IMG/VR virus record: IMGVR_UViG_3300043411_000921 | Location: 62,001 to 126,000 of that record | DNA: 64,000 nucleotides | Direction: 5' to 3' (one strand) | Shown: piece after piece, positions 1-64,000 of the stretch | Numbering within the stretch: position 1 is the stretch's first letter | Layout: each line of letters begins with the position of its first letter | Notes under the pieces: model-generated | Told to the model about the DNA's origin: nothing | Database searches by the model: none | The model's input: the letters and a program-made list of their open reading frames with translations, nothing else | Made by a program: the position numbers and the translations under genes

Positions 1-2
1 GG

Positions 3-83
3 GATGCGGTCAACACTCCAACCTGGAAACAACTCATCGAATCAAGAACTCTCGTCCGAGCATATCCAGCCAACAAACCATGA
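3..83 (+). CDS. 3' end of a gene running in from the left edge (hypothetical)
   Basis: Open frame DAVNTPTWKQLIESRTLVRAYPANKP* whose TGA overlaps the ATG at 80 (ATGA). Confidence 0.4.
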   Translation, partial: DAVNTPTWKQLIESRTLVRAYPANKP

Positions 84-661
84 AACTCTCTGAAATCCTC
101 TTTCCCAACGAAATCACATCAGCACTCAGAGACTTCTTTGAAAACAACAACAAGGAATCGCTCAGGAAGGTGTTTTCCAGGCTTCCAAAATCCCCAGACG
201 GACTCAGGGTCTATCGGGGAATGAAAGTCACAGATAAGGCGTATAGAGCCCTTAGCGACGATGTGACATTTTCAAGGGAAGAAACAGACCGAAATGGAAC
301 CGAATATAAACTCTTCAAAGGAAGGGGAATGGTTCCTGGTCCTGGAGATATTCAAAGCTGGACTACCAACCCTGGTGTCGCCATTCAATTCGCTGTTGAC
401 CCAGAAAGAAGTGGTGAAGAAGGCGGTGAGATTATCGTCGTCTTTGTTGCTGAGACGGGAAAGGGCGGAAATGATTTTGCTGGAGAACCTGGAAAGCTTG
501 CTCAGGGGACTTCAAGAGAACACGAACGGGAAGTTGTTTCTTATGGTCCTGTGGGGTTTGTTGGCTTTGCTGTGTCTATCCCGGCAGACGATGGTTTCTT
601 CGGAAGGAATCCAACACTTGTCAATGTTTCCGTGCTAAAACAGATGTTGTCACAATCCTAG
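80..661 (+). CDS. Putative mono-ADP-ribosyltransferase (R-S-E clade, Alt/Mod-like)
   Basis: Motifs in canonical order: VYRG, SWTTNPGVAIQFA, EHEREVV (ExE). Confidence 0.65.
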   Translation: MKLSEILFPNEITSALRDFFENNNKESLRKVFSRLPKSPDGLRVYRGMKVTDKAYRALSDDVTFSREETDRNGTEYKLFKGRGMVPGPGDIQSWTTNPGVAIQFAVDPERSGEEGGEIIVVFVAETGKGGNDFAGEPGKLAQGTSREHEREVVSYGPVGFVGFAVSIPADDGFFGRNPTLVNVSVLKQMLSQS

Positions 662-1234
662 TCTCTTCCCACCAACAACAACCACCCAAGCATCAGCAGC
701 ATCCTTCATCTCTGGAACAGGGATTTCTTTCCCCTTCATCTTTCCAGCTTTTGGAATGTAAGTCTTCCAAGGAAACTCAGGATGAAGTGTTTGAACAAAC
801 TCAAACACTTTGTCTTTTACAGGGCGTTTGTCCGCCTTGGTGTTTTTGAAACCAATCGCTCCACGAGCTTTGGTGACATTGACCGAAGAGACGTTTGGAG
901 TGAATTGTTTGTAACAGAGATATGAGATGAGTGCGTTGAACTTTGCAAGAGTCATAAGCACATCTGCACTGCTCAAACCACCAGCAAACATCTTTGCGTT
1001 TTCCTCCACAAACACTTTCTCTGGTTTTTTAATCCCATTCCTCAACAAATAACCACAAACTTCATCAATCACATAATCGGCCTTCTCAAACAAAGAAAGG
1101 TCTGCTGGGACTTTGATGTAGTCCAGCAGAACCAGTTCTTCTGTCTTTGAGTCGATGATGCTGATTCCAGTACAGGAAGTGGAGATGTCAAGACCAATCA
1201 AATAGGACTTTTCGCTTTCAGGAGTGTTTGTCAT
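650..1234 (-). CDS. RuvC-like Holliday junction resolvase
   Basis: LIGLDISTSCTG, VFVEE, C-terminal DAADAWVV acidic residues; ATG at 1234 preferred over the ORF-track start. Confidence 0.75.
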   Translation of the reverse strand: MTNTPESEKSYLIGLDISTSCTGISIIDSKTEELVLLDYIKVPADLSLFEKADYVIDEVCGYLLRNGIKKPEKVFVEENAKMFAGGLSSADVLMTLAKFNALISYLCYKQFTPNVSSVNVTKARGAIGFKNTKADKRPVKDKVFEFVQTLHPEFPWKTYIPKAGKMKGKEIPVPEMKDAADAWVVVVGGKRLGL

Positions 1235-2465
1235 TCTTATGTTGTAACACACTCTTCCAGGTTGATTTCAGAGATTCCTTTACAAAATGCTTGATCGTTC
1301 TTTCATTGACTTGGTTTGATGCCATGTCAAAGATTTTCTCATAGGTGAAGCCTGGATTGGCACGCAGAATTTCATTCTTCTGGTAGTAGTCAAACACACT
1401 CTTGAGACGCTCGTAAATGTCTGCGGGTGGATTTGGAAGGGTGGCGGAATCAACCTGATCCTTCAACACAGCTTCATGACCATTGGTGTAATAACTCTTG
1501 CCATTTGGAAGCTGGAGTAGGAAGTAAGCGTCATAAGCAAAACCGCTTGTTGAGGGTTTCTGAATCCTTTGAAACTTGACAGGATTCAGAAGTGCTTTCA
1601 GCTTCAAAGCTGTTGACTTGTTGTTGTATGCGTCAATCGGAGCATCAAGAACCTTGGAAAGATCAACAACATAGTCGAGGTATTCATCTTTTGGTTCTGT
1701 GCTGCCTTGCCCTTCAATCCCGGAGATTCTTTTCTCTGTTGGGGAATAAGTCGCAACGACATGAGGAGTTCCCTTGGGATCAAACAAGCTGATTATTGTT
1801 CGTTTTGGGTCAGTTCCCATAACGCCCACACTTCCACAATTTTTCATCTTCTTCCCAAGAATCTCGCACTTGTCCCCGGCATCAATCCACTTCCAGCCGT
1901 TTCCGTAAGTTTTGATCGGTGTTTTGTCAGAGAAAAGGAATTTCTCTTCGTATTTGTCACTGGCTTTTTCATAAGCCAACCTGGAATATGGAGCAAGATC
2001 GGTAAGCTTCCCGGAAACAATGTCTCTGACTAGTGGTCTTCCAAAAAACAGTTCCTTGAAAAACTCATCAGCGATGTATCCCTTTATCCTTGTCAGTTGG
2101 ATGCCGGGATCATCCTTCTCATCAAAGGAAGCAAAATCAAGTCGATCCCGAATTTCATTGTATTGCTCCAGCGAAATCCTTCCCTCGGCAAATGATTTGG
2201 TAGCATCATAAAGCCTTGCCAACACAACCGCGTTCGCCTTCTCAAAACCATGAGAAGCATTTCTCCACCAATTCTCATCTTCTGGGTTGTGTGCATTGGT
2301 TTCTTTGTACCATTTCGCAAGCAATGGTGCCTTCTTTCCAAACTTCTCATAGAAGAGCGAAGCGATGACCTCTGGGTATCCCAGCTTCATCAGCATCTGC
2401 TTTGATTCAAAAAGAATGTCTTGGGAAGGAGAAGGGGTGGAGAAAAGGAGGGAGATAAGTTTCAT
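1218..2465 (-). CDS. PcfJ-like domain protein (possible internal virion protein)
   Basis: ILGKKMKNCG...IISLFDPKGTPHVVATY...ISGIEGQGSTEP resembles the PcfJ-like C-terminal domain; start MKLISLLF at 2465 with TATTTA upstream. Confidence 0.5.
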   Translation of the reverse strand: MKLISLLFSTPSPSQDILFESKQMLMKLGYPEVIASLFYEKFGKKAPLLAKWYKETNAHNPEDENWWRNASHGFEKANAVVLARLYDATKSFAEGRISLEQYNEIRDRLDFASFDEKDDPGIQLTRIKGYIADEFFKELFFGRPLVRDIVSGKLTDLAPYSRLAYEKASDKYEEKFLFSDKTPIKTYGNGWKWIDAGDKCEILGKKMKNCGSVGVMGTDPKRTIISLFDPKGTPHVVATYSPTEKRISGIEGQGSTEPKDEYLDYVVDLSKVLDAPIDAYNNKSTALKLKALLNPVKFQRIQKPSTSGFAYDAYFLLQLPNGKSYYTNGHEAVLKDQVDSATLPNPPADIYERLKSVFDYYQKNEILRANPGFTYEKIFDMASNQVNERTIKHFVKESLKSTWKSVLQHKNDKHS

Positions 2466-2507
2466 TGGTGTTGAGCAGTAAATAACCACATAACAAGCCT
2501 TTGATCT

Positions 2508-2813
2508 TTATTCGTCTTCTGTTGAAGTTTCGACTTTCAAGAAGATTGCAGGATTCCCAGCAAAGTTAACAAAATCACCTTCTGGACCAAGTGCTGATAC
2601 CTTCACCCGTGTTGTCACTGGGCCAGTGCGGACAATGTGAGATTCTCCAGTAAGAGAGTAAAGCATCCTTGCGTCTTGTTCCGACTGAAAGGTTGAACTC
2701 AACAGAAGGAAAGATACTTTCTTTTCCCAATATTTGGAAGGACCAGAACAAAGATCGGGAAATCCATAGTCAATCTGGAAAAGAGTTCCAGGAACAAATT
2801 CATCGTGCTTCAT
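2508..2813 (-). CDS. Hypothetical protein
   Basis: 101-aa ORF, ATGA-coupled to the upstream minus-strand gene. Confidence 0.5.
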   Translation of the reverse strand: MKHDEFVPGTLFQIDYGFPDLCSGPSKYWEKKVSFLLLSSTFQSEQDARMLYSLTGESHIVRTGPVTTRVKVSALGPEGDFVNFAGNPAIFLKVETSTEDE

Positions 2814-3145
2814 TTTTGATCTCCCTGTTCCGTGTCACACACTTTAAGGCACACAACCAAGTCCATACAAGTGAAAACCTTTCCTCTGGCATTTAACCCT
2901 TTGAACCACACCAAAGGATTTGATTGATGATCCAACCCATCATCACTGACTCTGTATTCAATCAAAGACAGAAACAGGAAAGGTTCTTCGTAAGCTGGGA
3001 AGTCTCCTCTTCCCGCTGACAAAACGTTGTAGGAAGTCAAACCACCAGAAAACTTTTGGAGATATACAAGGGCACCTGGAACCAGGGTTTTGATGTTTGC
3101 TGTCTTGGCCGCAAACGCGGGGGATTTTTTTGATGTGGTTCTCAC
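2810..3145 (-). CDS. Hypothetical protein
   Basis: 111-aa ORF in the tightly packed minus-strand run. Confidence 0.5.
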   Translation of the reverse strand: MRTTSKKSPAFAAKTANIKTLVPGALVYLQKFSGGLTSYNVLSAGRGDFPAYEEPFLFLSLIEYRVSDDGLDHQSNPLVWFKGLNARGKVFTCMDLVVCLKVCDTEQGDQK

Positions 3146-3159
3146 ACCACGTTATTGTT

Positions 3160-3786
3160 TCAACTCAACTCTCGGAAATGACAGCCGTAATACTTCTCCA
3201 ACTTCCTCTTCGTTTCTGGAAGAAGGTTGGAAATCTTGTAGTCCAACATGCCAGTTTTCACAAGTGTGTCTTTGCTCAAGACAGCTTCCTCTGGATTCCA
3301 GAACTCAACACCAAACTGGTTCCTGAAAATCTCTTGAATCCTATCCGAGACATTGCAAGCAAGCAGCATTTTGTTGTTGTTTTTCTTCGTGTCCTTGGTT
3401 TTGGGCTTTCCAAACGGAACAGTCATTCGATGAGTTGGCTTTGTGACAACGAACTTGTTTTGGAAAGCCTTGAGATCGTTTTCGGTCCACTTTGCCAATG
3501 TCGATTCCAGCCAACTTGTTCCATCGGTTGTGTAGAAAACCATTGCGTCCGTACCAAAGCCCATTTGAATATACCAGGGAGAACCACGAGAAACACTCCC
3601 AAGCTCAAACATGTTTTCAATCCGATTCTTTTCAATCAACCTCTTACTGAGAAGATCAAGAGCGGATTGGTGAGAAGTGATTTGGTGGATTTCCTTGTTG
3701 GTTCCAACGACGAGGGGAATTGATTTTGCAACTGTTGTGGCTGTGCTCATGAGAGCAGGTCTAGCACCCGGCTTTTTTGGCTTCAA
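3160..3786 (-). CDS. Hypothetical protein
   Basis: 208-aa ORF tiling between neighbours; start uncertain (internal MSTATT alternative). Confidence 0.5.
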   Translation of the reverse strand: MKPKKPGARPALMSTATTVAKSIPLVVGTNKEIHQITSHQSALDLLSKRLIEKNRIENMFELGSVSRGSPWYIQMGFGTDAMVFYTTDGTSWLESTLAKWTENDLKAFQNKFVVTKPTHRMTVPFGKPKTKDTKKNNNKMLLACNVSDRIQEIFRNQFGVEFWNPEEAVLSKDTLVKTGMLDYKISNLLPETKRKLEKYYGCHFRELS

Positions 3787-4207
3787 CCAGTTTCCTAAAA
3801 CCCATCACAACGGCATCAGTCCAAACCTCAAACTCCCATCCTTTTCCTTCTTTGATGATCCAGGAACGGACAGCAGCATTTTTCAGCATGACCTTTTTGG
3901 TTGCGAGCTTGTCTTGTCTTTTGACTTCAACAATAACGGTTCTACCTGACTTATAGCGGACCAGAAAGTCTGGGTAGTAGGTGTGACCCTTACCTGCCAT
4001 CACATAAGGCACCATAAGGCTCTCATATTCATACGAGACCACTTCTGGATTATTGTCCAGAAACTCAGCGACCGTCTTCTCCCAGCCCGAACGATAATGA
4101 ATCGGCGCAGCACACTTCGGAGAGTGATGGATTCCTGTTTTGTAGTGCTTCCGTTTCCGTCTCTTCTTTGATAAAGTCGTGATTTTCTTTGTTCTCAATT
4201 TCAACAA
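3761..4207 (-). CDS. T4 gp4-like head-completion / TnsA N-terminal PD-(D/E)XK nuclease
   Basis: YRSGWE...EVVSYEYESLMVPY...YYPDFLV...IVEVK. Confidence 0.7.
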   Translation of the reverse strand: MLKLRTKKITTLSKKRRKRKHYKTGIHHSPKCAAPIHYRSGWEKTVAEFLDNNPEVVSYEYESLMVPYVMAGKGHTYYPDFLVRYKSGRTVIVEVKRQDKLATKKVMLKNAAVRSWIIKEGKGWEFEVWTDAVVMGFRKLVEAKKAGC

Positions 4208-4686
4208 TTTTTCCCCGAAAGCCGTCTGTTGGCTTTTTCGTGAATTCCTGGTGGAGAATCAACAAACTCGAACCCTTCGTCTTCATCAACCACAAATTCT
4301 CCTTCGTAGTCACCATTGTCGGTTGCATAGCGGAAGTGGAGATTTACAAACCCATTGATCACCTCCACGGAAACTCCAAGGAAGTTCACATCAACTCCTT
4401 CAATCTTCAACAACGCTCCAGCAAGACTGTTGATCTGTCCGAATAGTATTTTCAGATTTTTGACAGCTTTGAAGCGGTTTTTGGAAACTTCTCTGGAGTT
4501 TGATGCAGTGCGATCCTCGAAGTTTTCTTGGGTGGAGTTTGCTCTATCTACTGCATTCTGCAAGTTAACAAACTTTTGAAGTATCTCCGAATGTTTCGAC
4601 TGCAACAACGGTTGATTCATCCTTTTCCATGCAGCGGAAAGGAACTCTTCGCGTATAGTATCTCCGATGAACTCTCGCAGATTCAT
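4201..4686 (-). CDS. Hypothetical protein
   Basis: Probable start MNLREFIG at 4686; helical N-terminus, acidic C-terminus. Confidence 0.5.
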   Translation of the reverse strand: MNLREFIGDTIREEFLSAAWKRMNQPLLQSKHSEILQKFVNLQNAVDRANSTQENFEDRTASNSREVSKNRFKAVKNLKILFGQINSLAGALLKIEGVDVNFLGVSVEVINGFVNLHFRYATDNGDYEGEFVVDEDEGFEFVDSPPGIHEKANRRLSGKNC

Positions 4687-4793
4687 GGTTTTTGTTACTT
4701 CCAAGCGCGACACGACCACTTTTTAACAATGTCGTAATTTAGTGACATTAAACTCTTGAGATGACTCAAACAACATGTCTTCAATTTTCATGT

Positions 4794-5258
4794 TCACAAC
4801 GGCAACCTTTCGTTCCCATATCCAGATGTGAGAACAGCGTCTTTTGAAACAACAACGGGAACAATCCTGTGCTTCTCTTTGTATTGAGTCAGAATCCTTG
4901 GGTTGGGATCGGCTTGAAACCACCAAACCATTTTCCCATCGACCATCAACTTTTGAATTGGTTCACGATTGCTGATCCGAACAGACCAACCCTCTTCCTC
5001 ACATTCCCGCAAAACCGCTTCCAAAGGATCTTCACCCGGATCCAACTTTCCCCCAGGCAACCCTATTTTCCCAGCTTGTCCTCGGTCTGCTGGACGTGTT
5101 GTGGCTGCATATCCACCTGACCCCACCCTCGCTAACGCAAAAACAGCAAAGGGACTTTCTGACCCAGACTCGGGAGGTGCATCCTCCACGACTTGCTCAC
5201 CAAGATACAAAAAACGCTTTAGATTAGGCACTTGAACTCCTTCAGTAAGTATTGGCAT
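4794..5258 (-). CDS. Nudix hydrolase
   Basis: Nudix box GLPGGKLDPGEDPLEAVLRECEEEG; ATG 5258 (MPILTE) preferred because the longer ORF starts inside repeat copy 1. Confidence 0.85.
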   Translation of the reverse strand: MPILTEGVQVPNLKRFLYLGEQVVEDAPPESGSESPFAVFALARVGSGGYAATTRPADRGQAGKIGLPGGKLDPGEDPLEAVLRECEEEGWSVRISNREPIQKLMVDGKMVWWFQADPNPRILTQYKEKHRIVPVVVSKDAVLTSGYGNERLPL

Positions 5259-5278
5259 GACCCTTGTCTCATCCCTCG

Positions 5279-5317
5279 TTAGTGGAAGATAACCAGAAGA
5301 GGGATCCAAGAGAGGGA
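5279..5317 (+). repeat. Dispersed repeat, copy 1 (intergenic)
   Basis: TTAGTGGAAGATAACCAGAAGAGGGATCCAAGAGAGGGA; 31 bp identical to 20716-20746 and 36/37 to 27850-27886. Confidence 0.9.
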
Positions 5318-5393
5318 ACCCTATAAGAGAAGATGTTTTGGAACTTCAGGGGGGCCTCCCCCGGCCCGGCCAGGATAAGGTCAAAGAAAATCC

Positions 5394-5422
5394 TTGACAC
5401 AACCTTCATCTCATTGTAGGAT
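5394..5422 (+). promoter_or_regulatory. Sigma70-type promoter for the RNA ligase gene
   Basis: TTGACA (5394-5399), 17-nt spacer, TAGGAT (5417-5422), 36 nt before ATG 5459. Confidence 0.55.
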
Positions 5423-5458
5423 CCCAACACAACATCAAGGCAGCGAGATAACAAAAAC

Positions 5459-6535
5459 ATGAGTACGCACGAAGTAAAAGTGATTCGAGTTGAAGAGGTA
5501 AGGGTGCATCCGAATGCAGATGCACTTGAAATCATTCCTGTTTGGGGATACCAAGCGGTTGTTCGCAAGGGACAGTTCCAAGTTGGTGATTTGGCTGCGT
5601 TCATTGAACCAGACAACACCGTGAAGCTCTCTCGTCCCGAGTTCCAACACTTGGATAAGGGAAAGGGTCGTGAACGTCATCGTCTTACGGTCGTTCGTCT
5701 CCGTGGTGAACCCTCTTATGGACTTTTGATCAAAGCTCCAGATGGTGCCAACGAAGGAGATGATGTCATGGAACAACTGGAAGTGGAGCATTACGATCCT
5801 CCAACTTTCTTCAGTGGAACCAAGGCTGGAGTTGCAACCCAAGGCCCAGAGTATGTCGAAGCCCCAGTTTACAAACTGGAGAATTTCAGGAAGTATCATC
5901 GTCTTTTCAACCCAGAAGATGAAGTGAATGTTTCCGTGAAGATTCATGGAACCAACGCACGATTTGTTTTTGATGGTGAGAAGATGCACGCTGGGAGTCA
6001 CAAAACTTGGAAGAGGAATCCAAGTGGAGTTGAGCCTCGTCAAATCACTTACACCAACAAGGAAGGTGAAGAAGTTACAAAGGTTATTGGACCCGAGTCT
6101 TGTCTTTGGTGGGAAGCTATTCGACAGAATCCTTGGATTGAGGATTGGTGTCGAGCGCATCCCAAGGCTGTTCTTTACGGAGAGATTTATGGTCCCAATG
6201 TCCAGGGAAGCCAATTTGCCTACGGAAAGAAAAATGGCGAATATGGTTTTGCTGCCTTTGATGTGATGGAGAATGGCCGTTGGGTTTCCAATGGAGAAAT
6301 GCTGGATAATCCAGTTTACTCAGAGGGGATGAAGGAAGTTGTTCCAGTGTTGTTTCGCGGGAAGCTTTCCGAAGTGAACCTTTCGGAACTGGCAGAGGCG
6401 AAGGAGACTATGTTCCCTGGACAGGTTGTTCGTGAGGGTGTTGTCGTGAAGTTGAATCAAGCTGAGAGGTTTGATTCCAAGCACGGAAGGGTAGCCCTCA
6501 AATATGTTTCTGATGTTTACCTCTCCATGAAGTGA
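5459..6535 (+). CDS. RNA ligase, DRB0094/Rnl2-like family
   Basis: N-terminal HPNADALE...GYQAVVRKGQFQVGD; motif I KIHGTN, YGEIYG, FAAFD, EGVVVK, LKYVS. Confidence 0.9.
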   Translation: MSTHEVKVIRVEEVRVHPNADALEIIPVWGYQAVVRKGQFQVGDLAAFIEPDNTVKLSRPEFQHLDKGKGRERHRLTVVRLRGEPSYGLLIKAPDGANEGDDVMEQLEVEHYDPPTFFSGTKAGVATQGPEYVEAPVYKLENFRKYHRLFNPEDEVNVSVKIHGTNARFVFDGEKMHAGSHKTWKRNPSGVEPRQITYTNKEGEEVTKVIGPESCLWWEAIRQNPWIEDWCRAHPKAVLYGEIYGPNVQGSQFAYGKKNGEYGFAAFDVMENGRWVSNGEMLDNPVYSEGMKEVVPVLFRGKLSEVNLSELAEAKETMFPGQVVREGVVVKLNQAERFDSKHGRVALKYVSDVYLSMK

Positions 6536-6545
6536 AACAGGCAAC

Positions 6546-6881
6546 ATGAAAGAAGGAATCGGCCTGAATTTCTCCGGTAAAGTCATCAAGAATAGAGATT
6601 TTTCTACTTGTTTCCTCGTTAGAGCAAACTTCCGAAAAACCGACCTCGTTCAGGTGATTTTCAATCACGCTGATCTTCGCTTTGCTGATTTTCGAGGATC
6701 GTTTATAGGTTATGCTGACTTTAGCGATGCTGATCTTCGTGGTGCGGCCTTAGATGGCGTGTATTTGAAATATGCAATCATTCGAGATGCGAACCTCATT
6801 GGTGCATGGTATGACAAGTTCACAGATTTTCCAGAAGGATTTGATCCAAAAAAGCCGGGATGTTTTGCGCAGATTAGCTAG
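6546..6881 (+). CDS. Pentapeptide-repeat protein
   Basis: ANFRK/TDLVQ/ADLRF/ADFRG/ADFSD/ADLRG/AALDG/ANLIG repeats. Confidence 0.85.
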   Translation: MKEGIGLNFSGKVIKNRDFSTCFLVRANFRKTDLVQVIFNHADLRFADFRGSFIGYADFSDADLRGAALDGVYLKYAIIRDANLIGAWYDKFTDFPEGFDPKKPGCFAQIS

Positions 6882-7248
6882 ATTTCAGATCCTCATAGAT
6901 CACTCTGTTCTCACGTCCCCAGAACCTAACCAATTGGCCAGATTTTACATTTGCTGCGTCTTCGTATGGTTGCAAACCTTCATCATCATTTGGGAACACA
7001 ACGCCCGCTTGACCTTGTTTGCAATGAGTCAACTCATGAGCCAAGGTTCTCAAGCAATCGGCCATTGCCCTGTTCTTGATAGCAACGAAAACTGTCATCC
7101 CATAAGGATCACAATATCCAGCGGTTGGCATTCCAGTTGTTTGTCTCTCAGATAGAGTGATGGTTATTTTTCCACGCAGCCCAAGTTCTTTGGCACAATG
7201 TTGAATGAACCGTTTGATGATTTCCAGGTTTTCTTTGGTGAGTTTCAT
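6874..7248 (-). CDS. HExxH zinc-metallopeptidase-like protein
   Basis: LRTLAHELTH...YEDAAN; start MKLTKENLE at 7248 with TAGTTA upstream. Confidence 0.6.
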   Translation of the reverse strand: MKLTKENLEIIKRFIQHCAKELGLRGKITITLSERQTTGMPTAGYCDPYGMTVFVAIKNRAMADCLRTLAHELTHCKQGQAGVVFPNDDEGLQPYEDAANVKSGQLVRFWGRENRVIYEDLKSS

Positions 7249-7302
7249 GGAGCAAGTGGAAATAACTAGAACAAGGGATTCTGCTGGGGTAGGCTTGAAC
7301 TC

Positions 7303-8313
7303 ATGGCATATATTCATCCGACCCCTTCATACGAATATTCTGACGTTTTCATCGTCCCCAACCATTCCACTGTAACCTCCAGGAAACAAGTCAACACTGA
7401 GGTTCAACTGGCAAGTCCAAACAGTGATCTCTCCCTTTCCATTATGGTTCCAGTTGTTTCGGCAAACATGGACACTGTGACAGGATCAAAGATGGCAATT
7501 GCTTTGTGGGAAGCCGGAGCAATTGGCGCACTTCACCGATTCAATTCAATTCCAGAAGCCGTTGAAGACTTCTTAGAAGTCCAGCGTGCTCAAGCAAACT
7601 GTTTTGTTTCTTTGGGTGTGAATTCAAACTGGCAAGAGAGAGCTTCTGCACTTTATGAAGCAGGAGCAAGGTTTTTCATTGTGGACATTGCTCATGGGCA
7701 TAGTTCAATGATGGAAAACACTGTCAAGTGGGTTAGAAACCGCTTTGGGCGAGATATTTTCATTGTTGCTGGGAACATTGGGACTTCTTGGGCTGTTGAC
7801 TCTATGAAAGATTGGAAGGTTGATGCGGTTAAGGTTGGGATTGGAGGCGGGAAGGTTTGCTTGACAAAGAATGTGACTGGAGTTGTTACTCCAATGTTTA
7901 CAACAGTGTTGGAGTGTTCTCAACGTGCTAGTAAATGGGGAATCCCAGTGATTGCAGATGGTGGAGCAAGGGAATATGGAGATGTTGCAAAAGCAATTGG
8001 TGCTGGAGCAACTGCTGTGATGTCTGGATACTTTTTTGCTGGATGTCCAGAATCTCCTTGTGTTGGTGGAACAACTGAGAAAGGCGAAGTGATTTATCGT
8101 GGTATGGCAAGCAGTGAAGCGGCAGTCAAAGTTCGGAGTGTTGACACACTTCCAACACCGGAAGGCGAGAGTATTTTCGTTCCCAAAAAGCCTTCAGCAA
8201 AAGAAGTTGTGGAGCTTCTCAAGGGTGGTTTGCAATCAGCGTACTCCTACGTCGGCGCAACATCCACTCATGAATTCCGAGAAAACATCTCGTTTGGTAT
8301 CCGTGGAAGGTAA
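7303..8313 (+). CDS. IMP dehydrogenase / GMP reductase family, no CBS domains
   Basis: [31 protein letters not shown] (catalytic Cys), IADGG, YRGMAS, PEG. Confidence 0.9.
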
Positions 8314-8317
8314 CACT

Positions 8318-9055
8318 ATGACAAAACAACCAAAAACAAATCATCCCCTGAAAGCACGTCTTTTCATTGGTGGACTCAAATCCCTCTTCGGAGACATGCA
8401 CGACATGCTTGAAGAAGTCGAAAAGACTGGGCAAATGTCGAGAGATATGATTACCAGCCTTACCGATGTTCACGAAGCAATTGATCTTGCTGTTGATGAA
8501 CTCAAGAAGGTTATGTCTCCTTGTTGCGATCATAGTCCAGACGCACATCAGTGTGATGACACTTGCAACGACGAAACAACAACTGTTCCGTACACGGGGA
8601 AAGTGGTTGGGGTGGAAGGTTCGCCAACACAGTCGCCAGGAGGCCCAGAAGCTTTTGTAATCGACGAGGATGAAGAGGATGACCAGGAACCCGTCGAAGA
8701 AATTCAAGGGCAAGGAAAAGCCTCCTGGAGCGTTTGTGATGTGTGTGGATGTGACGGTTGTTGCGAACCGGACGAGCAACGTGGATGCGACGTTTGCGGG
8801 TGCGGCTGTTTTGTGGAAGAAGATGCCACATTCACACCTTCTCTGAAAGGACCATCCCCAAGCGATTTCTCTTCAATAGTAATGGATCCAGAAGATATTC
8901 CTTATGATTCTAAGAGACACTTGAGAGTTATTCGTCACAACACTCCGAGTGGAACCTTTCCCACCGAAGAAGACCTTGATTGCAAGCAAGATGTTTCCGA
9001 AGTTCCTACAACTGACAAGAAACAGCCGAAGAAAAAGTCGAAGACAAAGAAGTAG
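8318..9055 (+). CDS. Acidic, Cys-rich hypothetical protein
   Basis: Start MTKQPK at 8318 just after the IMPDH stop; CDVCGC twice, D/E tract, basic tail. Confidence 0.55.
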   Translation: MTKQPKTNHPLKARLFIGGLKSLFGDMHDMLEEVEKTGQMSRDMITSLTDVHEAIDLAVDELKKVMSPCCDHSPDAHQCDDTCNDETTTVPYTGKVVGVEGSPTQSPGGPEAFVIDEDEEDDQEPVEEIQGQGKASWSVCDVCGCDGCCEPDEQRGCDVCGCGCFVEEDATFTPSLKGPSPSDFSSIVMDPEDIPYDSKRHLRVIRHNTPSGTFPTEEDLDCKQDVSEVPTTDKKQPKKKSKTKK

Positions 9056-9078
9056 TGTTGGTGTATGGTGCTCTTAGC

Positions 9079-10059
9079 ATGAGCACTTTACCAAAAAAAC
9101 CAAGATCAACAACCTCAGATTCCCCTCCCAACTTCACAAAGAAGCATCTCAAAATCATTCAGACAAGCACGGAAAACATTCGTACTTCTGATTCGATTGA
9201 TTCTCTCCTTGAAGGAACAACAAAGATTGAACCTGTTGGATTGGACTTCTCTGCTCCAACCAACATGGATTATCTTTCAATCCGTGGCAACATCTCTTTC
9301 TCCGAGCTTTCTACCTGGAGAACGTGTGCTTTTCGTCACAAGCTGAAATACCTGGACAAGATCAATGGTGGAGCACTTGATGGTCCATCTGAACACACAG
9401 AGTTTGGTCATGTGATTCACACGGCCCTCGAAGTGTTTCTGGAAACTCGAAAGATGCCATCCTATGATGATGTCAAGGTCGGCCTTTCCTACGCATTCAG
9501 CGAACTTCCAAACGTTGCTTCTCTGAAAGAAGAAGAATGGCATGGTGTCGTTGAACCAATCCTTTCGGAAGTCCCAGCGTTTATGGACGAAATGTTTGGA
9601 AAAGACTGGAAGTATGTTGCCAGTGAATATCCATTGATGGAGCCAATTGAAGGACACAATCATCTCTTCAAAGGTTTCATTGACGGCGTGATCACTGCAA
9701 TGAACAAAAGAGGTGAGGAAATCACCTATTTGGTAGACTGGAAAACGGCCAGTTATTCTTGGCCTGTTTCCAAGAAAACAGATCCAAACAAGACAATGCA
9801 GTTGGTTCTTTACAAACACTTCTACTCCCAGAAAACGGGTATTCCTCTGGATAAAATCCGTTGTGCCTTTGTTGTTCTCCGCAGGTCTAAAAAACCTGGG
9901 AACTGTGAGTATGTTTCAGTATCTGTTGGACCCAAGGCACTCAGCAACGCTCTGGAATCCGTTGACTCGATGTTGGGTCATGTGAAAAGGAAGATTTTCC
10001 CCAAAAACAGGCAAAACTGTCGGTTCTGCCCCTATGCCAACACTCCTCATTGCCCTTGA
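9079..10059 (+). CDS. PD-(D/E)XK exonuclease, Cas4/AddB-like with Fe-S cysteines
   Basis: ISFSELSTWRTC, FGHVIH, GFIDGV, VDWKT, QLVLY, CRFCPYANTPHC. Confidence 0.85.
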   Translation: MSTLPKKPRSTTSDSPPNFTKKHLKIIQTSTENIRTSDSIDSLLEGTTKIEPVGLDFSAPTNMDYLSIRGNISFSELSTWRTCAFRHKLKYLDKINGGALDGPSEHTEFGHVIHTALEVFLETRKMPSYDDVKVGLSYAFSELPNVASLKEEEWHGVVEPILSEVPAFMDEMFGKDWKYVASEYPLMEPIEGHNHLFKGFIDGVITAMNKRGEEITYLVDWKTASYSWPVSKKTDPNKTMQLVLYKHFYSQKTGIPLDKIRCAFVVLRRSKKPGNCEYVSVSVGPKALSNALESVDSMLGHVKRKIFPKNRQNCRFCPYANTPHCP

Positions 10060-10076
10060 AAGAAAAAACACAAGAC

Positions 10077-10841
10077 ATGGAAACAGAATTTCTTGACGAA
10101 TTGATCCCACTTCTTCCAGAAGAACCTATCATCATTTATCAGTCACCTCTTGGTCACAGAGAGAAGAGAGATTATTCAGGAAGCAAAAAGGAGCTTGTGA
10201 TTCTCCTATCGGATGAATCACATCAGCCTGTTGATTTCAAAAACTGTTTGGTGTTTAGGAATTACATTCCCTCAAAACCAGCAGCCAACGAAAGACCAAT
10301 TCCTCTTCCATTTGCCTCTGGATTCAAGAGTGATTTAACGGAGCACTTGTCATTCAATGACAGGAAATACATGATGGCCTTTGCTGGTTTTGTGGGCGAT
10401 ATGCGGAGGCAACAAGCTGTCAATGCCATGTCCACCATTGGGAAGCAATTAAATCGTGTCTATATTCGTCCTAGTGAGGGTTTCTCAAAAGGATTGACGC
10501 GACAGGAATATAGTGAAGTGATGTGCAATACCATGTTGGCAATCTGTCCACCTGGAGGAAGTCACGAATCATTCAGGATGACAGAGGCTTTGAAAGCTGG
10601 ATGTATTCCTGTGTTGTTGAACAAAAAAGATCGTCAGTGGTATGACCCGGACTTCAAGACAGCTTTTTGGTTGCAATCGTGGGATGAACTTCCAGGGCTT
10701 GCTTCCTGGGTCATTAATACCGATCCAATGATTTTGAAGGAACGCTCCAAGGCTTGTAGAGAATTTTACAAGACTCATCTTTCACCAGAAGCAGTCGCAG
10801 GATATATCACAAGAGAATGGTACAAGGATCAAACCAAATGA
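10077..10841 (+). CDS. Exostosin-like (GT47) glycosyltransferase
   Basis: YSEVMCNTMLAICPPGGSHESFRMTEALKAGCIPVLL. Confidence 0.7.
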   Translation: METEFLDELIPLLPEEPIIIYQSPLGHREKRDYSGSKKELVILLSDESHQPVDFKNCLVFRNYIPSKPAANERPIPLPFASGFKSDLTEHLSFNDRKYMMAFAGFVGDMRRQQAVNAMSTIGKQLNRVYIRPSEGFSKGLTRQEYSEVMCNTMLAICPPGGSHESFRMTEALKAGCIPVLLNKKDRQWYDPDFKTAFWLQSWDELPGLASWVINTDPMILKERSKACREFYKTHLSPEAVAGYITREWYKDQTK

Positions 10842-11800
10842 AAAAAAACAGAGCGGCGATTGTCACAGGTGGAGCAGGCTTCATTGGAAGCAATCTCGTC
10901 GATACCCTCATTGCCAAAGACTTTCAAGTTATCTGCATCGACAATGAATCAGCAGAAAGCAATTCACAGTTTTACTGGAATCCAGCAGCACACAACATCA
11001 AAGGAAATGTCTGTCACCAAGACAGCATTCTTTCAGATGTTCGTTGGATTGCCAATGAACACAACTTGAATATTGAGACGGTTTATCACCTTGCAGCAGA
11101 AGCAAGGATCCAGCCTTCCTTCAAGAAAAAGGATCTGGTGTTCAGAACCAATGTGATGGGAACGGTTTCGATGTTGGAAGTGGCAAGGGAGTTGAAGGCA
11201 AGCAGGTTTGTTTATTCTTCCACTTCTTCGGCATACGGGAACGCTTCTATTCCTTTCGATCAATACACTCCAACGAAGTGTTCCACGCCTTATGCGGCTG
11301 GGAAGGTGGGTGGTGAGCTTGCTTGCTTTGCTTATGATACAACAGGTGCAGAAGATGAACTCCAAACGACTGTGTTGAGGTACTTCAACGTTTATGGACC
11401 AAGACAGCCAATCAAAGGGCAATATGCCCCAGTGGTTGGGTTGTTCTTGCGCCAAAAAGCAGAAGGAAAACCTCTGACGGTTGTTGGTGATGGAAAGCAA
11501 ACCAGGGATTTTACCCACGTCGATGACATTGTTGCTGGAACAATTGCCGCTGGTGATGTTTCCAACTTTATTCCAGAGAGCATTAGGAAGAATCCAATCA
11601 ACCTTGGGACAATGGAGAGATATAGCATCCTCTATCTGGCAGAAATGATCGGTGGAGAAATCGTTCATGTGCCCGAGAGAAGGAATGAAGCTCGGCATAC
11701 CCAAGCTGACATTTCTGTCGCCCATGTTTGGTTGAACTATCAACCAACTGTTAAACTAACCGATTGGATCAAAGAGGAATTGAAGAAGGTGAAGAAATGA
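10838..11800 (+). CDS. NAD-dependent nucleotide-sugar epimerase/dehydratase (extended SDR)
   Basis: VTGGAGFIGS, HLAA, YSSTSSAYG, YAAGK, LRYFNVYGP, RDFTHVDD. Confidence 0.9.
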   Translation: MKKNRAAIVTGGAGFIGSNLVDTLIAKDFQVICIDNESAESNSQFYWNPAAHNIKGNVCHQDSILSDVRWIANEHNLNIETVYHLAAEARIQPSFKKKDLVFRTNVMGTVSMLEVARELKASRFVYSSTSSAYGNASIPFDQYTPTKCSTPYAAGKVGGELACFAYDTTGAEDELQTTVLRYFNVYGPRQPIKGQYAPVVGLFLRQKAEGKPLTVVGDGKQTRDFTHVDDIVAGTIAAGDVSNFIPESIRKNPINLGTMERYSILYLAEMIGGEIVHVPERRNEARHTQADISVAHVWLNYQPTVKLTDWIKEELKKVKK

Positions 11801-12519
11801 CAATGACTGTTTTGGTAAAGTTTCCGACAAGAGGAAGGCCGGACAGGTTTTTCCCTGTGTTGGACAGGTATTACTACGGATCCAAGAAAAAGAATGCAAC
11901 CAAGTTTCTTGTGTCGTGTGACCTGGATGATCCCAGCATGAACAATGATACTGTAAGACAGAAGTTCTCTCAGTATCAGAATCTTGAAGTGTGCTATGGT
12001 AACTCCAAAACCAAAATTGAAGCTGTGAATGCTGACATGGATAAAGCTGGGGAATACGATATTCTCCTGCTCGCCTCAGATGACATGATCCCAGAGGAAA
12101 GAGGATACGATGAGATCATCAGAGGAAAGATGGAGGAGTTGTATCCAGACACCGATGGTGTTCTTTGGTTTTTTGATGGGTACCGAAAAGACTTCAACAC
12201 TCTCTGTATTCTCGGAAGGAAATATTACGAGCGGTTTGGGTACATCTATCATCCAGATTACAAGTCCTTCTGGTCTGACAACGAGTTTACCGAGGTTGCG
12301 AACTCTCTTGGCAAGCAGACTTTCATTGACAAGGTAATCATTAGACACGTTCACCCCGACTGGATTCAAAGAGATCCAGCAACGAAAACGCTGTTCCAAC
12401 AGATTCATCCAACCACAACGAATATCGGGCTTGATGAAACCTTCATGAAGAATCTGCCCTACGAAAGACAGGATGCTGCTGTGTATCTCCAGAGAAAGGC
12501 AGCAGGGTTTCCTAGATGA
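11797..12519 (+). CDS. GT-A (GT2-like) glycosyltransferase
   Basis: VKFPTRGRP, ASDD, YHPDYKSFWSDNEFT, IRHVH. Confidence 0.75.
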   Translation: MTMTVLVKFPTRGRPDRFFPVLDRYYYGSKKKNATKFLVSCDLDDPSMNNDTVRQKFSQYQNLEVCYGNSKTKIEAVNADMDKAGEYDILLLASDDMIPEERGYDEIIRGKMEELYPDTDGVLWFFDGYRKDFNTLCILGRKYYERFGYIYHPDYKSFWSDNEFTEVANSLGKQTFIDKVIIRHVHPDWIQRDPATKTLFQQIHPTTTNIGLDETFMKNLPYERQDAAVYLQRKAAGFPR

Positions 12520-13169
12520 AAAAGATCATCTCGTTCTGTCTCTGGGGAAATGATCCAAAGTACACGATTGGAGCTTTGAGAAACGCAGAGCTTGCCAAGA
12601 CAGTTTATCCTGGGTGGACTCCAAGGTTTTACGTTGGTTCTTCCACTTCCCCAGCCGTAACAAAACAACTTCTTCGTGCAGGCGCAGAGGTTGTCAACAT
12701 GACCGAACCTGGAGATTGGAGAGGAATGTTCTGGAGGTTTTATCCTGCTGGGGAGCCTGATGTCGAAGTAATGTTGTCCAGAGACACAGACTCAAGACTT
12801 TCCATGAGAGAAAGGGCTGCCGTTGATGAATGGCTCTCAGACCCAGAGAAAGTGTTCCATATCATGAGAGATCATCCAGCACACAAAACAGAAATTCTTG
12901 GTGGGATGTGGGGTGCAAGAGGAGGATTCCTTTCAGAGATGAAACAGTTGATCGACGAATATCCAGCAGGAGACTTCTGGCAGGTTGATCAAAACTTCCT
13001 CAGAGAGAAGATTTATCCACTCGTCAAACATCGTGCAAAAGTTCATGATCCCTTCTTTGAGAACAAACCTTTCCCAACACCAAGAATTGGAACAGAGTTT
13101 GTTGGTGACGTGTTTGATTCGACCGATGTAAGACACCCAGAATATTGGAAAGCAATTCCCCAACAATGA
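12516..13169 (+). CDS. Putative GT-A glycosyltransferase-like protein
   Basis: IISFCLWG, MFWRF, SRDTDSR (DxD), MRDHPAH, ILGGMWG; sits inside the glycan cluster. Confidence 0.6.
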   Translation: MKKIISFCLWGNDPKYTIGALRNAELAKTVYPGWTPRFYVGSSTSPAVTKQLLRAGAEVVNMTEPGDWRGMFWRFYPAGEPDVEVMLSRDTDSRLSMRERAAVDEWLSDPEKVFHIMRDHPAHKTEILGGMWGARGGFLSEMKQLIDEYPAGDFWQVDQNFLREKIYPLVKHRAKVHDPFFENKPFPTPRIGTEFVGDVFDSTDVRHPEYWKAIPQQ

Positions 13170-14044
13170 AAATCCTCATGATTCAAGAGCGTGGCAGGCA
13201 CGAAGCAAACAGAGAGTTTCGTGAAAGTGAAAACTTCCGACGTTCCTTCGAGCGAATTGGTGTTGAGTCTGAGGTCTGGGGAATCAACCAACCAACCTTT
13301 TCAATCCCATTCCATGAAATGATCAAGGACTATGATGTGATCTTTGCGATGGAGAACTACGACGAATCTGGTTGGCTCCCAGACCTTTCTCAAATCACAA
13401 ACAAATTCAAGGTGTTCTGGAGTATTGACTCTCACCTCGCTTTGGGTCAGCACGTTTTCTTTTCCAAGCGAGCCAAGTTTGACTTGCATCTCAACAGCAC
13501 GGAAGGATACCTCAAACACTTCCTCCGTCATTCTCCGACTTGTCTCTGGTTTCCCAATGCTTATCCCGATGATCTGATTGATCATATTCCACATGCCTCT
13601 AAATCGCACGACGTTGGCTTTTGCGGGTCACTGATTGGTGGAAGGGGTCAGTGGTTGGAAAATATTTCCTCTGCCTCTAATAAGGCGATTAGACGGGATG
13701 CTGGGGTTCTGGGAAGAGGGATGGTGGAAGCCATCAACTCCTACAAGGTTGCCTTGAACCAAAGTCTTCTGGATGACATCAACTACCGAGTGTTTGAAAC
13801 TCTTGGAGCAAAAACATGTTTGCTCACCAACACCGTTCCTGGGTTGGATAAGCTTTTCATCCCAGGCAAACACTTGATGACTTACAGTAATCAGCAAGAG
13901 CTTGTTGAAAAACTGCATTATCTTCTGGGGAAGCCAGAAGTTGTTGAAGAAGTTGCTGCTGCTGGGTATGATCACGTTAGAGCAAATCACACTTATGATG
14001 TGAGAGCCAAACAACTGATGGAGATTTTGAAGGAGAAGGTATGA
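13166..14044 (+). CDS. GT-B glycosyltransferase, CgeB/Glyco_trans_1_2-like
   Basis: YKVALN...NYRVFETLG...ELVEKLHYLL...GYDHVRANHTYDVRA. Confidence 0.8.
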   Translation: MKILMIQERGRHEANREFRESENFRRSFERIGVESEVWGINQPTFSIPFHEMIKDYDVIFAMENYDESGWLPDLSQITNKFKVFWSIDSHLALGQHVFFSKRAKFDLHLNSTEGYLKHFLRHSPTCLWFPNAYPDDLIDHIPHASKSHDVGFCGSLIGGRGQWLENISSASNKAIRRDAGVLGRGMVEAINSYKVALNQSLLDDINYRVFETLGAKTCLLTNTVPGLDKLFIPGKHLMTYSNQQELVEKLHYLLGKPEVVEEVAAAGYDHVRANHTYDVRAKQLMEILKEKV

Positions 14045-14862
14045 AGATTTTGAAACCAGTGGTAGGTGGACACGATGGAAGTTCTTTCAGAGAACTTCTT
14101 GATATTTGGGAAGAAATGGGGCTGTGTGAGGTTGTTCCAGGACCAACGCCAACACAAACATATCCAGGGTTGGATCATATTTCACAATATCCAGAGTCAA
14201 GACCTTGGGTTGATCGGGTTGGAGGAATCCTTCTCTATGACAACCCAATCCTCGACAAACTATCTCAGCACTTGACTTGGGAAATGGCTTTGTGGGCCAA
14301 TCAAGTTCACAAGGGAGAAAATTGTTTTCCTTGGACCTTCTGGGCAAAGCATCCAAAGGTCATGGAAAAGATCAGGAAAGAAGGTATCCCGGATTATTCC
14401 GGTCGTGCCTTTGAAAGCATTTTCATTGGAACATTCACAACAGGACTTCGTGGCGGACATGATTGGTCAAAAGCCATTCAGAAATACTGGATGGGGCAGC
14501 ATAGCCAACGAATTGTATCCAATGACCAGTATCTCAATTTGTTGAAAAACAGCAAGTTTGGCTTGTGTCTCCCTGGTGTTGGACCAAAGTGTTTGAGAGA
14601 TATTGAGTTGATTGGAATGGGAACAGTTCCAGTGTTTACCCCTGGAGTTTCTACTGATTACTACAACCCTCCACAAAAGAACGTTCACTACCTCTACGCC
14701 GAATCCCCTGAAGAAGTGCGAGAAGTTATTTCCAAATGTTCTCCTGCTCAATGGACAGAGATGAGTGAAGCTTGTCTGGAATGGTATGAAGCTAACTGCT
14801 CTCCTCAAGGTTCCTTCAACCTCACCCAAAAAATCATTGAAGACAACAGGAGGAAGAAGTGA
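14041..14862 (+). CDS. Putative GT-B glycosyltransferase (GT47/CgeB-like C-terminus)
   Basis: YLNLLKNSKFGLCLPGVGPKCLRDIELIGMGTVPV. Confidence 0.6.
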   Translation: MKILKPVVGGHDGSSFRELLDIWEEMGLCEVVPGPTPTQTYPGLDHISQYPESRPWVDRVGGILLYDNPILDKLSQHLTWEMALWANQVHKGENCFPWTFWAKHPKVMEKIRKEGIPDYSGRAFESIFIGTFTTGLRGGHDWSKAIQKYWMGQHSQRIVSNDQYLNLLKNSKFGLCLPGVGPKCLRDIELIGMGTVPVFTPGVSTDYYNPPQKNVHYLYAESPEEVREVISKCSPAQWTEMSEACLEWYEANCSPQGSFNLTQKIIEDNRRKK

Positions 14863-15644
14863 GCAAGAGCGACAACCTTGTTTTTATTCCTCACATGGGG
14901 CTTGGTGACGTTATTCTGGTAAATGGTTTGCTGCGTTATCTTGCCAAATCTTACAAAACCGTAGTGATGCCATGCAAGGAGAACAACCTTCTCACCGTAA
15001 GACGAATGTTTGAGGATATGGAGAATCTGTTCCTCCTTCCAGTTGTTGGTGGTTTGAAATACACTTCTGCACAAGAAGATGTCAAGCAAGCTCAAATGCT
15101 GGGGAAGACCTACAAACTCTATGGATATGATCACATCGGGCTTGGTTTTTTTGGAAATAGGTTCCGTGAGTTCGAACAAACCATTCACAACAAAACAATG
15201 ACTTATGAGGAATTCTTCTATCTGGAGGCTGGGGTTCCTTTTGAAGAGAAGTGGAATTCATTCAAACTAAACAGGAACCCGTGGAGGGAATTAGATTTGT
15301 TTGATAGGTTTGGCGTGTCTCCTGGGGAATATGTTTTTTTGCATGATGACCCGGATAGAGGAAGAGTTATTGACAGAAGCATTTTTCCTCCTGGGTTGCC
15401 TGTGATCACTCCGAAGGAGATGTTCTATCGTGGAGACATTCTGGATTACGGGTATGTCATGGAGAACGCCAAAGAACTTCACATGACAAACAGCTCATTT
15501 GCTGACTTGGCTGATTTCTTCAACCTCCCAGCAGACCAGAAGAAGTGCATTCACCTCTACGCTTTGACAGAAGGACACTTTCATTGTCCTGTAAAATACA
15601 AGCATAACTTCCAGACGATTTACAACTCTCCGTCCAATCCTTAG
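14859..15644 (+). CDS. Putative glycosyltransferase (GT9-like N-terminal motif)
   Basis: HMGLGDVILVNGLLRYL and AKELHMTNSSF; cluster context. Confidence 0.5.
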   Translation: MSKSDNLVFIPHMGLGDVILVNGLLRYLAKSYKTVVMPCKENNLLTVRRMFEDMENLFLLPVVGGLKYTSAQEDVKQAQMLGKTYKLYGYDHIGLGFFGNRFREFEQTIHNKTMTYEEFFYLEAGVPFEEKWNSFKLNRNPWRELDLFDRFGVSPGEYVFLHDDPDRGRVIDRSIFPPGLPVITPKEMFYRGDILDYGYVMENAKELHMTNSSFADLADFFNLPADQKKCIHLYALTEGHFHCPVKYKHNFQTIYNSPSNP

Positions 15645-15667
15645 ACGCGCTCGCAACATTATCGGGC

Positions 15668-16069
15668 ATGACTGAAATTCTCATTCCCGTCTCCGCTGGT
15701 GAGCTTTTTGACAAAATCACCATCCTCAAAATCAAACTCCAAAAGATTCAAGACCAAGCCAAACTCAGGAATGTTCATTCGGAACTCTTGAAGCTGGAGA
15801 AGGTTGTTTCGGATAATGGACTTTCCATCCCAACAGAGCTTTTTGATAGGCTAATGGGAGTCAACAACCGTCTGTGGGAAACCGAAGACCTTATTCGTGA
15901 AAAAGAGTCCAAAGGTCTTTATGATGATGACTTCATCAGGTTTGCTCTGCTTGATGCACAACTCAACGATTTGAGATTTGTTGTCAAGCGAGAGATCAAC
16001 AACCTGTTTGATTCTTCTGTAAAGGAAGAGAAGTCATACAGTGAAGAAGTTCTCAACAGAAAGAAGTGA
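15668..16069 (+). CDS. DUF6165-like protein
   Basis: IPVSAGELFDKITILKIK...VNNRLWETED...NDLRFVVKREIN. Confidence 0.7.
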   Translation: MTEILIPVSAGELFDKITILKIKLQKIQDQAKLRNVHSELLKLEKVVSDNGLSIPTELFDRLMGVNNRLWETEDLIREKESKGLYDDDFIRFALLDAQLNDLRFVVKREINNLFDSSVKEEKSYSEEVLNRKK

Positions 16070-17204
16070 GCTTGTGGCAACACCAATCATTCAAATTGAA
16101 CCTTGGATTGATGAGATTGAGGAAGGTCTCCTAGTTGATTCAATTCGTACGAAGTATGTCACAGAGCACGAATTTACCAGCCGCTTTGAAAGACAAATAG
16201 AAAACCTTACAGGTGCCAAACACGCTGTTGCTATGACAAATGGAACAGCAGCCCTGTTTTGTGCCTTCAAAGCCTTGGGACTCCAGCCGGGAGATGAGGT
16301 CATCGTTCCCAATATCACCTTTGTTGCAACAGCCAACGCGGCGATTATGGCGGGCTTGAAACCCGTCTTGTGTGAGATAGAACAAGACTACTTCTGCATT
16401 GACACAGAAAAAGCTTCTGGGCTTATTACGGAGCGAACCAAGGCCATCGTCCCTGTTCACCTCTATGGCCAAAGCGCCAACATGGGCAAGGTGATGGCAT
16501 TTGCCAAAAAACACAACCTCTTTGTTGTTGAAGATGCTGCTCAGGGCGTTGGAGTGATGCACAAAGGCCAGCACGTTGGAACGATTGGAGACATTGGAAT
16601 TCTCTCCTTCTATGGAAATAAGACAATCACTTGTGGGGAAGGTGGAGTTGTCATCACCAACAGCAAAGAACTCAGAGACGCTTGCTACCGTCTGAAAAAC
16701 CACGGCAGAGACAAAAAGGGAATATTCATTCACCAAGAGATTGGTTTTAACTTCGCTTTCACCGAGATGCAAGCCGCAGTCGGCTTGGCTCAAATGACAA
16801 AACTGAACAATGTCATCAATCAAAAGCGAAAAATTCACGAGAAGTATGTCCGTGAATTGGCTGGGATACCGGGGTTCCAGTTTTGCAAGATCAACCACGA
16901 AGTTACAACTCATCCAGTTTTTTGGTTCACTTCTGCGCTGGCTGAGAAAAGACAGGAGTTGCAGGATTTTCTCTCCGAAAGAGGGATTGGAAGCAGGTTG
17001 TTTTTCTATCCCATGCACCAACAACCATGTTATGCTGGAATGAAGAGGGAGATGGGGATTCGAGAGGATGACCCAGGACAGTTTCATTACAGTGAGTTTG
17101 TGTACTCCAGGGGAATATCCTTGCCATCCTCTTACAACCTGACAGACGAGCAGCAAGACAGAATTATCGGGGCTGTAAAAGCCTTCTACGAGGGAAACAA
17201 ATGA
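16041..17204 (+). CDS. DegT/DnrJ PLP sugar aminotransferase, perosamine-synthase-like
   Basis: TNGTAAL, PVHLYGQ, VEDAAQ, SFYGNKTITCGEGG (Schiff-base Lys); exact start uncertain. Confidence 0.85.
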   Translation: MKKFSTERSELVATPIIQIEPWIDEIEEGLLVDSIRTKYVTEHEFTSRFERQIENLTGAKHAVAMTNGTAALFCAFKALGLQPGDEVIVPNITFVATANAAIMAGLKPVLCEIEQDYFCIDTEKASGLITERTKAIVPVHLYGQSANMGKVMAFAKKHNLFVVEDAAQGVGVMHKGQHVGTIGDIGILSFYGNKTITCGEGGVVITNSKELRDACYRLKNHGRDKKGIFIHQEIGFNFAFTEMQAAVGLAQMTKLNNVINQKRKIHEKYVRELAGIPGFQFCKINHEVTTHPVFWFTSALAEKRQELQDFLSERGIGSRLFFYPMHQQPCYAGMKREMGIREDDPGQFHYSEFVYSRGISLPSSYNLTDEQQDRIIGAVKAFYEGNK

Positions 17205-18355
17205 TCGAGCTTGTGAAAGATACCATCGACAAGAAAGACATCAACCAACTCATCAAGTGGTTGAAAACATATCCAAGACTCACCAAGGGTGAATTGACAA
17301 CCAAATTTGAGGAGAAGTGGTCGAAAATGCTGGGAGTTGAACACAGTGTTTTTGTGAACTCTGGTTCGTCTGCAATTCTCATGATGCTCCAAGCTCTTTT
17401 GGAATCTGGAAGAGTTCAACGAGGAAGTAAGGTCGTTGTCCCAGCTTTATCCTGGGCAACTGACTTTTCTTCTCCTGTTCAACTTGGCTTTGAACCAATT
17501 GTTTGTGATTGCAACCTGGAGGATCTCTCTGTTGACTTGAATCAGTTGAAAGAAATCTTTGAAGTTGAAAAGCCCGCAGCCTTGATTCTTGTTTCTGTTC
17601 TGGGATTGGTTCCAGACATGGACGCTGTTGTCCAACTCTGTCAAGAACACAATGTTATTCTGCTGGAAGATGTGTGTGAGTCTTTGGGCTCAACCTACAA
17701 AGGCAGGCAACTCGGAACCTTCGGTGCCATGAGCATCTTTTCCACTTACTTCGGTCATCACATCAGCACGATTGAAGGCGGAATGGTTTGCACCAATGAC
17801 CCAGAACTTAACATGGTTTTGAAAGCAATCAGAAACCACGGGTGGGATAGAGACCTCACAACAGAACAAAAAACAGAACTCAGGACCGCGTTCGGCGTTG
17901 ATGACTTCAGTGCTCTCTACACGTTTTACTTCCTTGGGTTCAACTTCCGTTCAACCGATCTCCAGGCGTTCCTTGGAATGGGACAACTAGACAAGCTTCC
18001 TTCGATTGTAAAGAAGCGCAACAAAAACTTCTTGCAGTATAAGAAGGAGATTTACAATCTCTGGTCTCCGCAAAGCTCTGAGGGTGGGTTTGTTTCCAAC
18101 TTTGCCTATCCAGTGCTTCTCCAGAACAAGGAAGAGGCATTGGTGAGATTAAACGCTGCTGGGGTTCAAGTGCGTCCTTTGATTTGTGGGAGTATGACTT
18201 CCCAGCCGTTCTACACGAAGAACTTTCCAACACCAAAATATGACACGCCAAATGCAAGGCTTGTTGACAAGCACGGCTTCTACCTTCCAAATCATCCAAA
18301 GCTGACACGAAAAGAAATTTCTGTTGTGTGTGCAGCTATCAAAGACCTCTGGTAA
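17201..18355 (+). CDS. ColD/E1-like PLP-dependent 3-dehydratase
   Basis: VNSGSSA, LEDVCESLG, STYFGHHISTIEGG (His in place of Lys), RNHGWDR, GFNFRSTDLQA. Confidence 0.8.
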   Translation: MIELVKDTIDKKDINQLIKWLKTYPRLTKGELTTKFEEKWSKMLGVEHSVFVNSGSSAILMMLQALLESGRVQRGSKVVVPALSWATDFSSPVQLGFEPIVCDCNLEDLSVDLNQLKEIFEVEKPAALILVSVLGLVPDMDAVVQLCQEHNVILLEDVCESLGSTYKGRQLGTFGAMSIFSTYFGHHISTIEGGMVCTNDPELNMVLKAIRNHGWDRDLTTEQKTELRTAFGVDDFSALYTFYFLGFNFRSTDLQAFLGMGQLDKLPSIVKKRNKNFLQYKKEIYNLWSPQSSEGGFVSNFAYPVLLQNKEEALVRLNAAGVQVRPLICGSMTSQPFYTKNFPTPKYDTPNARLVDKHGFYLPNHPKLTRKEISVVCAAIKDLW

Positions 18356-18360
18356 ACCAA

Positions 18361-19269
18361 ATGGCAATCAACATTTCACTGGAAACTCATAGACCTCTCT
18401 ATGAGGACTTCTACGCTTGCCTTGATTTTCTTCATGGTGTGAAAGACGAGGATTACTCCTACCCAGACAGGATTGTCCCTTTTCACATTTACTCTGAGTT
18501 TAAGACCGACAAAGAGATCGTCAGCTTGATGTCTTACTTCGCCACACAAAACCTTGAGAAAACCAAGGTGATTGTTTGGTCTGACTATGACATCACCAAC
18601 GAACCAAGAGTTCAGAGGTTCAAACACTTGGTTGATTTCAGAGTTTGGAATGCTGAGAAGGAAGCGGTTGGAAGTCCGATTGAAGGAGACACGAGAATGT
18701 TTCGGGCTGCTGATCAGAAACATTATCTCCAGAGTGATCTTTTGAGACTGCTTGCTTTGTGGAAGTACGGAGGCGTCTGGATCGACATGGATATTATCCT
18801 CCTCAGAGATTTCAAACCTCTTTTGGATCAAGAATGGATGTATATGTGGGGAAGTGAAACAGACTTCAAAGCCCAAGGAGCCTGTGCCTCTGTTCTCAGT
18901 CTCCAGCCAAAGTCGTACCTTGCAACAGAGCTTCTTGTTGAAGCACAGAAGATGCCAATTGTTCCCAACTCTACATGCTGGGGCAAGGATATGTTTGCTC
19001 AACTTTACCGCAGATTACCTTTCCAGGTGATGCCAGCAACGTTTTTCAACATTGAATGGTGTATGAACAAGCGTATTCCCGGAGCTGGCGACGCTGCTGA
19101 GTCCGGTTGGTTCAAGAGCCTTCCCAGCAACCACAAACACTTGTTCCCAGAAACGTTTGCTTGGCATTGGCATAACAGCAGCAAGAAGGATTTGATTGTT
19201 GAGCCAGGATCCAAGTTTGATCTTTTGACCAAGTTGACAGAACAGAAACTGGTTGATCGAGGTCTTTGA
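18361..19269 (+). CDS. GT32-like glycosyltransferase (DXD sugar-binding)
   Basis: SDLLRLLALWKYGGVWIDMDIILL, FAWHWHN. Confidence 0.8.
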   Translation: MAINISLETHRPLYEDFYACLDFLHGVKDEDYSYPDRIVPFHIYSEFKTDKEIVSLMSYFATQNLEKTKVIVWSDYDITNEPRVQRFKHLVDFRVWNAEKEAVGSPIEGDTRMFRAADQKHYLQSDLLRLLALWKYGGVWIDMDIILLRDFKPLLDQEWMYMWGSETDFKAQGACASVLSLQPKSYLATELLVEAQKMPIVPNSTCWGKDMFAQLYRRLPFQVMPATFFNIEWCMNKRIPGAGDAAESGWFKSLPSNHKHLFPETFAWHWHNSSKKDLIVEPGSKFDLLTKLTEQKLVDRGL

Positions 19270-19313
19270 GAGTCAATACATAAACAACCCACAGAATCAA
19301 TCCTTGTGGGTAA

Positions 19314-19958
19314 ATGCCAGAAAACAAACAATGGGCAACAAAAGAGGTAGCAGTTCAACACGGTTATCTCTCCCCACCTTCCCAACCCCTTCCCAGCCAT
19401 CTAGCAGCAATCCAAGCAATCAAACCATTCCTTCTTCAACTTCGCAAGTCTGATAAAGATAAACTCTACGTCAGTGACTTGGGCTGTGGAAATGGAAGAA
19501 TGATCCTTGCTCTCGAACAAGTGCTTGGTCCTTCTGTTCCATTTGGTTATGTCGGATACGATTTCAACGAATCTTGCTTGGAGGAAGCGAGAAGGAATTT
19601 CCCAGATCGCTTTTTCATGACAATGGATTTGGATGCTTATGATGGTATGGCCCCAACCCATTCAGATTTGGTTATCCTTGACAGCACCTTGTCGATGGTA
19701 GAAAGACCCAAAGAACTCCTCCTCGGGCTTCTAAAAGCCAACAGAGCGGTTCTGGTGGAGCGTATCAGAACCGGAGAAAAAACAGTCAGAGAAGAATATG
19801 TTTGGGGAGGAATGACTCAGCCATCAGTCAACTGGGCATTCCACCCTTCCTTCTTCTTTGAAGTTGCCAATGAATCAGGTTGCATGATCGCTCACAGAAG
19901 CGACACACGAATCCTTTTTGTGAAAGATGAAGACGAAGAAAACAGCAATGATGAATAA
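19314..19958 (+). CDS. Class I SAM-dependent methyltransferase
   Basis: VSDLGCGNGRM, YVGYDFN. Confidence 0.8.
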   Translation: MPENKQWATKEVAVQHGYLSPPSQPLPSHLAAIQAIKPFLLQLRKSDKDKLYVSDLGCGNGRMILALEQVLGPSVPFGYVGYDFNESCLEEARRNFPDRFFMTMDLDAYDGMAPTHSDLVILDSTLSMVERPKELLLGLLKANRAVLVERIRTGEKTVREEYVWGGMTQPSVNWAFHPSFFFEVANESGCMIAHRSDTRILFVKDEDEENSNDE

Positions 19959-20871
19959 CAATCAGACAACAACAATCAGTGTGATCGGGAATGGATTTGT
20001 GGGTGGCGCAGTTGCCAATGGCTTCTCAAGGCTCAATCCAAAGGTTTACGACATTGATCCGAAAAGATCAACGTGCTCCCTAACAGAAGCTCTTGAATCA
20101 AAATTCATCTTTGTCTGTCTTCCAACCCCAATGGTAAGTGCAGAAGGTGGAGAAGCAAATCTCTCCATCATCGAATCCTTCTTTCAACAAGCATTCCAAC
20201 ATTCCATCAATCCCTCTTCTGTCTTTGTCATCAAATCAACAGTTCCAGTAGGAACAACCAAAAGACTTCAGAAACAATTCCCTGGTTTGAGGTTGGTTCA
20301 CAATCCAGAGTTCCTGACAGCAGCAAGGGCCAACCTGGATTTCATCAATGCAGACAGAACTGTTTTGGGTGGTGATGACCAGGATGCCCTTCAATCGCTC
20401 CAGGAGCTTTATGCGGGCGAGTTCCCTCATGTTCCTACCCTTACCATGTCCAGCACCGACAGCGAGCTTGTAAAATACTCTGCGAACTGTTTCCTGGCAA
20501 CCAAGACCATGTTCTTCAACGAGATCAAATTCCTCGCTGAGAAAATGGGTGCAACCTATGAGAACGTTGTCGCGGGAGTTGTCTCCGACAAAAGAATTGG
20601 TCCGAGTCACACAAAAGTTCCCGGACCTGATGGAGACTACGGGTTTGGTGGTACCTGTTTCCCCAAAGACATCAATGCCCTTGTTTCAACGATTGAAAGT
20701 TGTCAAGAAGATTGCTTAGTGGAAGATAACCAGAAGAGGGATCCAAAAGGGACTCATATAGTTCCTTCACCTTCGTCTAAGATTTTCAAAGCTGTCTGGG
20801 AGAGGAACAAGGAAGTTAGGAAGAACTGGGATTGGGCATCCAGTCCATCTGCCGTGAAAGGTCTGTCGTGA
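19948..20871 (+). CDS. ugd: UDP-glucose/GDP-mannose 6-dehydrogenase, short form lacking the C-terminal domain
   Basis: VIGNGFVG, VCLPTP, IKSTV, NPEFL, ELVKYSANCFLA, GFGGTCFPKD; carries repeat copy 2 near the C-terminus. Confidence 0.85.
   Translation: MMNNNQTTTISVIGNGFVGGAVANGFSRLNPKVYDIDPKRSTCSLTEALESKFIFVCLPTPMVSAEGGEANLSIIESFFQQAFQHSINPSSVFVIKSTVPVGTTKRLQKQFPGLRLVHNPEFLTAARANLDFINADRTVLGGDDQDALQSLQELYAGEFPHVPTLTMSSTDSELVKYSANCFLATKTMFFNEIKFLAEKMGATYENVVAGVVSDKRIGPSHTKVPGPDGDYGFGGTCFPKDINALVSTIESCQEDCLVEDNQKRDPKGTHIVPSPSSKIFKAVWERNKEVRKNWDWASSPSAVKGLS
20716..20746 (+). repeat. Dispersed repeat, copy 2 (in frame in the dehydrogenase)
   Basis: TTAGTGGAAGATAACCAGAAGAGGGATCCAA, encoding LVEDNQKRDP. 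Confidence 0.9.
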
Positions 20872-21117
20872 AAGTCAAGACGGCACTGCAATCCAAAACC
20901 GTACTCGAAAGACTACTATCATAAAGTCAAAGGCATTCCCGCCAAAGAAGTCTGGAAAAGGGACAAACAAAGAGTCAAAGCCTTGAAAGCTCTTGGTTAT
21001 TCAGTCTTCGTTGTTTGGGAAAATGATTTCAAAGATGAGCGAACTAAGACACTGGAAGGTGTCAAAGAATTTCTAGGGAAAGAGAATGAATCAACAACAA
21101 CTTCAACAGCCTGTTAG
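20872..21117 (+). pseudogene. 5'-truncated Vsr/EDxHD-like endonuclease remnant
   Basis: HCNPKPYSKDYYHKVKGIPAKEVWKRDKQRVKALKALGYSVFVVWENDFK; no in-frame start before the motif; the frame is closed upstream by the ugd TGA. Confidence 0.7.
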
Positions 21118-22649
21118 GAAAAACAAGATCCTGGTATTGAGCGACCATCCATTAAACTGACTTGTGACAGTGGATGTAAAATTGGGTGAATTGCTGGAAA
21201 CTCCTGAGAGCAGCACACGCAACAGCAAAACTGGAAACGGTATGTGCGATTGCAAAAAAGATGTGTTGATTGGACAATCAGCAGCCAAGCTCCTGTCTGG
21301 AAACAGTGGAGAAGGTTCAACGACTACGGTTAGCCTAAAAGCTCTTGCTCATGGCGATGATCCGACAGCGCCCAGCAATTCGACAATCGAATTGATGATA
21401 TAGTCTGTTCGTTGGTGAAAATCAGCGAGTAAACGTGTGTACTTCGGGTGTTGGTACCCAAAGCCGCTTTCTTATTCATGGTCTTGTAGCAACGGGAAGA
21501 TATTCGTTCCGTTGTCTTGGAGGAGCGATCAAACACCCGAACTATGATCCAATCGTAGTAAACCCAGATTTCATCATCAAACCTGTTGATGGCTTCGGAG
21601 ACAGGAATATGATCAGGAACCTCCTGATCAATGAAAGACCAGACGCGGTTCTACTGTTCACAGATCCAAGACAGTTTATGTGGCTTTGGGAAATGGAAGA
21701 TGAGATTCATCAGGTTTGCCCTATCGCTTATTGGCACGTCTGGGACAATGATCCATACCCTGCATTCAACGATGTTTGGTATCACTCAACAGACCTGATC
21801 AACTGTCTTTCTCACAAAACCTACGAGCTTGTCAAACCTCATTTTCCAGAGAGAACAAACTACATTCCTCACGCCTTTCCGAAAGAGGTTTATCATCCTC
21901 TTCCAGCAGAGACAGTAAAACAACTGAGGAGTGTGAATTACAAGGAGCGTGCTGACTGGTTCATTGGAGCTTGGATCAACAGGAATGCAACCAGGAAGAT
22001 GCCAAACGATGTCTTGATGTCTTGGAAGATGTTTTTGGATGATCTGGAGAAGAAGGAAGGTCACAGGAAGGCAATGCTCGTGATGCACACTGACCCACAA
22101 GACACAGAAGGACCAAACCTTTTTGCAACCGTCGAGAACCTTGGATTGACCAGTAATGTTGTGTTCTCAACTCAAAAGGTTGATTTCAACGACATGAATG
22201 CGCTTTACAACTCAGTTGATTTTATTGTGAACGTGTCGAAGGCAGAAGGGTTTGGATTGGCAACCTTGTCTGGTTTGATGGTTGGGAAACCGATCATTGC
22301 ACTGAAGACTGGGGGAATGACACGTCAGGTTGTGGATTATCGAGATGGAACAGAGCATGGGGTTGCCATTGATCCAGCTTGCAGAGTTCTTGTTGGCTCT
22401 CAGATGGTTCCTTACATCTTCGACGATCACTTCAAACATGAAGATTTGTCAGCAGCCTTTCTAAAGGTTTATTCCATGTCTCCAGAAGAGAAAGAAGTGC
22501 TTACCAAAAAGAACATTGCTTATGCTGAACACGAGTTCGGTTATGAGAAGATGATCTCTGAGTGGGATAGGACTCTGGATAAAGTGATCAGAGATTTCAA
22601 GAGCAACCCACCAAAACGCTGGACATGCTCCAAACTCAACAACAAGTGA
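21086..22649 (+). CDS. GT4 glycosyltransferase, spliced: join(21086..21152,21436..22649), 426 aa
   Basis: Exon 1 gives MNQQQLQQPVRKNKILVLSDHP; splicing restores SDHPLCTSGVGTQ; later EGFGL, GKPII motifs. Confidence 0.85.
21153..21435 (+). ncRNA. Group I self-splicing intron, no internal ORF (283 nt)
   Basis: P AATTGCTGGAAA 21189, Q AATCAGCAG 21276, R GTTCAACGACTA 21315, S ATGATATAGTCT 21395; P1 CATCCAT/GTGGATG with U-G at the splice site; P9 hairpin 21409-21428; terminal G 21435; frame restored. Confidence 0.92.
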
Positions 22650-22660
22650 ATAACAACACA

Positions 22661-23878
22661 ATGAACACTTCATCCACAAAGAAAACTGTTCTGCTTAGGG
22701 GTCCATTGTTGGTACATGCCGGTTACGGCGTGCATACCCGTCAAATTGCTCGTTGGCTGTTTCGTGTTGCATCCGAACAACACGATCTTGACATTACAAC
22801 CGAACCACTTCCTTGGGGAGACACACACCTTCTCGTAGACCCAGAAGCAGAAGATGGACTCATTGGACAAATCCTTCAAGCTTCGGGAAACAAGAAGTCC
22901 TTCTACGATGTAACAATCCAAGTCCAGCTTCCAAACGAATGGAATCCTTTCTTGGGAAATTTTAACGTTGGTGTGACTGCTGGAGTTGAGACAGATAAGT
23001 GCAATCCAGCTTGGATTGATTGCATCAACAGGATGGACATGGTTGTTGTTCCCAGCACCTTCACCAAAGAAACCTTCATGGCAACAGGTGAAATCAAAGT
23101 TCCTGTTGCTGTGATCCCAGAAGCGTTTCCAGACGCAATGCAAGACCAGAACCAACTTATTCCAGAGGATCCAGACTTGGATTTGGGGTTGACAACAAAG
23201 TTCAATTTGTTGGTTGTTGGTCAGTTGACAGGAACTAATCCTGAGAATGACAGGAAGAACCTTCCTTACACTCTCAAGTGGATTGCTGAAACTTTTGCAG
23301 GCAACAAAGATATTGGTGTGATTGTCAAGACGAATGCTGGAGCACAGACACAACTTGACAAGAAGAACGTTGAAGGAATTTTCAAGAAGCTTGTTACCGA
23401 GATTCAGCCTGCTGGTGTTCCTGGTCCAACCTTTTATCTTCTTCATGGTCACATGACTGATGAAGAGATGAACAGGCTGTATCGGCACAAGGAAATTGCA
23501 GCCCTGATTTCTTTGACACACGGCGAAGGTTATGGACTTCCCATTCTTGAAGCTGCTGCTTGCGGTCTTCCAGTGATTGCAACAAACTGGAGTGGGCATC
23601 TTGAATTCCTGAAGCATGGAAAGTTTATTCCGGTTGACAGGATGTTGGGAGAGGTTCCAGCTTCCAGGGTCGATGGTCAAATCTTCCTTGCTGGAATGAA
23701 GTGGGCCAACCCAGTTGAGATTGACGTGAAGAGAAGGTTGAGGAAGTTTTACGAGTCTTCTTCTATGCCAAAGCAATGGGCGAGGGAATTGGCTCGTGTG
23801 ATTCAGAAGGAATACTCGTTCGACGCGGTATCCAGTATTTACTCAAAAGCCCTTGGTGGCGTTTTGGGGAGTTCCTGA
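22661..23878 (+). CDS. GT4 glycosyltransferase
   Basis: GYGVHTR, GVTAGVETD, VVVPSTFTK, RKNL, THGEGYGLPILEAAACGLPVIATNWSGHLEFL. Confidence 0.85.
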   Translation: MNTSSTKKTVLLRGPLLVHAGYGVHTRQIARWLFRVASEQHDLDITTEPLPWGDTHLLVDPEAEDGLIGQILQASGNKKSFYDVTIQVQLPNEWNPFLGNFNVGVTAGVETDKCNPAWIDCINRMDMVVVPSTFTKETFMATGEIKVPVAVIPEAFPDAMQDQNQLIPEDPDLDLGLTTKFNLLVVGQLTGTNPENDRKNLPYTLKWIAETFAGNKDIGVIVKTNAGAQTQLDKKNVEGIFKKLVTEIQPAGVPGPTFYLLHGHMTDEEMNRLYRHKEIAALISLTHGEGYGLPILEAAACGLPVIATNWSGHLEFLKHGKFIPVDRMLGEVPASRVDGQIFLAGMKWANPVEIDVKRRLRKFYESSSMPKQWARELARVIQKEYSFDAVSSIYSKALGGVLGSS

Positions 23879-24201
23879 TGTTCCTGTATGTTTTTCTTCT
23901 GGCTCTTGTTGTCGCAACGGGGTTTGCGGCCTTCTTTGCTATTCGCTGGGCGAAGATTATCTTTCTTCTTGAGGATGATTTGTCGGAGGCGATTGAGATT
24001 CATGAGAGGACCGCAGCGACGCTAGAAGGCATTTTGAAGACGCCAATGTTCTTCGACTCACCAGAGATCAAGCGAGCTGCAACGGAGGCTCTGGATAATG
24101 TCAAGGTGTGTCAGACAGCCACCCAGAAATTGGTTTACAACTTCACACAACGCAGCAAGCAGCGATATGTCAGGATTGAAGAAAGCGTAGAATCAGAATA
24201 A
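23878..24201 (+). CDS. Small membrane-anchored hypothetical protein
   Basis: ATG overlaps the upstream TGA; N-terminal hydrophobic helix MFLYVFLLALVVATGFAAFFAI. Confidence 0.6.
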   Translation: MFLYVFLLALVVATGFAAFFAIRWAKIIFLLEDDLSEAIEIHERTAATLEGILKTPMFFDSPEIKRAATEALDNVKVCQTATQKLVYNFTQRSKQRYVRIEESVESE

Positions 24202-24202
24202 C

Positions 24203-24997
24203 ATGCCACCAGCCGGAAGAAAAATCATCAAGCGCAAACCAAAAGGTGGCGCGACTCCCCAAGAGTTCTATTTCAACGCAGGAACACAAGACTCCATCGT
24301 CGAGTTCAACAACGAAAAAGATGTCAAGATAAAGACCAAAATCTTTGTCGAAGGAATCCTTCCAGCATTCAACAAACTGGTAGAAAACCTCATCAACGTC
24401 TATGGCTTCCAAATTCAATACGAAAGCAGACACGATCTTCAGGCAGAGACTGTTCAGTTTCTCTATGGAGCACTTGCCAAGTTTGATCCATCCAAAGGAA
24501 CCAAAGCCTTTTCTTACTTCAATGTCGTTGCCAAAAACTTCCTGATTTGCCGTTCCAAGCAAAGTCACAGGATTATCAACACTTTCACTTCCCTCGATGA
24601 TCGAGAGACTCTTTCCGCTCACGATTTGGAAACGATTGAAAACCACAACATCTCTATCTCCCCAGAAGAAGCATTGATCAATGAACACAATGCCAAAAAG
24701 CTTGCTCGTCTCCTTCAACTGATTCAAGACCAAACAACAACAGAAAATGAAGTGGAAGCTTTCAAGGGAATTCGTGTTCTGTTTGACAACTTGGAAGACT
24801 TGGACTTTTTGAACAAGCGAGCGGTGATGCTTTATCTGAGGGAGATAACCACCCTGAAAAGCCCAAAGCAACTCAGCAGTGTTCTTACCGTCTTGAAGAA
24901 GTATTACAAAACAGCAAAGGAACAACTGGAAATTCAGGAAGGTGAAAGGTTGGCCCCTGCTCAACCAGAAGAGGAAGAAGTTGAGTTGCAGTCATGA
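24203..24997 (+). CDS. Phage sigma factor, T4 gp55-like late sigma
   Basis: Region-2-like DLQAETVQFLYGALAKFDPSKGTKAFSYFNVVAKNFLI; precedes the structural module. Confidence 0.7.
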   Translation: MPPAGRKIIKRKPKGGATPQEFYFNAGTQDSIVEFNNEKDVKIKTKIFVEGILPAFNKLVENLINVYGFQIQYESRHDLQAETVQFLYGALAKFDPSKGTKAFSYFNVVAKNFLICRSKQSHRIINTFTSLDDRETLSAHDLETIENHNISISPEEALINEHNAKKLARLLQLIQDQTTTENEVEAFKGIRVLFDNLEDLDFLNKRAVMLYLREITTLKSPKQLSSVLTVLKKYYKTAKEQLEIQEGERLAPAQPEEEEVELQS

Positions 24998-25431
24998 CAG
25001 CAGAAAGCAAAACCATTCTTTCAAACATTGAATTGGTGGGAGAACTCCCTCATCCAAGTTCCAGCATGAAGAAAGCAATCAGAGATACGGACGAAGACCT
25101 GAACGACTTCTCTCTTCTCTTGGATTCAATCACAACGATTGATGAGAAGTTGAAGATGCTCTGGAAGCAGATTTATAGCAACAGCCTAGAAGATCGACGG
25201 AATGCCCATCTTATTTGGCTGGATCTTTATACTATCGTCATGGGTAATCCAGAGCAGCATGTTATTCATGGAGATCACTTGAGCAAGTATCTTGAGCGTA
25301 TGGAAAAAGCAAACACGCAACTGTTGAAGTTGGCTGAGTTGGTTTACAAGGCCAAAGAGAAACAAGAAGCGGATGAGCTTCCTTCAAGTGGAAACTTGTT
25401 TCAGCAACTCAAGAGCAATATGCGGGGATGA
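24994..25431 (+). CDS. Helical hypothetical protein
   Basis: 145-aa ORF ATGA-coupled to the sigma gene. Confidence 0.6.
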   Translation: MTAESKTILSNIELVGELPHPSSSMKKAIRDTDEDLNDFSLLLDSITTIDEKLKMLWKQIYSNSLEDRRNAHLIWLDLYTIVMGNPEQHVIHGDHLSKYLERMEKANTQLLKLAELVYKAKEKQEADELPSSGNLFQQLKSNMRG

Positions 25432-25440
25432 CGTTTTGGC

Positions 25441-25446
25441 TACTTA
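25441..25446 (+). promoter_or_regulatory. Putative late promoter core TACTTA
   Basis: 10 nt before ATG 25457; motif recurs before other late genes. Confidence 0.45.
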
Positions 25447-25456
25447 GGAGCCTTAG

Positions 25457-27232
25457 ATGTCATCTCACACAAACATTAACGTTGGTCGTGTTTTAGCTGG
25501 TGCAACAACACCAGTTCTCGACCTTTCCAAACCAACCGTAGACCTTCTCTCCTCTGGGACTCCTCCAACCTTCCAAAAAGGCGTTGTAGAGGAAATCGTC
25601 TGGAATCCAAAGGCACTTAACTCCCTCGAAAAAGACAGACTTCGTGCTCTGGTTGTCAATCCAGAGTCCGTTGAAAACATTGCTGCAAACAGTGTTGTTG
25701 CTATGATAGTTTCTGATGGTGTCAGTGATGCCACAGCAACAAGGGTTCTTCTTTCCCCCTTCTTCCAAAGTCACTTCATGCTCCCAGTTCAAATTGGAGA
25801 GCAAATAACCGTTGTGTTTGAGGACTTCCACAAGTACGGTTATAGAAGTGGGAAATGGATTACAAGATCTCCAGAAGGTTTCATGGTTGAAGATGCCAAC
25901 TTCACTCACGGAGACAGACGTTTCTTTGTTGAAACAATCAATGGCGTTTTAAGAACAAGTTCTTCTCTCGCAAGACAATCGACACAACCTGGAAGTTTTT
26001 CTCCTGGGTTTCCGAACGGTGGGGGAACAGCAGAAACAGCAACTCTTCCACAAGCAGGATCAACAAACCCTTTTGATCTTCTTTATCAGAAGTCGATTTC
26101 TGGGTCCATGAAGCACACCTACGAGGTTGTTCCAAGGTGGACAAAACATCCTCAAGAATTTGTCATCCAGGGAATGAACAACGCTCTGATTGTTTTGGGC
26201 CAAGACCGACCAGGAGGCTTATTAGAGCCCGCTGAGGTTCGTCCTTATGCTGGGTGCATTGATATGGTTGCAGGGCGCGGAAGGTACCTTCTCGAACCAG
26301 CAACGGCCACATCCACAACCTCCTCTCCACTCACAGCATTCAACTCCAGAAGCCTGCTCGAAACAGACAAGACACCCAAGCTGAATGGCAAACCAGGAGA
26401 GAACCTCAACGAAGGTGAACCTGATTTGGCAAGAGATGCTGTGAGACTTCATCTCTCAATGAGAACTGAAGGCGATAAAAACTTCAGGTTGCAGAGAACA
26501 ACTTCTGGGGCTGCAAACAACGCAATGCAACCAGCAGGATTAAACTTCTCAACCAATAGTCTTTTTCCAATTCAATTCCCCTCTTCCAGCAACGGAACAG
26601 GAAATTCATATCTGGTTGGAAAAGCAGATCATGTGCGCTTGATCGCAAGACGTTCATTGCCTTCGGATAATGCAATTGAACCGATAAGTGGAAGTGTTTT
26701 GATTTTGAAGGAAGGGAAGAACAGAACACCTGACAGTGCAAATGCTGGTGCGCCTCCAAATGACTCGTTGGCTTATTTGTATATGTCTCCAGAAGGAAGA
26801 GTCCAGGTTGATGGGTTGCAGATTTTCCTTGGTGGAGCCTCTCTCAACCCTCTCAACAATGGAAATCAACAACCTCCACCTGATCGACCAAGAAACCCAG
26901 AAGGTTCAACAGCAGAACTCACCATTGGTGAAGAAAATAGGTTTGCTGGGTTGGAGCCTTATATCAAGTGGACAGAGTTCAAAAAGGTTGTGGAAGGCTT
27001 GCAACGGCAAGTTGATGCACTGCAAACAGCTTATTCTGCTCTTGTAGAAGATATGAAGACTGCTGGGCAGTTGAGTGTGTGTTCTCCAGGGGGACCAGAT
27101 ACCGCTTGGGCAACCCTAAACCCAAACATCACTCTCAGAAGAAACAACTTGAGAGCAGCTATCAACCAGCACAGAGTTTCAACCAACCAAGCTGTTTATC
27201 GAAGCCGTAGTTCCAAAATCTTTGGACAATGA
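25457..27232 (+). CDS. Baseplate spike / gp5-gpV-like protein
   Basis: OB-fold-like LPVQIGEQITVVFED, FVIQGMNNALIVLGQDR; immediately upstream of gp25/gp6-like genes. Confidence 0.55.
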   Translation: MSSHTNINVGRVLAGATTPVLDLSKPTVDLLSSGTPPTFQKGVVEEIVWNPKALNSLEKDRLRALVVNPESVENIAANSVVAMIVSDGVSDATATRVLLSPFFQSHFMLPVQIGEQITVVFEDFHKYGYRSGKWITRSPEGFMVEDANFTHGDRRFFVETINGVLRTSSSLARQSTQPGSFSPGFPNGGGTAETATLPQAGSTNPFDLLYQKSISGSMKHTYEVVPRWTKHPQEFVIQGMNNALIVLGQDRPGGLLEPAEVRPYAGCIDMVAGRGRYLLEPATATSTTSSPLTAFNSRSLLETDKTPKLNGKPGENLNEGEPDLARDAVRLHLSMRTEGDKNFRLQRTTSGAANNAMQPAGLNFSTNSLFPIQFPSSSNGTGNSYLVGKADHVRLIARRSLPSDNAIEPISGSVLILKEGKNRTPDSANAGAPPNDSLAYLYMSPEGRVQVDGLQIFLGGASLNPLNNGNQQPPPDRPRNPEGSTAELTIGEENRFAGLEPYIKWTEFKKVVEGLQRQVDALQTAYSALVEDMKTAGQLSVCSPGGPDTAWATLNPNITLRRNNLRAAINQHRVSTNQAVYRSRSSKIFGQ

Positions 27233-27250
27233 AGGAAAAGGAAGTTTTCA

Positions 27251-28012
27251 ATGTCACAAGATGACTTGGCAAGGATCAGAGCAGAATCAACTGCTCAAAC
27301 CTTCAGGGAAACACAAAACACTGCAAATGTTGCTGCGAACACAGCAAAACTTGCCGCTGTTTCCACTGCAATAACAGCACTCCCAGCACCCGTGAATGCA
27401 GCAACAAGGATTTTGGGTGATGGTCTTTACGCAGCTTTCAAATTTCCTGTGACTGGAGTGAGGCAACCCGCTCCAGTTTCAGCAGATCCAATCAAACTGA
27501 TGGCTTACGCAATGGCTTTCTCTATCCTGAAAGCCTTGTGGTGTTTTATCAAGTCGCTCTTGAACCCTTTGCCATTCATTGGATCTTTTTTCCCTCTGTG
27601 CCCAAATGACCCTGACGGGGTTGGGTCTGATAGTTCTGACCCGGACAACATCAAGCTGAACCAAGCGAGCATGGCATTTGCTGGCGCTGTGGGGAATATA
27701 GAGAGCCTCCAAGGGGTCCAAGCACCTCCGGGACCATCCGGGGATTTCGGAGGCTCTATTAATCCTCCTGGAGCGATTCTCGATGCCGGGGAATCTTTTG
27801 AGGAGTACATTTCAAGAACTGCTGGTTTTTCAGGGGTTACATCTTCGGGAGTGGAGGATAACCAGAAGAGGGATCCAAGAGAGGGATTAATACAGATTGT
27901 TCCCACTTCTCAAACTCCGACAATCAATCCACCTGCTGAACCTGAGAGTTCCAGGGGATCTGGGTACGGGGAAGAATTTGCGAATGATTTGCGGAGAGGA
28001 TTTGGTCTATGA
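27251..28012 (+). CDS. Hypothetical baseplate-region protein
   Basis: 253-aa ORF; low-complexity C-terminal half contains repeat copy 3. Confidence 0.55.
   Translation: MSQDDLARIRAESTAQTFRETQNTANVAANTAKLAAVSTAITALPAPVNAATRILGDGLYAAFKFPVTGVRQPAPVSADPIKLMAYAMAFSILKALWCFIKSLLNPLPFIGSFFPLCPNDPDGVGSDSSDPDNIKLNQASMAFAGAVGNIESLQGVQAPPGPSGDFGGSINPPGAILDAGESFEEYISRTAGFSGVTSSGVEDNQKRDPREGLIQIVPTSQTPTINPPAEPESSRGSGYGEEFANDLRRGFGL
27850..27886 (+). repeat. Dispersed repeat, copy 3 (in frame)
   Basis: AGTGGAGGATAACCAGAAGAGGGATCCAAGAGAGGGA, encoding VEDNQKRDPREG. Confidence 0.9.
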
Positions 28013-28491
28013 CAACAAGGAGTTTCAAGAGTTCGGGTATAACTGGAGCTGATCTTACGACACAAAGGCAAGCAGTAGCTCCAGCGCCAAAACCTGTTGG
28101 CATCAAAACACCATTGCGACAAGGAACCAATGGAAGTGGTATCCTTGACATGCACTTCTCTGTTGCAGATCAGATGAAGAACAACCTCAGAGACTTGATT
28201 TTAACAAATTGGGGAGAAAGACTTGGATTGTTTGATTACGGAGCAAACCTTCTTCCGTTGGCTGCTGAGTATGAGAGAGGGAAGGATTGGTTTGATGATG
28301 AAGCGGTTGTGAGGATTAGGGCTGCTGCTGCAAAATACATGCCATTTGTTGAATTGGAGACTTACGAAAGTGTGTTTGTTGAAGGTGGATCAACCGATGG
28401 GTTGGGGATTGTCAGAATCACTGTTTATTACAGTATTCCAAGGGCTTTGGTTCCAACGACGGCTCTCCAAGTAACCTTTGCGGTGTCATAA
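28009..28491 (+). CDS. Baseplate wedge subunit, gp25/GpW-like
   Basis: QMKNNLRDLILTNWGERLGLFDYGANL...KYMPFVEL. Confidence 0.85.
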   Translation: MTTRSFKSSGITGADLTTQRQAVAPAPKPVGIKTPLRQGTNGSGILDMHFSVADQMKNNLRDLILTNWGERLGLFDYGANLLPLAAEYERGKDWFDDEAVVRIRAAAAKYMPFVELETYESVFVEGGSTDGLGIVRITVYYSIPRALVPTTALQVTFAVS

Positions 28492-28499
28492 CTAAACCC

Positions 28500-30359
28500 G
28501 TGGATACACGCAACAACGCTTCTTCTCAGCCCATTCGGGCAAGAAAATACATCAACAAGGACTTTGATTCTTTCAGAGCAGACCTTGAAGAATACGCACG
28601 AACCTTTTTTCCCAACCAAATTCAAGACTTTTCTCCAAACGGCTTTGGTGGTTTGCTCATCGAACTTGCAGCTTATGTTGGTGACGTTCAATCTCTCTAT
28701 CTCGATCATCAGTTCGGTGAACTTAATGCTGAAACAGCAGTCGAGTCAAAAAACCTTGAGAAACTTTTGAGAGAGGCTGGGGTTCCGATTGTCGGAGCCG
28801 CTCCAGCAGTCCTTCCCGTCACCTTTTACGCAAGGATCCCAGCCAATTCACAAGGTTCATACGACACAACAGCCCTGCCAATCTTCAAAGAAGGAACCAT
28901 TGTCAACTCAAATCCAGGCATTCCCTTCCAGCTTCTTTCAGACGTAGAATTACACCTAACAAAGAGCGATGGAACTCCAGCCGCTGGAATTTCTTACTCC
29001 ATTGGTGAAGTTGACAACAATGGGAATCCAGTCAACTACATCTTCTCAGCAAATGGAACATGCCTCTCCAGTACAACAACTTCTGAAACCTTCAGCGTCT
29101 CTGGATTTGAACCGTTCAAGACCTACACACTCACCAACCGAGATGTAAACGAAATCCTTTCCGTTGTTGACAGTGATGGAAACACTTACTACGAAGTTGA
29201 ATTCCTAACACAAGACACCGTTTTCAAATCAATCGCAAATAACATTCCACGAGGAGAATCCAGCCCGACTCAACAATACGTCGAGTCAAACCTGGAAATC
29301 CTTCCTGCGCCTTATCGTTTCTTCAAAACAACATCTCTATCAACAAGGTTGACAACGTTGACATTTGGCGGTGGTTCTGGAGCAACGATGGATGATGATT
29401 TGGTTCCAGACCCAAGCGAGGCTGCTTTGCCATTGTTTGGCAAGACAAGTTTTTCCAGGTTTTCAATTGATCCAAACAATCTTTTGAGGACATCGACGCT
29501 GGGAGCTATTGCACCTGATGTTTCAATCACTGTGACTTATAGACACGGTGGAGGTCTCAATCACAACATCCCACCAAACAACGTTTCTGAAATATCCACA
29601 TTGATCATGGAGTTTCCGAACAATCCTTCCGCTGCTGTTGCTTCTGCTGTCAGAGCTTCTGCCGATGCTAACAACAACACAAGAGGAAAAGGTGGAGATG
29701 ATCCTCCAACTCTGGATGAACTTCGTCTTCAAATTCCTTCCGCCAGGAACTCGCAATCCAGGATCGTTTCGAAAGAGGACTTGCTGGCAAGGGTTTATTC
29801 ACTTCCAGCAACCTTTGGTAGAGTTTACAGGGCAAGTATTAGAACCAATCCAGACAACCCAAACGCTGCGTTGTTGTTCCTGTTGTGTAGAAATGATTTG
29901 GGTCAGTTGACCGTTGCTCCTGACATGTTGAAGGATAACCTCGCAACGTATCTCAACCAATTCAGAATGATCTCAGATGCAATTGATATTCTGGATGGAA
30001 GAGTTGTGAACCTCCAGATCAACTACGATATCACAGTGGATCCCAGCCAAAACAGGCAACAAGTTCTCCAGAACGTTCAAAGTAAGCTGGTTCAATACTT
30101 CAACACGAACAACTTTCAAATGGATCAACCATTGTTCCTGGATGATGTGCGGAATATCATTTACAACAACATCGGTGTGCTCTCGGTGAGAGGAATCACA
30201 GTGAGGAACTTGACTGGGAATATTGGAGGCAGGGAATACAGTTCTGTGAGTTACAACGTTGATACCAACTTGGCAAATGGCTCCATTCTGATCCCTCCAA
30301 TGGGTGGAATGTTTGAGTTGAAGTTCCCAGCGTTTGACTTGATTGGTAGGGTCAGTTAG
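28500..30359 (+). CDS. Baseplate wedge subunit, T4 gp6 / baseplate J-like
   Basis: YINKDFDSFRADL...DFS...LLIELAAYVGD...YLD, QSRIVSKEDL. Confidence 0.85.
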   Translation: MDTRNNASSQPIRARKYINKDFDSFRADLEEYARTFFPNQIQDFSPNGFGGLLIELAAYVGDVQSLYLDHQFGELNAETAVESKNLEKLLREAGVPIVGAAPAVLPVTFYARIPANSQGSYDTTALPIFKEGTIVNSNPGIPFQLLSDVELHLTKSDGTPAAGISYSIGEVDNNGNPVNYIFSANGTCLSSTTTSETFSVSGFEPFKTYTLTNRDVNEILSVVDSDGNTYYEVEFLTQDTVFKSIANNIPRGESSPTQQYVESNLEILPAPYRFFKTTSLSTRLTTLTFGGGSGATMDDDLVPDPSEAALPLFGKTSFSRFSIDPNNLLRTSTLGAIAPDVSITVTYRHGGGLNHNIPPNNVSEISTLIMEFPNNPSAAVASAVRASADANNNTRGKGGDDPPTLDELRLQIPSARNSQSRIVSKEDLLARVYSLPATFGRVYRASIRTNPDNPNAALLFLLCRNDLGQLTVAPDMLKDNLATYLNQFRMISDAIDILDGRVVNLQINYDITVDPSQNRQQVLQNVQSKLVQYFNTNNFQMDQPLFLDDVRNIIYNNIGVLSVRGITVRNLTGNIGGREYSSVSYNVDTNLANGSILIPPMGGMFELKFPAFDLIGRVS

Positions 30360-30369
30360 CAGGGGGTTG

Positions 30370-30375
30370 TATTTA
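30370..30375 (+). promoter_or_regulatory. Putative late promoter core TATTTA
   Basis: 13 nt before ATG 30389; adjacent ATCGG/CCGAT inverted repeat covers the AT of the start codon. Confidence 0.45.
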
Positions 30376-30388
30376 TCGGAATAACCCG

Positions 30389-31993
30389 ATGTACCGAAAA
30401 CTCCGTGCTGACAAAGACTCATACGTCACAAAAAAAATCATCGACAGCAGCAGACCAACACTCTCCAGGTCAACGGATGCCAACGTCGGGCAAGCTGGAA
30501 CCCTTGATCTGTTCAAACTCTACAACGCAACTCCAGTTCCCTCTGGAACTTCAGGGGTGGAACTTACCAGAGCAGTCATTCACTTCAACCTCGATCCGAT
30601 TGCCTCCTTAACAAGTTCAATCATCAACCCCAACCATTCTTCCTTCAAATGTTTCTTGTCGATGAAGGATGTGAATGGTGGTCAAACTGTTCCCTCCAAC
30701 TTCTCTCTTGTCGTCAACCCTTTGGGAAAGGCTTTTTCAGAAGGAAGAGGAAATGACGTTGTTGGATTTAGGGATTTGGATGCAGTGAACTGGTTTACAG
30801 CTTCCATTGATGGTGGAGTTGTTACCCCTTGGACCAGTGGTGGGATTGGCTATGGTGGGGAATCCTCCGATGGAAGTGCTGACTATATTACTCATCTTTC
30901 TTCCCCCTCTCTTGGTTATGTTCCACTAACCTTCTCCCAGAGCTTTGCCAGAGGTGACGAAGACCTTCTCATCGACATTACTTCTTTTGTCAGTGTTTCT
31001 CTTGCTGGAGCAGTTCCAAACTACGGCTTTAGGATTGCTTTTAGCGGCTCCCAGGAAACGGACACGGTAACAAGATTTGTCAAAAGGTTCAGCAGCAGAC
31101 AATCCAGAAACAGTAACCTTCATCCGACTCTTGTGGTGAAATACAACGATACCTTCTTCGACAATCAAGCACACCTTCTTCTGGACAGAAACAATAAGGT
31201 TGGCGTATACAACTCGGTATTCGGATCCCCAGCCAACTTTATTTCTGGAAGCACGCCTGTTTCCGGTTCAGGAAGCATCATGCTCGAACTGGTTGCAAGT
31301 CAAAGTGCTTATGTCACGGCAACAACGTACAGCTTCAGCCACCAGAGAACGATCACCTACACTTCCTCAAGCTGGAACTATTTTTCCCAGAGCTTCACAG
31401 GTTCTCAAATCTCTTTTGCTGGGAATGGGATTTATCAGACCGGAAGTTATTATGCCGACGTGTTTATCCAGAAGGCAGCAGCAGGCTTATCTGGGGTCTT
31501 GAAGCCAGATGGCTCCGTTGATATGATCCCGGTCTGGAAGTCGCCGGATAATGCCGTTACGTTCGACGTAGGCCCATCCCTGACCTTCTTCCCCCAACAA
31601 GGGAAAGCCTCCGTTGCTGGATCGAGGAACTACATCACAAACGTTGTGAATCTACAAGAAGTGTATGGAAATTCTGATGTTGTGGCAATGAGAGTTCTTA
31701 CAGTTGACTTTGATACGACCCTAACAAGCTTTTACAGTCCATACCAAATCAAACCAAAACTGTTTGAGAATATGCAGTGGAGAATTATTGATCCGTTTTC
31801 CAAGGAAGTGATCATTCCCTTTGATGAAGTCGGAACAAAGTTGTCTGCTGATGGTGAAGGCATGTACTTCAAGGTCTACATGGAAGATCTACCAATCAAC
31901 AGAATTTATGAACTTGAGTTCTTGATCAAAGAGAACGGCGAAGCAAACCTCGTTCAAAACAAAGGGTTTACCTTCATGGTGATTCAACAATGA
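30389..31993 (+). CDS. Virion structural protein (DNRLRE-like N-terminus)
   Basis: ADKDSYV...DANVG...RAVIHFNL; Ser/Gly-rich beta composition; baseplate operon. Confidence 0.5.
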   Translation: MYRKLRADKDSYVTKKIIDSSRPTLSRSTDANVGQAGTLDLFKLYNATPVPSGTSGVELTRAVIHFNLDPIASLTSSIINPNHSSFKCFLSMKDVNGGQTVPSNFSLVVNPLGKAFSEGRGNDVVGFRDLDAVNWFTASIDGGVVTPWTSGGIGYGGESSDGSADYITHLSSPSLGYVPLTFSQSFARGDEDLLIDITSFVSVSLAGAVPNYGFRIAFSGSQETDTVTRFVKRFSSRQSRNSNLHPTLVVKYNDTFFDNQAHLLLDRNNKVGVYNSVFGSPANFISGSTPVSGSGSIMLELVASQSAYVTATTYSFSHQRTITYTSSSWNYFSQSFTGSQISFAGNGIYQTGSYYADVFIQKAAAGLSGVLKPDGSVDMIPVWKSPDNAVTFDVGPSLTFFPQQGKASVAGSRNYITNVVNLQEVYGNSDVVAMRVLTVDFDTTLTSFYSPYQIKPKLFENMQWRIIDPFSKEVIIPFDEVGTKLSADGEGMYFKVYMEDLPINRIYELEFLIKENGEANLVQNKGFTFMVIQQ

Positions 31994-34900
31994 CACCAAT
32001 CCAGAGGCTTTTGAAACTCAAGCCAAGCCTTTTCAGCCCTTCTGTTGTTCGTGGAGTAACAAATCCCGATGGTGGTTTGTCCTCCTTCTCTTCTGAGAAC
32101 GGACAATATGTTGTTGATTCCGCAATTGGAGAAACCGGATCATTCAGATATGATCCCATTGGTTCTGGAATCAAGTCAACACAACAACTGAATGTTGACT
32201 GGACTGCGTTCGAGAACCATGTGTTTTTTAACTCTGCTGAAGTGAAGGTGAATGCTGCCTTCAACAAGATTTTCGACAGGTATCCTTTTGATGGAACCAG
32301 GAGAGAAACGGAGTTGTTCTTTGATGGAATGACTGGATATGAAAACTACGTCTACACCAACCTTCCAAAAAACAAAGGATACCTCTTCTTCTCTGGATCA
32401 AACCCTGGAGACGCAAACGGCAGAGGAACTTTTGTCACAGTCAAAGACTCGGCAGGTTCTTCCTTTCCTCTGTTGACAAGAGTTCCGAATGGAGCGTCAA
32501 GGCTGGATCCCACAACAAGCTCAATCAGCTTTGAAATGCAGATTTGTGTTGCAACAGGCTCAAACCTGAATCAAATCGTGTTTCAGAAGTACAACCCAGC
32601 ATTAGAACAGGGATTTGGATGTTTTCTTTCACAGAGTTCTAATCCACTCACAGCGGACCTTACATTTTTCGTTGCTTCCGGTTCTGTTTCAACCATGTCC
32701 ACTTCTTTGCCTTTGGTGAAAGGAGTATGGACACCTGTTTCATTTGTTTGGAATCGTCGAAGCGGCAACAACAGGATTTTTGGTTATGTCAGTGGATCAT
32801 TGGTTGCAAGCAGCAGTCAAGTGACCATCAGAAGCCTCGGAATAACCTCTGCGAGCTTTATCCTGGGCTCTGGAAGCAATATCACCACTCCAGTGTTCGA
32901 GCCACAACAAACATTTTCTGGGGCCATTGACGAGTTCCGATACTGGAAGAAGATTATTGCCCCAGCCGACATGGTTTTGAACCAAAGCGGAAGTGTTTAT
33001 GCGCAGCCGGATTTGGCTCTGTACTTCAAATTCAATGAACCAAGTGGAAGCTCAACCAACCTTGTCTTGGATCACAGCGGGCAAGGAATGCACGGAACGC
33101 TGAATTCGTATGCTCTTTCAACTCTCAGAGTTAGAAACATTGCAACAGGAGCTTACTTTGGTCCAAGTCCAATGATCTATGAAGATGAGAGGAAGTGCCC
33201 AATCCTCTTTCCAGATCAACCAGATGTTGTTTCTTATAGAGAAACTCTGCTGGATGATGCAACCTCTTATGATTCCTACAACCCGAATCTCATCATCAAG
33301 CTTGTTCCAAAACACTTTCTCACAATGGGGCAAGAAGAAGATGCCCTGGAAACAGAAGAAGGTGGAATCAACACCTTGGAGTATGGTTCTGAACCAAACA
33401 CGGCCAGATTGGGTGGAACCCAATCCATTCTATCTCTGCTTTATCTTTGGGCCGGATTCTTCGATGAGTTAAAATTGTTCCTGGATGCTTTTTCAACGTT
33501 GAGACACGTTGACTATGATTCAGAAGACACGGTTCCCGATGCGTTTTTGATGCAGTTGGCAAAGTTCTATGGTTTGGAGCTTCCTCCGTTGTTCAACAAC
33601 TCCTCAATCAACCAATTCATCAATGGTTCAAACATCACCCCAGACATCGTGAATTCCGAGAACACCCTGCAATATCTCCAGAATCAAGTTTGGAGAAGAA
33701 TTCTTGTGAATGCGAATGACATTCTGAAGAGCAAGGGAACGGTTCACGGAATCAAGGCATTGTTGAGGGCTGTTGGTATTGAAGGAGACAACATCTTCAG
33801 ATTTAGAGAGTATGGAGGACCAACACAAAGAACTTTGACAGGACTCCGTGAAACCAGAAATGAAGTTGGAGCGATGTTGAGTTTCTTGAGTGGTGGGTAT
33901 ATCCGCTCCCCCGAACTCTCAGGAAGTAGAATAGAACCAGGAACGCCACTACCCATTGGATCATTTGTTTATGACTCAAATGGAAAGCCAACCGACACAA
34001 CAAGTCGGCACGATGGTTTGTTCACAAGCGGCTCTTGGACCTTTGAAGCAATCTACAATTTTCCTGGATTGCCAACAACTAGTTCCATTCAAAGTTTGGT
34101 TCGTGTTATGTCAACTGGTTCAACTGCTGATGAAAACGTTCTCCTGAATCTTGTTGCCACTTCTGGATCTGGCTTGACATTGGTCGCTAGACCAAACTCA
34201 GCGATGAATGCAACTGTCCTTACAATGTCTCTTGGAGTCCCAACCATCATGGATGGACAGCCCTGGAATATCTCTTTTGGTAGAACCAGAGGAGATTTGA
34301 TCGGTCAAGTGTCCTCTTCTTACTTTCTTAGGGCTGGAAGAAATAGTTTGGGTGTTGTTGCCGAGGTTTACACAACCTCTTCATTGTTCGACGACAATTT
34401 CAATGGAAATCCAGCCAATAACCTTTGGCAAGTTAGAGATGGCACGGGAAGTGTTCCGTTCCTTGCTATTGGCAGTGGAAGCAACGCTATCCCAACCAAC
34501 ACAAACTTCGCCAATGAAAACAATCTCCAGATTTTCACTGGAAGGGTAGGTCAGATTCGTTGGTGGACCAAGGCATTGTCAGTAGACGAATGGAGCGAAC
34601 ACGTCAGAGACTACAAATCCCTGGGTGTTTCTAACCCGAAAGTCAACTTCAACTTTGACACAACAATTTCGGGATCATTTGAAAGACTCAGAGGGGATTG
34701 GTCAACGGATCAACCAACAATCCAGACAACAAACGCCGGAACCTTGGAAGTGTTTGACTTCTCACAAAACAACTTTCACGCAACCGGATCAAGATTTCCA
34801 ACAAGTAGCACTGTTGTGCTTCCTCAAAGGTTTTACTATTCCTTCCTTTCCCCAAGCTTTGACGAAGGTGTCACCGCCGAGAAAGTTAGAGTCAGAAGTT

Positions 34901-35418
34901 ATCAAGATTTGACGAATGTACTGGGGGATGAAGCACAATATTCTTCTCTTGCTCCTGTCTATGAAATCTCTCAAGAACAGATTCCCCAAGACACAGGAAG
35001 GTTCAGCATCGACTTCAGTCTAACGGACGCTTTGGACCAAGACATTATTGGAATGTTTTCCTCTTTGGATGAATTCAACAACTACATTGGGAGTCCAAAC
35101 CAAATGTTCTCTGAGGATTATGTTGACTTGGAGAACCTTCAAGACATCTACTTCCATCGGCTCACAAGCAAATTGAACGTGCGTGGATTCTACGACTTCT
35201 ACAAGTGGTTCAACACCAATCTTGGAAGCCTGATTGAACAACTTATTCCAGGCAAGACTTCGTTTGATGGCATCAACTATGTCGTTACCAGCCACGTTCT
35301 TGAAAGAAACAAGGTGCGTTATCACTCCGAAGACATGTACCTTGGGGAATCAAACAGAAACAAACAAAAAGAACAACTCTATCTCCAGTTGTTCACAGGA
35401 ATGCTGAGGAAATACTGA
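31990..35418 (+). CDS. Large baseplate/tail protein with LamG-like and gpI/gp7-like segments
   Basis: FSGAIDEFRYW, FTGRVGQIRWW (LamG); VPDAFL...FYGLEL...RRILVN...LKSKGT...IKALLRAVG. Confidence 0.65.
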   Translation: MTPIQRLLKLKPSLFSPSVVRGVTNPDGGLSSFSSENGQYVVDSAIGETGSFRYDPIGSGIKSTQQLNVDWTAFENHVFFNSAEVKVNAAFNKIFDRYPFDGTRRETELFFDGMTGYENYVYTNLPKNKGYLFFSGSNPGDANGRGTFVTVKDSAGSSFPLLTRVPNGASRLDPTTSSISFEMQICVATGSNLNQIVFQKYNPALEQGFGCFLSQSSNPLTADLTFFVASGSVSTMSTSLPLVKGVWTPVSFVWNRRSGNNRIFGYVSGSLVASSSQVTIRSLGITSASFILGSGSNITTPVFEPQQTFSGAIDEFRYWKKIIAPADMVLNQSGSVYAQPDLALYFKFNEPSGSSTNLVLDHSGQGMHGTLNSYALSTLRVRNIATGAYFGPSPMIYEDERKCPILFPDQPDVVSYRETLLDDATSYDSYNPNLIIKLVPKHFLTMGQEEDALETEEGGINTLEYGSEPNTARLGGTQSILSLLYLWAGFFDELKLFLDAFSTLRHVDYDSEDTVPDAFLMQLAKFYGLELPPLFNNSSINQFINGSNITPDIVNSENTLQYLQNQVWRRILVNANDILKSKGTVHGIKALLRAVGIEGDNIFRFREYGGPTQRTLTGLRETRNEVGAMLSFLSGGYIRSPELSGSRIEPGTPLPIGSFVYDSNGKPTDTTSRHDGLFTSGSWTFEAIYNFPGLPTTSSIQSLVRVMSTGSTADENVLLNLVATSGSGLTLVARPNSAMNATVLTMSLGVPTIMDGQPWNISFGRTRGDLIGQVSSSYFLRAGRNSLGVVAEVYTTSSLFDDNFNGNPANNLWQVRDGTGSVPFLAIGSGSNAIPTNTNFANENNLQIFTGRVGQIRWWTKALSVDEWSEHVRDYKSLGVSNPKVNFNFDTTISGSFERLRGDWSTDQPTIQTTNAGTLEVFDFSQNNFHATGSRFPTSSTVVLPQRFYYSFLSPSFDEGVTAEKVRVRSYQDLTNVLGDEAQYSSLAPVYEISQEQIPQDTGRFSIDFSLTDALDQDIIGMFSSLDEFNNYIGSPNQMFSEDYVDLENLQDIYFHRLTSKLNVRGFYDFYKWFNTNLGSLIEQLIPGKTSFDGINYVVTSHVLERNKVRYHSEDMYLGESNRNKQKEQLYLQLFTGMLRKY

Positions 35419-35419
35419 C

Positions 35420-36247
35420 ATGACAATCCAGCCGTTTAACGATATTCCTTTTCACTATGGAAAGGTCAACAGGAGGATGGTTGTGTCTGGTGGTATTGAC
35501 ACAACAGCGATTGACAATTTCAGGGAAGGTGTTTCGGTAAGAACAACCCAAGACATTTACGGATCCAATCAAATCAAGATCTTTTTCTGTGATCCGGTAA
35601 CTCAACCCAACGGCCTTGCCACCCACGAAGCGCCTTTCGTCAACAGCTTTGGGCAACCTCCTTTGATCGTTGGCACCCCAACTTTCACCGATTCGACCCT
35701 TCTGATTGAAGGAGAAACCTCAACCAATCAAATCCCAAGGATGGTTGATTACCTCATCTCTTCCGACAAACCAACAACTGGTTCCTATAAGACTTACACC
35801 AACGCAGGGAATGGTTTTAGGGAAGAAGCAATCATTCCCAGCCCAACAACTCATGGAAACCTTGAAAATGGTTCCCTTTCTTCTGTTGGAAACCCGGAGG
35901 TTGAACAGATGGTTTTCAGGCGGAAGAATGGGTATGTCAGACCTTTCCTGGAGCAAGATGCTTGGGTGCTTTCGACCAACAATGTCATCTCAACTGGGCT
36001 GACTGTTTCCGACAAACTGATTCCAGAGATTGTTCCTTGGACTGATGAGGGTGAAGGGAATTATTTCCCGGAACTTCTTGGGGCTTCTGATCTTGTCAAG
36101 GGCAACGAGGCTTACAACCCTTCAGATTCATTTTTGCAGACGAGAGATAAGAAGAGTGCGACTGCTGGGTATTCGTACTACGGAGGCAATGCAGCCGTTT
36201 ATGGAACTGATTCTGTGGCTTTTGGAGGGTTGTTTCGGGGCAGTTGA
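35420..36247 (+). CDS. Putative structural protein
   Basis: 275-aa ORF coupled within the tail operon. Confidence 0.5.
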   Translation: MTIQPFNDIPFHYGKVNRRMVVSGGIDTTAIDNFREGVSVRTTQDIYGSNQIKIFFCDPVTQPNGLATHEAPFVNSFGQPPLIVGTPTFTDSTLLIEGETSTNQIPRMVDYLISSDKPTTGSYKTYTNAGNGFREEAIIPSPTTHGNLENGSLSSVGNPEVEQMVFRRKNGYVRPFLEQDAWVLSTNNVISTGLTVSDKLIPEIVPWTDEGEGNYFPELLGASDLVKGNEAYNPSDSFLQTRDKKSATAGYSYYGGNAAVYGTDSVAFGGLFRGS

Positions 36248-36256
36248 AGGATTTCC

Positions 36257-36262
36257 TACTTA
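36257..36262 (+). promoter_or_regulatory. Putative late promoter core TACTTA
   Basis: TACTTAGG 10 nt before ATG 36273, same spacing as at 25441. Confidence 0.45.
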
Positions 36263-36272
36263 GGGCATCGAC

Positions 36273-38504
36273 ATGGCCAGAACCCAAAAAGGCACGAGAG
36301 CAAGAGGTCTTCCTCCCAAACTCCTCTTGTCCAGAAAACAAGAAACAACTGGAAGCTTCCCAACCGTCTGGAGAACTTCTTCTGACAATCGAACAGGAAG
36401 GTATGGCAGGTTCTTTGATGATGCAAAAACCATGCCATTTGATCAACAAGTCACCTATGACACCAACCTGTTTGCAGCCTATGAAGAAAAAGAAGTCACA
36501 GTAACTTATCCTTCTTCCACAGCTTCGGTTGGATTTGATTATTCCTTTGGCGGCAATCCAATTGTTGTCATTACAGAACTCTCTGCCTCTGATGGAAGTA
36601 CGGTCAACAGCTTTATTTCCTCCCTCTCGGGTTCCAGCTTTACAGCAAGTTTCTCGGCTCCCTTCGCGGGAAGTTTTGTTTATAGAGCACTGTATGATTC
36701 TCCTGTTGGAGAAGTGAGAACCGTCGTCAGGTCGCCAAGGTTTCCATCTTCATATTCCAAGGTGGTTGCCACATTCGCAGCTATGGGTGGAGTAAACACA
36801 GCAGAAGGAACCTTCTCCGACTTCGGTTCAACACCTTCCAGCAGCTTTGTTACCTTCTACGATCAACTTCAAACAGGTCTTGCAAACGTTTCTGCAAGTG
36901 TAACCTACCTCTCAAACACATCCTTCGCCCTGACTTCTAGCGCCAACACAGACGCAGAAGCCTATTTTCTTGGTTCTTCAAACGCAACAACGATTCCTAC
37001 CCCGCAAGGGATTGTGTATCCCCTGGTTATGACACCAGAAGCCATCTCCAAGGGCCTTTCTGGAGAAGATCAAGCCGAGCTTTACAAACAAGCTTACCTT
37101 ATCTCTGGAAGTCTTGTAAACCAACCCATTGTTACTTCTGGAAAAATGGTTCGGAACGTTTCTGATGCGTTCGTGACATTCACCCCAGGACAATATCTGG
37201 AGCCTTGGGAGGTAAGGGAGGGTAGATTCCCTTCAAGTTCTTTTTACCTGACCGGAAGCGCCGTTTCTGTGGCGGGAACGGGGTTCCAACAGCCTCTCTG
37301 GTCGAAGAATATGATTGAGATGGATTTGACTCCTTCAACAGGGCAGACTTTTTCAGCGTTGAAGGGTCCAGGGAATGGGAGTTATCCAATGGCTTACTGG
37401 AATCCCACTTCCAAGCTTTATGAGGGGATTGGATCCGGCAAAGGTATTGACAGTTATTCATCGGGTTTAACGGGTTTGAGAGATGCTTTGGCTGAACAGG
37501 TTTTTGGTTTTGCTCCTTCTGTTGATGATGGAGCAGCCCTGAAAGCGTTTCCACAGGGAGCCTACAACATCATCGGAAGACCTATAAGCAACTACGGTTT
37601 CCCATATCACTCAAAATTCCAACCAACCTCCTCTCAATTGATTCCAGCATCCAACATCATTTCCGAGCCGTTTCTTTTGGAGAAAGTTGTGCTGGAGATA
37701 AGTGGAACGCTCACCGTCCCAGCCGTTTCCTCCACAGCAGTGATGACTTTTTTTCTTTTGAATCGTCGTGCTGCGACCCCGAATCAAATCATTGGGCAAC
37801 AGACGATTGGCTACGTTGCTAGCTCATCAGCAAACGTGCTGACAACTACAACATCCTCAGTTTCCAGCACAACGTTCTTGGACTTGGTGGATCACATGCA
37901 ATTTTCCTTGAGTGCAAGTGCTGACACAAGTGCTTTCCTTCCAAGAAGAGAAGCGTTGCTGATCAAAACAACCCCTTGGGCAGGAATTATCAGTCAACAA
38001 GTGAGAATGGAATCGGTCGTGAAAAATCCAGTTGGCTACGAAGAGAGTTTTCTCATGCCGTTTAACGGGGCCTTGACAGCATACAACGCTGTCAAGTGTC
38101 AGTTGAAGTCTTCTGGTCGTAATCAATATACGGAAACAAATGGACGGGACTGGACCAACTCGTTTGTTAAACCCATTGTGATTGGAACGGCGGCGGAAAA
38201 CCTTGGTGTGACGGATGATCGTTTCCCAATCAGTAGCACATACACAAAACCAAATCCCTACATCCTCCTTCCGGGCGATCAACTTGTATTCGGATTCCAA
38301 CTTCCCGTTAGCAGGGTGAACAACGAAACAACCCACTCTTCTTTTCAGTTTGCAACCACGGGCGTAAACAGAATCACCCTCTACGGATCAACTCTAAGGT
38401 TCAATGAAGAGACAGGACAACTGGAAGAGTATCACGAAGACACACTCAACCAGCTTCTGTGTTCAGACATCATCCATGAAACCGTGATTGGAACAGAGGG
38501 ATAA
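36273..38504 (+). CDS. Putative structural protein (Ser/Thr-rich)
   Basis: 743-aa ORF in the tail operon. Confidence 0.55.
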   Translation: MARTQKGTRARGLPPKLLLSRKQETTGSFPTVWRTSSDNRTGRYGRFFDDAKTMPFDQQVTYDTNLFAAYEEKEVTVTYPSSTASVGFDYSFGGNPIVVITELSASDGSTVNSFISSLSGSSFTASFSAPFAGSFVYRALYDSPVGEVRTVVRSPRFPSSYSKVVATFAAMGGVNTAEGTFSDFGSTPSSSFVTFYDQLQTGLANVSASVTYLSNTSFALTSSANTDAEAYFLGSSNATTIPTPQGIVYPLVMTPEAISKGLSGEDQAELYKQAYLISGSLVNQPIVTSGKMVRNVSDAFVTFTPGQYLEPWEVREGRFPSSSFYLTGSAVSVAGTGFQQPLWSKNMIEMDLTPSTGQTFSALKGPGNGSYPMAYWNPTSKLYEGIGSGKGIDSYSSGLTGLRDALAEQVFGFAPSVDDGAALKAFPQGAYNIIGRPISNYGFPYHSKFQPTSSQLIPASNIISEPFLLEKVVLEISGTLTVPAVSSTAVMTFFLLNRRAATPNQIIGQQTIGYVASSSANVLTTTTSSVSSTTFLDLVDHMQFSLSASADTSAFLPRREALLIKTTPWAGIISQQVRMESVVKNPVGYEESFLMPFNGALTAYNAVKCQLKSSGRNQYTETNGRDWTNSFVKPIVIGTAAENLGVTDDRFPISSTYTKPNPYILLPGDQLVFGFQLPVSRVNNETTHSSFQFATTGVNRITLYGSTLRFNEETGQLEEYHEDTLNQLLCSDIIHETVIGTEG

Positions 38505-38507
38505 CTC

Positions 38508-39692
38508 ATGCCGCAATTCGACAACGAATCCAGACAATCACTGTATGGAACCTACACCGACAATATCATTGCTGGAAGCTCTTCGATCAATCCAGAAAGA
38601 CCTTGGACAAGAGGTGTGTATGGAAGTGTCTCTTCAGGATCCAGTGAGTTTCAGCAAACAACAAAGCTGAGTGAATATCAGCTTCAGACTGTTTACCCTT
38701 TTTACAAGAGTGGAACAGCGAGATTTTTGAGGTTGCAGAGTGTTGGACAAGTGCTGGAGGATTCGATTATGCCCAGTATCCCTTCTTTAGTTTTGACTGG
38801 GACTTATGGTTCGGGGAAAATTGGACTTCCTGGAATCTGGCCAGGTTATACGGATGAACTTGCAATGGCGAACATCATCCTTCTTTCTTCTCCTGGGGAA
38901 ACAAATGCTCTCACGTCCAGCGTTGGTGGTTTGAGAGTAAACAACATTGAATGGTGTTATTCAAGCCCGTTTGAAAAGAAGTTCTACGCCGTTCCAAAAT
39001 TTGATACATGGCCTTATCCAATCACATTTGGGCCTCTGCAAAACTCGCCACCCGTTGATGAACCTCTGTGGAAAGACAGTTCCGGGGTTACTGATGTCAA
39101 AAAATACAATCTCATTTTCATCAGGCAGCCCGAATTGTTGGGCACGAAATATTATGATTCGTTCGTCGAACGCTCTGGGTCTGGTGGAGTTTTTGGAGCA
39201 CCCAACTTTCCAACCGCAGTTACGAGTGACACTCCTCTTCTCGCAGCCAAAGTGTTTTTTGGTGTTGAACCAACAGCTATCTCAGCGGGAACCGTGATTC
39301 TCGGAACGGGTTCGGTTTACACTCAATGCTCGGGTGCAATCATTCGTGGTTGGAAATATGGTGTTGCAAGTGGTGTGCCAACCAAGTTCTCTTGCGTTTT
39401 TCGCAGAGATCGCTACGGACAACCAAGAGACATGCTAGAGGGAAGACCTTACACCAAAACCTATGCCAATCCAGAAATTGGTGGACCTTTTGATGAAGGT
39501 GGAGGAATTCGCTTTGTTTCTGGAAGTGCTCTGGCTGGGGAGAGTGACAACTGGCTGACAGCAAGCATCTATTCCAGCAATGATGTGGCAGCAGCATATC
39601 GAGCTAACCCATACGGCTCTGGGTTGTTCGACAAGGAATACAGGAGTGCCCTGCCGTGGTTCGACAATGACCCTAGAAGGGCCGGAAGGTAA
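38508..39692 (+). CDS. Putative structural protein
   Basis: 394-aa ORF in the tail operon. Confidence 0.5.
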   Translation: MPQFDNESRQSLYGTYTDNIIAGSSSINPERPWTRGVYGSVSSGSSEFQQTTKLSEYQLQTVYPFYKSGTARFLRLQSVGQVLEDSIMPSIPSLVLTGTYGSGKIGLPGIWPGYTDELAMANIILLSSPGETNALTSSVGGLRVNNIEWCYSSPFEKKFYAVPKFDTWPYPITFGPLQNSPPVDEPLWKDSSGVTDVKKYNLIFIRQPELLGTKYYDSFVERSGSGGVFGAPNFPTAVTSDTPLLAAKVFFGVEPTAISAGTVILGTGSVYTQCSGAIIRGWKYGVASGVPTKFSCVFRRDRYGQPRDMLEGRPYTKTYANPEIGGPFDEGGGIRFVSGSALAGESDNWLTASIYSSNDVAAAYRANPYGSGLFDKEYRSALPWFDNDPRRAGR

Positions 39693-39701
39693 AAGAACAC
39701 A

Positions 39702-40760
39702 GTGGGACTACTCAACCAAAAGCAACGCCTTCTTGACACCATTCTGACCGATGAAGGACGTAGGCAACTTGGCACCGGAAAATTCGTGCCAGTGTTTTAT
39801 TCCTTTGGCGACTCAAGTGCTGTTTATTCTCCTGGAGACACCAACGTCACAGGATCGTCTCCAGATCAAACACTTTCAACAATTGTTACTTTTGAAGCGT
39901 TTGCTCTTCCCCAAGACCAAGTGGCTTATGAAGCCGATGACTCTGGTGCCCTAAACGTTGTTGGAAACAACAACATCTTTTCCTCTTCTCAAGGTCCAGT
40001 AAGGGTCATCTCCGGACAACTTGTCAAAGGTTGGGAAACAGGAACGCCTCAGATCCTGTCGTCTTCAGCAGAGTTCGCATCAACAGCAGAAGGAATTGTT
40101 GCAGATGCAGCAAACAACTTCAGAAAGTTGATGATTTTGAAGAGCCCAGACCTTCTCCACTCCAACAGAGATGAATTCATTCTCAATAAGAACAGGATTG
40201 ATTTCAGGGTTGATGACAACACGACTCTTCCAGGCTGGGTTACTGTTGGAAACCTGGAAGCAACAGAGAACCTTTTTTTTGATAGGAGGTTGAGTCATGT
40301 GGACAACTTCAAATTCCTTCCACCTGTCAACAAAGAAACAAATATACCTGTCGGAAACTATGCGGGATCCATCGCTGGAAACAGGCAAATTCTGACTTAT
40401 GAGGATTTGAGAGCAGAATTCCAAAACACAGTTGTGAATGATGGGACCGTTCAGAGACGAGTTCCACTGCAAAGAGACACGATCTACTTCTCGGAAACAT
40501 CAATCACAAACAGGTTGATGGGACAAGTCTTTGAGATTGCTAACGGTAAAATGAGCAAGCTGGATGTTGTTGATTTTGGCGTGTTTACAATCAAGAAAAC
40601 AGATCCACCACTGTTTCCTGATGCTGTTCCTGTTCCATTGAACCCTGACATCATTGCTTCGACAACGAGGATTCATGTTTATTTTGTCGGAAAGGTTATG
40701 CTTGATGCAACTGGAAGTGAGAAGTTCCTCCAGATGTTTACACTCGTCTTTCAGGTGTGA
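39702..40760 (+). CDS. Baseplate/fibre-anchor-like protein (paralog of 48615)
   Basis: MGLL...DTILTDEGRRQLGTGKF...FGDS, matching MGFL...DAVLTDIGRQKLAQGNF...AGDD. Confidence 0.5.
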   Translation: MGLLNQKQRLLDTILTDEGRRQLGTGKFVPVFYSFGDSSAVYSPGDTNVTGSSPDQTLSTIVTFEAFALPQDQVAYEADDSGALNVVGNNNIFSSSQGPVRVISGQLVKGWETGTPQILSSSAEFASTAEGIVADAANNFRKLMILKSPDLLHSNRDEFILNKNRIDFRVDDNTTLPGWVTVGNLEATENLFFDRRLSHVDNFKFLPPVNKETNIPVGNYAGSIAGNRQILTYEDLRAEFQNTVVNDGTVQRRVPLQRDTIYFSETSITNRLMGQVFEIANGKMSKLDVVDFGVFTIKKTDPPLFPDAVPVPLNPDIIASTTRIHVYFVGKVMLDATGSEKFLQMFTLVFQV

Positions 40761-40878
40761 AGAAGAGGAAGATTTGGGTTGGGAAGTAGTCTGTCACATT
40801 CCAGATTCAGTGATACCAGGAGATGCGGATTGGCACTTGGAACCCTGGGAACTCGAATTTTAGCTACATATTGGGATC

Positions 40879-43248
40879 ATGCAGGTCAAACTTGGAACCT
40901 TGCCAGTTCTCTCTCTACCCACAGATTTCCTCACACTAGAAGAGATAAACTCCAAAGGGTTCTCTTATCTTCTCTCGGTCAACATCAACAAAGAGTTGGT
41001 GAAATCTTCTCGTGCTGCTTCTCTTGTTGTCAAAACATACAGATCCAATCCCAAAAACACATTCAGCACAAGTGTCCTTTCTAACACCAACAATTCTTCT
41101 TTCGGCAGTTTGTCTGGTGTGAGCAGCACGAGTCTTGTTAGAAGCATTCAATCCAGAGCAATCTCAACTTCAACAAAGATCAGTCAAACACGAAACGATT
41201 ATCTCACCACAGACTCCTACGGAATTCAGGATCTCATCACCAAGTTTGGAACAGGAATCTCATACTCGAAAGAAGAATCTACTTTTTCTAGTGGTGTGAA
41301 GAACTCCGTGCTTGCTTCCACTTCTGGAGAGTCTGTTGGGGCAAGGCTGGAAGAAGATGTGACCATTCCACAACTGTGTTTGGAAGCGATCTCAAACCAG
41401 AAACAAGACCCAGCCTCTTTGGTGAGTCAAAGAGTTTGGGCAAGACCAACTGCGCTGCAAACCAACAATGGCACACCAAGTCAATTCAGCAGACCAACAA
41501 ACTCCGTTGCTTCTTCCCTGATTGCTTCTTCTGTTGTTGCACAACCTCCAACGAATTCTACTGTGTTGGCAAGAAGTAAGTCGGAGTTGACCGTTGTGGA
41601 AATCGAATTACCACTGTTTTTCTATGAAACAGCGATAGGAACTGATGATTTCTTTCTTCTGGTGAGCCTTTTGGATGGGAATGGAGTCTTGATCCAAGAA
41701 GAGGTTGGCTTCGTCAAGCACAAAACCAACCAAGCCATTCTCACAAGGGTTCAAACCCCACCTTCTTTCCAAATTAGGAGAAGGCAGGATGGAATGCTGG
41801 TTGCAAACGTGAAACAGATGGACAGATATGCAACAACCGTGACCTTGTTCAAAACCGAAATGGACAGCACTCCACGGCAAGAAGTTGTGTCGGTTGTTGG
41901 TGTCCCATTCCCAGAAGAAAGAACAATACTCCTTCCAGACACATCACAAACAACTACGCTTTATCGTGCTGTCGCTTACAATGATCTTGGAATTGGCGGA
42001 GTGTTCTCTGGGCAAGTTCTCGAACCGGCAACCAGTTCCAACACACGATTCAAATTTGTTTCCCTCCGCTCAAAGAACACAGATACGGGACTGAACCTTG
42101 TTGTTTCCTCTCTCCCAGAAAACACTTCTGTGGTCTCTTTGTTCCGAGAAGAGGTCGGGAGAGAGGGAGAAGAAACACGACTGATGGATTTTCTGGTGGC
42201 TGGTGGAGCTTCAACAAGCCAACTGACTTATCTGGATACCAGCCTTATTCCCTGGAAATCATATCGGTATTTCTGTGAACTGACAGACACCAGAGGGAAT
42301 GTCATTCCGGCAAATGCTTCCGTTGAGGTCGTGTATCGGCCAAAGACAAGAGATTACGCCGCCGTCTCTGTAACGCCTCCAGTTGTAACAACTGTTCAAT
42401 TACCTGGAAATAATACTCAGTTCTTTGATGTTTCTTTCCAAGTCTCTTACGCTGTGACAAAGAAGCTGGAGGATGGGGTCAGGGAGTTTCTTCTCGGCCA
42501 AGGGTTGCTGGAGTATTATGGCGGAGACATTCAAAGAGAAAACCTCAAAGACCTTCTGATCACCAAAGTGGAACTTCGTGACTTGGAAACCAACGACGTT
42601 TCCTTCCTTGGTTATGTCGATGGAACATTTGTTCAAAGCACGACAAAATATGGGCTCCTCAGCAAGCCATCGTCGTATCAATACGAACTTACTACTTTCG
42701 TGAGAACTCCAGATACGCTCCTTTCCAGTGTTGAACTTACCAAAGAATCAACACCAAGAAGCAGTGGCGCAGACAAGGAATATTCTCTTGTACCATTCAA
42801 CTCTCTGCACCCTTACGGCCTTCTCACAGGAACCAATCCAAAGAAGTCTGGAAATGAGTTTACCAACCTCATTGGACTCCAGCAGTTTGATTTTGGTGAC
42901 ATAACAGATGTGAGCTATCTCCAGGTTGAGTTGAAACCACCAAGCCCTTCTATTAACAATCAAAGAGCTTCGGTTTTCAACAAGAGATTGGTTGAAGTTT
43001 CATGGTCTGTGAATGGAGAACAGGAACAAATCAGTCACTTTATCGTAAGGCGGCAAAATGTTGTTACTGGTGAAACAGACCTCTCTGGAGTTGTTCATGG
43101 AATCAATCCAAAGAACGCTTATCTGTTTGTGGATGAAATAAGGCCCACGGACACGGGTCTGTTCCGTTATGTCATTACACCCCAGTTCTTTGAGAACATG
43201 ATACTCGGAACAAGTGTCCAGACAAATGACGTGGAAGTGAGTGTTTGA
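40879..43248 (+). CDS. Putative structural protein with Ig/FN3-like beta domains
   Basis: 789 aa; C-terminal VEVSWSVNG...HFIVRR...YLFVD...YVITP is FN3-like. Confidence 0.5.
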   Translation: MQVKLGTLPVLSLPTDFLTLEEINSKGFSYLLSVNINKELVKSSRAASLVVKTYRSNPKNTFSTSVLSNTNNSSFGSLSGVSSTSLVRSIQSRAISTSTKISQTRNDYLTTDSYGIQDLITKFGTGISYSKEESTFSSGVKNSVLASTSGESVGARLEEDVTIPQLCLEAISNQKQDPASLVSQRVWARPTALQTNNGTPSQFSRPTNSVASSLIASSVVAQPPTNSTVLARSKSELTVVEIELPLFFYETAIGTDDFFLLVSLLDGNGVLIQEEVGFVKHKTNQAILTRVQTPPSFQIRRRQDGMLVANVKQMDRYATTVTLFKTEMDSTPRQEVVSVVGVPFPEERTILLPDTSQTTTLYRAVAYNDLGIGGVFSGQVLEPATSSNTRFKFVSLRSKNTDTGLNLVVSSLPENTSVVSLFREEVGREGEETRLMDFLVAGGASTSQLTYLDTSLIPWKSYRYFCELTDTRGNVIPANASVEVVYRPKTRDYAAVSVTPPVVTTVQLPGNNTQFFDVSFQVSYAVTKKLEDGVREFLLGQGLLEYYGGDIQRENLKDLLITKVELRDLETNDVSFLGYVDGTFVQSTTKYGLLSKPSSYQYELTTFVRTPDTLLSSVELTKESTPRSSGADKEYSLVPFNSLHPYGLLTGTNPKKSGNEFTNLIGLQQFDFGDITDVSYLQVELKPPSPSINNQRASVFNKRLVEVSWSVNGEQEQISHFIVRRQNVVTGETDLSGVVHGINPKNAYLFVDEIRPTDTGLFRYVITPQFFENMILGTSVQTNDVEVSV

Positions 43249-43253
43249 AATAA

Positions 43254-46200
43254 ATGGCAAAGACAACATCAAGAGGGACAAAGTTTGGTGGTGTGCAGAT
43301 TCAACCTGCGCCACAAACTTCCGTCGTTACATTCACACCTTCAACAACACCTGGAGGATTGCAGTCACAAACCGAGACACAGAGAGGAACAGTCACAACC
43401 TTCACTCCACAACCAAGACAACCCGCCATTCAACCTTTGACTGAGGCACAGCAGGGAACGGTTGTAACTTTCACTCCACAAGCTCGCCAGAGAATAACCC
43501 TGGTCGATCAAAACGTTCAGCCACTCAATCCCGTTGTGGCAATGCAAGGCGTCAGAAATCCTCCTGTCGCCACTCCCGTATTTTTCCCACCAACAAGATC
43601 AGAACTCTCCCAAGTAGATTTTGAGGAAGAAGCTCTTTCTCTGGAGACATACACCTACCGTAACGGTCAGGTCATTTCAACGATCGCTTCTGTTAGACCA
43701 GAAATTCTCCTCAGTACCAACATCATCCCAGCCTTCTCTCAAACTGGGGACAGTCAAACTCGTTTTGGGGTTTACCTCGATGATCTTTACCAATCCTCAT
43801 TGGTTCGAGACACATATCGTCGTTACCTCATCCTCAACAGAGCAAACAACGACAACAGCTTCCAAGGAACACTCGAAGCCGTTGGAAAAAGATTGAATGA
43901 TGACATTGCAGCAGTTGAAAGAACCATTGCTGGGATGGATTCATTGATCGGGAAGAACAAAGAACTTCAACGTGCCCTTGATTTGAAATCAATCCTGGAA
44001 AACACCAACAGATTTGTCAGACCTTTCACAGATGTGAAGAGTTTTATGACTCAAAGACTGCTGTTTTCTGATAGAGCTTACACCAACTTTTCCGACACAA
44101 AGGTTGCGTACCAACTTCTCTCAGACCTCAGTGGAATGCTCCAGAAATGCTCATTCGGCTTGATTGATGGGTTTACAGACAATGATCGGTCAACAGAAAC
44201 AAACACTCTGAAAAAACAGAATGCTCAAGATCCTATCACACTGGATTTGACTTATGGTGATGGGTTGAGATATTCACCCAGCCTTGTTCGTGGGAGATAT
44301 GTCAACACCTATTCGTCATTCAACACCATCGTCAGCTCTCTTCCATCTGCAACAACAGATCGAATCAAGTTCATCATCAACCTGTTGAGCAGAGAACTCA
44401 AAGTCTCCAAAGGTCTTGGAAAATACAAGCTTCCGCAAGAATCAGAGTTCTTTGGGTTTGGTGACAAAGGAAATCCCTTTGACAACATCATTGGAGCGCC
44501 GCCATCAGACATCTTCCTCCAACCAGGAGGAAGAAACAGTCTTTCTTCCTTGTTCTTTCTGAGAACAGGGCAACAAAACGCTGTTGTTCTGCCCTATGAA
44601 AGCCGACAAGTCAACGGAGATGGTCAAACAGTCTTCATTCCAGGTTCTGTTTACTTCGGAGATGGTGTTCTCAATGGAGATTTCACCATTCTTCAATCCT
44701 ATCGTGAATCTTTTTCAGAAAGGCTTGCACGGGCACAGACTGTTTTTAACAGACTCTTGTTGGAACAATCTAAACTTGATCAAACTTCCAAACTCCTTGA
44801 TCCAGTTGATTTGTTCAAGAGTGTTCTGGAGTCATACCAAGCTGCTCAGGCTCTCGTAAGAAAAAACAACAACGATGCAACCGCAATCCTCTCCTTTGCC
44901 TTGTTCCTTTTAGGAGCAGACAAGCCAAAGGTTAGGTTTGAGGTTTTCAAGTTGTTGTTGCTTGTGCTTCTGTATGACACAAGACCTTCTGTGACGGTTG
45001 ATGCAACCAACACAGACAAATTCCGCGACCTTCTCTTCTCAGAACTATCGCAGGAGCCACTACAAGGCTTTTCTGAGCCCTTGAATGAGTCTGGTATACC
45101 CAAGGCCATAGAGGTCCAAATGGAGGCCGTAAAAAGCCTCCTGGTGGCAAACACAAAAACTCTGACCGACTCCTTCCAAGGAAAGACCAATGTCGCCCAA
45201 ATCCAACTCCAGCAATTCGAGAGTTTGGCTTTTTCCCTGAGAACAACTCCAAACCTGTTCAAAGGTGTTTCGGATGTTGTTAAAGCTGTTTTTTCTGCTT
45301 GCAGTGGAAACGAGGTTGTCTTTCACTTGGTTGAGGGTTCCTCTGTTACAAGATTCAATGGAATCACCACGACCGGCTTGGTTCTCTTTGTGTTTGAACT
45401 CTTCTGTGCTGTTGCACAAAGGTTTGCAAACAAGAACATGTCATTCGGGCTGAGAGATTCCATCGGAGGCAGACAAGAATCCTCCAGGTTCCTCGAAGTT
45501 GACTTCAACCCAGAAGAACTGGCAACCATCAACACCAACATCTCCAACTTTGTTGCTGGGAATAAGACGAATGAGAAGACCCTAACAAATGTTTCCAGTG
45601 CTCTTCTTCAAGAAGAAGCAAACATCGCCAACATTCTTCAGTTCTTCACCCAGTTGAATGAATCCCTTGGAAGAGTGACGGCTCCAAACAACCTTGAGAT
45701 TTCCTTGTTTCGTTCCACAAATCCAGGAGACGCTATCACTGCAAACACAGCAAGGTTGGCAAAGGGAATTTTGAGGAGTGTTGTCGATAAGAGGGCTGGA
45801 TATAATCCGACCAACAACCGAGCACTAGAATTTTACCTTCCGAACACAAAACCAATCTCTTCCAACTCTTGGACGGTTTTGAAGTCCGCTCTTCAGTCAA
45901 ACAACCTCTTCAAGCAAGAAAGAGCAAAAATCCTTTCTGTTGGCGTTCCAAAAAACTTCGTTAACTCCGTCTTGGGAATGCCAATCAAACCAGAGGAAGC
46001 ATTTACAGGAAAGCTCAACACCAACACCAGTAACGATCTCGTTTCCTTCCATGTTCACAGGTTGGATAAGGTTGATGAAGGCATCATATACAAGCCATTG
46101 ACCAGAAAGTTTGATCTTTCTCTTTTCCCCAAGGGATTTGATTCTTACCAGCCCGTCTCCTTGGCTGGGAAACCTTATTCGAACTTGGTTGAGATGTTTC

Positions 46201-46763
46201 AATACTATGACTTTGATGAAGACTTGCCATATTCCTCAGTTGTTGCAGAGTCTCTCAGTGACAGAGTTTCTGGAACCAGTAGAGAAGCAGTGGAAAACCT
46301 GTTTCTTAGTTGGTTGCTTGGTCTTTATCAGAACCTTGCAACGGGGCTGAATCCCTCAGAAGAAGTTTTCATTGAATACACCGAGAAAGAAACGGATGAG
46401 TTCTCAAAGCAGTTGCTGGCTGGGAACCTCTCACTCTCCAGGTTCATGTCTCCAGAGTATGTTCCACTGCTCAATTCCTTTCCAGATGGATCGGATGCTC
46501 AGAAAGTCATCTTGGGACTGACCAACGATATTCCAAAGACGGTGTTGCGTGGGAAGGAATATGACCGTGTGTTTTTCATGGCTGTGAACCCAGACCAATT
46601 TCCAATCGACGTTGTTGCTATGAGACAGAACAAAGACACTCAGAGGATTTTGGAGGGCTTGTATTCATCCAGACGGGTAGTAACCGATCCGATCACTGGA
46701 GAGGTCTACAAAATCCCCGAGGCTTTTTCTATGGATAGCTACTTTGTTTCGGTGGAAGTATGA
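43254..46763 (+). CDS. Large putative structural protein with N-terminal T/Q/P repeats
   Basis: 1169-aa ORF in the tail operon. Confidence 0.55.
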   Translation: MAKTTSRGTKFGGVQIQPAPQTSVVTFTPSTTPGGLQSQTETQRGTVTTFTPQPRQPAIQPLTEAQQGTVVTFTPQARQRITLVDQNVQPLNPVVAMQGVRNPPVATPVFFPPTRSELSQVDFEEEALSLETYTYRNGQVISTIASVRPEILLSTNIIPAFSQTGDSQTRFGVYLDDLYQSSLVRDTYRRYLILNRANNDNSFQGTLEAVGKRLNDDIAAVERTIAGMDSLIGKNKELQRALDLKSILENTNRFVRPFTDVKSFMTQRLLFSDRAYTNFSDTKVAYQLLSDLSGMLQKCSFGLIDGFTDNDRSTETNTLKKQNAQDPITLDLTYGDGLRYSPSLVRGRYVNTYSSFNTIVSSLPSATTDRIKFIINLLSRELKVSKGLGKYKLPQESEFFGFGDKGNPFDNIIGAPPSDIFLQPGGRNSLSSLFFLRTGQQNAVVLPYESRQVNGDGQTVFIPGSVYFGDGVLNGDFTILQSYRESFSERLARAQTVFNRLLLEQSKLDQTSKLLDPVDLFKSVLESYQAAQALVRKNNNDATAILSFALFLLGADKPKVRFEVFKLLLLVLLYDTRPSVTVDATNTDKFRDLLFSELSQEPLQGFSEPLNESGIPKAIEVQMEAVKSLLVANTKTLTDSFQGKTNVAQIQLQQFESLAFSLRTTPNLFKGVSDVVKAVFSACSGNEVVFHLVEGSSVTRFNGITTTGLVLFVFELFCAVAQRFANKNMSFGLRDSIGGRQESSRFLEVDFNPEELATINTNISNFVAGNKTNEKTLTNVSSALLQEEANIANILQFFTQLNESLGRVTAPNNLEISLFRSTNPGDAITANTARLAKGILRSVVDKRAGYNPTNNRALEFYLPNTKPISSNSWTVLKSALQSNNLFKQERAKILSVGVPKNFVNSVLGMPIKPEEAFTGKLNTNTSNDLVSFHVHRLDKVDEGIIYKPLTRKFDLSLFPKGFDSYQPVSLAGKPYSNLVEMFQYYDFDEDLPYSSVVAESLSDRVSGTSREAVENLFLSWLLGLYQNLATGLNPSEEVFIEYTEKETDEFSKQLLAGNLSLSRFMSPEYVPLLNSFPDGSDAQKVILGLTNDIPKTVLRGKEYDRVFFMAVNPDQFPIDVVAMRQNKDTQRILEGLYSSRRVVTDPITGEVYKIPEAFSMDSYFVSVEV

Positions 46764-48562
46764 CCAACAACATTCAATCCTTGCCATCTGTTCCAGTAAC
46801 AGCAGCAGATACCCCAGAAATCACAACCTTCACTGCGGAGTTTGTTTACAACTTCTTCCGTGCTGACGAGTTGACTAACTCATCTCAAACCACAGCAGCA
46901 GCCCAGAACTCTGTTGAGTTCTCCAGAACTGTTCCGAGATACGTTCGGTTGAAATGGAACAAAGTTGCCAACAACCAACAAAAATTCACAACGGTTTCTA
47001 TCTCAGACAACCAAGCCAAAATCATTGACGAACAAGATCTGTGTTCTTCCTTCTTCGGAAGATACAACCAGCAAGAAATGAGCTTTGTCTCTGAAAGAAG
47101 GAAATATCTGAGCCAGTTGTTTGAACAGCTTGGAGTCAATCGTTCTGGAGCGGGATTGGTTGATGCTGTGAGAGACCTTCACAACGCAACACCAGAAGGT
47201 GTAAGTCAAGAATTCCTGCTGCGTTACCTGAACTACGCTCAAAGTGAAAACACATCCACCGAAACAACCCCAGAAGAACTGTCTGACAGCCTGGAGCAAG
47301 TGAAGGTTGGTGTCTCTGTTTCCAAAAAAGTTCTGGGAACATTGATGCACGACAAGACAACAACAGATACCCTAACACCATCAACCAACGGAGTCATTTC
47401 CAGCGTTTCTTCCTTGTTTGATGCTCAAAACAGCATCAAACCACAGATGAATAAGTTGGCTGGAAACCAGTACGATCTAAACCTGCTCACTCCTGTTCGT
47501 CTTACATCGGCAGAACAAACCCAAGAATTTGGCACAGTGTTCGGAACACTTGGATACATCATCGAAAGACACAGAATCTTGGATGATGGAAGTCTTGTGG
47601 AAAAGACAGAGTTTGTCATCGAGGAATCGGACACAACTGAGCACTTTGACACCTTGGTTGCATATAATCAGAAGTATCTCTATCGAATCAAGGTGATCAC
47701 TGGGGTTCAGACACTTGCTTTTGACTCATCCAGCAGAGTAAATGTTCTTGCTCTTTATCTTCTTGGAAGCCAAACGACTTCGGTTGTTGTTTCTTGTGTG
47801 GACAGGAAGCCATCAGAGCCACCAACGGACTTTTTTGTTCGCTGGGATTATGGGCTCAACAAACCAGTTCTCACCTGGAACTTCCCAATCGACACCAGAA
47901 GACATATCAAATACTTCCAAATCTTCAGGCGGGAAAACAATGACAGACTCAGACCTGTTCAGCGTCCATTTGAATTGATCAGGATGTACGAGTTCAACGA
48001 TCTCCAGAATGGGGAGGGAACATTCTTTTCCAGGCCACCACAAGGCTCAGGAGGCGTCTTCAAATTCCTTCAAGGGGAAGACGCCATTGAAGCCGATTTG
48101 GTTGTCAACGAAAACAACCTGAGAGGATTGAACGCATTCACTCCAACCTGTTTCATTGACGAAGACTTCAACAAAGAGAAATACTACATCTACGCTGTTG
48201 CTGCTGTTGATGCTCATGGAATCACAACTGGGTATAGCAACCAAATTGGTGTGAAGTTCGACAAACGCAGGAACACAATTGATCGCGTAGACATCTCTGG
48301 CCCAGGTGCCCCAAAGCCATATCCAAATCTTTATCTGAACAGAGATACCTTTGTGGATACGATCAAGAACGAAGGTTACAGCCAAATGACTGTTGTCTTC
48401 AATCCTGAGTTTTATGAACTTTCAAGACAAGGTTCTTCAACCAACACCAAACTCATTCAGTTTGGACCTGACAACAAGTACAGAATCCAGTTGATCAACA
48501 CTGACTTACAAGAAGATCAATTTGTGGATGTTGTCGTAACTGATGGAAGAACCTCTTCGTGA
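46760..48562 (+). CDS. Putative structural protein (FN3-like segments)
   Basis: 600 aa; PPTDF...LTWNFP...YFQIFRR, YYIYAVAAVDAHG. Confidence 0.5.
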   Translation: MTNNIQSLPSVPVTAADTPEITTFTAEFVYNFFRADELTNSSQTTAAAQNSVEFSRTVPRYVRLKWNKVANNQQKFTTVSISDNQAKIIDEQDLCSSFFGRYNQQEMSFVSERRKYLSQLFEQLGVNRSGAGLVDAVRDLHNATPEGVSQEFLLRYLNYAQSENTSTETTPEELSDSLEQVKVGVSVSKKVLGTLMHDKTTTDTLTPSTNGVISSVSSLFDAQNSIKPQMNKLAGNQYDLNLLTPVRLTSAEQTQEFGTVFGTLGYIIERHRILDDGSLVEKTEFVIEESDTTEHFDTLVAYNQKYLYRIKVITGVQTLAFDSSSRVNVLALYLLGSQTTSVVVSCVDRKPSEPPTDFFVRWDYGLNKPVLTWNFPIDTRRHIKYFQIFRRENNDRLRPVQRPFELIRMYEFNDLQNGEGTFFSRPPQGSGGVFKFLQGEDAIEADLVVNENNLRGLNAFTPTCFIDEDFNKEKYYIYAVAAVDAHGITTGYSNQIGVKFDKRRNTIDRVDISGPGAPKPYPNLYLNRDTFVDTIKNEGYSQMTVVFNPEFYELSRQGSSTNTKLIQFGPDNKYRIQLINTDLQEDQFVDVVVTDGRTSS

Positions 48563-48614
48563 GAAACAGTCGGGTCGGTATTTACAGCTACAAAGAAAGA
48601 ATATAGGAACAAAA

Positions 48615-49316
48615 ATGGGTTTCCTCCAACAGGACCAACAGAACATAGTCGTGGACGCCGTGTTGACAGACATCGGTCGCCAGAAGCTCGCACAAGGAAA
48701 CTTCAACATCATCAAGTTTGCTGCTGGGGATGATGAAGTCGATTACGGAATGATTGTTCGCTATGGCAGAACAGTCGGGCAAGAGAAGATTGAAAAGAAC
48801 ACTCCTGTGTTTGAAGCTGTTACCAACAACAAACTTGCTCTTGTTCGCCCACTGGTCTCCCTCCCAGATCCAAACAGATATACCCTTCCCAAATTCGCCC
48901 TGGCTGCAACACAAGGGTTGACTGGAAATGTTTTGTCTCTTGGAACAGGAGCAACCAACAAACAAACCGTCATCGTCCAGCAAACTTTGACAGGTGGAGA
49001 AACAGTTCCGCAAGAGCTTGTTGACAATCAATTCATGGTTGTGTGTGATGACAGATTTATTCGAATCATCGGCAGCACACCTGTGATTGATAGAAACAGA
49101 ATGGCTTCTTACATCCTCACAAGAGATGGCTCAACTTCCAGCCAAGGTGGTGCAACCGTTTCTATCGCCGTGAATGCCAAAGCTATCACAGATGCTCAGT
49201 TCTTGATCTTTGGTCAGCCGAACGCCAAGACGATTATCAGAACGGTTCTGAGGGTTACTGGAATGAGTTCTGGTGCCAGTGTGGACTTCGTAGCTTCTAT
49301 CACCAAAAACGCATAA
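48615..49316 (+). CDS. Baseplate/fibre-anchor-like protein
   Basis: Start MGFLQQ at 48615 after TATTTA (48579); VDAVLTDIGRQKLAQG..IIKFAAGDDEVDY. Confidence 0.55.
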   Translation: MGFLQQDQQNIVVDAVLTDIGRQKLAQGNFNIIKFAAGDDEVDYGMIVRYGRTVGQEKIEKNTPVFEAVTNNKLALVRPLVSLPDPNRYTLPKFALAATQGLTGNVLSLGTGATNKQTVIVQQTLTGGETVPQELVDNQFMVVCDDRFIRIIGSTPVIDRNRMASYILTRDGSTSSQGGATVSIAVNAKAITDAQFLIFGQPNAKTIIRTVLRVTGMSSGASVDFVASITKNA

Positions 49317-49331
49317 AGGTAACACACCAAC

Positions 49332-50555
49332 ATGGCAACATTTGAATTTTTCAACCCCGCTTCCGACAAGAGAACACAAAGCGATGTTCTTGAGCAACTC
49401 GTTGACGTGATTGGAGATGACGTTTCTTCTTCTCTCACCAGAAGGAAGTATCAGGTTTGGGTTACTGGCTCAGGAGCAAGTGCTGGAGTCACCAGTTCTC
49501 TTTTTCAAACAGTCTATGATCAAGATTTCACTCTTCAAACAGCGAACCCTGTTTTTGATGTGACCATTGGAATCCACACAAGCTCTGTTCTCATCCCAGC
49601 ACTCACAACCTCTTATGACTCTGTGAATGATCAATACTACTTCCCTTCCTCATCCATGATGATGAGAGAAAAGATTGATCTTTACCGAACATTCGCCCAG
49701 CAGCTCCTTGGCAACGACAATCAAGCCTTTGCCTTTGTCTCAGGTGCTTTGGCAGGAACCACTATCAAAGAAGCCGTGTTTCTTTCTTTCAAACGCCTGT
49801 TTGCAAGAGATCAAGTCAAAAGGGAAACCTTCGCTCTTCGCGCATTTCAATCAGCTTCCCTTTCTGGTCTTGTGAACCTGGAGAGACAAGGCATTGGTGA
49901 AGCGATTTATACTGACCTTGGTTCAATAATCAATGTGAACTATTCTTTCCCAGGAGGATCAGTTGGAACTATTGTCAACACTTCCAACACTTCTTCCGTT
50001 GGTTTGGTTTGGCACGATCAAGGAATTGTTGTGCTGGATGCTTCGAGAGTTTTTGATTCCACCGAACAAATCACCGGATCCATCAATAGTATCAACCTAA
50101 CCAACGAACCTTTCACTGGTTCCTTGCTTTATAGTGGAACTGGCCCATGCAACGCACTGTTCGCCAGTGCTTCCGTTGATGATGTTGTCGATCATATCTG
50201 CTCCACAAGGTTCACTGGATCTGATGCAACCGTGATGGCCTTCCAAAACCAAACAAACATCAACAGTTCTGTCTTCTTCTGCAAGTTTGAAGCTGACAGG
50301 TTCAATTATTCTAGCAACCCAACCTACACCGATTCTTCTGGTCGTATCGTCGTCATTGATCCAGGACAAGAAGATGTTCAACGCTCCTTCTCCTTCATCA
50401 CTTCTATTGGCTTGTATGACGCAGACAACAACCTCTTGGCTGTCGCCAAAGCCTCTCGACCTATTTTGAAAAACTATCAACGTAGTTTCACAATTAAAGT
50501 TCGGAACGATTTTGCCAAGAAGCCACGATTTTCAAACTCCAAGATTCGGAAATAG
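49332..50555 (+). CDS. Baseplate/tail structural protein (paralog of 52187)
   Basis: C-terminal FITSIGLYDADNNLLAVAKASRPILK. Confidence 0.55.
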   Translation: MATFEFFNPASDKRTQSDVLEQLVDVIGDDVSSSLTRRKYQVWVTGSGASAGVTSSLFQTVYDQDFTLQTANPVFDVTIGIHTSSVLIPALTTSYDSVNDQYYFPSSSMMMREKIDLYRTFAQQLLGNDNQAFAFVSGALAGTTIKEAVFLSFKRLFARDQVKRETFALRAFQSASLSGLVNLERQGIGEAIYTDLGSIINVNYSFPGGSVGTIVNTSNTSSVGLVWHDQGIVVLDASRVFDSTEQITGSINSINLTNEPFTGSLLYSGTGPCNALFASASVDDVVDHICSTRFTGSDATVMAFQNQTNINSSVFFCKFEADRFNYSSNPTYTDSSGRIVVIDPGQEDVQRSFSFITSIGLYDADNNLLAVAKASRPILKNYQRSFTIKVRNDFAKKPRFSNSKIRK

Positions 50556-50660
50556 CGGTTAGTCGTCGTCGAAACCACATTTCTTCCTCTCCCCAATTCT
50601 TTCCCAAGACCCCAGTCCCAGCTCACTTACAAATTGATACATCTACTTATGTTTTCAACA

Positions 50661-51788
50661 ATGAGACAACAGAAGATGTATGATTATCGGTGTTTTTCTT
50701 GTGGAAAAGAGTTTGCACACAGGAAACGAAACAAGATTTACTGCTCCCGAGATTGTTACTTTGCAGAGAAGGGAAAAACAAAGGAGTGGAGAGCACAAGA
50801 GAGAATTTGTTTGTTGTGCGGTGAGTCTTATTTGCCTTCGCACAAGGAGCAGATGTATTGCGGAATAAAGTGTTTTGCTGAGAAGAAGTTGAAAATTGAC
50901 CTAAGCAAATCTTTGCCAGTTGAGTGTTTCAAATGCGGCAAGGAATTTCTGAGAAGGCCGTCTGCATTTTCGGAAAAGAACTTTTGTTCTAGGGCATGTA
51001 TAAAACTAGATCCCGAGACGAGAAACTGCCCAGCGTGTAAGGAAGATTTTGTTGTTAATTGGCCTGGAAGTAAGAAGAGATTCTGTTCCAAATCTTGTTC
51101 TCGCAGCGGGGAGTTCCATCCAATGTATGGCAAACGTTTTTCCTTACCAGAAGGATATGAACCTTGGACGAAGGGAAAAACGGCAGAAACTGACGAGCGC
51201 ATCGCGGCATTGGGTAGGAAAATTTCGGAAAAAATCAAAATCCAATATGAAAACGGTCTAAGGTGTGTTGATGGCCCAAAAAACCCGAACTATGGAATCA
51301 CACGAGATCAACGAACACCCGAACAGTTGGAAAGATATTCAAAGGCCGCCGCAAAAAGAGTTCAGGAAGGAGTGCTTGATAAGGCACACCCGAGATTTTT
51401 GCGGGGCAAACATCGAAGTGAAAAGATAGGCCGGGAAATCTTTTTCAGGTCTTCTTTGGAGAAACGTGTAATGGTTTGTTTGGACGCGGATCCGACTGTC
51501 TTAACTTACGAGTACGAGCCCGTTCAGATAAAGTACGACAACGGCAAACGATACATCCCAGACTTTATCGTATCCTACTCGAATGGAAGAAAGGTTCTTT
51601 TGGAAGTCAAGGGAGGTCAGTATTTGGAAACCACAGCCACTCAACTCAAGGCACAAGCCGGACAAACTTACTGTCACTTACACAACTTGAGTTATGTGGT
51701 CATGGCAACCAAAGACATCATAGTCCTTGAAAACTCTCTTGGAATCAAGTTTTCTTACCACGATCTAAAGGAATCTCTGAAAAAATGA
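50661..51788 (+). mobile_element. Free-standing homing-endonuclease-like gene: Zn-ribbon repeats, NUMOD3-like segments, TnsA-type PD-(D/E)XK domain
   Basis: Repeated CxxCGKEF...YCSxxC units, HPMYGK and NPNYG, then FRSSLEK...YEYEP...YIPDF...LLEVKG; own TACTTA at 50644; start 50649 or 50661. Confidence 0.75.
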
Positions 51789-52129
51789 ATGTGAAAATAG
51801 GAGCGCGTAGCTACGCTGTTAGCTTTGTTAGTTTGGAAGACGAAGAAAACAAGATTTGTGGTTATACTGACTACCACAAAGGAGAAATCATCTTGAACGA
51901 TTCACTTGTTGATGATGCAAAAATGGAAGTGCTTTTGCATGAGATGCTTCATTGCCTGCTGGACAACGCAGGTATAAACGAGATCGCAGCACAACTCAAA
52001 AACAGCAAAGGCGACGAAGAACAAAATCTGGCTGAGTTAATTTGCAACGTTTTAGCTCCAAGGCTTCATGCTTTCCTGTTGGACAATGATGTCCAACAAT
52101 TGCTGAACTTTTGCAAGTCTGGTACTTAG
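51785..52129 (+). CDS. Small HExxH metallopeptidase-like protein
   Basis: CGYTDY...IILN...EVLLHEMLH; ATGA-coupled to the endonuclease. Confidence 0.65.
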   Translation: MNVKIGARSYAVSFVSLEDEENKICGYTDYHKGEIILNDSLVDDAKMEVLLHEMLHCLLDNAGINEIAAQLKNSKGDEEQNLAELICNVLAPRLHAFLLDNDVQQLLNFCKSGT

Positions 52130-52186
52130 GACTACTTTCCTTTTTTGACGGACAGCAAAGCAGTTTGAGAAAACGAGAAGGGCAGC

Positions 52187-54604
52187 ATGTCCATTCAAAA
52201 GTTCAGACCGGGTGATATTGAGTTCTTCACAGTTCAAACAACACCCGGAACATCTTTCATTTCCAGCAGCATCACTGGCACAACCGGATCGGCTTATGTC
52301 TACCCACGCCGTTCCTCCATTCTCAAAGATCAATTCGCAATCGTAACAACAGCAACAGGAGCTTTCACCAAAACTTCAAACGTTGGTGAAATACTCCAGT
52401 TTGCCAAACTTGCTCAAAACACAACTGAACTGACGGATAGAATCAAAACATATCTCGGCGTTGTTGGAGAGCTTCCAGAAAATCCAAGGAATCAAGCAAA
52501 GCAGGAAGTGGTGAGGTATACACCAGGAGTCAACCTGGATCTCAACATGACCAGGAAGTTCGTAACCACAAATGTTTTGATGCCTTACTGTGCTGCGTAT
52601 GGAACAAACTACAACTTCGGGTTCACCAACTATCATTCCCTGAACTTTTTGACAGCAAGTGGTCTTCCCACAGGATCGGCTTTTCTGTACCCTTCAAGCG
52701 GTTCAGCCACCCTGGGGTCAGGAGCCGTCGTCTCTGCCTCCTATATTCCTTCTGGTGCCTTTACCTTCGACTTCTATATCAACCCGAGATATTCCATCGA
52801 CCAAGAAAGCTCAGAGTTCAAAGCTGGAACCCTTCTTCACATGTCTGGAGCTTACGCTCTTTCACTTGTGACAGGCTCCAGTAGAGATCCAAATGGTTTG
52901 TCTGACGGTTACAGAATTATGCTGCAACTCAGCAGTTCTGCCACCAGACTTCCATCGACCATTGATCCAACAAGTCCTCCAGCACTTACTTTCCTCTCCG
53001 ATGATAACTCTCTTTCAAGAGGAGCATGGCAGCATGTTTCTATTCGCTGGGGAACAGAGTCTTACAACTTTGGCTCAGGCTCCTTCCTCGTCGATGGAAC
53101 AGAAAAAGGAACGTTCTATATTCCTTCTGCCTCAGTTGCCCCCAAAGAACAAACAGGAATCCTGAATCCTTGTGTCTTGACAGTTGGAAACTTCTTGGAG
53201 TGTGCTCAAACAGGACAAGCGGCGCTGTTTTTCTCTGACAGAGCACAAACACGTTATGGAATTCCTGTCAATGGTTCTCCGCTGACAACAGATCCATTGT
53301 TAGATGCTCCCAGCGTTTATTCTCTCAATCATCCTCTGAATGCAGAAGTGCATGAGTTGAAGATTTACAACCGTTACCTCTCTCAAGAAGAAATTCATTC
53401 AAGAAGTCTGACTGGCCCTTCCCTTCCAGACCCTTCTCTCCTGTTTTACCTTCCTCCATTCTTCTGTGAAGAATCTCCAACGAGGTCTGTTGATTCCATT
53501 GGAGGAGTTGGCGGTGTTCTTGTTCATCCTTTCCAGGCTGTTGATGGAACCACACGTCATCCTTTCAATGTTGATTTGTCTTTCGACACTGGTGGTCATT
53601 ACATCAACCTTGAAAACTTCTCCAGAGACTTTGCAACTGGGAACTATCCAAGGCTTATCAACCTTTCAGGTCAAGCACTCAATGGAAACACAGAACAGTT
53701 GACCTGCAATGGTTTTCTATATGCCTCTGGATCGAACAGAAAGGCGTCATTAAGCGTCTTGCCGAATGATAACGGGGTCTTTATGCCAAATTGGTTTGCG
53801 GCCCTAGAAAAGCTTTCTACGGGCTCCTACGTTACCGATAATGGCGACAAGGCACTCAACCATGTCTCCCTCAGAAATCTTTATTCCCTTGACAGCATCT
53901 ACGACCTCGTTCCACCATCTTCTGGTTCGGCAACCCTAAACACAGACACAACCTCCAGAAGTTCAATCATTGCCTCCATCTCTGGATTCGATGTGACAAG
54001 CTCTTTCGGAACCTTGAGTCCACAAAGAACCCCGACAATCCTTCAGAGAACTCAAGAAAACAGTTCTCTTCAAGTTGTGATGTTTGATGTCAGCAACCTG
54101 TTTTATGGCAACAGGATTTTGCCAGGAACATTTGTGCTGAGGGACACAAACCTCTCAAACAGTTATGGCAAGGTTGCAATCACGCTGAAAGATGATGGTT
54201 TCGGGAGTTTGTATCGTGCTGATTGCACTGGTTCTCAAGCTGCTTACAACCATGTTGGCAATGTGTTCTATGATAACGGAGTTGTTTTGATCAGCAATCC
54301 CAGCCTTTATTGGTTCGGGGAGAATGGGTTTGAATGTTCGTTCAAGGGAGAAAGAGGTGTGCATGTCATGAAAGCACGTCTCAGGGCAAATCCTTTGGAG
54401 CTTGTCTCTTCTTCTAATCCTGGTTGGTCTGCTTCGCTGCAAGCCACGGATAATGCCTCTCAGTTCGATCAACGATATGTTTATATCACCGATCTCTACC
54501 TCCACGATGACAACCTGAATGTGATCGCAAAAACCAAACTAGCTCAACCCGTTCTGAAAAGATCGGGTGAGAAGTTGGTGTTTGATGTTACGCTGGATTG
54601 GTGA
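52187..54604 (+). CDS. Baseplate/tail structural protein with LamG-like domain
   Basis: FTFDFYINP, WQHVSIRW, EVHELKIYNRYLS; C-terminal YITDLYLHDDNLNVIAKTKLAQP. Confidence 0.6.
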   Translation: MSIQKFRPGDIEFFTVQTTPGTSFISSSITGTTGSAYVYPRRSSILKDQFAIVTTATGAFTKTSNVGEILQFAKLAQNTTELTDRIKTYLGVVGELPENPRNQAKQEVVRYTPGVNLDLNMTRKFVTTNVLMPYCAAYGTNYNFGFTNYHSLNFLTASGLPTGSAFLYPSSGSATLGSGAVVSASYIPSGAFTFDFYINPRYSIDQESSEFKAGTLLHMSGAYALSLVTGSSRDPNGLSDGYRIMLQLSSSATRLPSTIDPTSPPALTFLSDDNSLSRGAWQHVSIRWGTESYNFGSGSFLVDGTEKGTFYIPSASVAPKEQTGILNPCVLTVGNFLECAQTGQAALFFSDRAQTRYGIPVNGSPLTTDPLLDAPSVYSLNHPLNAEVHELKIYNRYLSQEEIHSRSLTGPSLPDPSLLFYLPPFFCEESPTRSVDSIGGVGGVLVHPFQAVDGTTRHPFNVDLSFDTGGHYINLENFSRDFATGNYPRLINLSGQALNGNTEQLTCNGFLYASGSNRKASLSVLPNDNGVFMPNWFAALEKLSTGSYVTDNGDKALNHVSLRNLYSLDSIYDLVPPSSGSATLNTDTTSRSSIIASISGFDVTSSFGTLSPQRTPTILQRTQENSSLQVVMFDVSNLFYGNRILPGTFVLRDTNLSNSYGKVAITLKDDGFGSLYRADCTGSQAAYNHVGNVFYDNGVVLISNPSLYWFGENGFECSFKGERGVHVMKARLRANPLELVSSSNPGWSASLQATDNASQFDQRYVYITDLYLHDDNLNVIAKTKLAQPVLKRSGEKLVFDVTLDW

Positions 54605-54646
54605 ATTATAGTTTTCGGAGGAAGGCTTTGAGGAGGGAATGTGATG

Positions 54647-54670
54647 TTGCCAGCATAGATTTACTGGCAA
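54647..54670. terminator. Hairpin between convergent transcription units
   Basis: TTGCCAG / CTGGCAA inverted repeat; no clear U-tract. Confidence 0.3.
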
Positions 54671-54685
54671 ATAACTAGAAAAGAA

Positions 54686-55984
54686 TCAGTCGTGGAGGAT
54701 TTCTCTAGCGCCCTGCTCCATCCTCAACGCTTCCATTTCAGCGGCAGAAGATGTATCAACAGAGGCAATGGTATGATGCTCTTCATGGTTTGACTTCATG
54801 ATAAAGGCAGCATCCATCAAGTGCATCACATAAGGCAAAAGGTTCGGATCGTTCAAAACCTTTGACTGGAAATCAGACTTGTAGAACTTCACGTCTTGAA
54901 AGATTTCTCCTGTTTCGTGATCTGTTACCAGAAGGTTTTTCCAGGCTCCTGTTCCTGCGATTTCAACTTTCTTTCCATCCATGAGGACTGGATCGGAAAC
55001 CTTGTCACAGTATTGCCGAAGTTCATCGAAGAGTTGTTCAGATTCCATGATACCTCTTCCAAAGTGAATTTCGAAGGAGACTTCACGCCAAGGACGAGCG
55101 ACTTTGTTTTTGATGGTTTTGGCTGTGACTTCGATTCCGATGACAGCTTCTTTCCCATTGATGGTTTTTTTGAGTTGTTGTCCTCCAGTGAGTTTGATAC
55201 GGACGGAGGAGTGATATGGGATTGCCATACCCCCAGGGGTTGTGTGCGGGTCTCCGTATAAAACGCCTATTTTCTGGCGCTGCTGATTTACCAAGAGCAA
55301 GCAAACGTTTTTGTCACCAATCACATGAGTGATTTTTCTGAAGCCCTTAGAAAGCACCCTGGCGGCAAGACCAATGGTGTTTTGATCGTACTCACCATCA
55401 ATCTCAGCCTTGGGAGCACTCGCAGCAACAGAATCCCAAATCACAGTAACTGGAACGTCTGCTTTGAGGTTCCTTGCCTTCTCAATCGTGCTCTCAATAA
55501 CCTTGAAAATCTCTTCAATACAAGTCTCTTGAATGAACACGAAACGCTTGCGAACATCAACACCAACAGACTCAAGGTTTTCAACAGATGTAGCGTTCTC
55601 TGTGTCGATGTAGACAACAATCCCACCCATGCGCTGTGTTGCCTTTGCAACCTCATAAGTCAAGTGAGACTTGCCGATAGAGGTTGGACCTTGAATTTCG
55701 ATAATGCGACCTTCTGGGAGACCACCGTTCCTTCTGTTGGAAATGATGTAGTCAAGCTGTCTGGAACCCGTACTGATCCAGCGTTTCACGGTCGTTGGCG
55801 CTTCATCCGTTCCAAGGTTGAAGGCTTTTCTCATTCCAGCTTCTTTGTTGACTTGCTTGATAAGGTCAGCAGAGAAGTCATCATCTTGAATATTAGATGA
55901 TTGAGTTTGTGAAGAGGCAAAAATCGTTTGTGTTTGTTTGTTGGATGCTGCTTGTTGTGGTTGTTGTTTTTTTGGAGGAGCCAT
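54686..55984 (-). CDS. recA: RecA/UvsX recombinase
   Basis: ISTGSRQLD, GGLPEGRIIEIQGPTSIGKS, YIDTE, VIWDSVAA, NQQR, TPGGMA, KNKVARP. Confidence 0.95.
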   Translation of the reverse strand: MAPPKKQQPQQAASNKQTQTIFASSQTQSSNIQDDDFSADLIKQVNKEAGMRKAFNLGTDEAPTTVKRWISTGSRQLDYIISNRRNGGLPEGRIIEIQGPTSIGKSHLTYEVAKATQRMGGIVVYIDTENATSVENLESVGVDVRKRFVFIQETCIEEIFKVIESTIEKARNLKADVPVTVIWDSVAASAPKAEIDGEYDQNTIGLAARVLSKGFRKITHVIGDKNVCLLLVNQQRQKIGVLYGDPHTTPGGMAIPYHSSVRIKLTGGQQLKKTINGKEAVIGIEVTAKTIKNKVARPWREVSFEIHFGRGIMESEQLFDELRQYCDKVSDPVLMDGKKVEIAGTGAWKNLLVTDHETGEIFQDVKFYKSDFQSKVLNDPNLLPYVMHLMDAAFIMKSNHEEHHTIASVDTSSAAEMEALRMEQGAREILHD

Positions 55985-56055
55985 TGTATTTCGCTTTCCT
56001 ATTCTTCAAACTAACAGAACTGTTTTCTGGAATCAATGTGATTGCAGAAACGGAA

Positions 56056-56099
56056 AGAACCCTCCAGAGGGACAGGGTTGTCGTTCTCTGGAGGGTTCT
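56056..56099. terminator. Long hairpin between ssb and recA
   Basis: Perfect 14-bp arms AGAACCCTCCAGAG / CTCTGGAGGGTTCT with inner GACA/TGTC pairing. Confidence 0.55.
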
Positions 56100-56117
56100 C
56101 TTAGTTTTGGTTTTGTA

Positions 56118-56957
56118 TCAGGTCAAATCGCTGAAAGCATCATCAAGTTGATCTTCTGCTTCGGAAGTGCTTGCTGGATTTGCACCTCTTGTTGAGTTAT
56201 GGTCTGTTCCTTCTGCGGAAGGTTTGGCAGAACCACCAGAGAGACCGGCGACAAAGTTTTCCAGGATCTCTGTCAATTCTTCGTTGGTCTTGCATTGCCG
56301 ACCAAACATCTCTTCAAACTTCGGAGTTGCAGCGAGCCATTTGGCAGCCAGAGCCTTGTCTTTGGAAAGAGGACTTGGCTTTTTCCGAGGTTGAACGTTG
56401 ATGTTCTTCACTGGAGAACCATTCCAGAGCTTTGGCTTTCCACCTTCCATTGCTGGAGTGACAGTCAGAGTAAAATCATAACCGTCAGTGGTTGAGAGCA
56501 TGTCTTCATCAACGTTGTCCTTGTGGGTGAGAATGCCGTAAATGGCATCTCGAATTTCCTTGCTGAACTCCCAGACTTGTGGACCCTTGTCTTCCTCACC
56601 ACGAACGATGATTGCAGCGTAAAAACGATCCTTGCTGCGGAGATGCTTTGCGATTGCCCAGCCGTCTGGATGTTTCTTGGATTGACGAAGTTCTTCGTAT
56701 TGCTCCTTGATAAAGTCAGGCTTGCCCATGCAGAAGGGAGCAACGATTCGCTTCTCAACGAGAGGCTTGTCATAATAAGCGACCGTCATAAACGGCTCAC
56801 CCGTTGAAGACTCGATTGGGAGAAAACGAATATCGTGTTCGCCCATTGTAGCCTTCCAGTAAACAGTCTTGGTGAATCCTGCACCAGAGTTGGAGTTGGA
56901 ACCTTTTTCGCCTTTTGTGAGAGCCGCTTTGATTGCACTGAGATCGTATGTTGCCAT
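56118..56957 (-). CDS. Single-stranded DNA-binding protein, T4 gp32-like
   Basis: YWK...HDIRFLP, RFYAAIIVRGEEDKGPQVWEF, GYDFTLT, acidic tail EDQLDDAFSDL. Confidence 0.85.
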   Translation of the reverse strand: MATYDLSAIKAALTKGEKGSNSNSGAGFTKTVYWKATMGEHDIRFLPIESSTGEPFMTVAYYDKPLVEKRIVAPFCMGKPDFIKEQYEELRQSKKHPDGWAIAKHLRSKDRFYAAIIVRGEEDKGPQVWEFSKEIRDAIYGILTHKDNVDEDMLSTTDGYDFTLTVTPAMEGGKPKLWNGSPVKNINVQPRKKPSPLSKDKALAAKWLAATPKFEEMFGRQCKTNEELTEILENFVAGLSGGSAKPSAEGTDHNSTRGANPASTSEAEDQLDDAFSDLT

Positions 56958-57082
56958 GATGTGTTTCTCTTTATTCTTTCTTGGTTTTCTTGTGACCACT
57001 ATTGTCTTTGTTGGTTTGATGCTGGGACCGAGTGTGGTCTATCCTCATTACCAGCATTTTCGGGTTACTGATTTGATTGATG

Positions 57083-57718
57083 TTATTGAACCGGAATTGT
57101 TCCTTCTTTGTTTTTCCCTTGCATACAAGCGGCTTTTACTGCTTGTGAAAGCACAACTGAAAGCCAAGTTGCTCCTGGTGTTGGAAGATCCTCTTGAATG
57201 TTTTTTGCTCCGATTGAAGAGATGGCGTACCACTCGTCCATTTCGAGTTGAACTCCAGCATTGTTCAGCAGCATCAAACTCATTTGTGATACTGGCATGT
57301 GCTGGAATCTCTCTTGGATGTTGTAATAAACACCGAGTTTCTCTCTATGCCAATCAGACTCATTGTGGACGTAATAGTCCTTTGTCTGTGTTCCCATCTT
57401 TCCAATGTCGTGGAAGAGGGAGACAAGGATCAGACTAGGGATTGAAATTACCTCAGTCAACGAATAAGCCTGACGGAGTTTTGCTCCGTTTTGAAGAACA
57501 CGAAGAGAATGCTCAACCAAGCCGCCTGGATGGCAGCAGGTATATTCTCTCCGCGTCGAAGCTGGAGCAACCATGATCCTCTCAGCATTCTCATCAATCA
57601 CAGAGAGAAGGTTGCCGAGTTTTGGATTGCCAATTTTGGCTGCTTGAGTCTTGAAAAGCTCAAAGTTCTTGATGATGGTTTTTTCGAGGTCGTCTTGTTT
57701 GGTTTTGTTTGGTGTCAT
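57083..57718 (-). CDS. HD-domain phosphohydrolase/nuclease
   Basis: HPGGLVEHSLRV...LFHDIGK. Confidence 0.8.
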   Translation of the reverse strand: MTPNKTKQDDLEKTIIKNFELFKTQAAKIGNPKLGNLLSVIDENAERIMVAPASTRREYTCCHPGGLVEHSLRVLQNGAKLRQAYSLTEVISIPSLILVSLFHDIGKMGTQTKDYYVHNESDWHREKLGVYYNIQERFQHMPVSQMSLMLLNNAGVQLEMDEWYAISSIGAKNIQEDLPTPGATWLSVVLSQAVKAACMQGKNKEGTIPVQ

Positions 57719-58893
57719 TTATGGTTTGGGATGGTAAAGTTTTCGTCGATGGCCATAAAGAAACGAGTTTCTGGGAAGCCTTCAATCTCAACGCTTCCAA
57801 CTTTAGCCAAGGCAAAAAGACCATTCAATGAGTTTGGGTGACAGTCCAGGACCACCGCATCGTGGTTGAAAAACAATGGAAAAACTGTGTTGTGGAGCCT
57901 TCCTTGTTCTTCTAAGTATCTGATAACATTAGTAAATCCGAGAAAAGAGATGTCAGCAGCGGTGCTTTGGATGTAGTGGTTGACGAGAGTATGCCTAGTC
58001 TCCGTTGCAATCCTCCGACCATAGAAATTCGTAATAAACTTTCTATTGCTGGTTTCCCATTCGATCTTTAGTTTTTCTTGAAGAAGATCCAGCCCGAAAA
58101 ATTCTCTTGCGCTGGAGATGAGATCTTCAATTTCTGATTGAGAGAGGCCGAATGGGAGGAGTTGCTGATTGAGTGCATCTAGTCCGATCCCATAAAGCTG
58201 GGAGATGACTGCCTTCTTCACGACCTCTCTGGGAAGGTCTGAGTTGAAATCGCTGTATATGTCTGGATTGCATCCCTTGGATCCCTCTTCTGGTAATCCT
58301 CCACAAAGCAACTCTCGTGCCACCCTCGCAACCCTTGGTTCCAAGCACTTATAGTCCAGTGCCACAACCAAACCACCCTCATCCTTCCACCTGGACTCCA
58401 GCAAACCCCTATAAACCTTTGGGAGATGAAGCAAGGCAGGCCCAGCAACCGTGTGAAGCCTTCCAGTGACTGTGGTCACACGATCATATTCCACAACCCT
58501 TGCAAACCCATTCGAATCAGGCTTGAAAGTCCCAGTGTGCCCCGTCTTATCCAACCCAGAAAACCTTTCAAAAGCATCCAGGTTGATTTTGGCAGGACGC
58601 AGTTGATCAAAAACCCAAGAGGTCGGTTCCCAGACTTTTTGAAGGTAACTCGTGTCGAGGGATGCAACCTCCCGATGGTAGTCTTGGACATGCCCCGTAA
58701 TCGCTCTATACGCCTTATCTGGGCAGGCAAATTGCCAGGGCACCCTGGACCCTTGGAGAGATGGTGCAAGCCCCCTATAAGCCTTCTGGATGGCTTCTGG
58801 TGCAAGGGGGGGTTCGGGGATGAGAAAGAGTTTACTGATGAGAAATGGATCCATATACTGGCGAGGGGTAACACTCAGAAAATCAAGTGGCAA
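57715..58893 (-). CDS. polA: Family A DNA polymerase, polymerase domain only
   Basis: TVTGRL, motif A LDYKCLEPR, motif B REVVKKAVISQLYG, NHYIQSTAAD, motif C NHDAVVL. Confidence 0.85.
   Translation of the reverse strand: MPLDFLSVTPRQYMDPFLISKLFLIPEPPLAPEAIQKAYRGLAPSLQGSRVPWQFACPDKAYRAITGHVQDYHREVASLDTSYLQKVWEPTSWVFDQLRPAKINLDAFERFSGLDKTGHTGTFKPDSNGFARVVEYDRVTTVTGRLHTVAGPALLHLPKVYRGLLESRWKDEGGLVVALDYKCLEPRVARVARELLCGGLPEEGSKGCNPDIYSDFNSDLPREVVKKAVISQLYGIGLDALNQQLLPFGLSQSEIEDLISSAREFFGLDLLQEKLKIEWETSNRKFITNFYGRRIATETRHTLVNHYIQSTAADISFLGFTNVIRYLEEQGRLHNTVFPLFFNHDAVVLDCHPNSLNGLFALAKVGSVEIEGFPETRFFMAIDENFTIPNHK
58273..58304 (-). repeat. Dispersed repeat, copy 4 (in polA, different frame)
   Basis: Minus strand GTGGAGGATTACCAGAAGAGGGATCCAAGGGA; 28/29 match to copy 3; read as CGGLPEEGSKG. 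Confidence 0.9.
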
Positions 58894-58904
58894 GCGAAAA
58901 GATA

Positions 58905-61900
58905 TTACCGTCTTGGTGGATTCTCTGCTGCTCTTGGAATATGAGCAATGGTTCTTGCACCAACATTCAACTGACCAATCAGGTTTCTGTATTGGCCGAA
59001 AGCATCATTGGCTGTGAGTTTGATTGTGGAGTCAAAAGAACCTCCCTCAAACTTGTGTGTGAGCCCAGTGATGTAATAAATGTTGTCAGCAGTTGTGTTG
59101 GTGTTGAAGTCAATGAAAAGTTCCTGGCCGTAGCGAAGCATAGGACAACCAAGGGAAGTCATTGAGAGTTCAACTGGATAAATGGAAAGAGGAACACCTC
59201 CGGGTTGTTCGCCATTTGGAAGAACAGGGTTAGCGTTCAAACTTCTTTGCATGTTGATTGTGTTCAGTGCGGGGTCAGACATCGTACTCAACTCAGAAGA
59301 TTTAATCGTTGTTCCCATGCAACCATAGATGATATGAGGAACATTCTTCATCACAAGCTCTTTCAAGCGTTGTGGACCTCCAACAAATCTCCATTGCTCA
59401 ACAGTAGCTTCTCTTCTTGCTTCTGGTGAAGCATCTTGACTCATGGATAGAGGATTCACAAGAGCAATCAAACCCCTGGAAGATGCTTCTCGAACGACAC
59501 CCTCATGCAACTCTCTCCAGTTGTTTCTCAACTCATCCCTAATCTCATTTTGTCTTTGAGCACTACGAACACCTTCAACAGCAGAACTTTCATTTGCTGC
59601 TCGCTGCGTATCGTCCCCAGGAAATGTGGAAAGAGTTGCCATCAGGTTGTTTGTTGACAAAGACAAGAGTTCTCTGAAAGAACTGTTAGGAGAGCAAGCC
59701 TTGTCATAAATGTGGATTTTGAGGATTGTTTTTCCTCTTCCATTCTCAATGCTTCCTTGTAAATCACCTTTTCCTGAGCCAATAACGGCTGGGACAGCTT
59801 CAAGATCGAAGGTGAGTTGAGGCATCATGAAGTCTGTGTGCCTTCCGATGTTATTTGCCCGCATTCTAGCAAGCATTTGTTGATCGAAGTTTCTTGGGTT
59901 TGCAGCCGTGAGTTCGTTTTGATTCCTTCTATAAAGGTCTGAAATCTTGTAGGCTGGATTCATCACATCATCAACAATCCTTGTCGAAAGGAAGTTCATG
60001 AATTCCGCAACGCTGAGGTTGATTGTCCTCCCAGCGTTTTCCATACGGAGTCTGGAGTATTCTCTAATGAAATACTTCACGTTTACTGGGAATTGGGAGA
60101 TGTTGCAGCGACTCATCAGGCTTGCTTTGTTGTTGAAGTTGTAAAACCAAAGCTGAACCTCATCAAATCTTGGTTCTGTGGGCCCAGCAGTCATTTCCGC
60201 AAGAGGTTTTGCAACAAAGGCAGAAATCAAAGTTCCAAGAGAAACAACCTTTTTCCCAGACCATTGCTCGACTGTTCTGTTTAGAGCACCAGCGGCGTTG
60301 TTTCCACCCGAAGGAGCATTTGGTGATGCAAGCTGTCCGACGACAGCATCTTCGACTCTAACTCCATCAAAGTGTTCATTGTCGATTGGTTGTCCTTGTT
60401 GGCTGGAAACAAGTTTGGACCAAACATCACTTGGAATTGATTTGAGAAAGGCATCGCCATAACGACTCTCTCTCAATTGCGATTGGTTCGTATTAGTTTC
60501 AGCACTGTTGATTCGGTTAAGAGTGTTTCTGATTTCGTGGTTGATAGAACGTTGCAAAGAACCAACAGCAGAATTTCCAGAAGGTGCTCGATTGGTTCCA
60601 GTGTTTCCAATAAGATCGGTGATCCGGTTTTGGAGTTGAGTTGCTGCTGTTTGAATATCTCTTCCCAAACCACGATCTCTTGCTCTCGCTTGGAGAGTTG
60701 AACGAAGATCTCTCATTTGAGTCAAGAGTTCTCTGGTGAGAATAAGGTTGTTGGTTGCATCACTTGCAGCACTCAATCCTTGTTGCCCCCTGATTTCTCT
60801 TCTGTTGGCTTGTGCTTGAGCATTGCCGACTGTTTCTGGTGGTCGTGGAAAAGCTCGTGCTGCCAAATCGTTGATCGTTCTGGAAATCTTTGAAAGCTCA
60901 CTGATTTGGTTTTGAATTCTTCCTGCTGCACCTGGACCAACGATTGAAAGCTCACTGATTTCAGAAGCACCTCTTCCCATGCAAGACAGAGTGATATTCA
61001 CTTGTCCAACATCATCGAATTTGAAGTTGCTGGAGACGATGTTGAAGTGTTCTCTGGAACGAGTGAGGTTTAGAAGATCAGCAAAGGGGTTGTTGTCGTC
61101 TAATGTGTCTGGATGACTCCAGCCATACTCAATTTCCAAGAAGGCAGTTCCATATCTGTCTGGTTTCACGAAGTCAACGAAGTCACCGAGGCGAGAACGA
61201 TCATGTAGGACCAATTCAAGAGTTGCTGTTCTTGTTCCTTGAAGACCATAAGCACTTCTCACATCAATCGTAAAAGACTTCAGAGATGCAAGAGGTCTTG
61301 TTGGATCAATGATTGGAGCCAGATGGAGAGAGGAATCTTTCGCCGCTTCGTAGTTGATAAGAGTTTGAGGAGAGCGGAACAATTCAATTCCGGTGACAGT
61401 GTAGTTCTCAAAAGCCTGATCGGTTTGTCCAAACAGAGAAGCAGAGACCTGACTCCCCAGCGCAATAACATTCTGTGTTGGATCAGCAGAAACTTCAGAA
61501 GTTCCTTCAATGAATTTTTGGAGGGTGATTGCAGCCAGTTTTCCTCCTTCGATTGCTGGTCTGGCGGAATAAATGGTGACATTCATCACCGGAGTTGCCC
61601 TTGTCATCTCCAGTGTTGGCATTGAGTTGAAAAACACTGAGAGAAGTTCTGCATTTTTCTCTCCCGGTGCAAGGACGGGATGTTCCAACCTCAAGGCAAC
61701 AACATTTTTCTTGGCAAATGAGTTTGGATCTTCGACTTCGACGGGGAGAGCACCACCAAGATCGTTCAAAAAGATCCCATTGCTTCCTGGTTCAATGGAC
61801 ACTCCTGCTTCTGGATGAAAGTGAATCTTCACACACCTTTCAACCTGTCTTGCTCTTGTTTCAATCGTTGTTCCCAGGTTGGTTCCACGGAGAAGAGATT

Positions 61901-62288
61901 GAAGTGCTTCCTTAATGGTTGCTTCTCTTCCTTCACCAACATCAAGAACCTTTTTTGCTCCATCTCCAGGATCCAGAAGCTTTACAAACACAAGAGACAA
62001 GCCAGTGTCAGCACGAACACCTAGAAACCTTCTGTTTCTTGCAACGTCACCGGGAACAGTGGAAGCCCCAGCTTCTGGTGTTCTTGCGGTTTCTTCTTGT
62101 CTGTTGTTGAAGTCTCCAGTTGCCTGTTGAAGAGCAATGGCGGAAGCAACATCTTGACCAGATGTGAAACCGTAATAGTCTCCCAGAGTCCTTTTTAGCT
62201 CGGAGAGTCTTTGGTTGCGGAGTGCTCTTAGAGCAGAAGGGCTTTCAACTCCTGTGGAGATTGGTGGTCTTTGACCAAGTGTCAGCAT
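58905..62288 (-). CDS. Baseplate hub-like protein (gp27/gpD-like)
   Basis: LKSFTIDV...ATLELVLHD...LEIEYGW; C-terminal LGCPMLRYGQELFIDF...YYITGLTHKF...FDSTIKL; follows a LysM gene. Confidence 0.55.
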   Translation of the reverse strand: MLTLGQRPPISTGVESPSALRALRNQRLSELKRTLGDYYGFTSGQDVASAIALQQATGDFNNRQEETARTPEAGASTVPGDVARNRRFLGVRADTGLSLVFVKLLDPGDGAKKVLDVGEGREATIKEALQSLLRGTNLGTTIETRARQVERCVKIHFHPEAGVSIEPGSNGIFLNDLGGALPVEVEDPNSFAKKNVVALRLEHPVLAPGEKNAELLSVFFNSMPTLEMTRATPVMNVTIYSARPAIEGGKLAAITLQKFIEGTSEVSADPTQNVIALGSQVSASLFGQTDQAFENYTVTGIELFRSPQTLINYEAAKDSSLHLAPIIDPTRPLASLKSFTIDVRSAYGLQGTRTATLELVLHDRSRLGDFVDFVKPDRYGTAFLEIEYGWSHPDTLDDNNPFADLLNLTRSREHFNIVSSNFKFDDVGQVNITLSCMGRGASEISELSIVGPGAAGRIQNQISELSKISRTINDLAARAFPRPPETVGNAQAQANRREIRGQQGLSAASDATNNLILTRELLTQMRDLRSTLQARARDRGLGRDIQTAATQLQNRITDLIGNTGTNRAPSGNSAVGSLQRSINHEIRNTLNRINSAETNTNQSQLRESRYGDAFLKSIPSDVWSKLVSSQQGQPIDNEHFDGVRVEDAVVGQLASPNAPSGGNNAAGALNRTVEQWSGKKVVSLGTLISAFVAKPLAEMTAGPTEPRFDEVQLWFYNFNNKASLMSRCNISQFPVNVKYFIREYSRLRMENAGRTINLSVAEFMNFLSTRIVDDVMNPAYKISDLYRRNQNELTAANPRNFDQQMLARMRANNIGRHTDFMMPQLTFDLEAVPAVIGSGKGDLQGSIENGRGKTILKIHIYDKACSPNSSFRELLSLSTNNLMATLSTFPGDDTQRAANESSAVEGVRSAQRQNEIRDELRNNWRELHEGVVREASSRGLIALVNPLSMSQDASPEARREATVEQWRFVGGPQRLKELVMKNVPHIIYGCMGTTIKSSELSTMSDPALNTINMQRSLNANPVLPNGEQPGGVPLSIYPVELSMTSLGCPMLRYGQELFIDFNTNTTADNIYYITGLTHKFEGGSFDSTIKLTANDAFGQYRNLIGQLNVGARTIAHIPRAAENPPRR

Positions 62289-62306
62289 GTTCTGTAAATA
62301 CAGAAC
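62289..62306 (-). promoter_or_regulatory. TATTTA core embedded in a perfect 8-bp inverted repeat
   Basis: GTTCTGTA-AA-TACAGAAC directly before the ATG at 62288. Confidence 0.45.
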
Positions 62307-62312
62307 CTTGGA

Positions 62313-62609
62313 TTAGCCCAAATAAGCAAGAGCTTGCTGGAGATTTGGAATCACAATTCTTGTGTTTGGTTTCAGTTGAAGTCCCCAGCCAATGTCACTT
62401 GCCGCTGCAATGAGCCAGTAATACCTTCCATCTCCGTAATACTGACCCGCAAGCACATCCAGCCGAATAACTTCTTGAAGGAATATGACTGTGGTTTGGA
62501 TTCTTCCAGCTTTGACAGCAGCACGGATTTTCTGAACAGTGTCAGAGGTTCCATACCTGAATCCAAACTCAAGTCTTGGTGTTTGTGAATATCTGCTGAT
62601 TGCTGGCAT
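62313..62609 (-). CDS. LysM-like baseplate protein (gpX/gp53-like)
   Basis: RLDVLAGQYYGDGRYYWLIAAAS...IVIP. Confidence 0.8.
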   Translation of the reverse strand: MPAISRYSQTPRLEFGFRYGTSDTVQKIRAAVKAGRIQTTVIFLQEVIRLDVLAGQYYGDGRYYWLIAAASDIGWGLQLKPNTRIVIPNLQQALAYLG

Positions 62610-62614
62610 GACCC

Positions 62615-64000
62615 TTATCCTTTCCTGTTTACGAAGAGTGTCTTGCGTCCAGGATCGTAGTAGTCAACAGGGCTTGGATTGCCAGCAGTGGGCCTAGAAG
62701 GATTATCCTGGCCGTTGTTGGCAAAGAAGGTAGAACGATGACCAACGGGCCAAATGGGCGCCCACATAATCCCTTTAGCGTCAAGACCAGGAGTGATGTC
62801 GTGGATAACTGCCATTGCCATTGTGACTGTGACAAACTTTGGAGCACGAAGATAGTCACCGCCATCAGTTCCCCATTGTCCCTTGGCTTCTGAATAATCA
62901 ACCTTGAAACTCGTCACAACCCCGGCAAGACCTTTTCCTCCCGAAGATTTGAAAGCACGAACGATTGGGTTTTTGCTTTCATCGTAGAACATTGCCGGAT
63001 TCATGTCCGCTGCTCTGACTTCTGAGACAGCTTCGGGATTGTTTTCATTCGTTTGCTGTGTTTCTGTGCTTTGAGAAGCTCGGAACAACTCGACTGCTGT
63101 CATTGTTCTGTTCAAACACGCCTGGGCGCCGTTTAGCTTCCCTATTGGAACTATGATTTCGTCACTTCCTCCATTTGATGGAGTGATGGGTATTGGTGTT
63201 GAGTTTTCGGAAGCAAGATATTGAAACGGTTTCAAAACGACGGTGGCTGTGGTGTTGGAATTCCCCAACGTTCTTCGACTTCTCACTCTCTCACGACCGA
63301 CTCTTGTTCCAACCCACCTTGCTTTAATACGAACTCCTCTACCGCCCCGAACAGGGACGGAACGCCCGTTTATTGTAACTCGAAAACGATTTATTCCAGG
63401 TGTGTGCGCTGGATCCAATACAACAATGTCGTCAGGTCTGAAAACGTCGGAAGGGTTTAGTGTTCTATCGTTTGAAACCCCGGCAGTGAACGGTTTCCCT
63501 GAACGAAGAAGAGCGATGCTCTGAGTTCTTGGTGCCGCATCAAGGAATTCTCTCTCTGCTGTGGAGGTTTGAGAATTTGTTGTTGGCTGAGAAACATTTC
63601 CTGCCGTCCTGGTTCTTTGGTATTGACCATTGACATTGTATTCTTCGTCCGTAGTGATACCAAACAACCTAGCAACAGCCATCTTGCTGTAATTTGACTT
63701 GAACAAGTCTCCAAGTCTCAAGCGAATAACGGGTGTTGCTCCTGGAATCTGTGAGAACGGCTGGATGAAGTGAAGGTTGCCAACTTCAATCTTTCTTCCT
63801 TGAGTCCATTGAGGGTAAATGAACATGGCGAGTCTGTTCAGCTTGTACCACATCAAATCATGGTCTTCTGGGTTGGTTGCAACCATTTTGAACGAAACGT
63901 TGATGTTCCTGGTTGCACCCTTGTAGATCTGGACCTTATCCATGCGTCCATAACCTTCTTGAGCACTGTATTCCACACTGAAATCATCAGCAACATCCTC
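62615..64000 (-). CDS. Tail-tube initiator-like baseplate protein, 5'-partial
   Basis: YGRMDKVQIYKGATRNINVSF, IYPQW, PVIRLRLGDLF, GVVTSFKVDY; frame stays open to the window edge. Confidence 0.6.
   Translation of the reverse strand, partial: EDVADDFSVEYSAQEGYGRMDKVQIYKGATRNINVSFKMVATNPEDHDLMWYKLNRLAMFIYPQWTQGRKIEVGNLHFIQPFSQIPGATPVIRLRLGDLFKSNYSKMAVARLFGITTDEEYNVNGQYQRTRTAGNVSQPTTNSQTSTAEREFLDAAPRTQSIALLRSGKPFTAGVSNDRTLNPSDVFRPDDIVVLDPAHTPGINRFRVTINGRSVPVRGGRGVRIKARWVGTRVGRERVRSRRTLGNSNTTATVVLKPFQYLASENSTPIPITPSNGGSDEIIVPIGKLNGAQACLNRTMTAVELFRASQSTETQQTNENNPEAVSEVRAADMNPAMFYDESKNPIVRAFKSSGGKGLAGVVTSFKVDYSEAKGQWGTDGGDYLRAPKFVTVTMAMAVIHDITPGLDAKGIMWAPIWPVGHRSTFFANNGQDNPSRPTAGNPSPVDYYDPGRKTLFVNRKG

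What the first reader, a model, noticed from the sequence alone, without database searches (positions are those of the whole stretch)
21153..21435. Hidden group I intron in a glycosyltransferase gene
The ORF track starts this gene at an internal GTG. The real N-terminus (ILVLSDHP) lies 283 nt upstream and ends in a stop unless spliced. P/Q/R/S cores, P4 (UGCUG/CAGCA), P7 (GACUA/UAGUC), a 7-bp P1 with U21152-G21170, a short P10, P9 and the terminal G are all present. Splicing gives CCA TTG TGT ACT (PLCT). Phage group I introns are classically in td, nrd, pol, lysin, terminase or psbA genes; I do not recall a GT4 host. It implies this GT is conserved and selected enough to be a homing target.
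Basis: partly seen in the sequence, partly recalled or inferred. Interest (0 to 1): 0.85.

Follow-up and report, generated by a model that had tools for sequence, protein, structure and literature searches.

The report
Self-splicing intron in phage glycosyltransferase
A 283-base self-splicing group I intron interrupts a highly conserved glycosyltransferase gene of a large uncultured phage, and next to it lies the wreck of the homing endonuclease gene that probably spread it, so this is a good new example of a known kind of selfish element.

Summary
Window 21153-21435 (+) matches Rfam Intron_gpI at 84 bits (cut-off 50, E 6.5e-20). Joining U21152 to U21436 gives SDHP-L-CTSGVG, the motif that uninterrupted homologs carry, including a 93%-identical relative with no intron.

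I found 13 distinct copies of the same intron in viral and metagenome contigs. All sit at the same codon position of the same gene. On their alignment 98.7% of paired cells are standard pairs (29-42% when partners are slid) and 35 of 75 pairs show compensatory changes. These include P1 and P10, which change together with the exon sequence. Exon 2 has dN/dS about 0.04 between intron-bearing relatives, so the interrupted gene is in use.

Window 20868-21117 is the remnant of a free-standing Vsr-like (EDxHD-type) homing endonuclease gene, broken by a 667-bp deletion. Twelve of the 13 intron alleles have this gene or its 3' remnant directly upstream of exon 1. Alleles with the endonuclease gene but no intron also exist.

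The best reading is an ORF-less subgroup IA intron moved in trans by the adjacent endonuclease (collaborative homing). That step is inferred, not shown. It is a new member of a known kind, in a host gene I found no report of.

The parts
21086..21152 (+). Exon 1 of the glycosyltransferase gene: ATG plus 22 codons plus the first base (U) of the Leu codon. Its first 10 codons overlap the 3' end of the endonuclease remnant, in another frame.
   Evidence: Translation. It matches the N-termini KKHKILMLSDHPL... of uninterrupted homologs P0011-P0025.
21153..21435 (+). Group I intron, 283 nt, with no ORF of its own. It has P1, P3-P9 and P7.1/P7.2, lacks P2, and ends in G21435.
   Evidence: Rfam 84 bits. 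Structure and covariation on 13 homologous introns. Helix coordinates.
21146..21176 (+). P1 hairpin: 5' exon CAUCCAU paired with the internal guide GUGGAUG. U21152-G21170 is the wobble pair at the 5' splice site. The loop holds the P10 guide ACA 21167-21169.
   Evidence: Exon position -2 and its guide partner change together: G-C in 10 sequences, A-U in 3, never unpaired (pair 11/31).
21322..21405 (+). Catalytic core 3' half. P7 is GACUA 21322-21326 with UAGUC 21401-21405. P7.1/P7.2 is 21327-21364. The P3 3' strand is 21369-21375. P8 is 21376-21394.
   Evidence: P7 and P3 are invariant. P7.1/7.2 and P8 show compensatory changes.
21436..22649 (+). Exon 2 of the glycosyltransferase (UG + CTSGVGTQ... 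to the stop). UGU 21436-21438 forms P10 with the intron guide.
   Evidence: Pfam GT group 1 domains. dN/dS 0.037 against intron-bearing L020 and 0.035 against intron-less L004. P10 exists in four co-varying versions.
20868..21117 (+). Pseudogene of a free-standing Vsr-like (EDxHD-type) homing endonuclease. A vestigial GTG start overlaps the stop of the upstream gene. The deletion junction lies at GGCA 20882-20885. After it come 77 codons of the C-terminal nuclease domain (HCNP...VWENDF), out of frame with the start.
   Evidence: Alignment with the near-intact gene of L020 shows a 667-bp deletion. Weak Pfam MTES_1575 and DUF559 matches. Family alignments A3 and A6.
19927..20871 (+). Upstream neighbour, a short UDP-glucose/GDP-mannose dehydrogenase-like gene. 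It is not part of the element but marks its left boundary.
   Evidence: Pfam. In intron-less, endonuclease-less L004 the same gene, with the same short end, directly abuts the glycosyltransferase gene.

Best explanation
[quoted passage not shown] It sits between the first and second base of the Leu codon in the conserved SDHP-L-CTSGVG motif of a GT4 glycosyltransferase gene, in a 241-kb contig of an uncultured tailed phage.

The intron's internal guide pairs with the last 7 bases of exon 1 (P1, with a U-G wobble at the splice site) and with the first 3 bases of exon 2 (P10). Guanosine-initiated self-splicing then joins U21152 to U21436 and restores the full-length enzyme.

The intron is one half of a two-part selfish element. 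The other half is a free-standing homing endonuclease gene directly upstream of exon 1. Its product has zinc ribbons and helical DNA-binding modules at the N-terminus and a Vsr-like nuclease domain at the C-terminus.

By analogy with collaborative (trans) homing, the endonuclease would cut glycosyltransferase alleles that lack the element, near the intron insertion site. Repair from the donor would copy endonuclease gene, exon 1 and intron together. The intron would split the target and so protect the carrier genome.

In this window the endonuclease gene has decayed through a 667-bp deletion, and the intron survives because it splices.

Shown here: the intron's identity, boundaries and structure under selection; the intron-less alleles; the linkage to the endonuclease gene and that gene's decay. 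Inferred: self-splicing activity, the endonuclease's target site, and mobility.
For: Intron identity and boundaries:
- Rfam gives 84 bits, E 6.5e-20.
- The splice junction restores the motif found in uninterrupted homologs and in the 93%-identical intron-less allele L004.

Structure:
- The same intron occurs at the same site in 13 distinct alleles, 249-287 nt long. All have U before the 5' splice site and G at the 3' end.
- 98.7% of cells are paired against 29-42% when partners are slid. 35 of 75 pairs have compensatory changes, and 0 of 500 shuffles reach this.
- P1 covaries with the exon. P10 has four versions: ACA/UGU, AUA/UAU, UUA/UAG and GCUCA/UGAGC.

The gene is in use:
- dN/dS is 0.037-0.044 between intron-bearing alleles.

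Endonuclease:
- 12 of 13 intron alleles have the gene or its 3' remnant 113-155 nt upstream of the intron. None of 15 intron-less loci found through the glycosyltransferase has it.
- All five loci (four proteins) looked up from the endonuclease side place it directly upstream of this glycosyltransferase gene.
- A profile search finds Vsr at E 0.005.
- Foldseek gives a target-normalised TM-score of 0.76 to I-Bth0305I (3r3p) and 0.61 to Vsr (1cw0).
- E195, D208, H226 and D252 are invariant or nearly so in the family.

Patchy distribution:
- The glycosyltransferase tree needs at least 4-5 gains or losses of the intron.

Precedent:
- Collaborative homing is reviewed in PMC3984707. The Vsr-like EDxHD family is described in PMC3239194.
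Against: No splicing or cleavage data exist, and everything is from uncultured contigs.

Endonuclease gene and intron are separable. L047, L048 and L049 have an intact endonuclease gene next to an uninterrupted glycosyltransferase gene. L042 has the intron and no endonuclease gene. The endonuclease may therefore home on its own, with the intron merely hitch-hiking or unrelated to its target.

The intron groups roughly mirror the glycosyltransferase tree. Vertical descent with repeated loss explains much of the distribution without recent transfer.

The metagenome loci were found with an intron-derived 20-mer, so intron-bearing alleles are over-sampled and are not phylogenetically independent.

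The Foldseek and PDB profile E-values for the nuclease domain are modest (0.005-0.03).
Confidence: 0.8

Rival explanations
1. The intron is real and splices but is now an immobile, vertically inherited passenger. The upstream endonuclease is an independent free-standing element that homes into the intergenic site upstream of the glycosyltransferase gene by intron-less homing, and its target is not the intron insertion site. The association reflects only close physical linkage (about 70 nt) and co-conversion.
For: Alleles with the endonuclease gene but no intron exist (L047-L049). One allele has the intron but no endonuclease gene (L042). The intron groups parallel the glycosyltransferase tree.
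Against: 12 of 13 intron alleles carry the endonuclease gene or its remnant. Only 25 endonuclease clusters were found, against more than 6500 glycosyltransferase clusters. Chance co-occurrence is therefore unlikely unless the two travel together. L004 lacks both elements while its sister alleles have both.
Confidence: 0.3
2. The intron no longer splices. The gene is dead, or only a truncated enzyme is made from the internal GTG at 21435.
For: Gene callers annotate only the 404-aa product (P0001-P0009). No expression data exist.
Against: dN/dS of exon 2 is about 0.04 within the intron-bearing lineage. Exon 1 keeps an ATG and the conserved KILVLSDHP in window and L020. P1 and P10 co-vary with the exons, which has no explanation unless splicing is under selection. 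A product starting at 21435 would lack the conserved KIL.LSDHP segment that 91 of the 120 best homologs carry.
Confidence: 0.04
3. The region is some other structured RNA or a chance resemblance, not an intron.
For: None beyond the poor fit of the Rfam model's P1 and P2 segments.
Against: Rfam E 6.5e-20, full model length. Precise absence in L004 and in many other alleles. An exact in-frame junction in all 13 alleles.
Confidence: 0.01

Closest known systems
Phage subgroup IA (IA2-like) group I introns, such as those of T4 td/nrdB/sunY, Twort and SPO1-like phages (Rfam RF00028)
   Same: Same core: the P3-P7 pseudoknot, P4-P6, P8, a U-G pair in P1, a terminal G, and P7.1/P7.2 between P7 and the 3' strand of P3. 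It lies in a conserved coding motif of a phage gene, with stop codons just inside the intron. The core has 70-80% DNA similarity to introns in Staphylococcus, Lactococcus, Pseudomonas and Serratia phages.
   Different: The host gene is a GT4 glycosyltransferase, and a literature search found no report of that. There is no P2. The intron carries no endonuclease ORF. Subgroup assignment below 'IA' was not tested with subgroup-specific models. A recent survey states that IA2 is itself heterogeneous (PMC11878797).
Collaborative (trans) homing: the cyanophage S-PM2 psbA intron with free-standing F-CphI, the system of Bonocora and Shub, and T4 mobE with the nrdB intron (reviewed in PMC3984707; PMC2790892; PMC6083498)
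   Same: [quoted passage not shown] Close relatives differ in presence or absence of both.
   Different: The endonuclease belongs to another family: Vsr-like, whereas F-CphI uses an Endo VII motif (PMC6083498) and mobE is a predicted HNH enzyme (PMC2790892). Cleavage at the insertion site has not been tested here. All combinations of endonuclease gene and intron occur in nature, along with several stages of endonuclease decay. One lineage keeps a dead duplicate of exon 1 upstream of the endonuclease gene.
I-Bth0305I and the EDxHD family of Vsr-like homing endonucleases (PMC3239194; PDB 3R3P)
   Same: N-terminal DNA-binding modules plus a C-terminal Vsr-like nuclease. The composite Glu/Asp/His/Asp residues are conserved. 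The family is found in phages, both intron-associated and free-standing.
   Different: I-Bth0305I is encoded inside its intron, in recA. Here the gene lies outside the intron. The N-terminus has CxxC zinc ribbons. Sequence similarity to 3R3P is marginal (profile E 0.31) and the link rests mainly on fold (target-normalised TM-score 0.76).

Membership tests
Group I intron (Rfam RF00028) | Covariance-model score above the curated gathering score | tested here: met
   84 bits against 50, E 6.5e-20, model positions 1-253 of 253. Homologous copies score 87-101 bits.
Group I intron (Rfam RF00028) | 5' splice site after a U that forms a U-G wobble in P1 with an internal guide sequence | tested here: met
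   U21152-G21170. U-G in 13 of 13 alleles. The neighbouring pair covaries, G-C in 10 and A-U in 3.
Group I intron (Rfam RF00028) | Terminal G at the 3' end, and P10 pairing of the guide with the 3' exon | tested here: met
   G at the last position in 13 of 13 alleles. P10 is 100% paired, and 2 of its 3 pairs show changes on both sides.
Group I intron (Rfam RF00028) | Conserved core helices P3-P8, with the P3/P7 pseudoknot supported by covariation | tested here: met
   98.7% of cells paired and 35 of 75 pairs compensatory. P3, P4 and P7 are nearly invariant, so they pair in every sequence but add almost no covariation.
Group I intron (Rfam RF00028) | Guanosine-dependent self-splicing | not testable with these tools
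   This needs an in vitro transcript with GTP and Mg2+, or RNA-seq junction reads.
Subgroup IA (IA2-like) | Extra P7.1/P7.2 pairings between P7 and the 3' strand of P3 | tested here: met
   Helix 13 (window 21327-21335 with 21353-21364) is 100% paired, with 2 pairs changed on both sides. That P7.1/P7.2 mark subgroup IA is from my own recollection of Michel and Westhof 1990. The review PMC3984707 lists these elements among the class criteria.
Subgroup IA (IA2-like) | Assignment by subgroup-specific models (GISSD) | not tested
   No subgroup models are available here. P2 is absent: only UAAAA separates P1 from P3.
EDxHD / Vsr-like homing endonucleases | Vsr-like nuclease fold | tested here: met
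   Tested on the intact relative L005:2766-3686, not on the window. AlphaFold mean pLDDT 83. Foldseek target-normalised TM-scores: 3r3p_B 0.76, 3hrl 0.78, 1cw0 0.61. Profile against PDB finds Vsr at E 0.005.
EDxHD / Vsr-like homing endonucleases | Composite catalytic residues (Glu, Asp, His, Asp) present | tested here: not met
   In intact relatives E195, D208, H226 and D252 are invariant or nearly so. In the window the 667-bp deletion removes the region holding Glu and the first Asp and breaks the frame. The window copy is a pseudogene, not a working member.
EDxHD / Vsr-like homing endonucleases | Site-specific cleavage of the allele that lacks the element | not testable with these tools
   Requires expression of the enzyme and a cleavage assay.
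Collaborative (trans) homing system | An ORF-less intron and a free-standing endonuclease gene adjacent at the same locus, polymorphic among relatives | tested here: met
   L004 lacks both elements, while its sister alleles (window and L020) have both.
Collaborative (trans) homing system | [quoted passage not shown] | not testable with these tools
   Only indirect hints exist. The insertion site lies about 70 nt downstream of the endonuclease stop codon. The dead exon-1 copy in L005 ends at or just past the insertion site.

The most novel reading that the evidence does not exclude
The mobile unit may not be the intron alone but a cassette of endonuclease gene, a portable copy of exon 1 and the intron. 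On this reading it replaces the recipient's 5' gene end and sometimes leaves the old exon 1 behind as a dead duplicate, as in L005, L006 and L045. The natural alleles would then capture every stage of how a free-standing endonuclease and an ORF-less intron come together and fall apart: endonuclease only, both, decayed endonuclease with intron, intron only, and neither.
Probability: 0.35. Interest if true: 0.6.

Novelty: new member of a known kind. Interest (0 to 1): 0.45.

Why it matters
Annotation: gene callers truncate this glycosyltransferase to 404 aa in every intron-bearing contig (P0001-P0009). Recognising the intron restores the true N-terminus, which holds the family's most conserved motif.

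Biology: the literature read here describes collaborative homing, the proposed route by which introns acquire endonucleases, in two phage systems, plus trans homing by T4 mobE (PMC3984707, PMC2790892). This locus adds another candidate with a different endonuclease family. It also offers a natural series of states from many environmental phages: endonuclease only, both elements, decayed endonuclease, intron only, and neither. That series makes the model testable by simple cleavage assays and by population genomics.

It also shows that a virion- or host-modifying sugar transferase, not only DNA-metabolism genes, can be conserved enough to host such elements.

Tried and rejected
- **Other RNAs in the window.** An Rfam search at E <= 0.1 and a tRNA scan of the whole window found no second intron, riboswitch or tRNA.
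- **The 79-aa ORF inside the intron (21164-21403).** It has no Pfam hit. It overlaps conserved helices, and the homologous introns have stop codons two to four codons into the intron in the exon frame. I rejected it as a gene.
- **The Mel-JY01 homolog.** It is annotated as two CDS and looked like a second intron case. The gap is only 10 nt and Rfam is negative, so it is a frameshift or stop.
- **Chance hits in the metagenome scan.** Three of the 14 hits to the intron 20-mer (L033, L039, L040) lie in a high-GC bacterial gene and are chance matches.
- **The short upstream dehydrogenase gene.** I first suspected the endonuclease insertion had truncated it. Intron-less L004 has the same short form, so this was rejected.
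- **Direct sequence search of the endonuclease against PDB.** phmmer found nothing meaningful. Only the profile search and the fold comparison reached Vsr and I-Bth0305I.
- **Promoter and terminator scan around the locus.** It found no more sites than shuffled sequence gives.
- **Comparing intron and exon identity to detect recent transfer.** For example, L005 against L007 is 88% in the intron and 74% in exon 2. This is inconclusive because the intron is structurally constrained.

Full report
**1. The observation**

The ORF list starts the glycosyltransferase gene at GTG 21435. Upstream, ATG 21086 opens a 22-codon frame, MNQQQLQQPVRKNKILVLSDHP. Read straight on, it gives Leu-Asn-stop.

Rfam's group I intron model matches 21123-21427 on the + strand over its full length. 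The score is 84 bits against a gathering score of 50, E 6.5e-20. It remains the only Rfam match in the 64 kb when the threshold is relaxed to E 0.1.

- P1: CAUCCAU 21146-21152 with GUGGAUG 21170-21176, with U21152-G21170 at the splice site.
- P10: ACA 21167-21169 with UGU 21436-21438.
- P4: UGCUGG with UCAGCA.
- P7: GACUA with UAGUC.
- P9: closed by a GAAA loop.
- Terminal G: G21435.

**2. The boundaries are fixed by intron-less alleles**

The exon-2 protein has more than 6500 homologs at E <= 0.001 among the 8000 candidates scored. Of the 120 best, 91 carry ...KILMLSDHPLCTSGVGVQ... without interruption. Seventeen begin at or just after the junction, as the window's annotated product does.

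Joining U21152 to U21436 gives RKNKILVLSDHP-L-CTSGVGTQ.

A scan of viral contigs found 22 loci. L003 is the window's own source, IMGVR_UViG_3300043411_000921, 241 kb. L004 encodes a 93%-identical protein and reads GATCATCCATTGTGTACT without interruption.

The 21152|21436 junction is the only assignment that keeps three things together: a U before the 5' splice site, a G at the 3' end of the intron, and the reading frame.

**3. One intron lineage, always at the same site**

Rfam finds the intron at the same place in L005, L006, L007 and L020. Exact-match scans with a 22-mer and a 20-mer from the intron core added L026, L031, L034-L038 and L041-L046. Three hits were chance matches in a high-GC bacterial gene.

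Every real hit lies in this glycosyltransferase gene, between the first and second base of the same Leu codon. There are 13 distinct sequences of 249-287 nt. All follow a U and end in G.

**4. The structure is under selection**

I counted pairs on the 13-sequence alignment A5. The structure combined the RNAalifold consensus with P7 as a pseudoknot, plus P9 and P10.

- 98.7% of cells form standard pairs, against 29-42% when partners are slid by 1-3 columns.
- 35 of 75 pairs show changes on both sides, and 0 of 500 shuffles reach this.
- P3, P4 and P7 are nearly invariant.
- P5, P5a-c, P6a/b, P7.1/7.2, P8 and P9 covary.

Most telling are the pairings between intron and exon. Exon position -2 is G with a C in the guide in 10 sequences, and A with a U in 3. 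P10 occurs as ACA/UGU, AUA/UAU, UUA/UAG and a 5-bp GCUCA/UGAGC. Such co-variation has no explanation unless splicing at exactly these sites is selected.

P7.1/P7.2 lie between P7 and the 3' strand of P3, which places the intron in subgroup IA. That criterion is from my own knowledge of Michel and Westhof 1990; the review PMC3984707 lists these elements among the class criteria. P2 is absent.

At the DNA level, only the intron core of this region resembles anything in the phage collection: introns of Staphylococcus, Lactococcus, Pseudomonas and Serratia phages.

**5. The interrupted gene is in use**

Exon 2 has dN/dS 0.037 between the window and intron-bearing L020 (dS 0.26). The value is 0.044 between L005 and L006, and 0.035 between the window and intron-less L004. 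Exon 1 keeps its start codon and the conserved KIL.LSDHP in all intron alleles.

**6.

Window 20872-21114 translates to HCNPKPYSKDYYHKVKGIPAKEVWKRDKQRVKALKALGYSVFVVWENDF.... It gives weak matches to REase_MTES_1575 and DUF559.

In L020 (98% identical glycosyltransferase) the same place holds a roughly 320-codon gene whose ATG overlaps the stop codon of the upstream dehydrogenase-like gene. Relative to L020 the window has a 667-bp deletion between two GGCA repeats. This leaves a GTG and a few codons out of frame with the 3' part. L020 itself has a -1 frameshift in an A6 run.

Intact genes of 238-307 codons occur in L005/L006/L045, L007 (two in tandem), L026, L046 and L047-L050; in L034 and L037 only the conserved motifs were seen.

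The family has invariant CxxC cysteines in the N-terminal half. Its C-terminal domain carries E195, D208, E219, G222, YWH226 and D252, all invariant or nearly so.

The link to known nucleases rests on these results:
- A profile of the C-terminal domain finds Vsr at E 0.005, and I-Bth0305I (3R3P) at E 0.31.
- An AlphaFold model has mean pLDDT 83.
- The model superposes on 3r3p_B at a target-normalised TM-score of 0.76, on 3hrl at 0.78 and on Vsr 1cw0 at 0.61.
- PHROGs labels the related families 'homing endonuclease', 'endonuclease' or 'HNH endonuclease' (the last for the N-terminal half).

This corresponds to the Vsr-like 'EDxHD' family of PMC3239194.

**7. Linkage of the two elements**

Twelve of the 13 intron alleles have this gene or its 3' remnant directly upstream of exon 1, with the WExDF motif 113-155 nt before the intron.
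- Remnants occur in the window, L031, L035 and L041.
- Only L042 has nothing.
- None of the 15 intron-less loci found through the glycosyltransferase has the motif within the stretch fetched.

The endonuclease family is rare: 25 clusters, against more than 6500 for the glycosyltransferase.

Starting from the endonuclease side, all five loci (four proteins) looked up lie directly upstream of this glycosyltransferase gene. Three of them (L047, L048, L049) have an intact endonuclease gene and an uninterrupted glycosyltransferase gene, with Rfam negative. So the two elements are separable, and all combinations exist.

On a glycosyltransferase tree, intron presence needs at least 4-5 gains or losses. 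L004, which lacks both elements, is sister to the window and L020, which have both.

The 3' remnant of the endonuclease gene probably persists in decayed alleles because it overlaps the start of exon 1. In the window, the remnant's frame stops at 21115-21117, which is inside exon 1.

**8. Mechanism**

Shown: the intron, its exact junctions, its selected structure, its absence from close relatives, its linkage to a Vsr-like endonuclease gene, and that gene's decay in the window.

Inferred, from established knowledge of group I introns: guanosine-initiated self-splicing guided by P1 and P10.

Inferred by analogy with collaborative or trans homing (PMC3984707, PMC2790892, PMC6083498):
- The endonuclease cuts naive glycosyltransferase alleles near the insertion site.
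- Repair copies the endonuclease gene, exon 1 and the intron.
- The intron splits the target and protects the carrier.

The main rival is that the endonuclease homes on its own and the intron merely travels with it or is inherited vertically. The alleles with an endonuclease gene but no intron keep this open.

**9. Context**

The window is from an uncultured tailed phage:
- It has a baseplate wedge protein and a UvsX-like recombinase.
- It carries a large block of sugar-modifying genes: GT47-like, epimerase/dehydratase, two aminotransferases, methyltransferase, dehydrogenase, and two GT4 genes.
- Its nearest cultured relatives are distant: Microcystis phage Mel-JY01, Flavobacterium phage immuto and Rhodothermus phage RM378. 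In Mel-JY01 and immuto a PD-(D/E)XK nuclease gene lies upstream of the glycosyltransferase gene pair, with an IMPDH gene between them in Mel-JY01; the window also encodes both.

**10. Verdict**

The finding is confirmed. It is a new member of a known kind. The points of interest are the unreported host gene and the natural series of endonuclease and intron states, not the intron itself.

Noticed in passing
L005 2627-2716 (also in L006 and L045): A dead duplicate of glycosyltransferase exon 1, with its own ribosome-binding site and ATG (MSEQQKIDNDLIAKPSKKHKILILSDHPFC-stop), lies upstream of the endonuclease gene. The live exon 1 overlaps the endonuclease gene's 3' end. This suggests the cassette brought its own exon 1 when it inserted at or just past the intron site.
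   Followed up: partly
L007 1977-2714 and 2761-3657: Two Vsr-like endonuclease genes of different subtypes lie in tandem upstream of the intron-bearing glycosyltransferase gene. The first is of the type found next to intron-less alleles (L047, L049).
   Followed up: partly
L020 about 3396-3420: The otherwise complete endonuclease gene of the window's closest relative is split by a -1 frameshift in an A6 run. One extra A would restore ...ADIHYPARKKVIEYHGDYWHCNP.... It could be real decay, a sequencing error or slippage.
   Followed up: no
L048 5354-6166: A GIY-YIG endonuclease-like ORF sits between the two adjacent GT4 genes. This is a second kind of free-standing endonuclease at the same locus.
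   Followed up: no
L001 2956-4447 (Microcystis phage Mel-JY01, PP395634.1): The homologous glycosyltransferase is annotated as two CDS separated by 10 nt. There is no intron signal, so it looks like a frameshift or stop in the record.
   Followed up: partly
window 19927-20871: The UDP-glucose/GDP-mannose dehydrogenase-like ORF lacks the C-terminal domain of that family. The same short form is conserved in L004 and L020, so it is not a truncation caused by the neighbouring element.
   Followed up: partly
window 10050-23878: A long same-strand block of sugar-nucleotide and glycosyltransferase genes: GT47-like, epimerase/dehydratase, two DegT-type aminotransferases, methyltransferase, and three or more glycosyltransferases. 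It is preceded by IMPDH-like (7303-8313) and PD-(D/E)XK nuclease (9055-10059) genes. The target of the glycosylation is unknown.
   Followed up: no
P0007; L050 (GCA_902725985.1, 399-kb contig): Near-identical proteins are labelled as coming from a 'Spirochaetes bacterium' MAG, and a 399-kb contig sits in a genome assembly. These are probably phage contigs binned with bacteria, and they might hint at the host.
   Followed up: no
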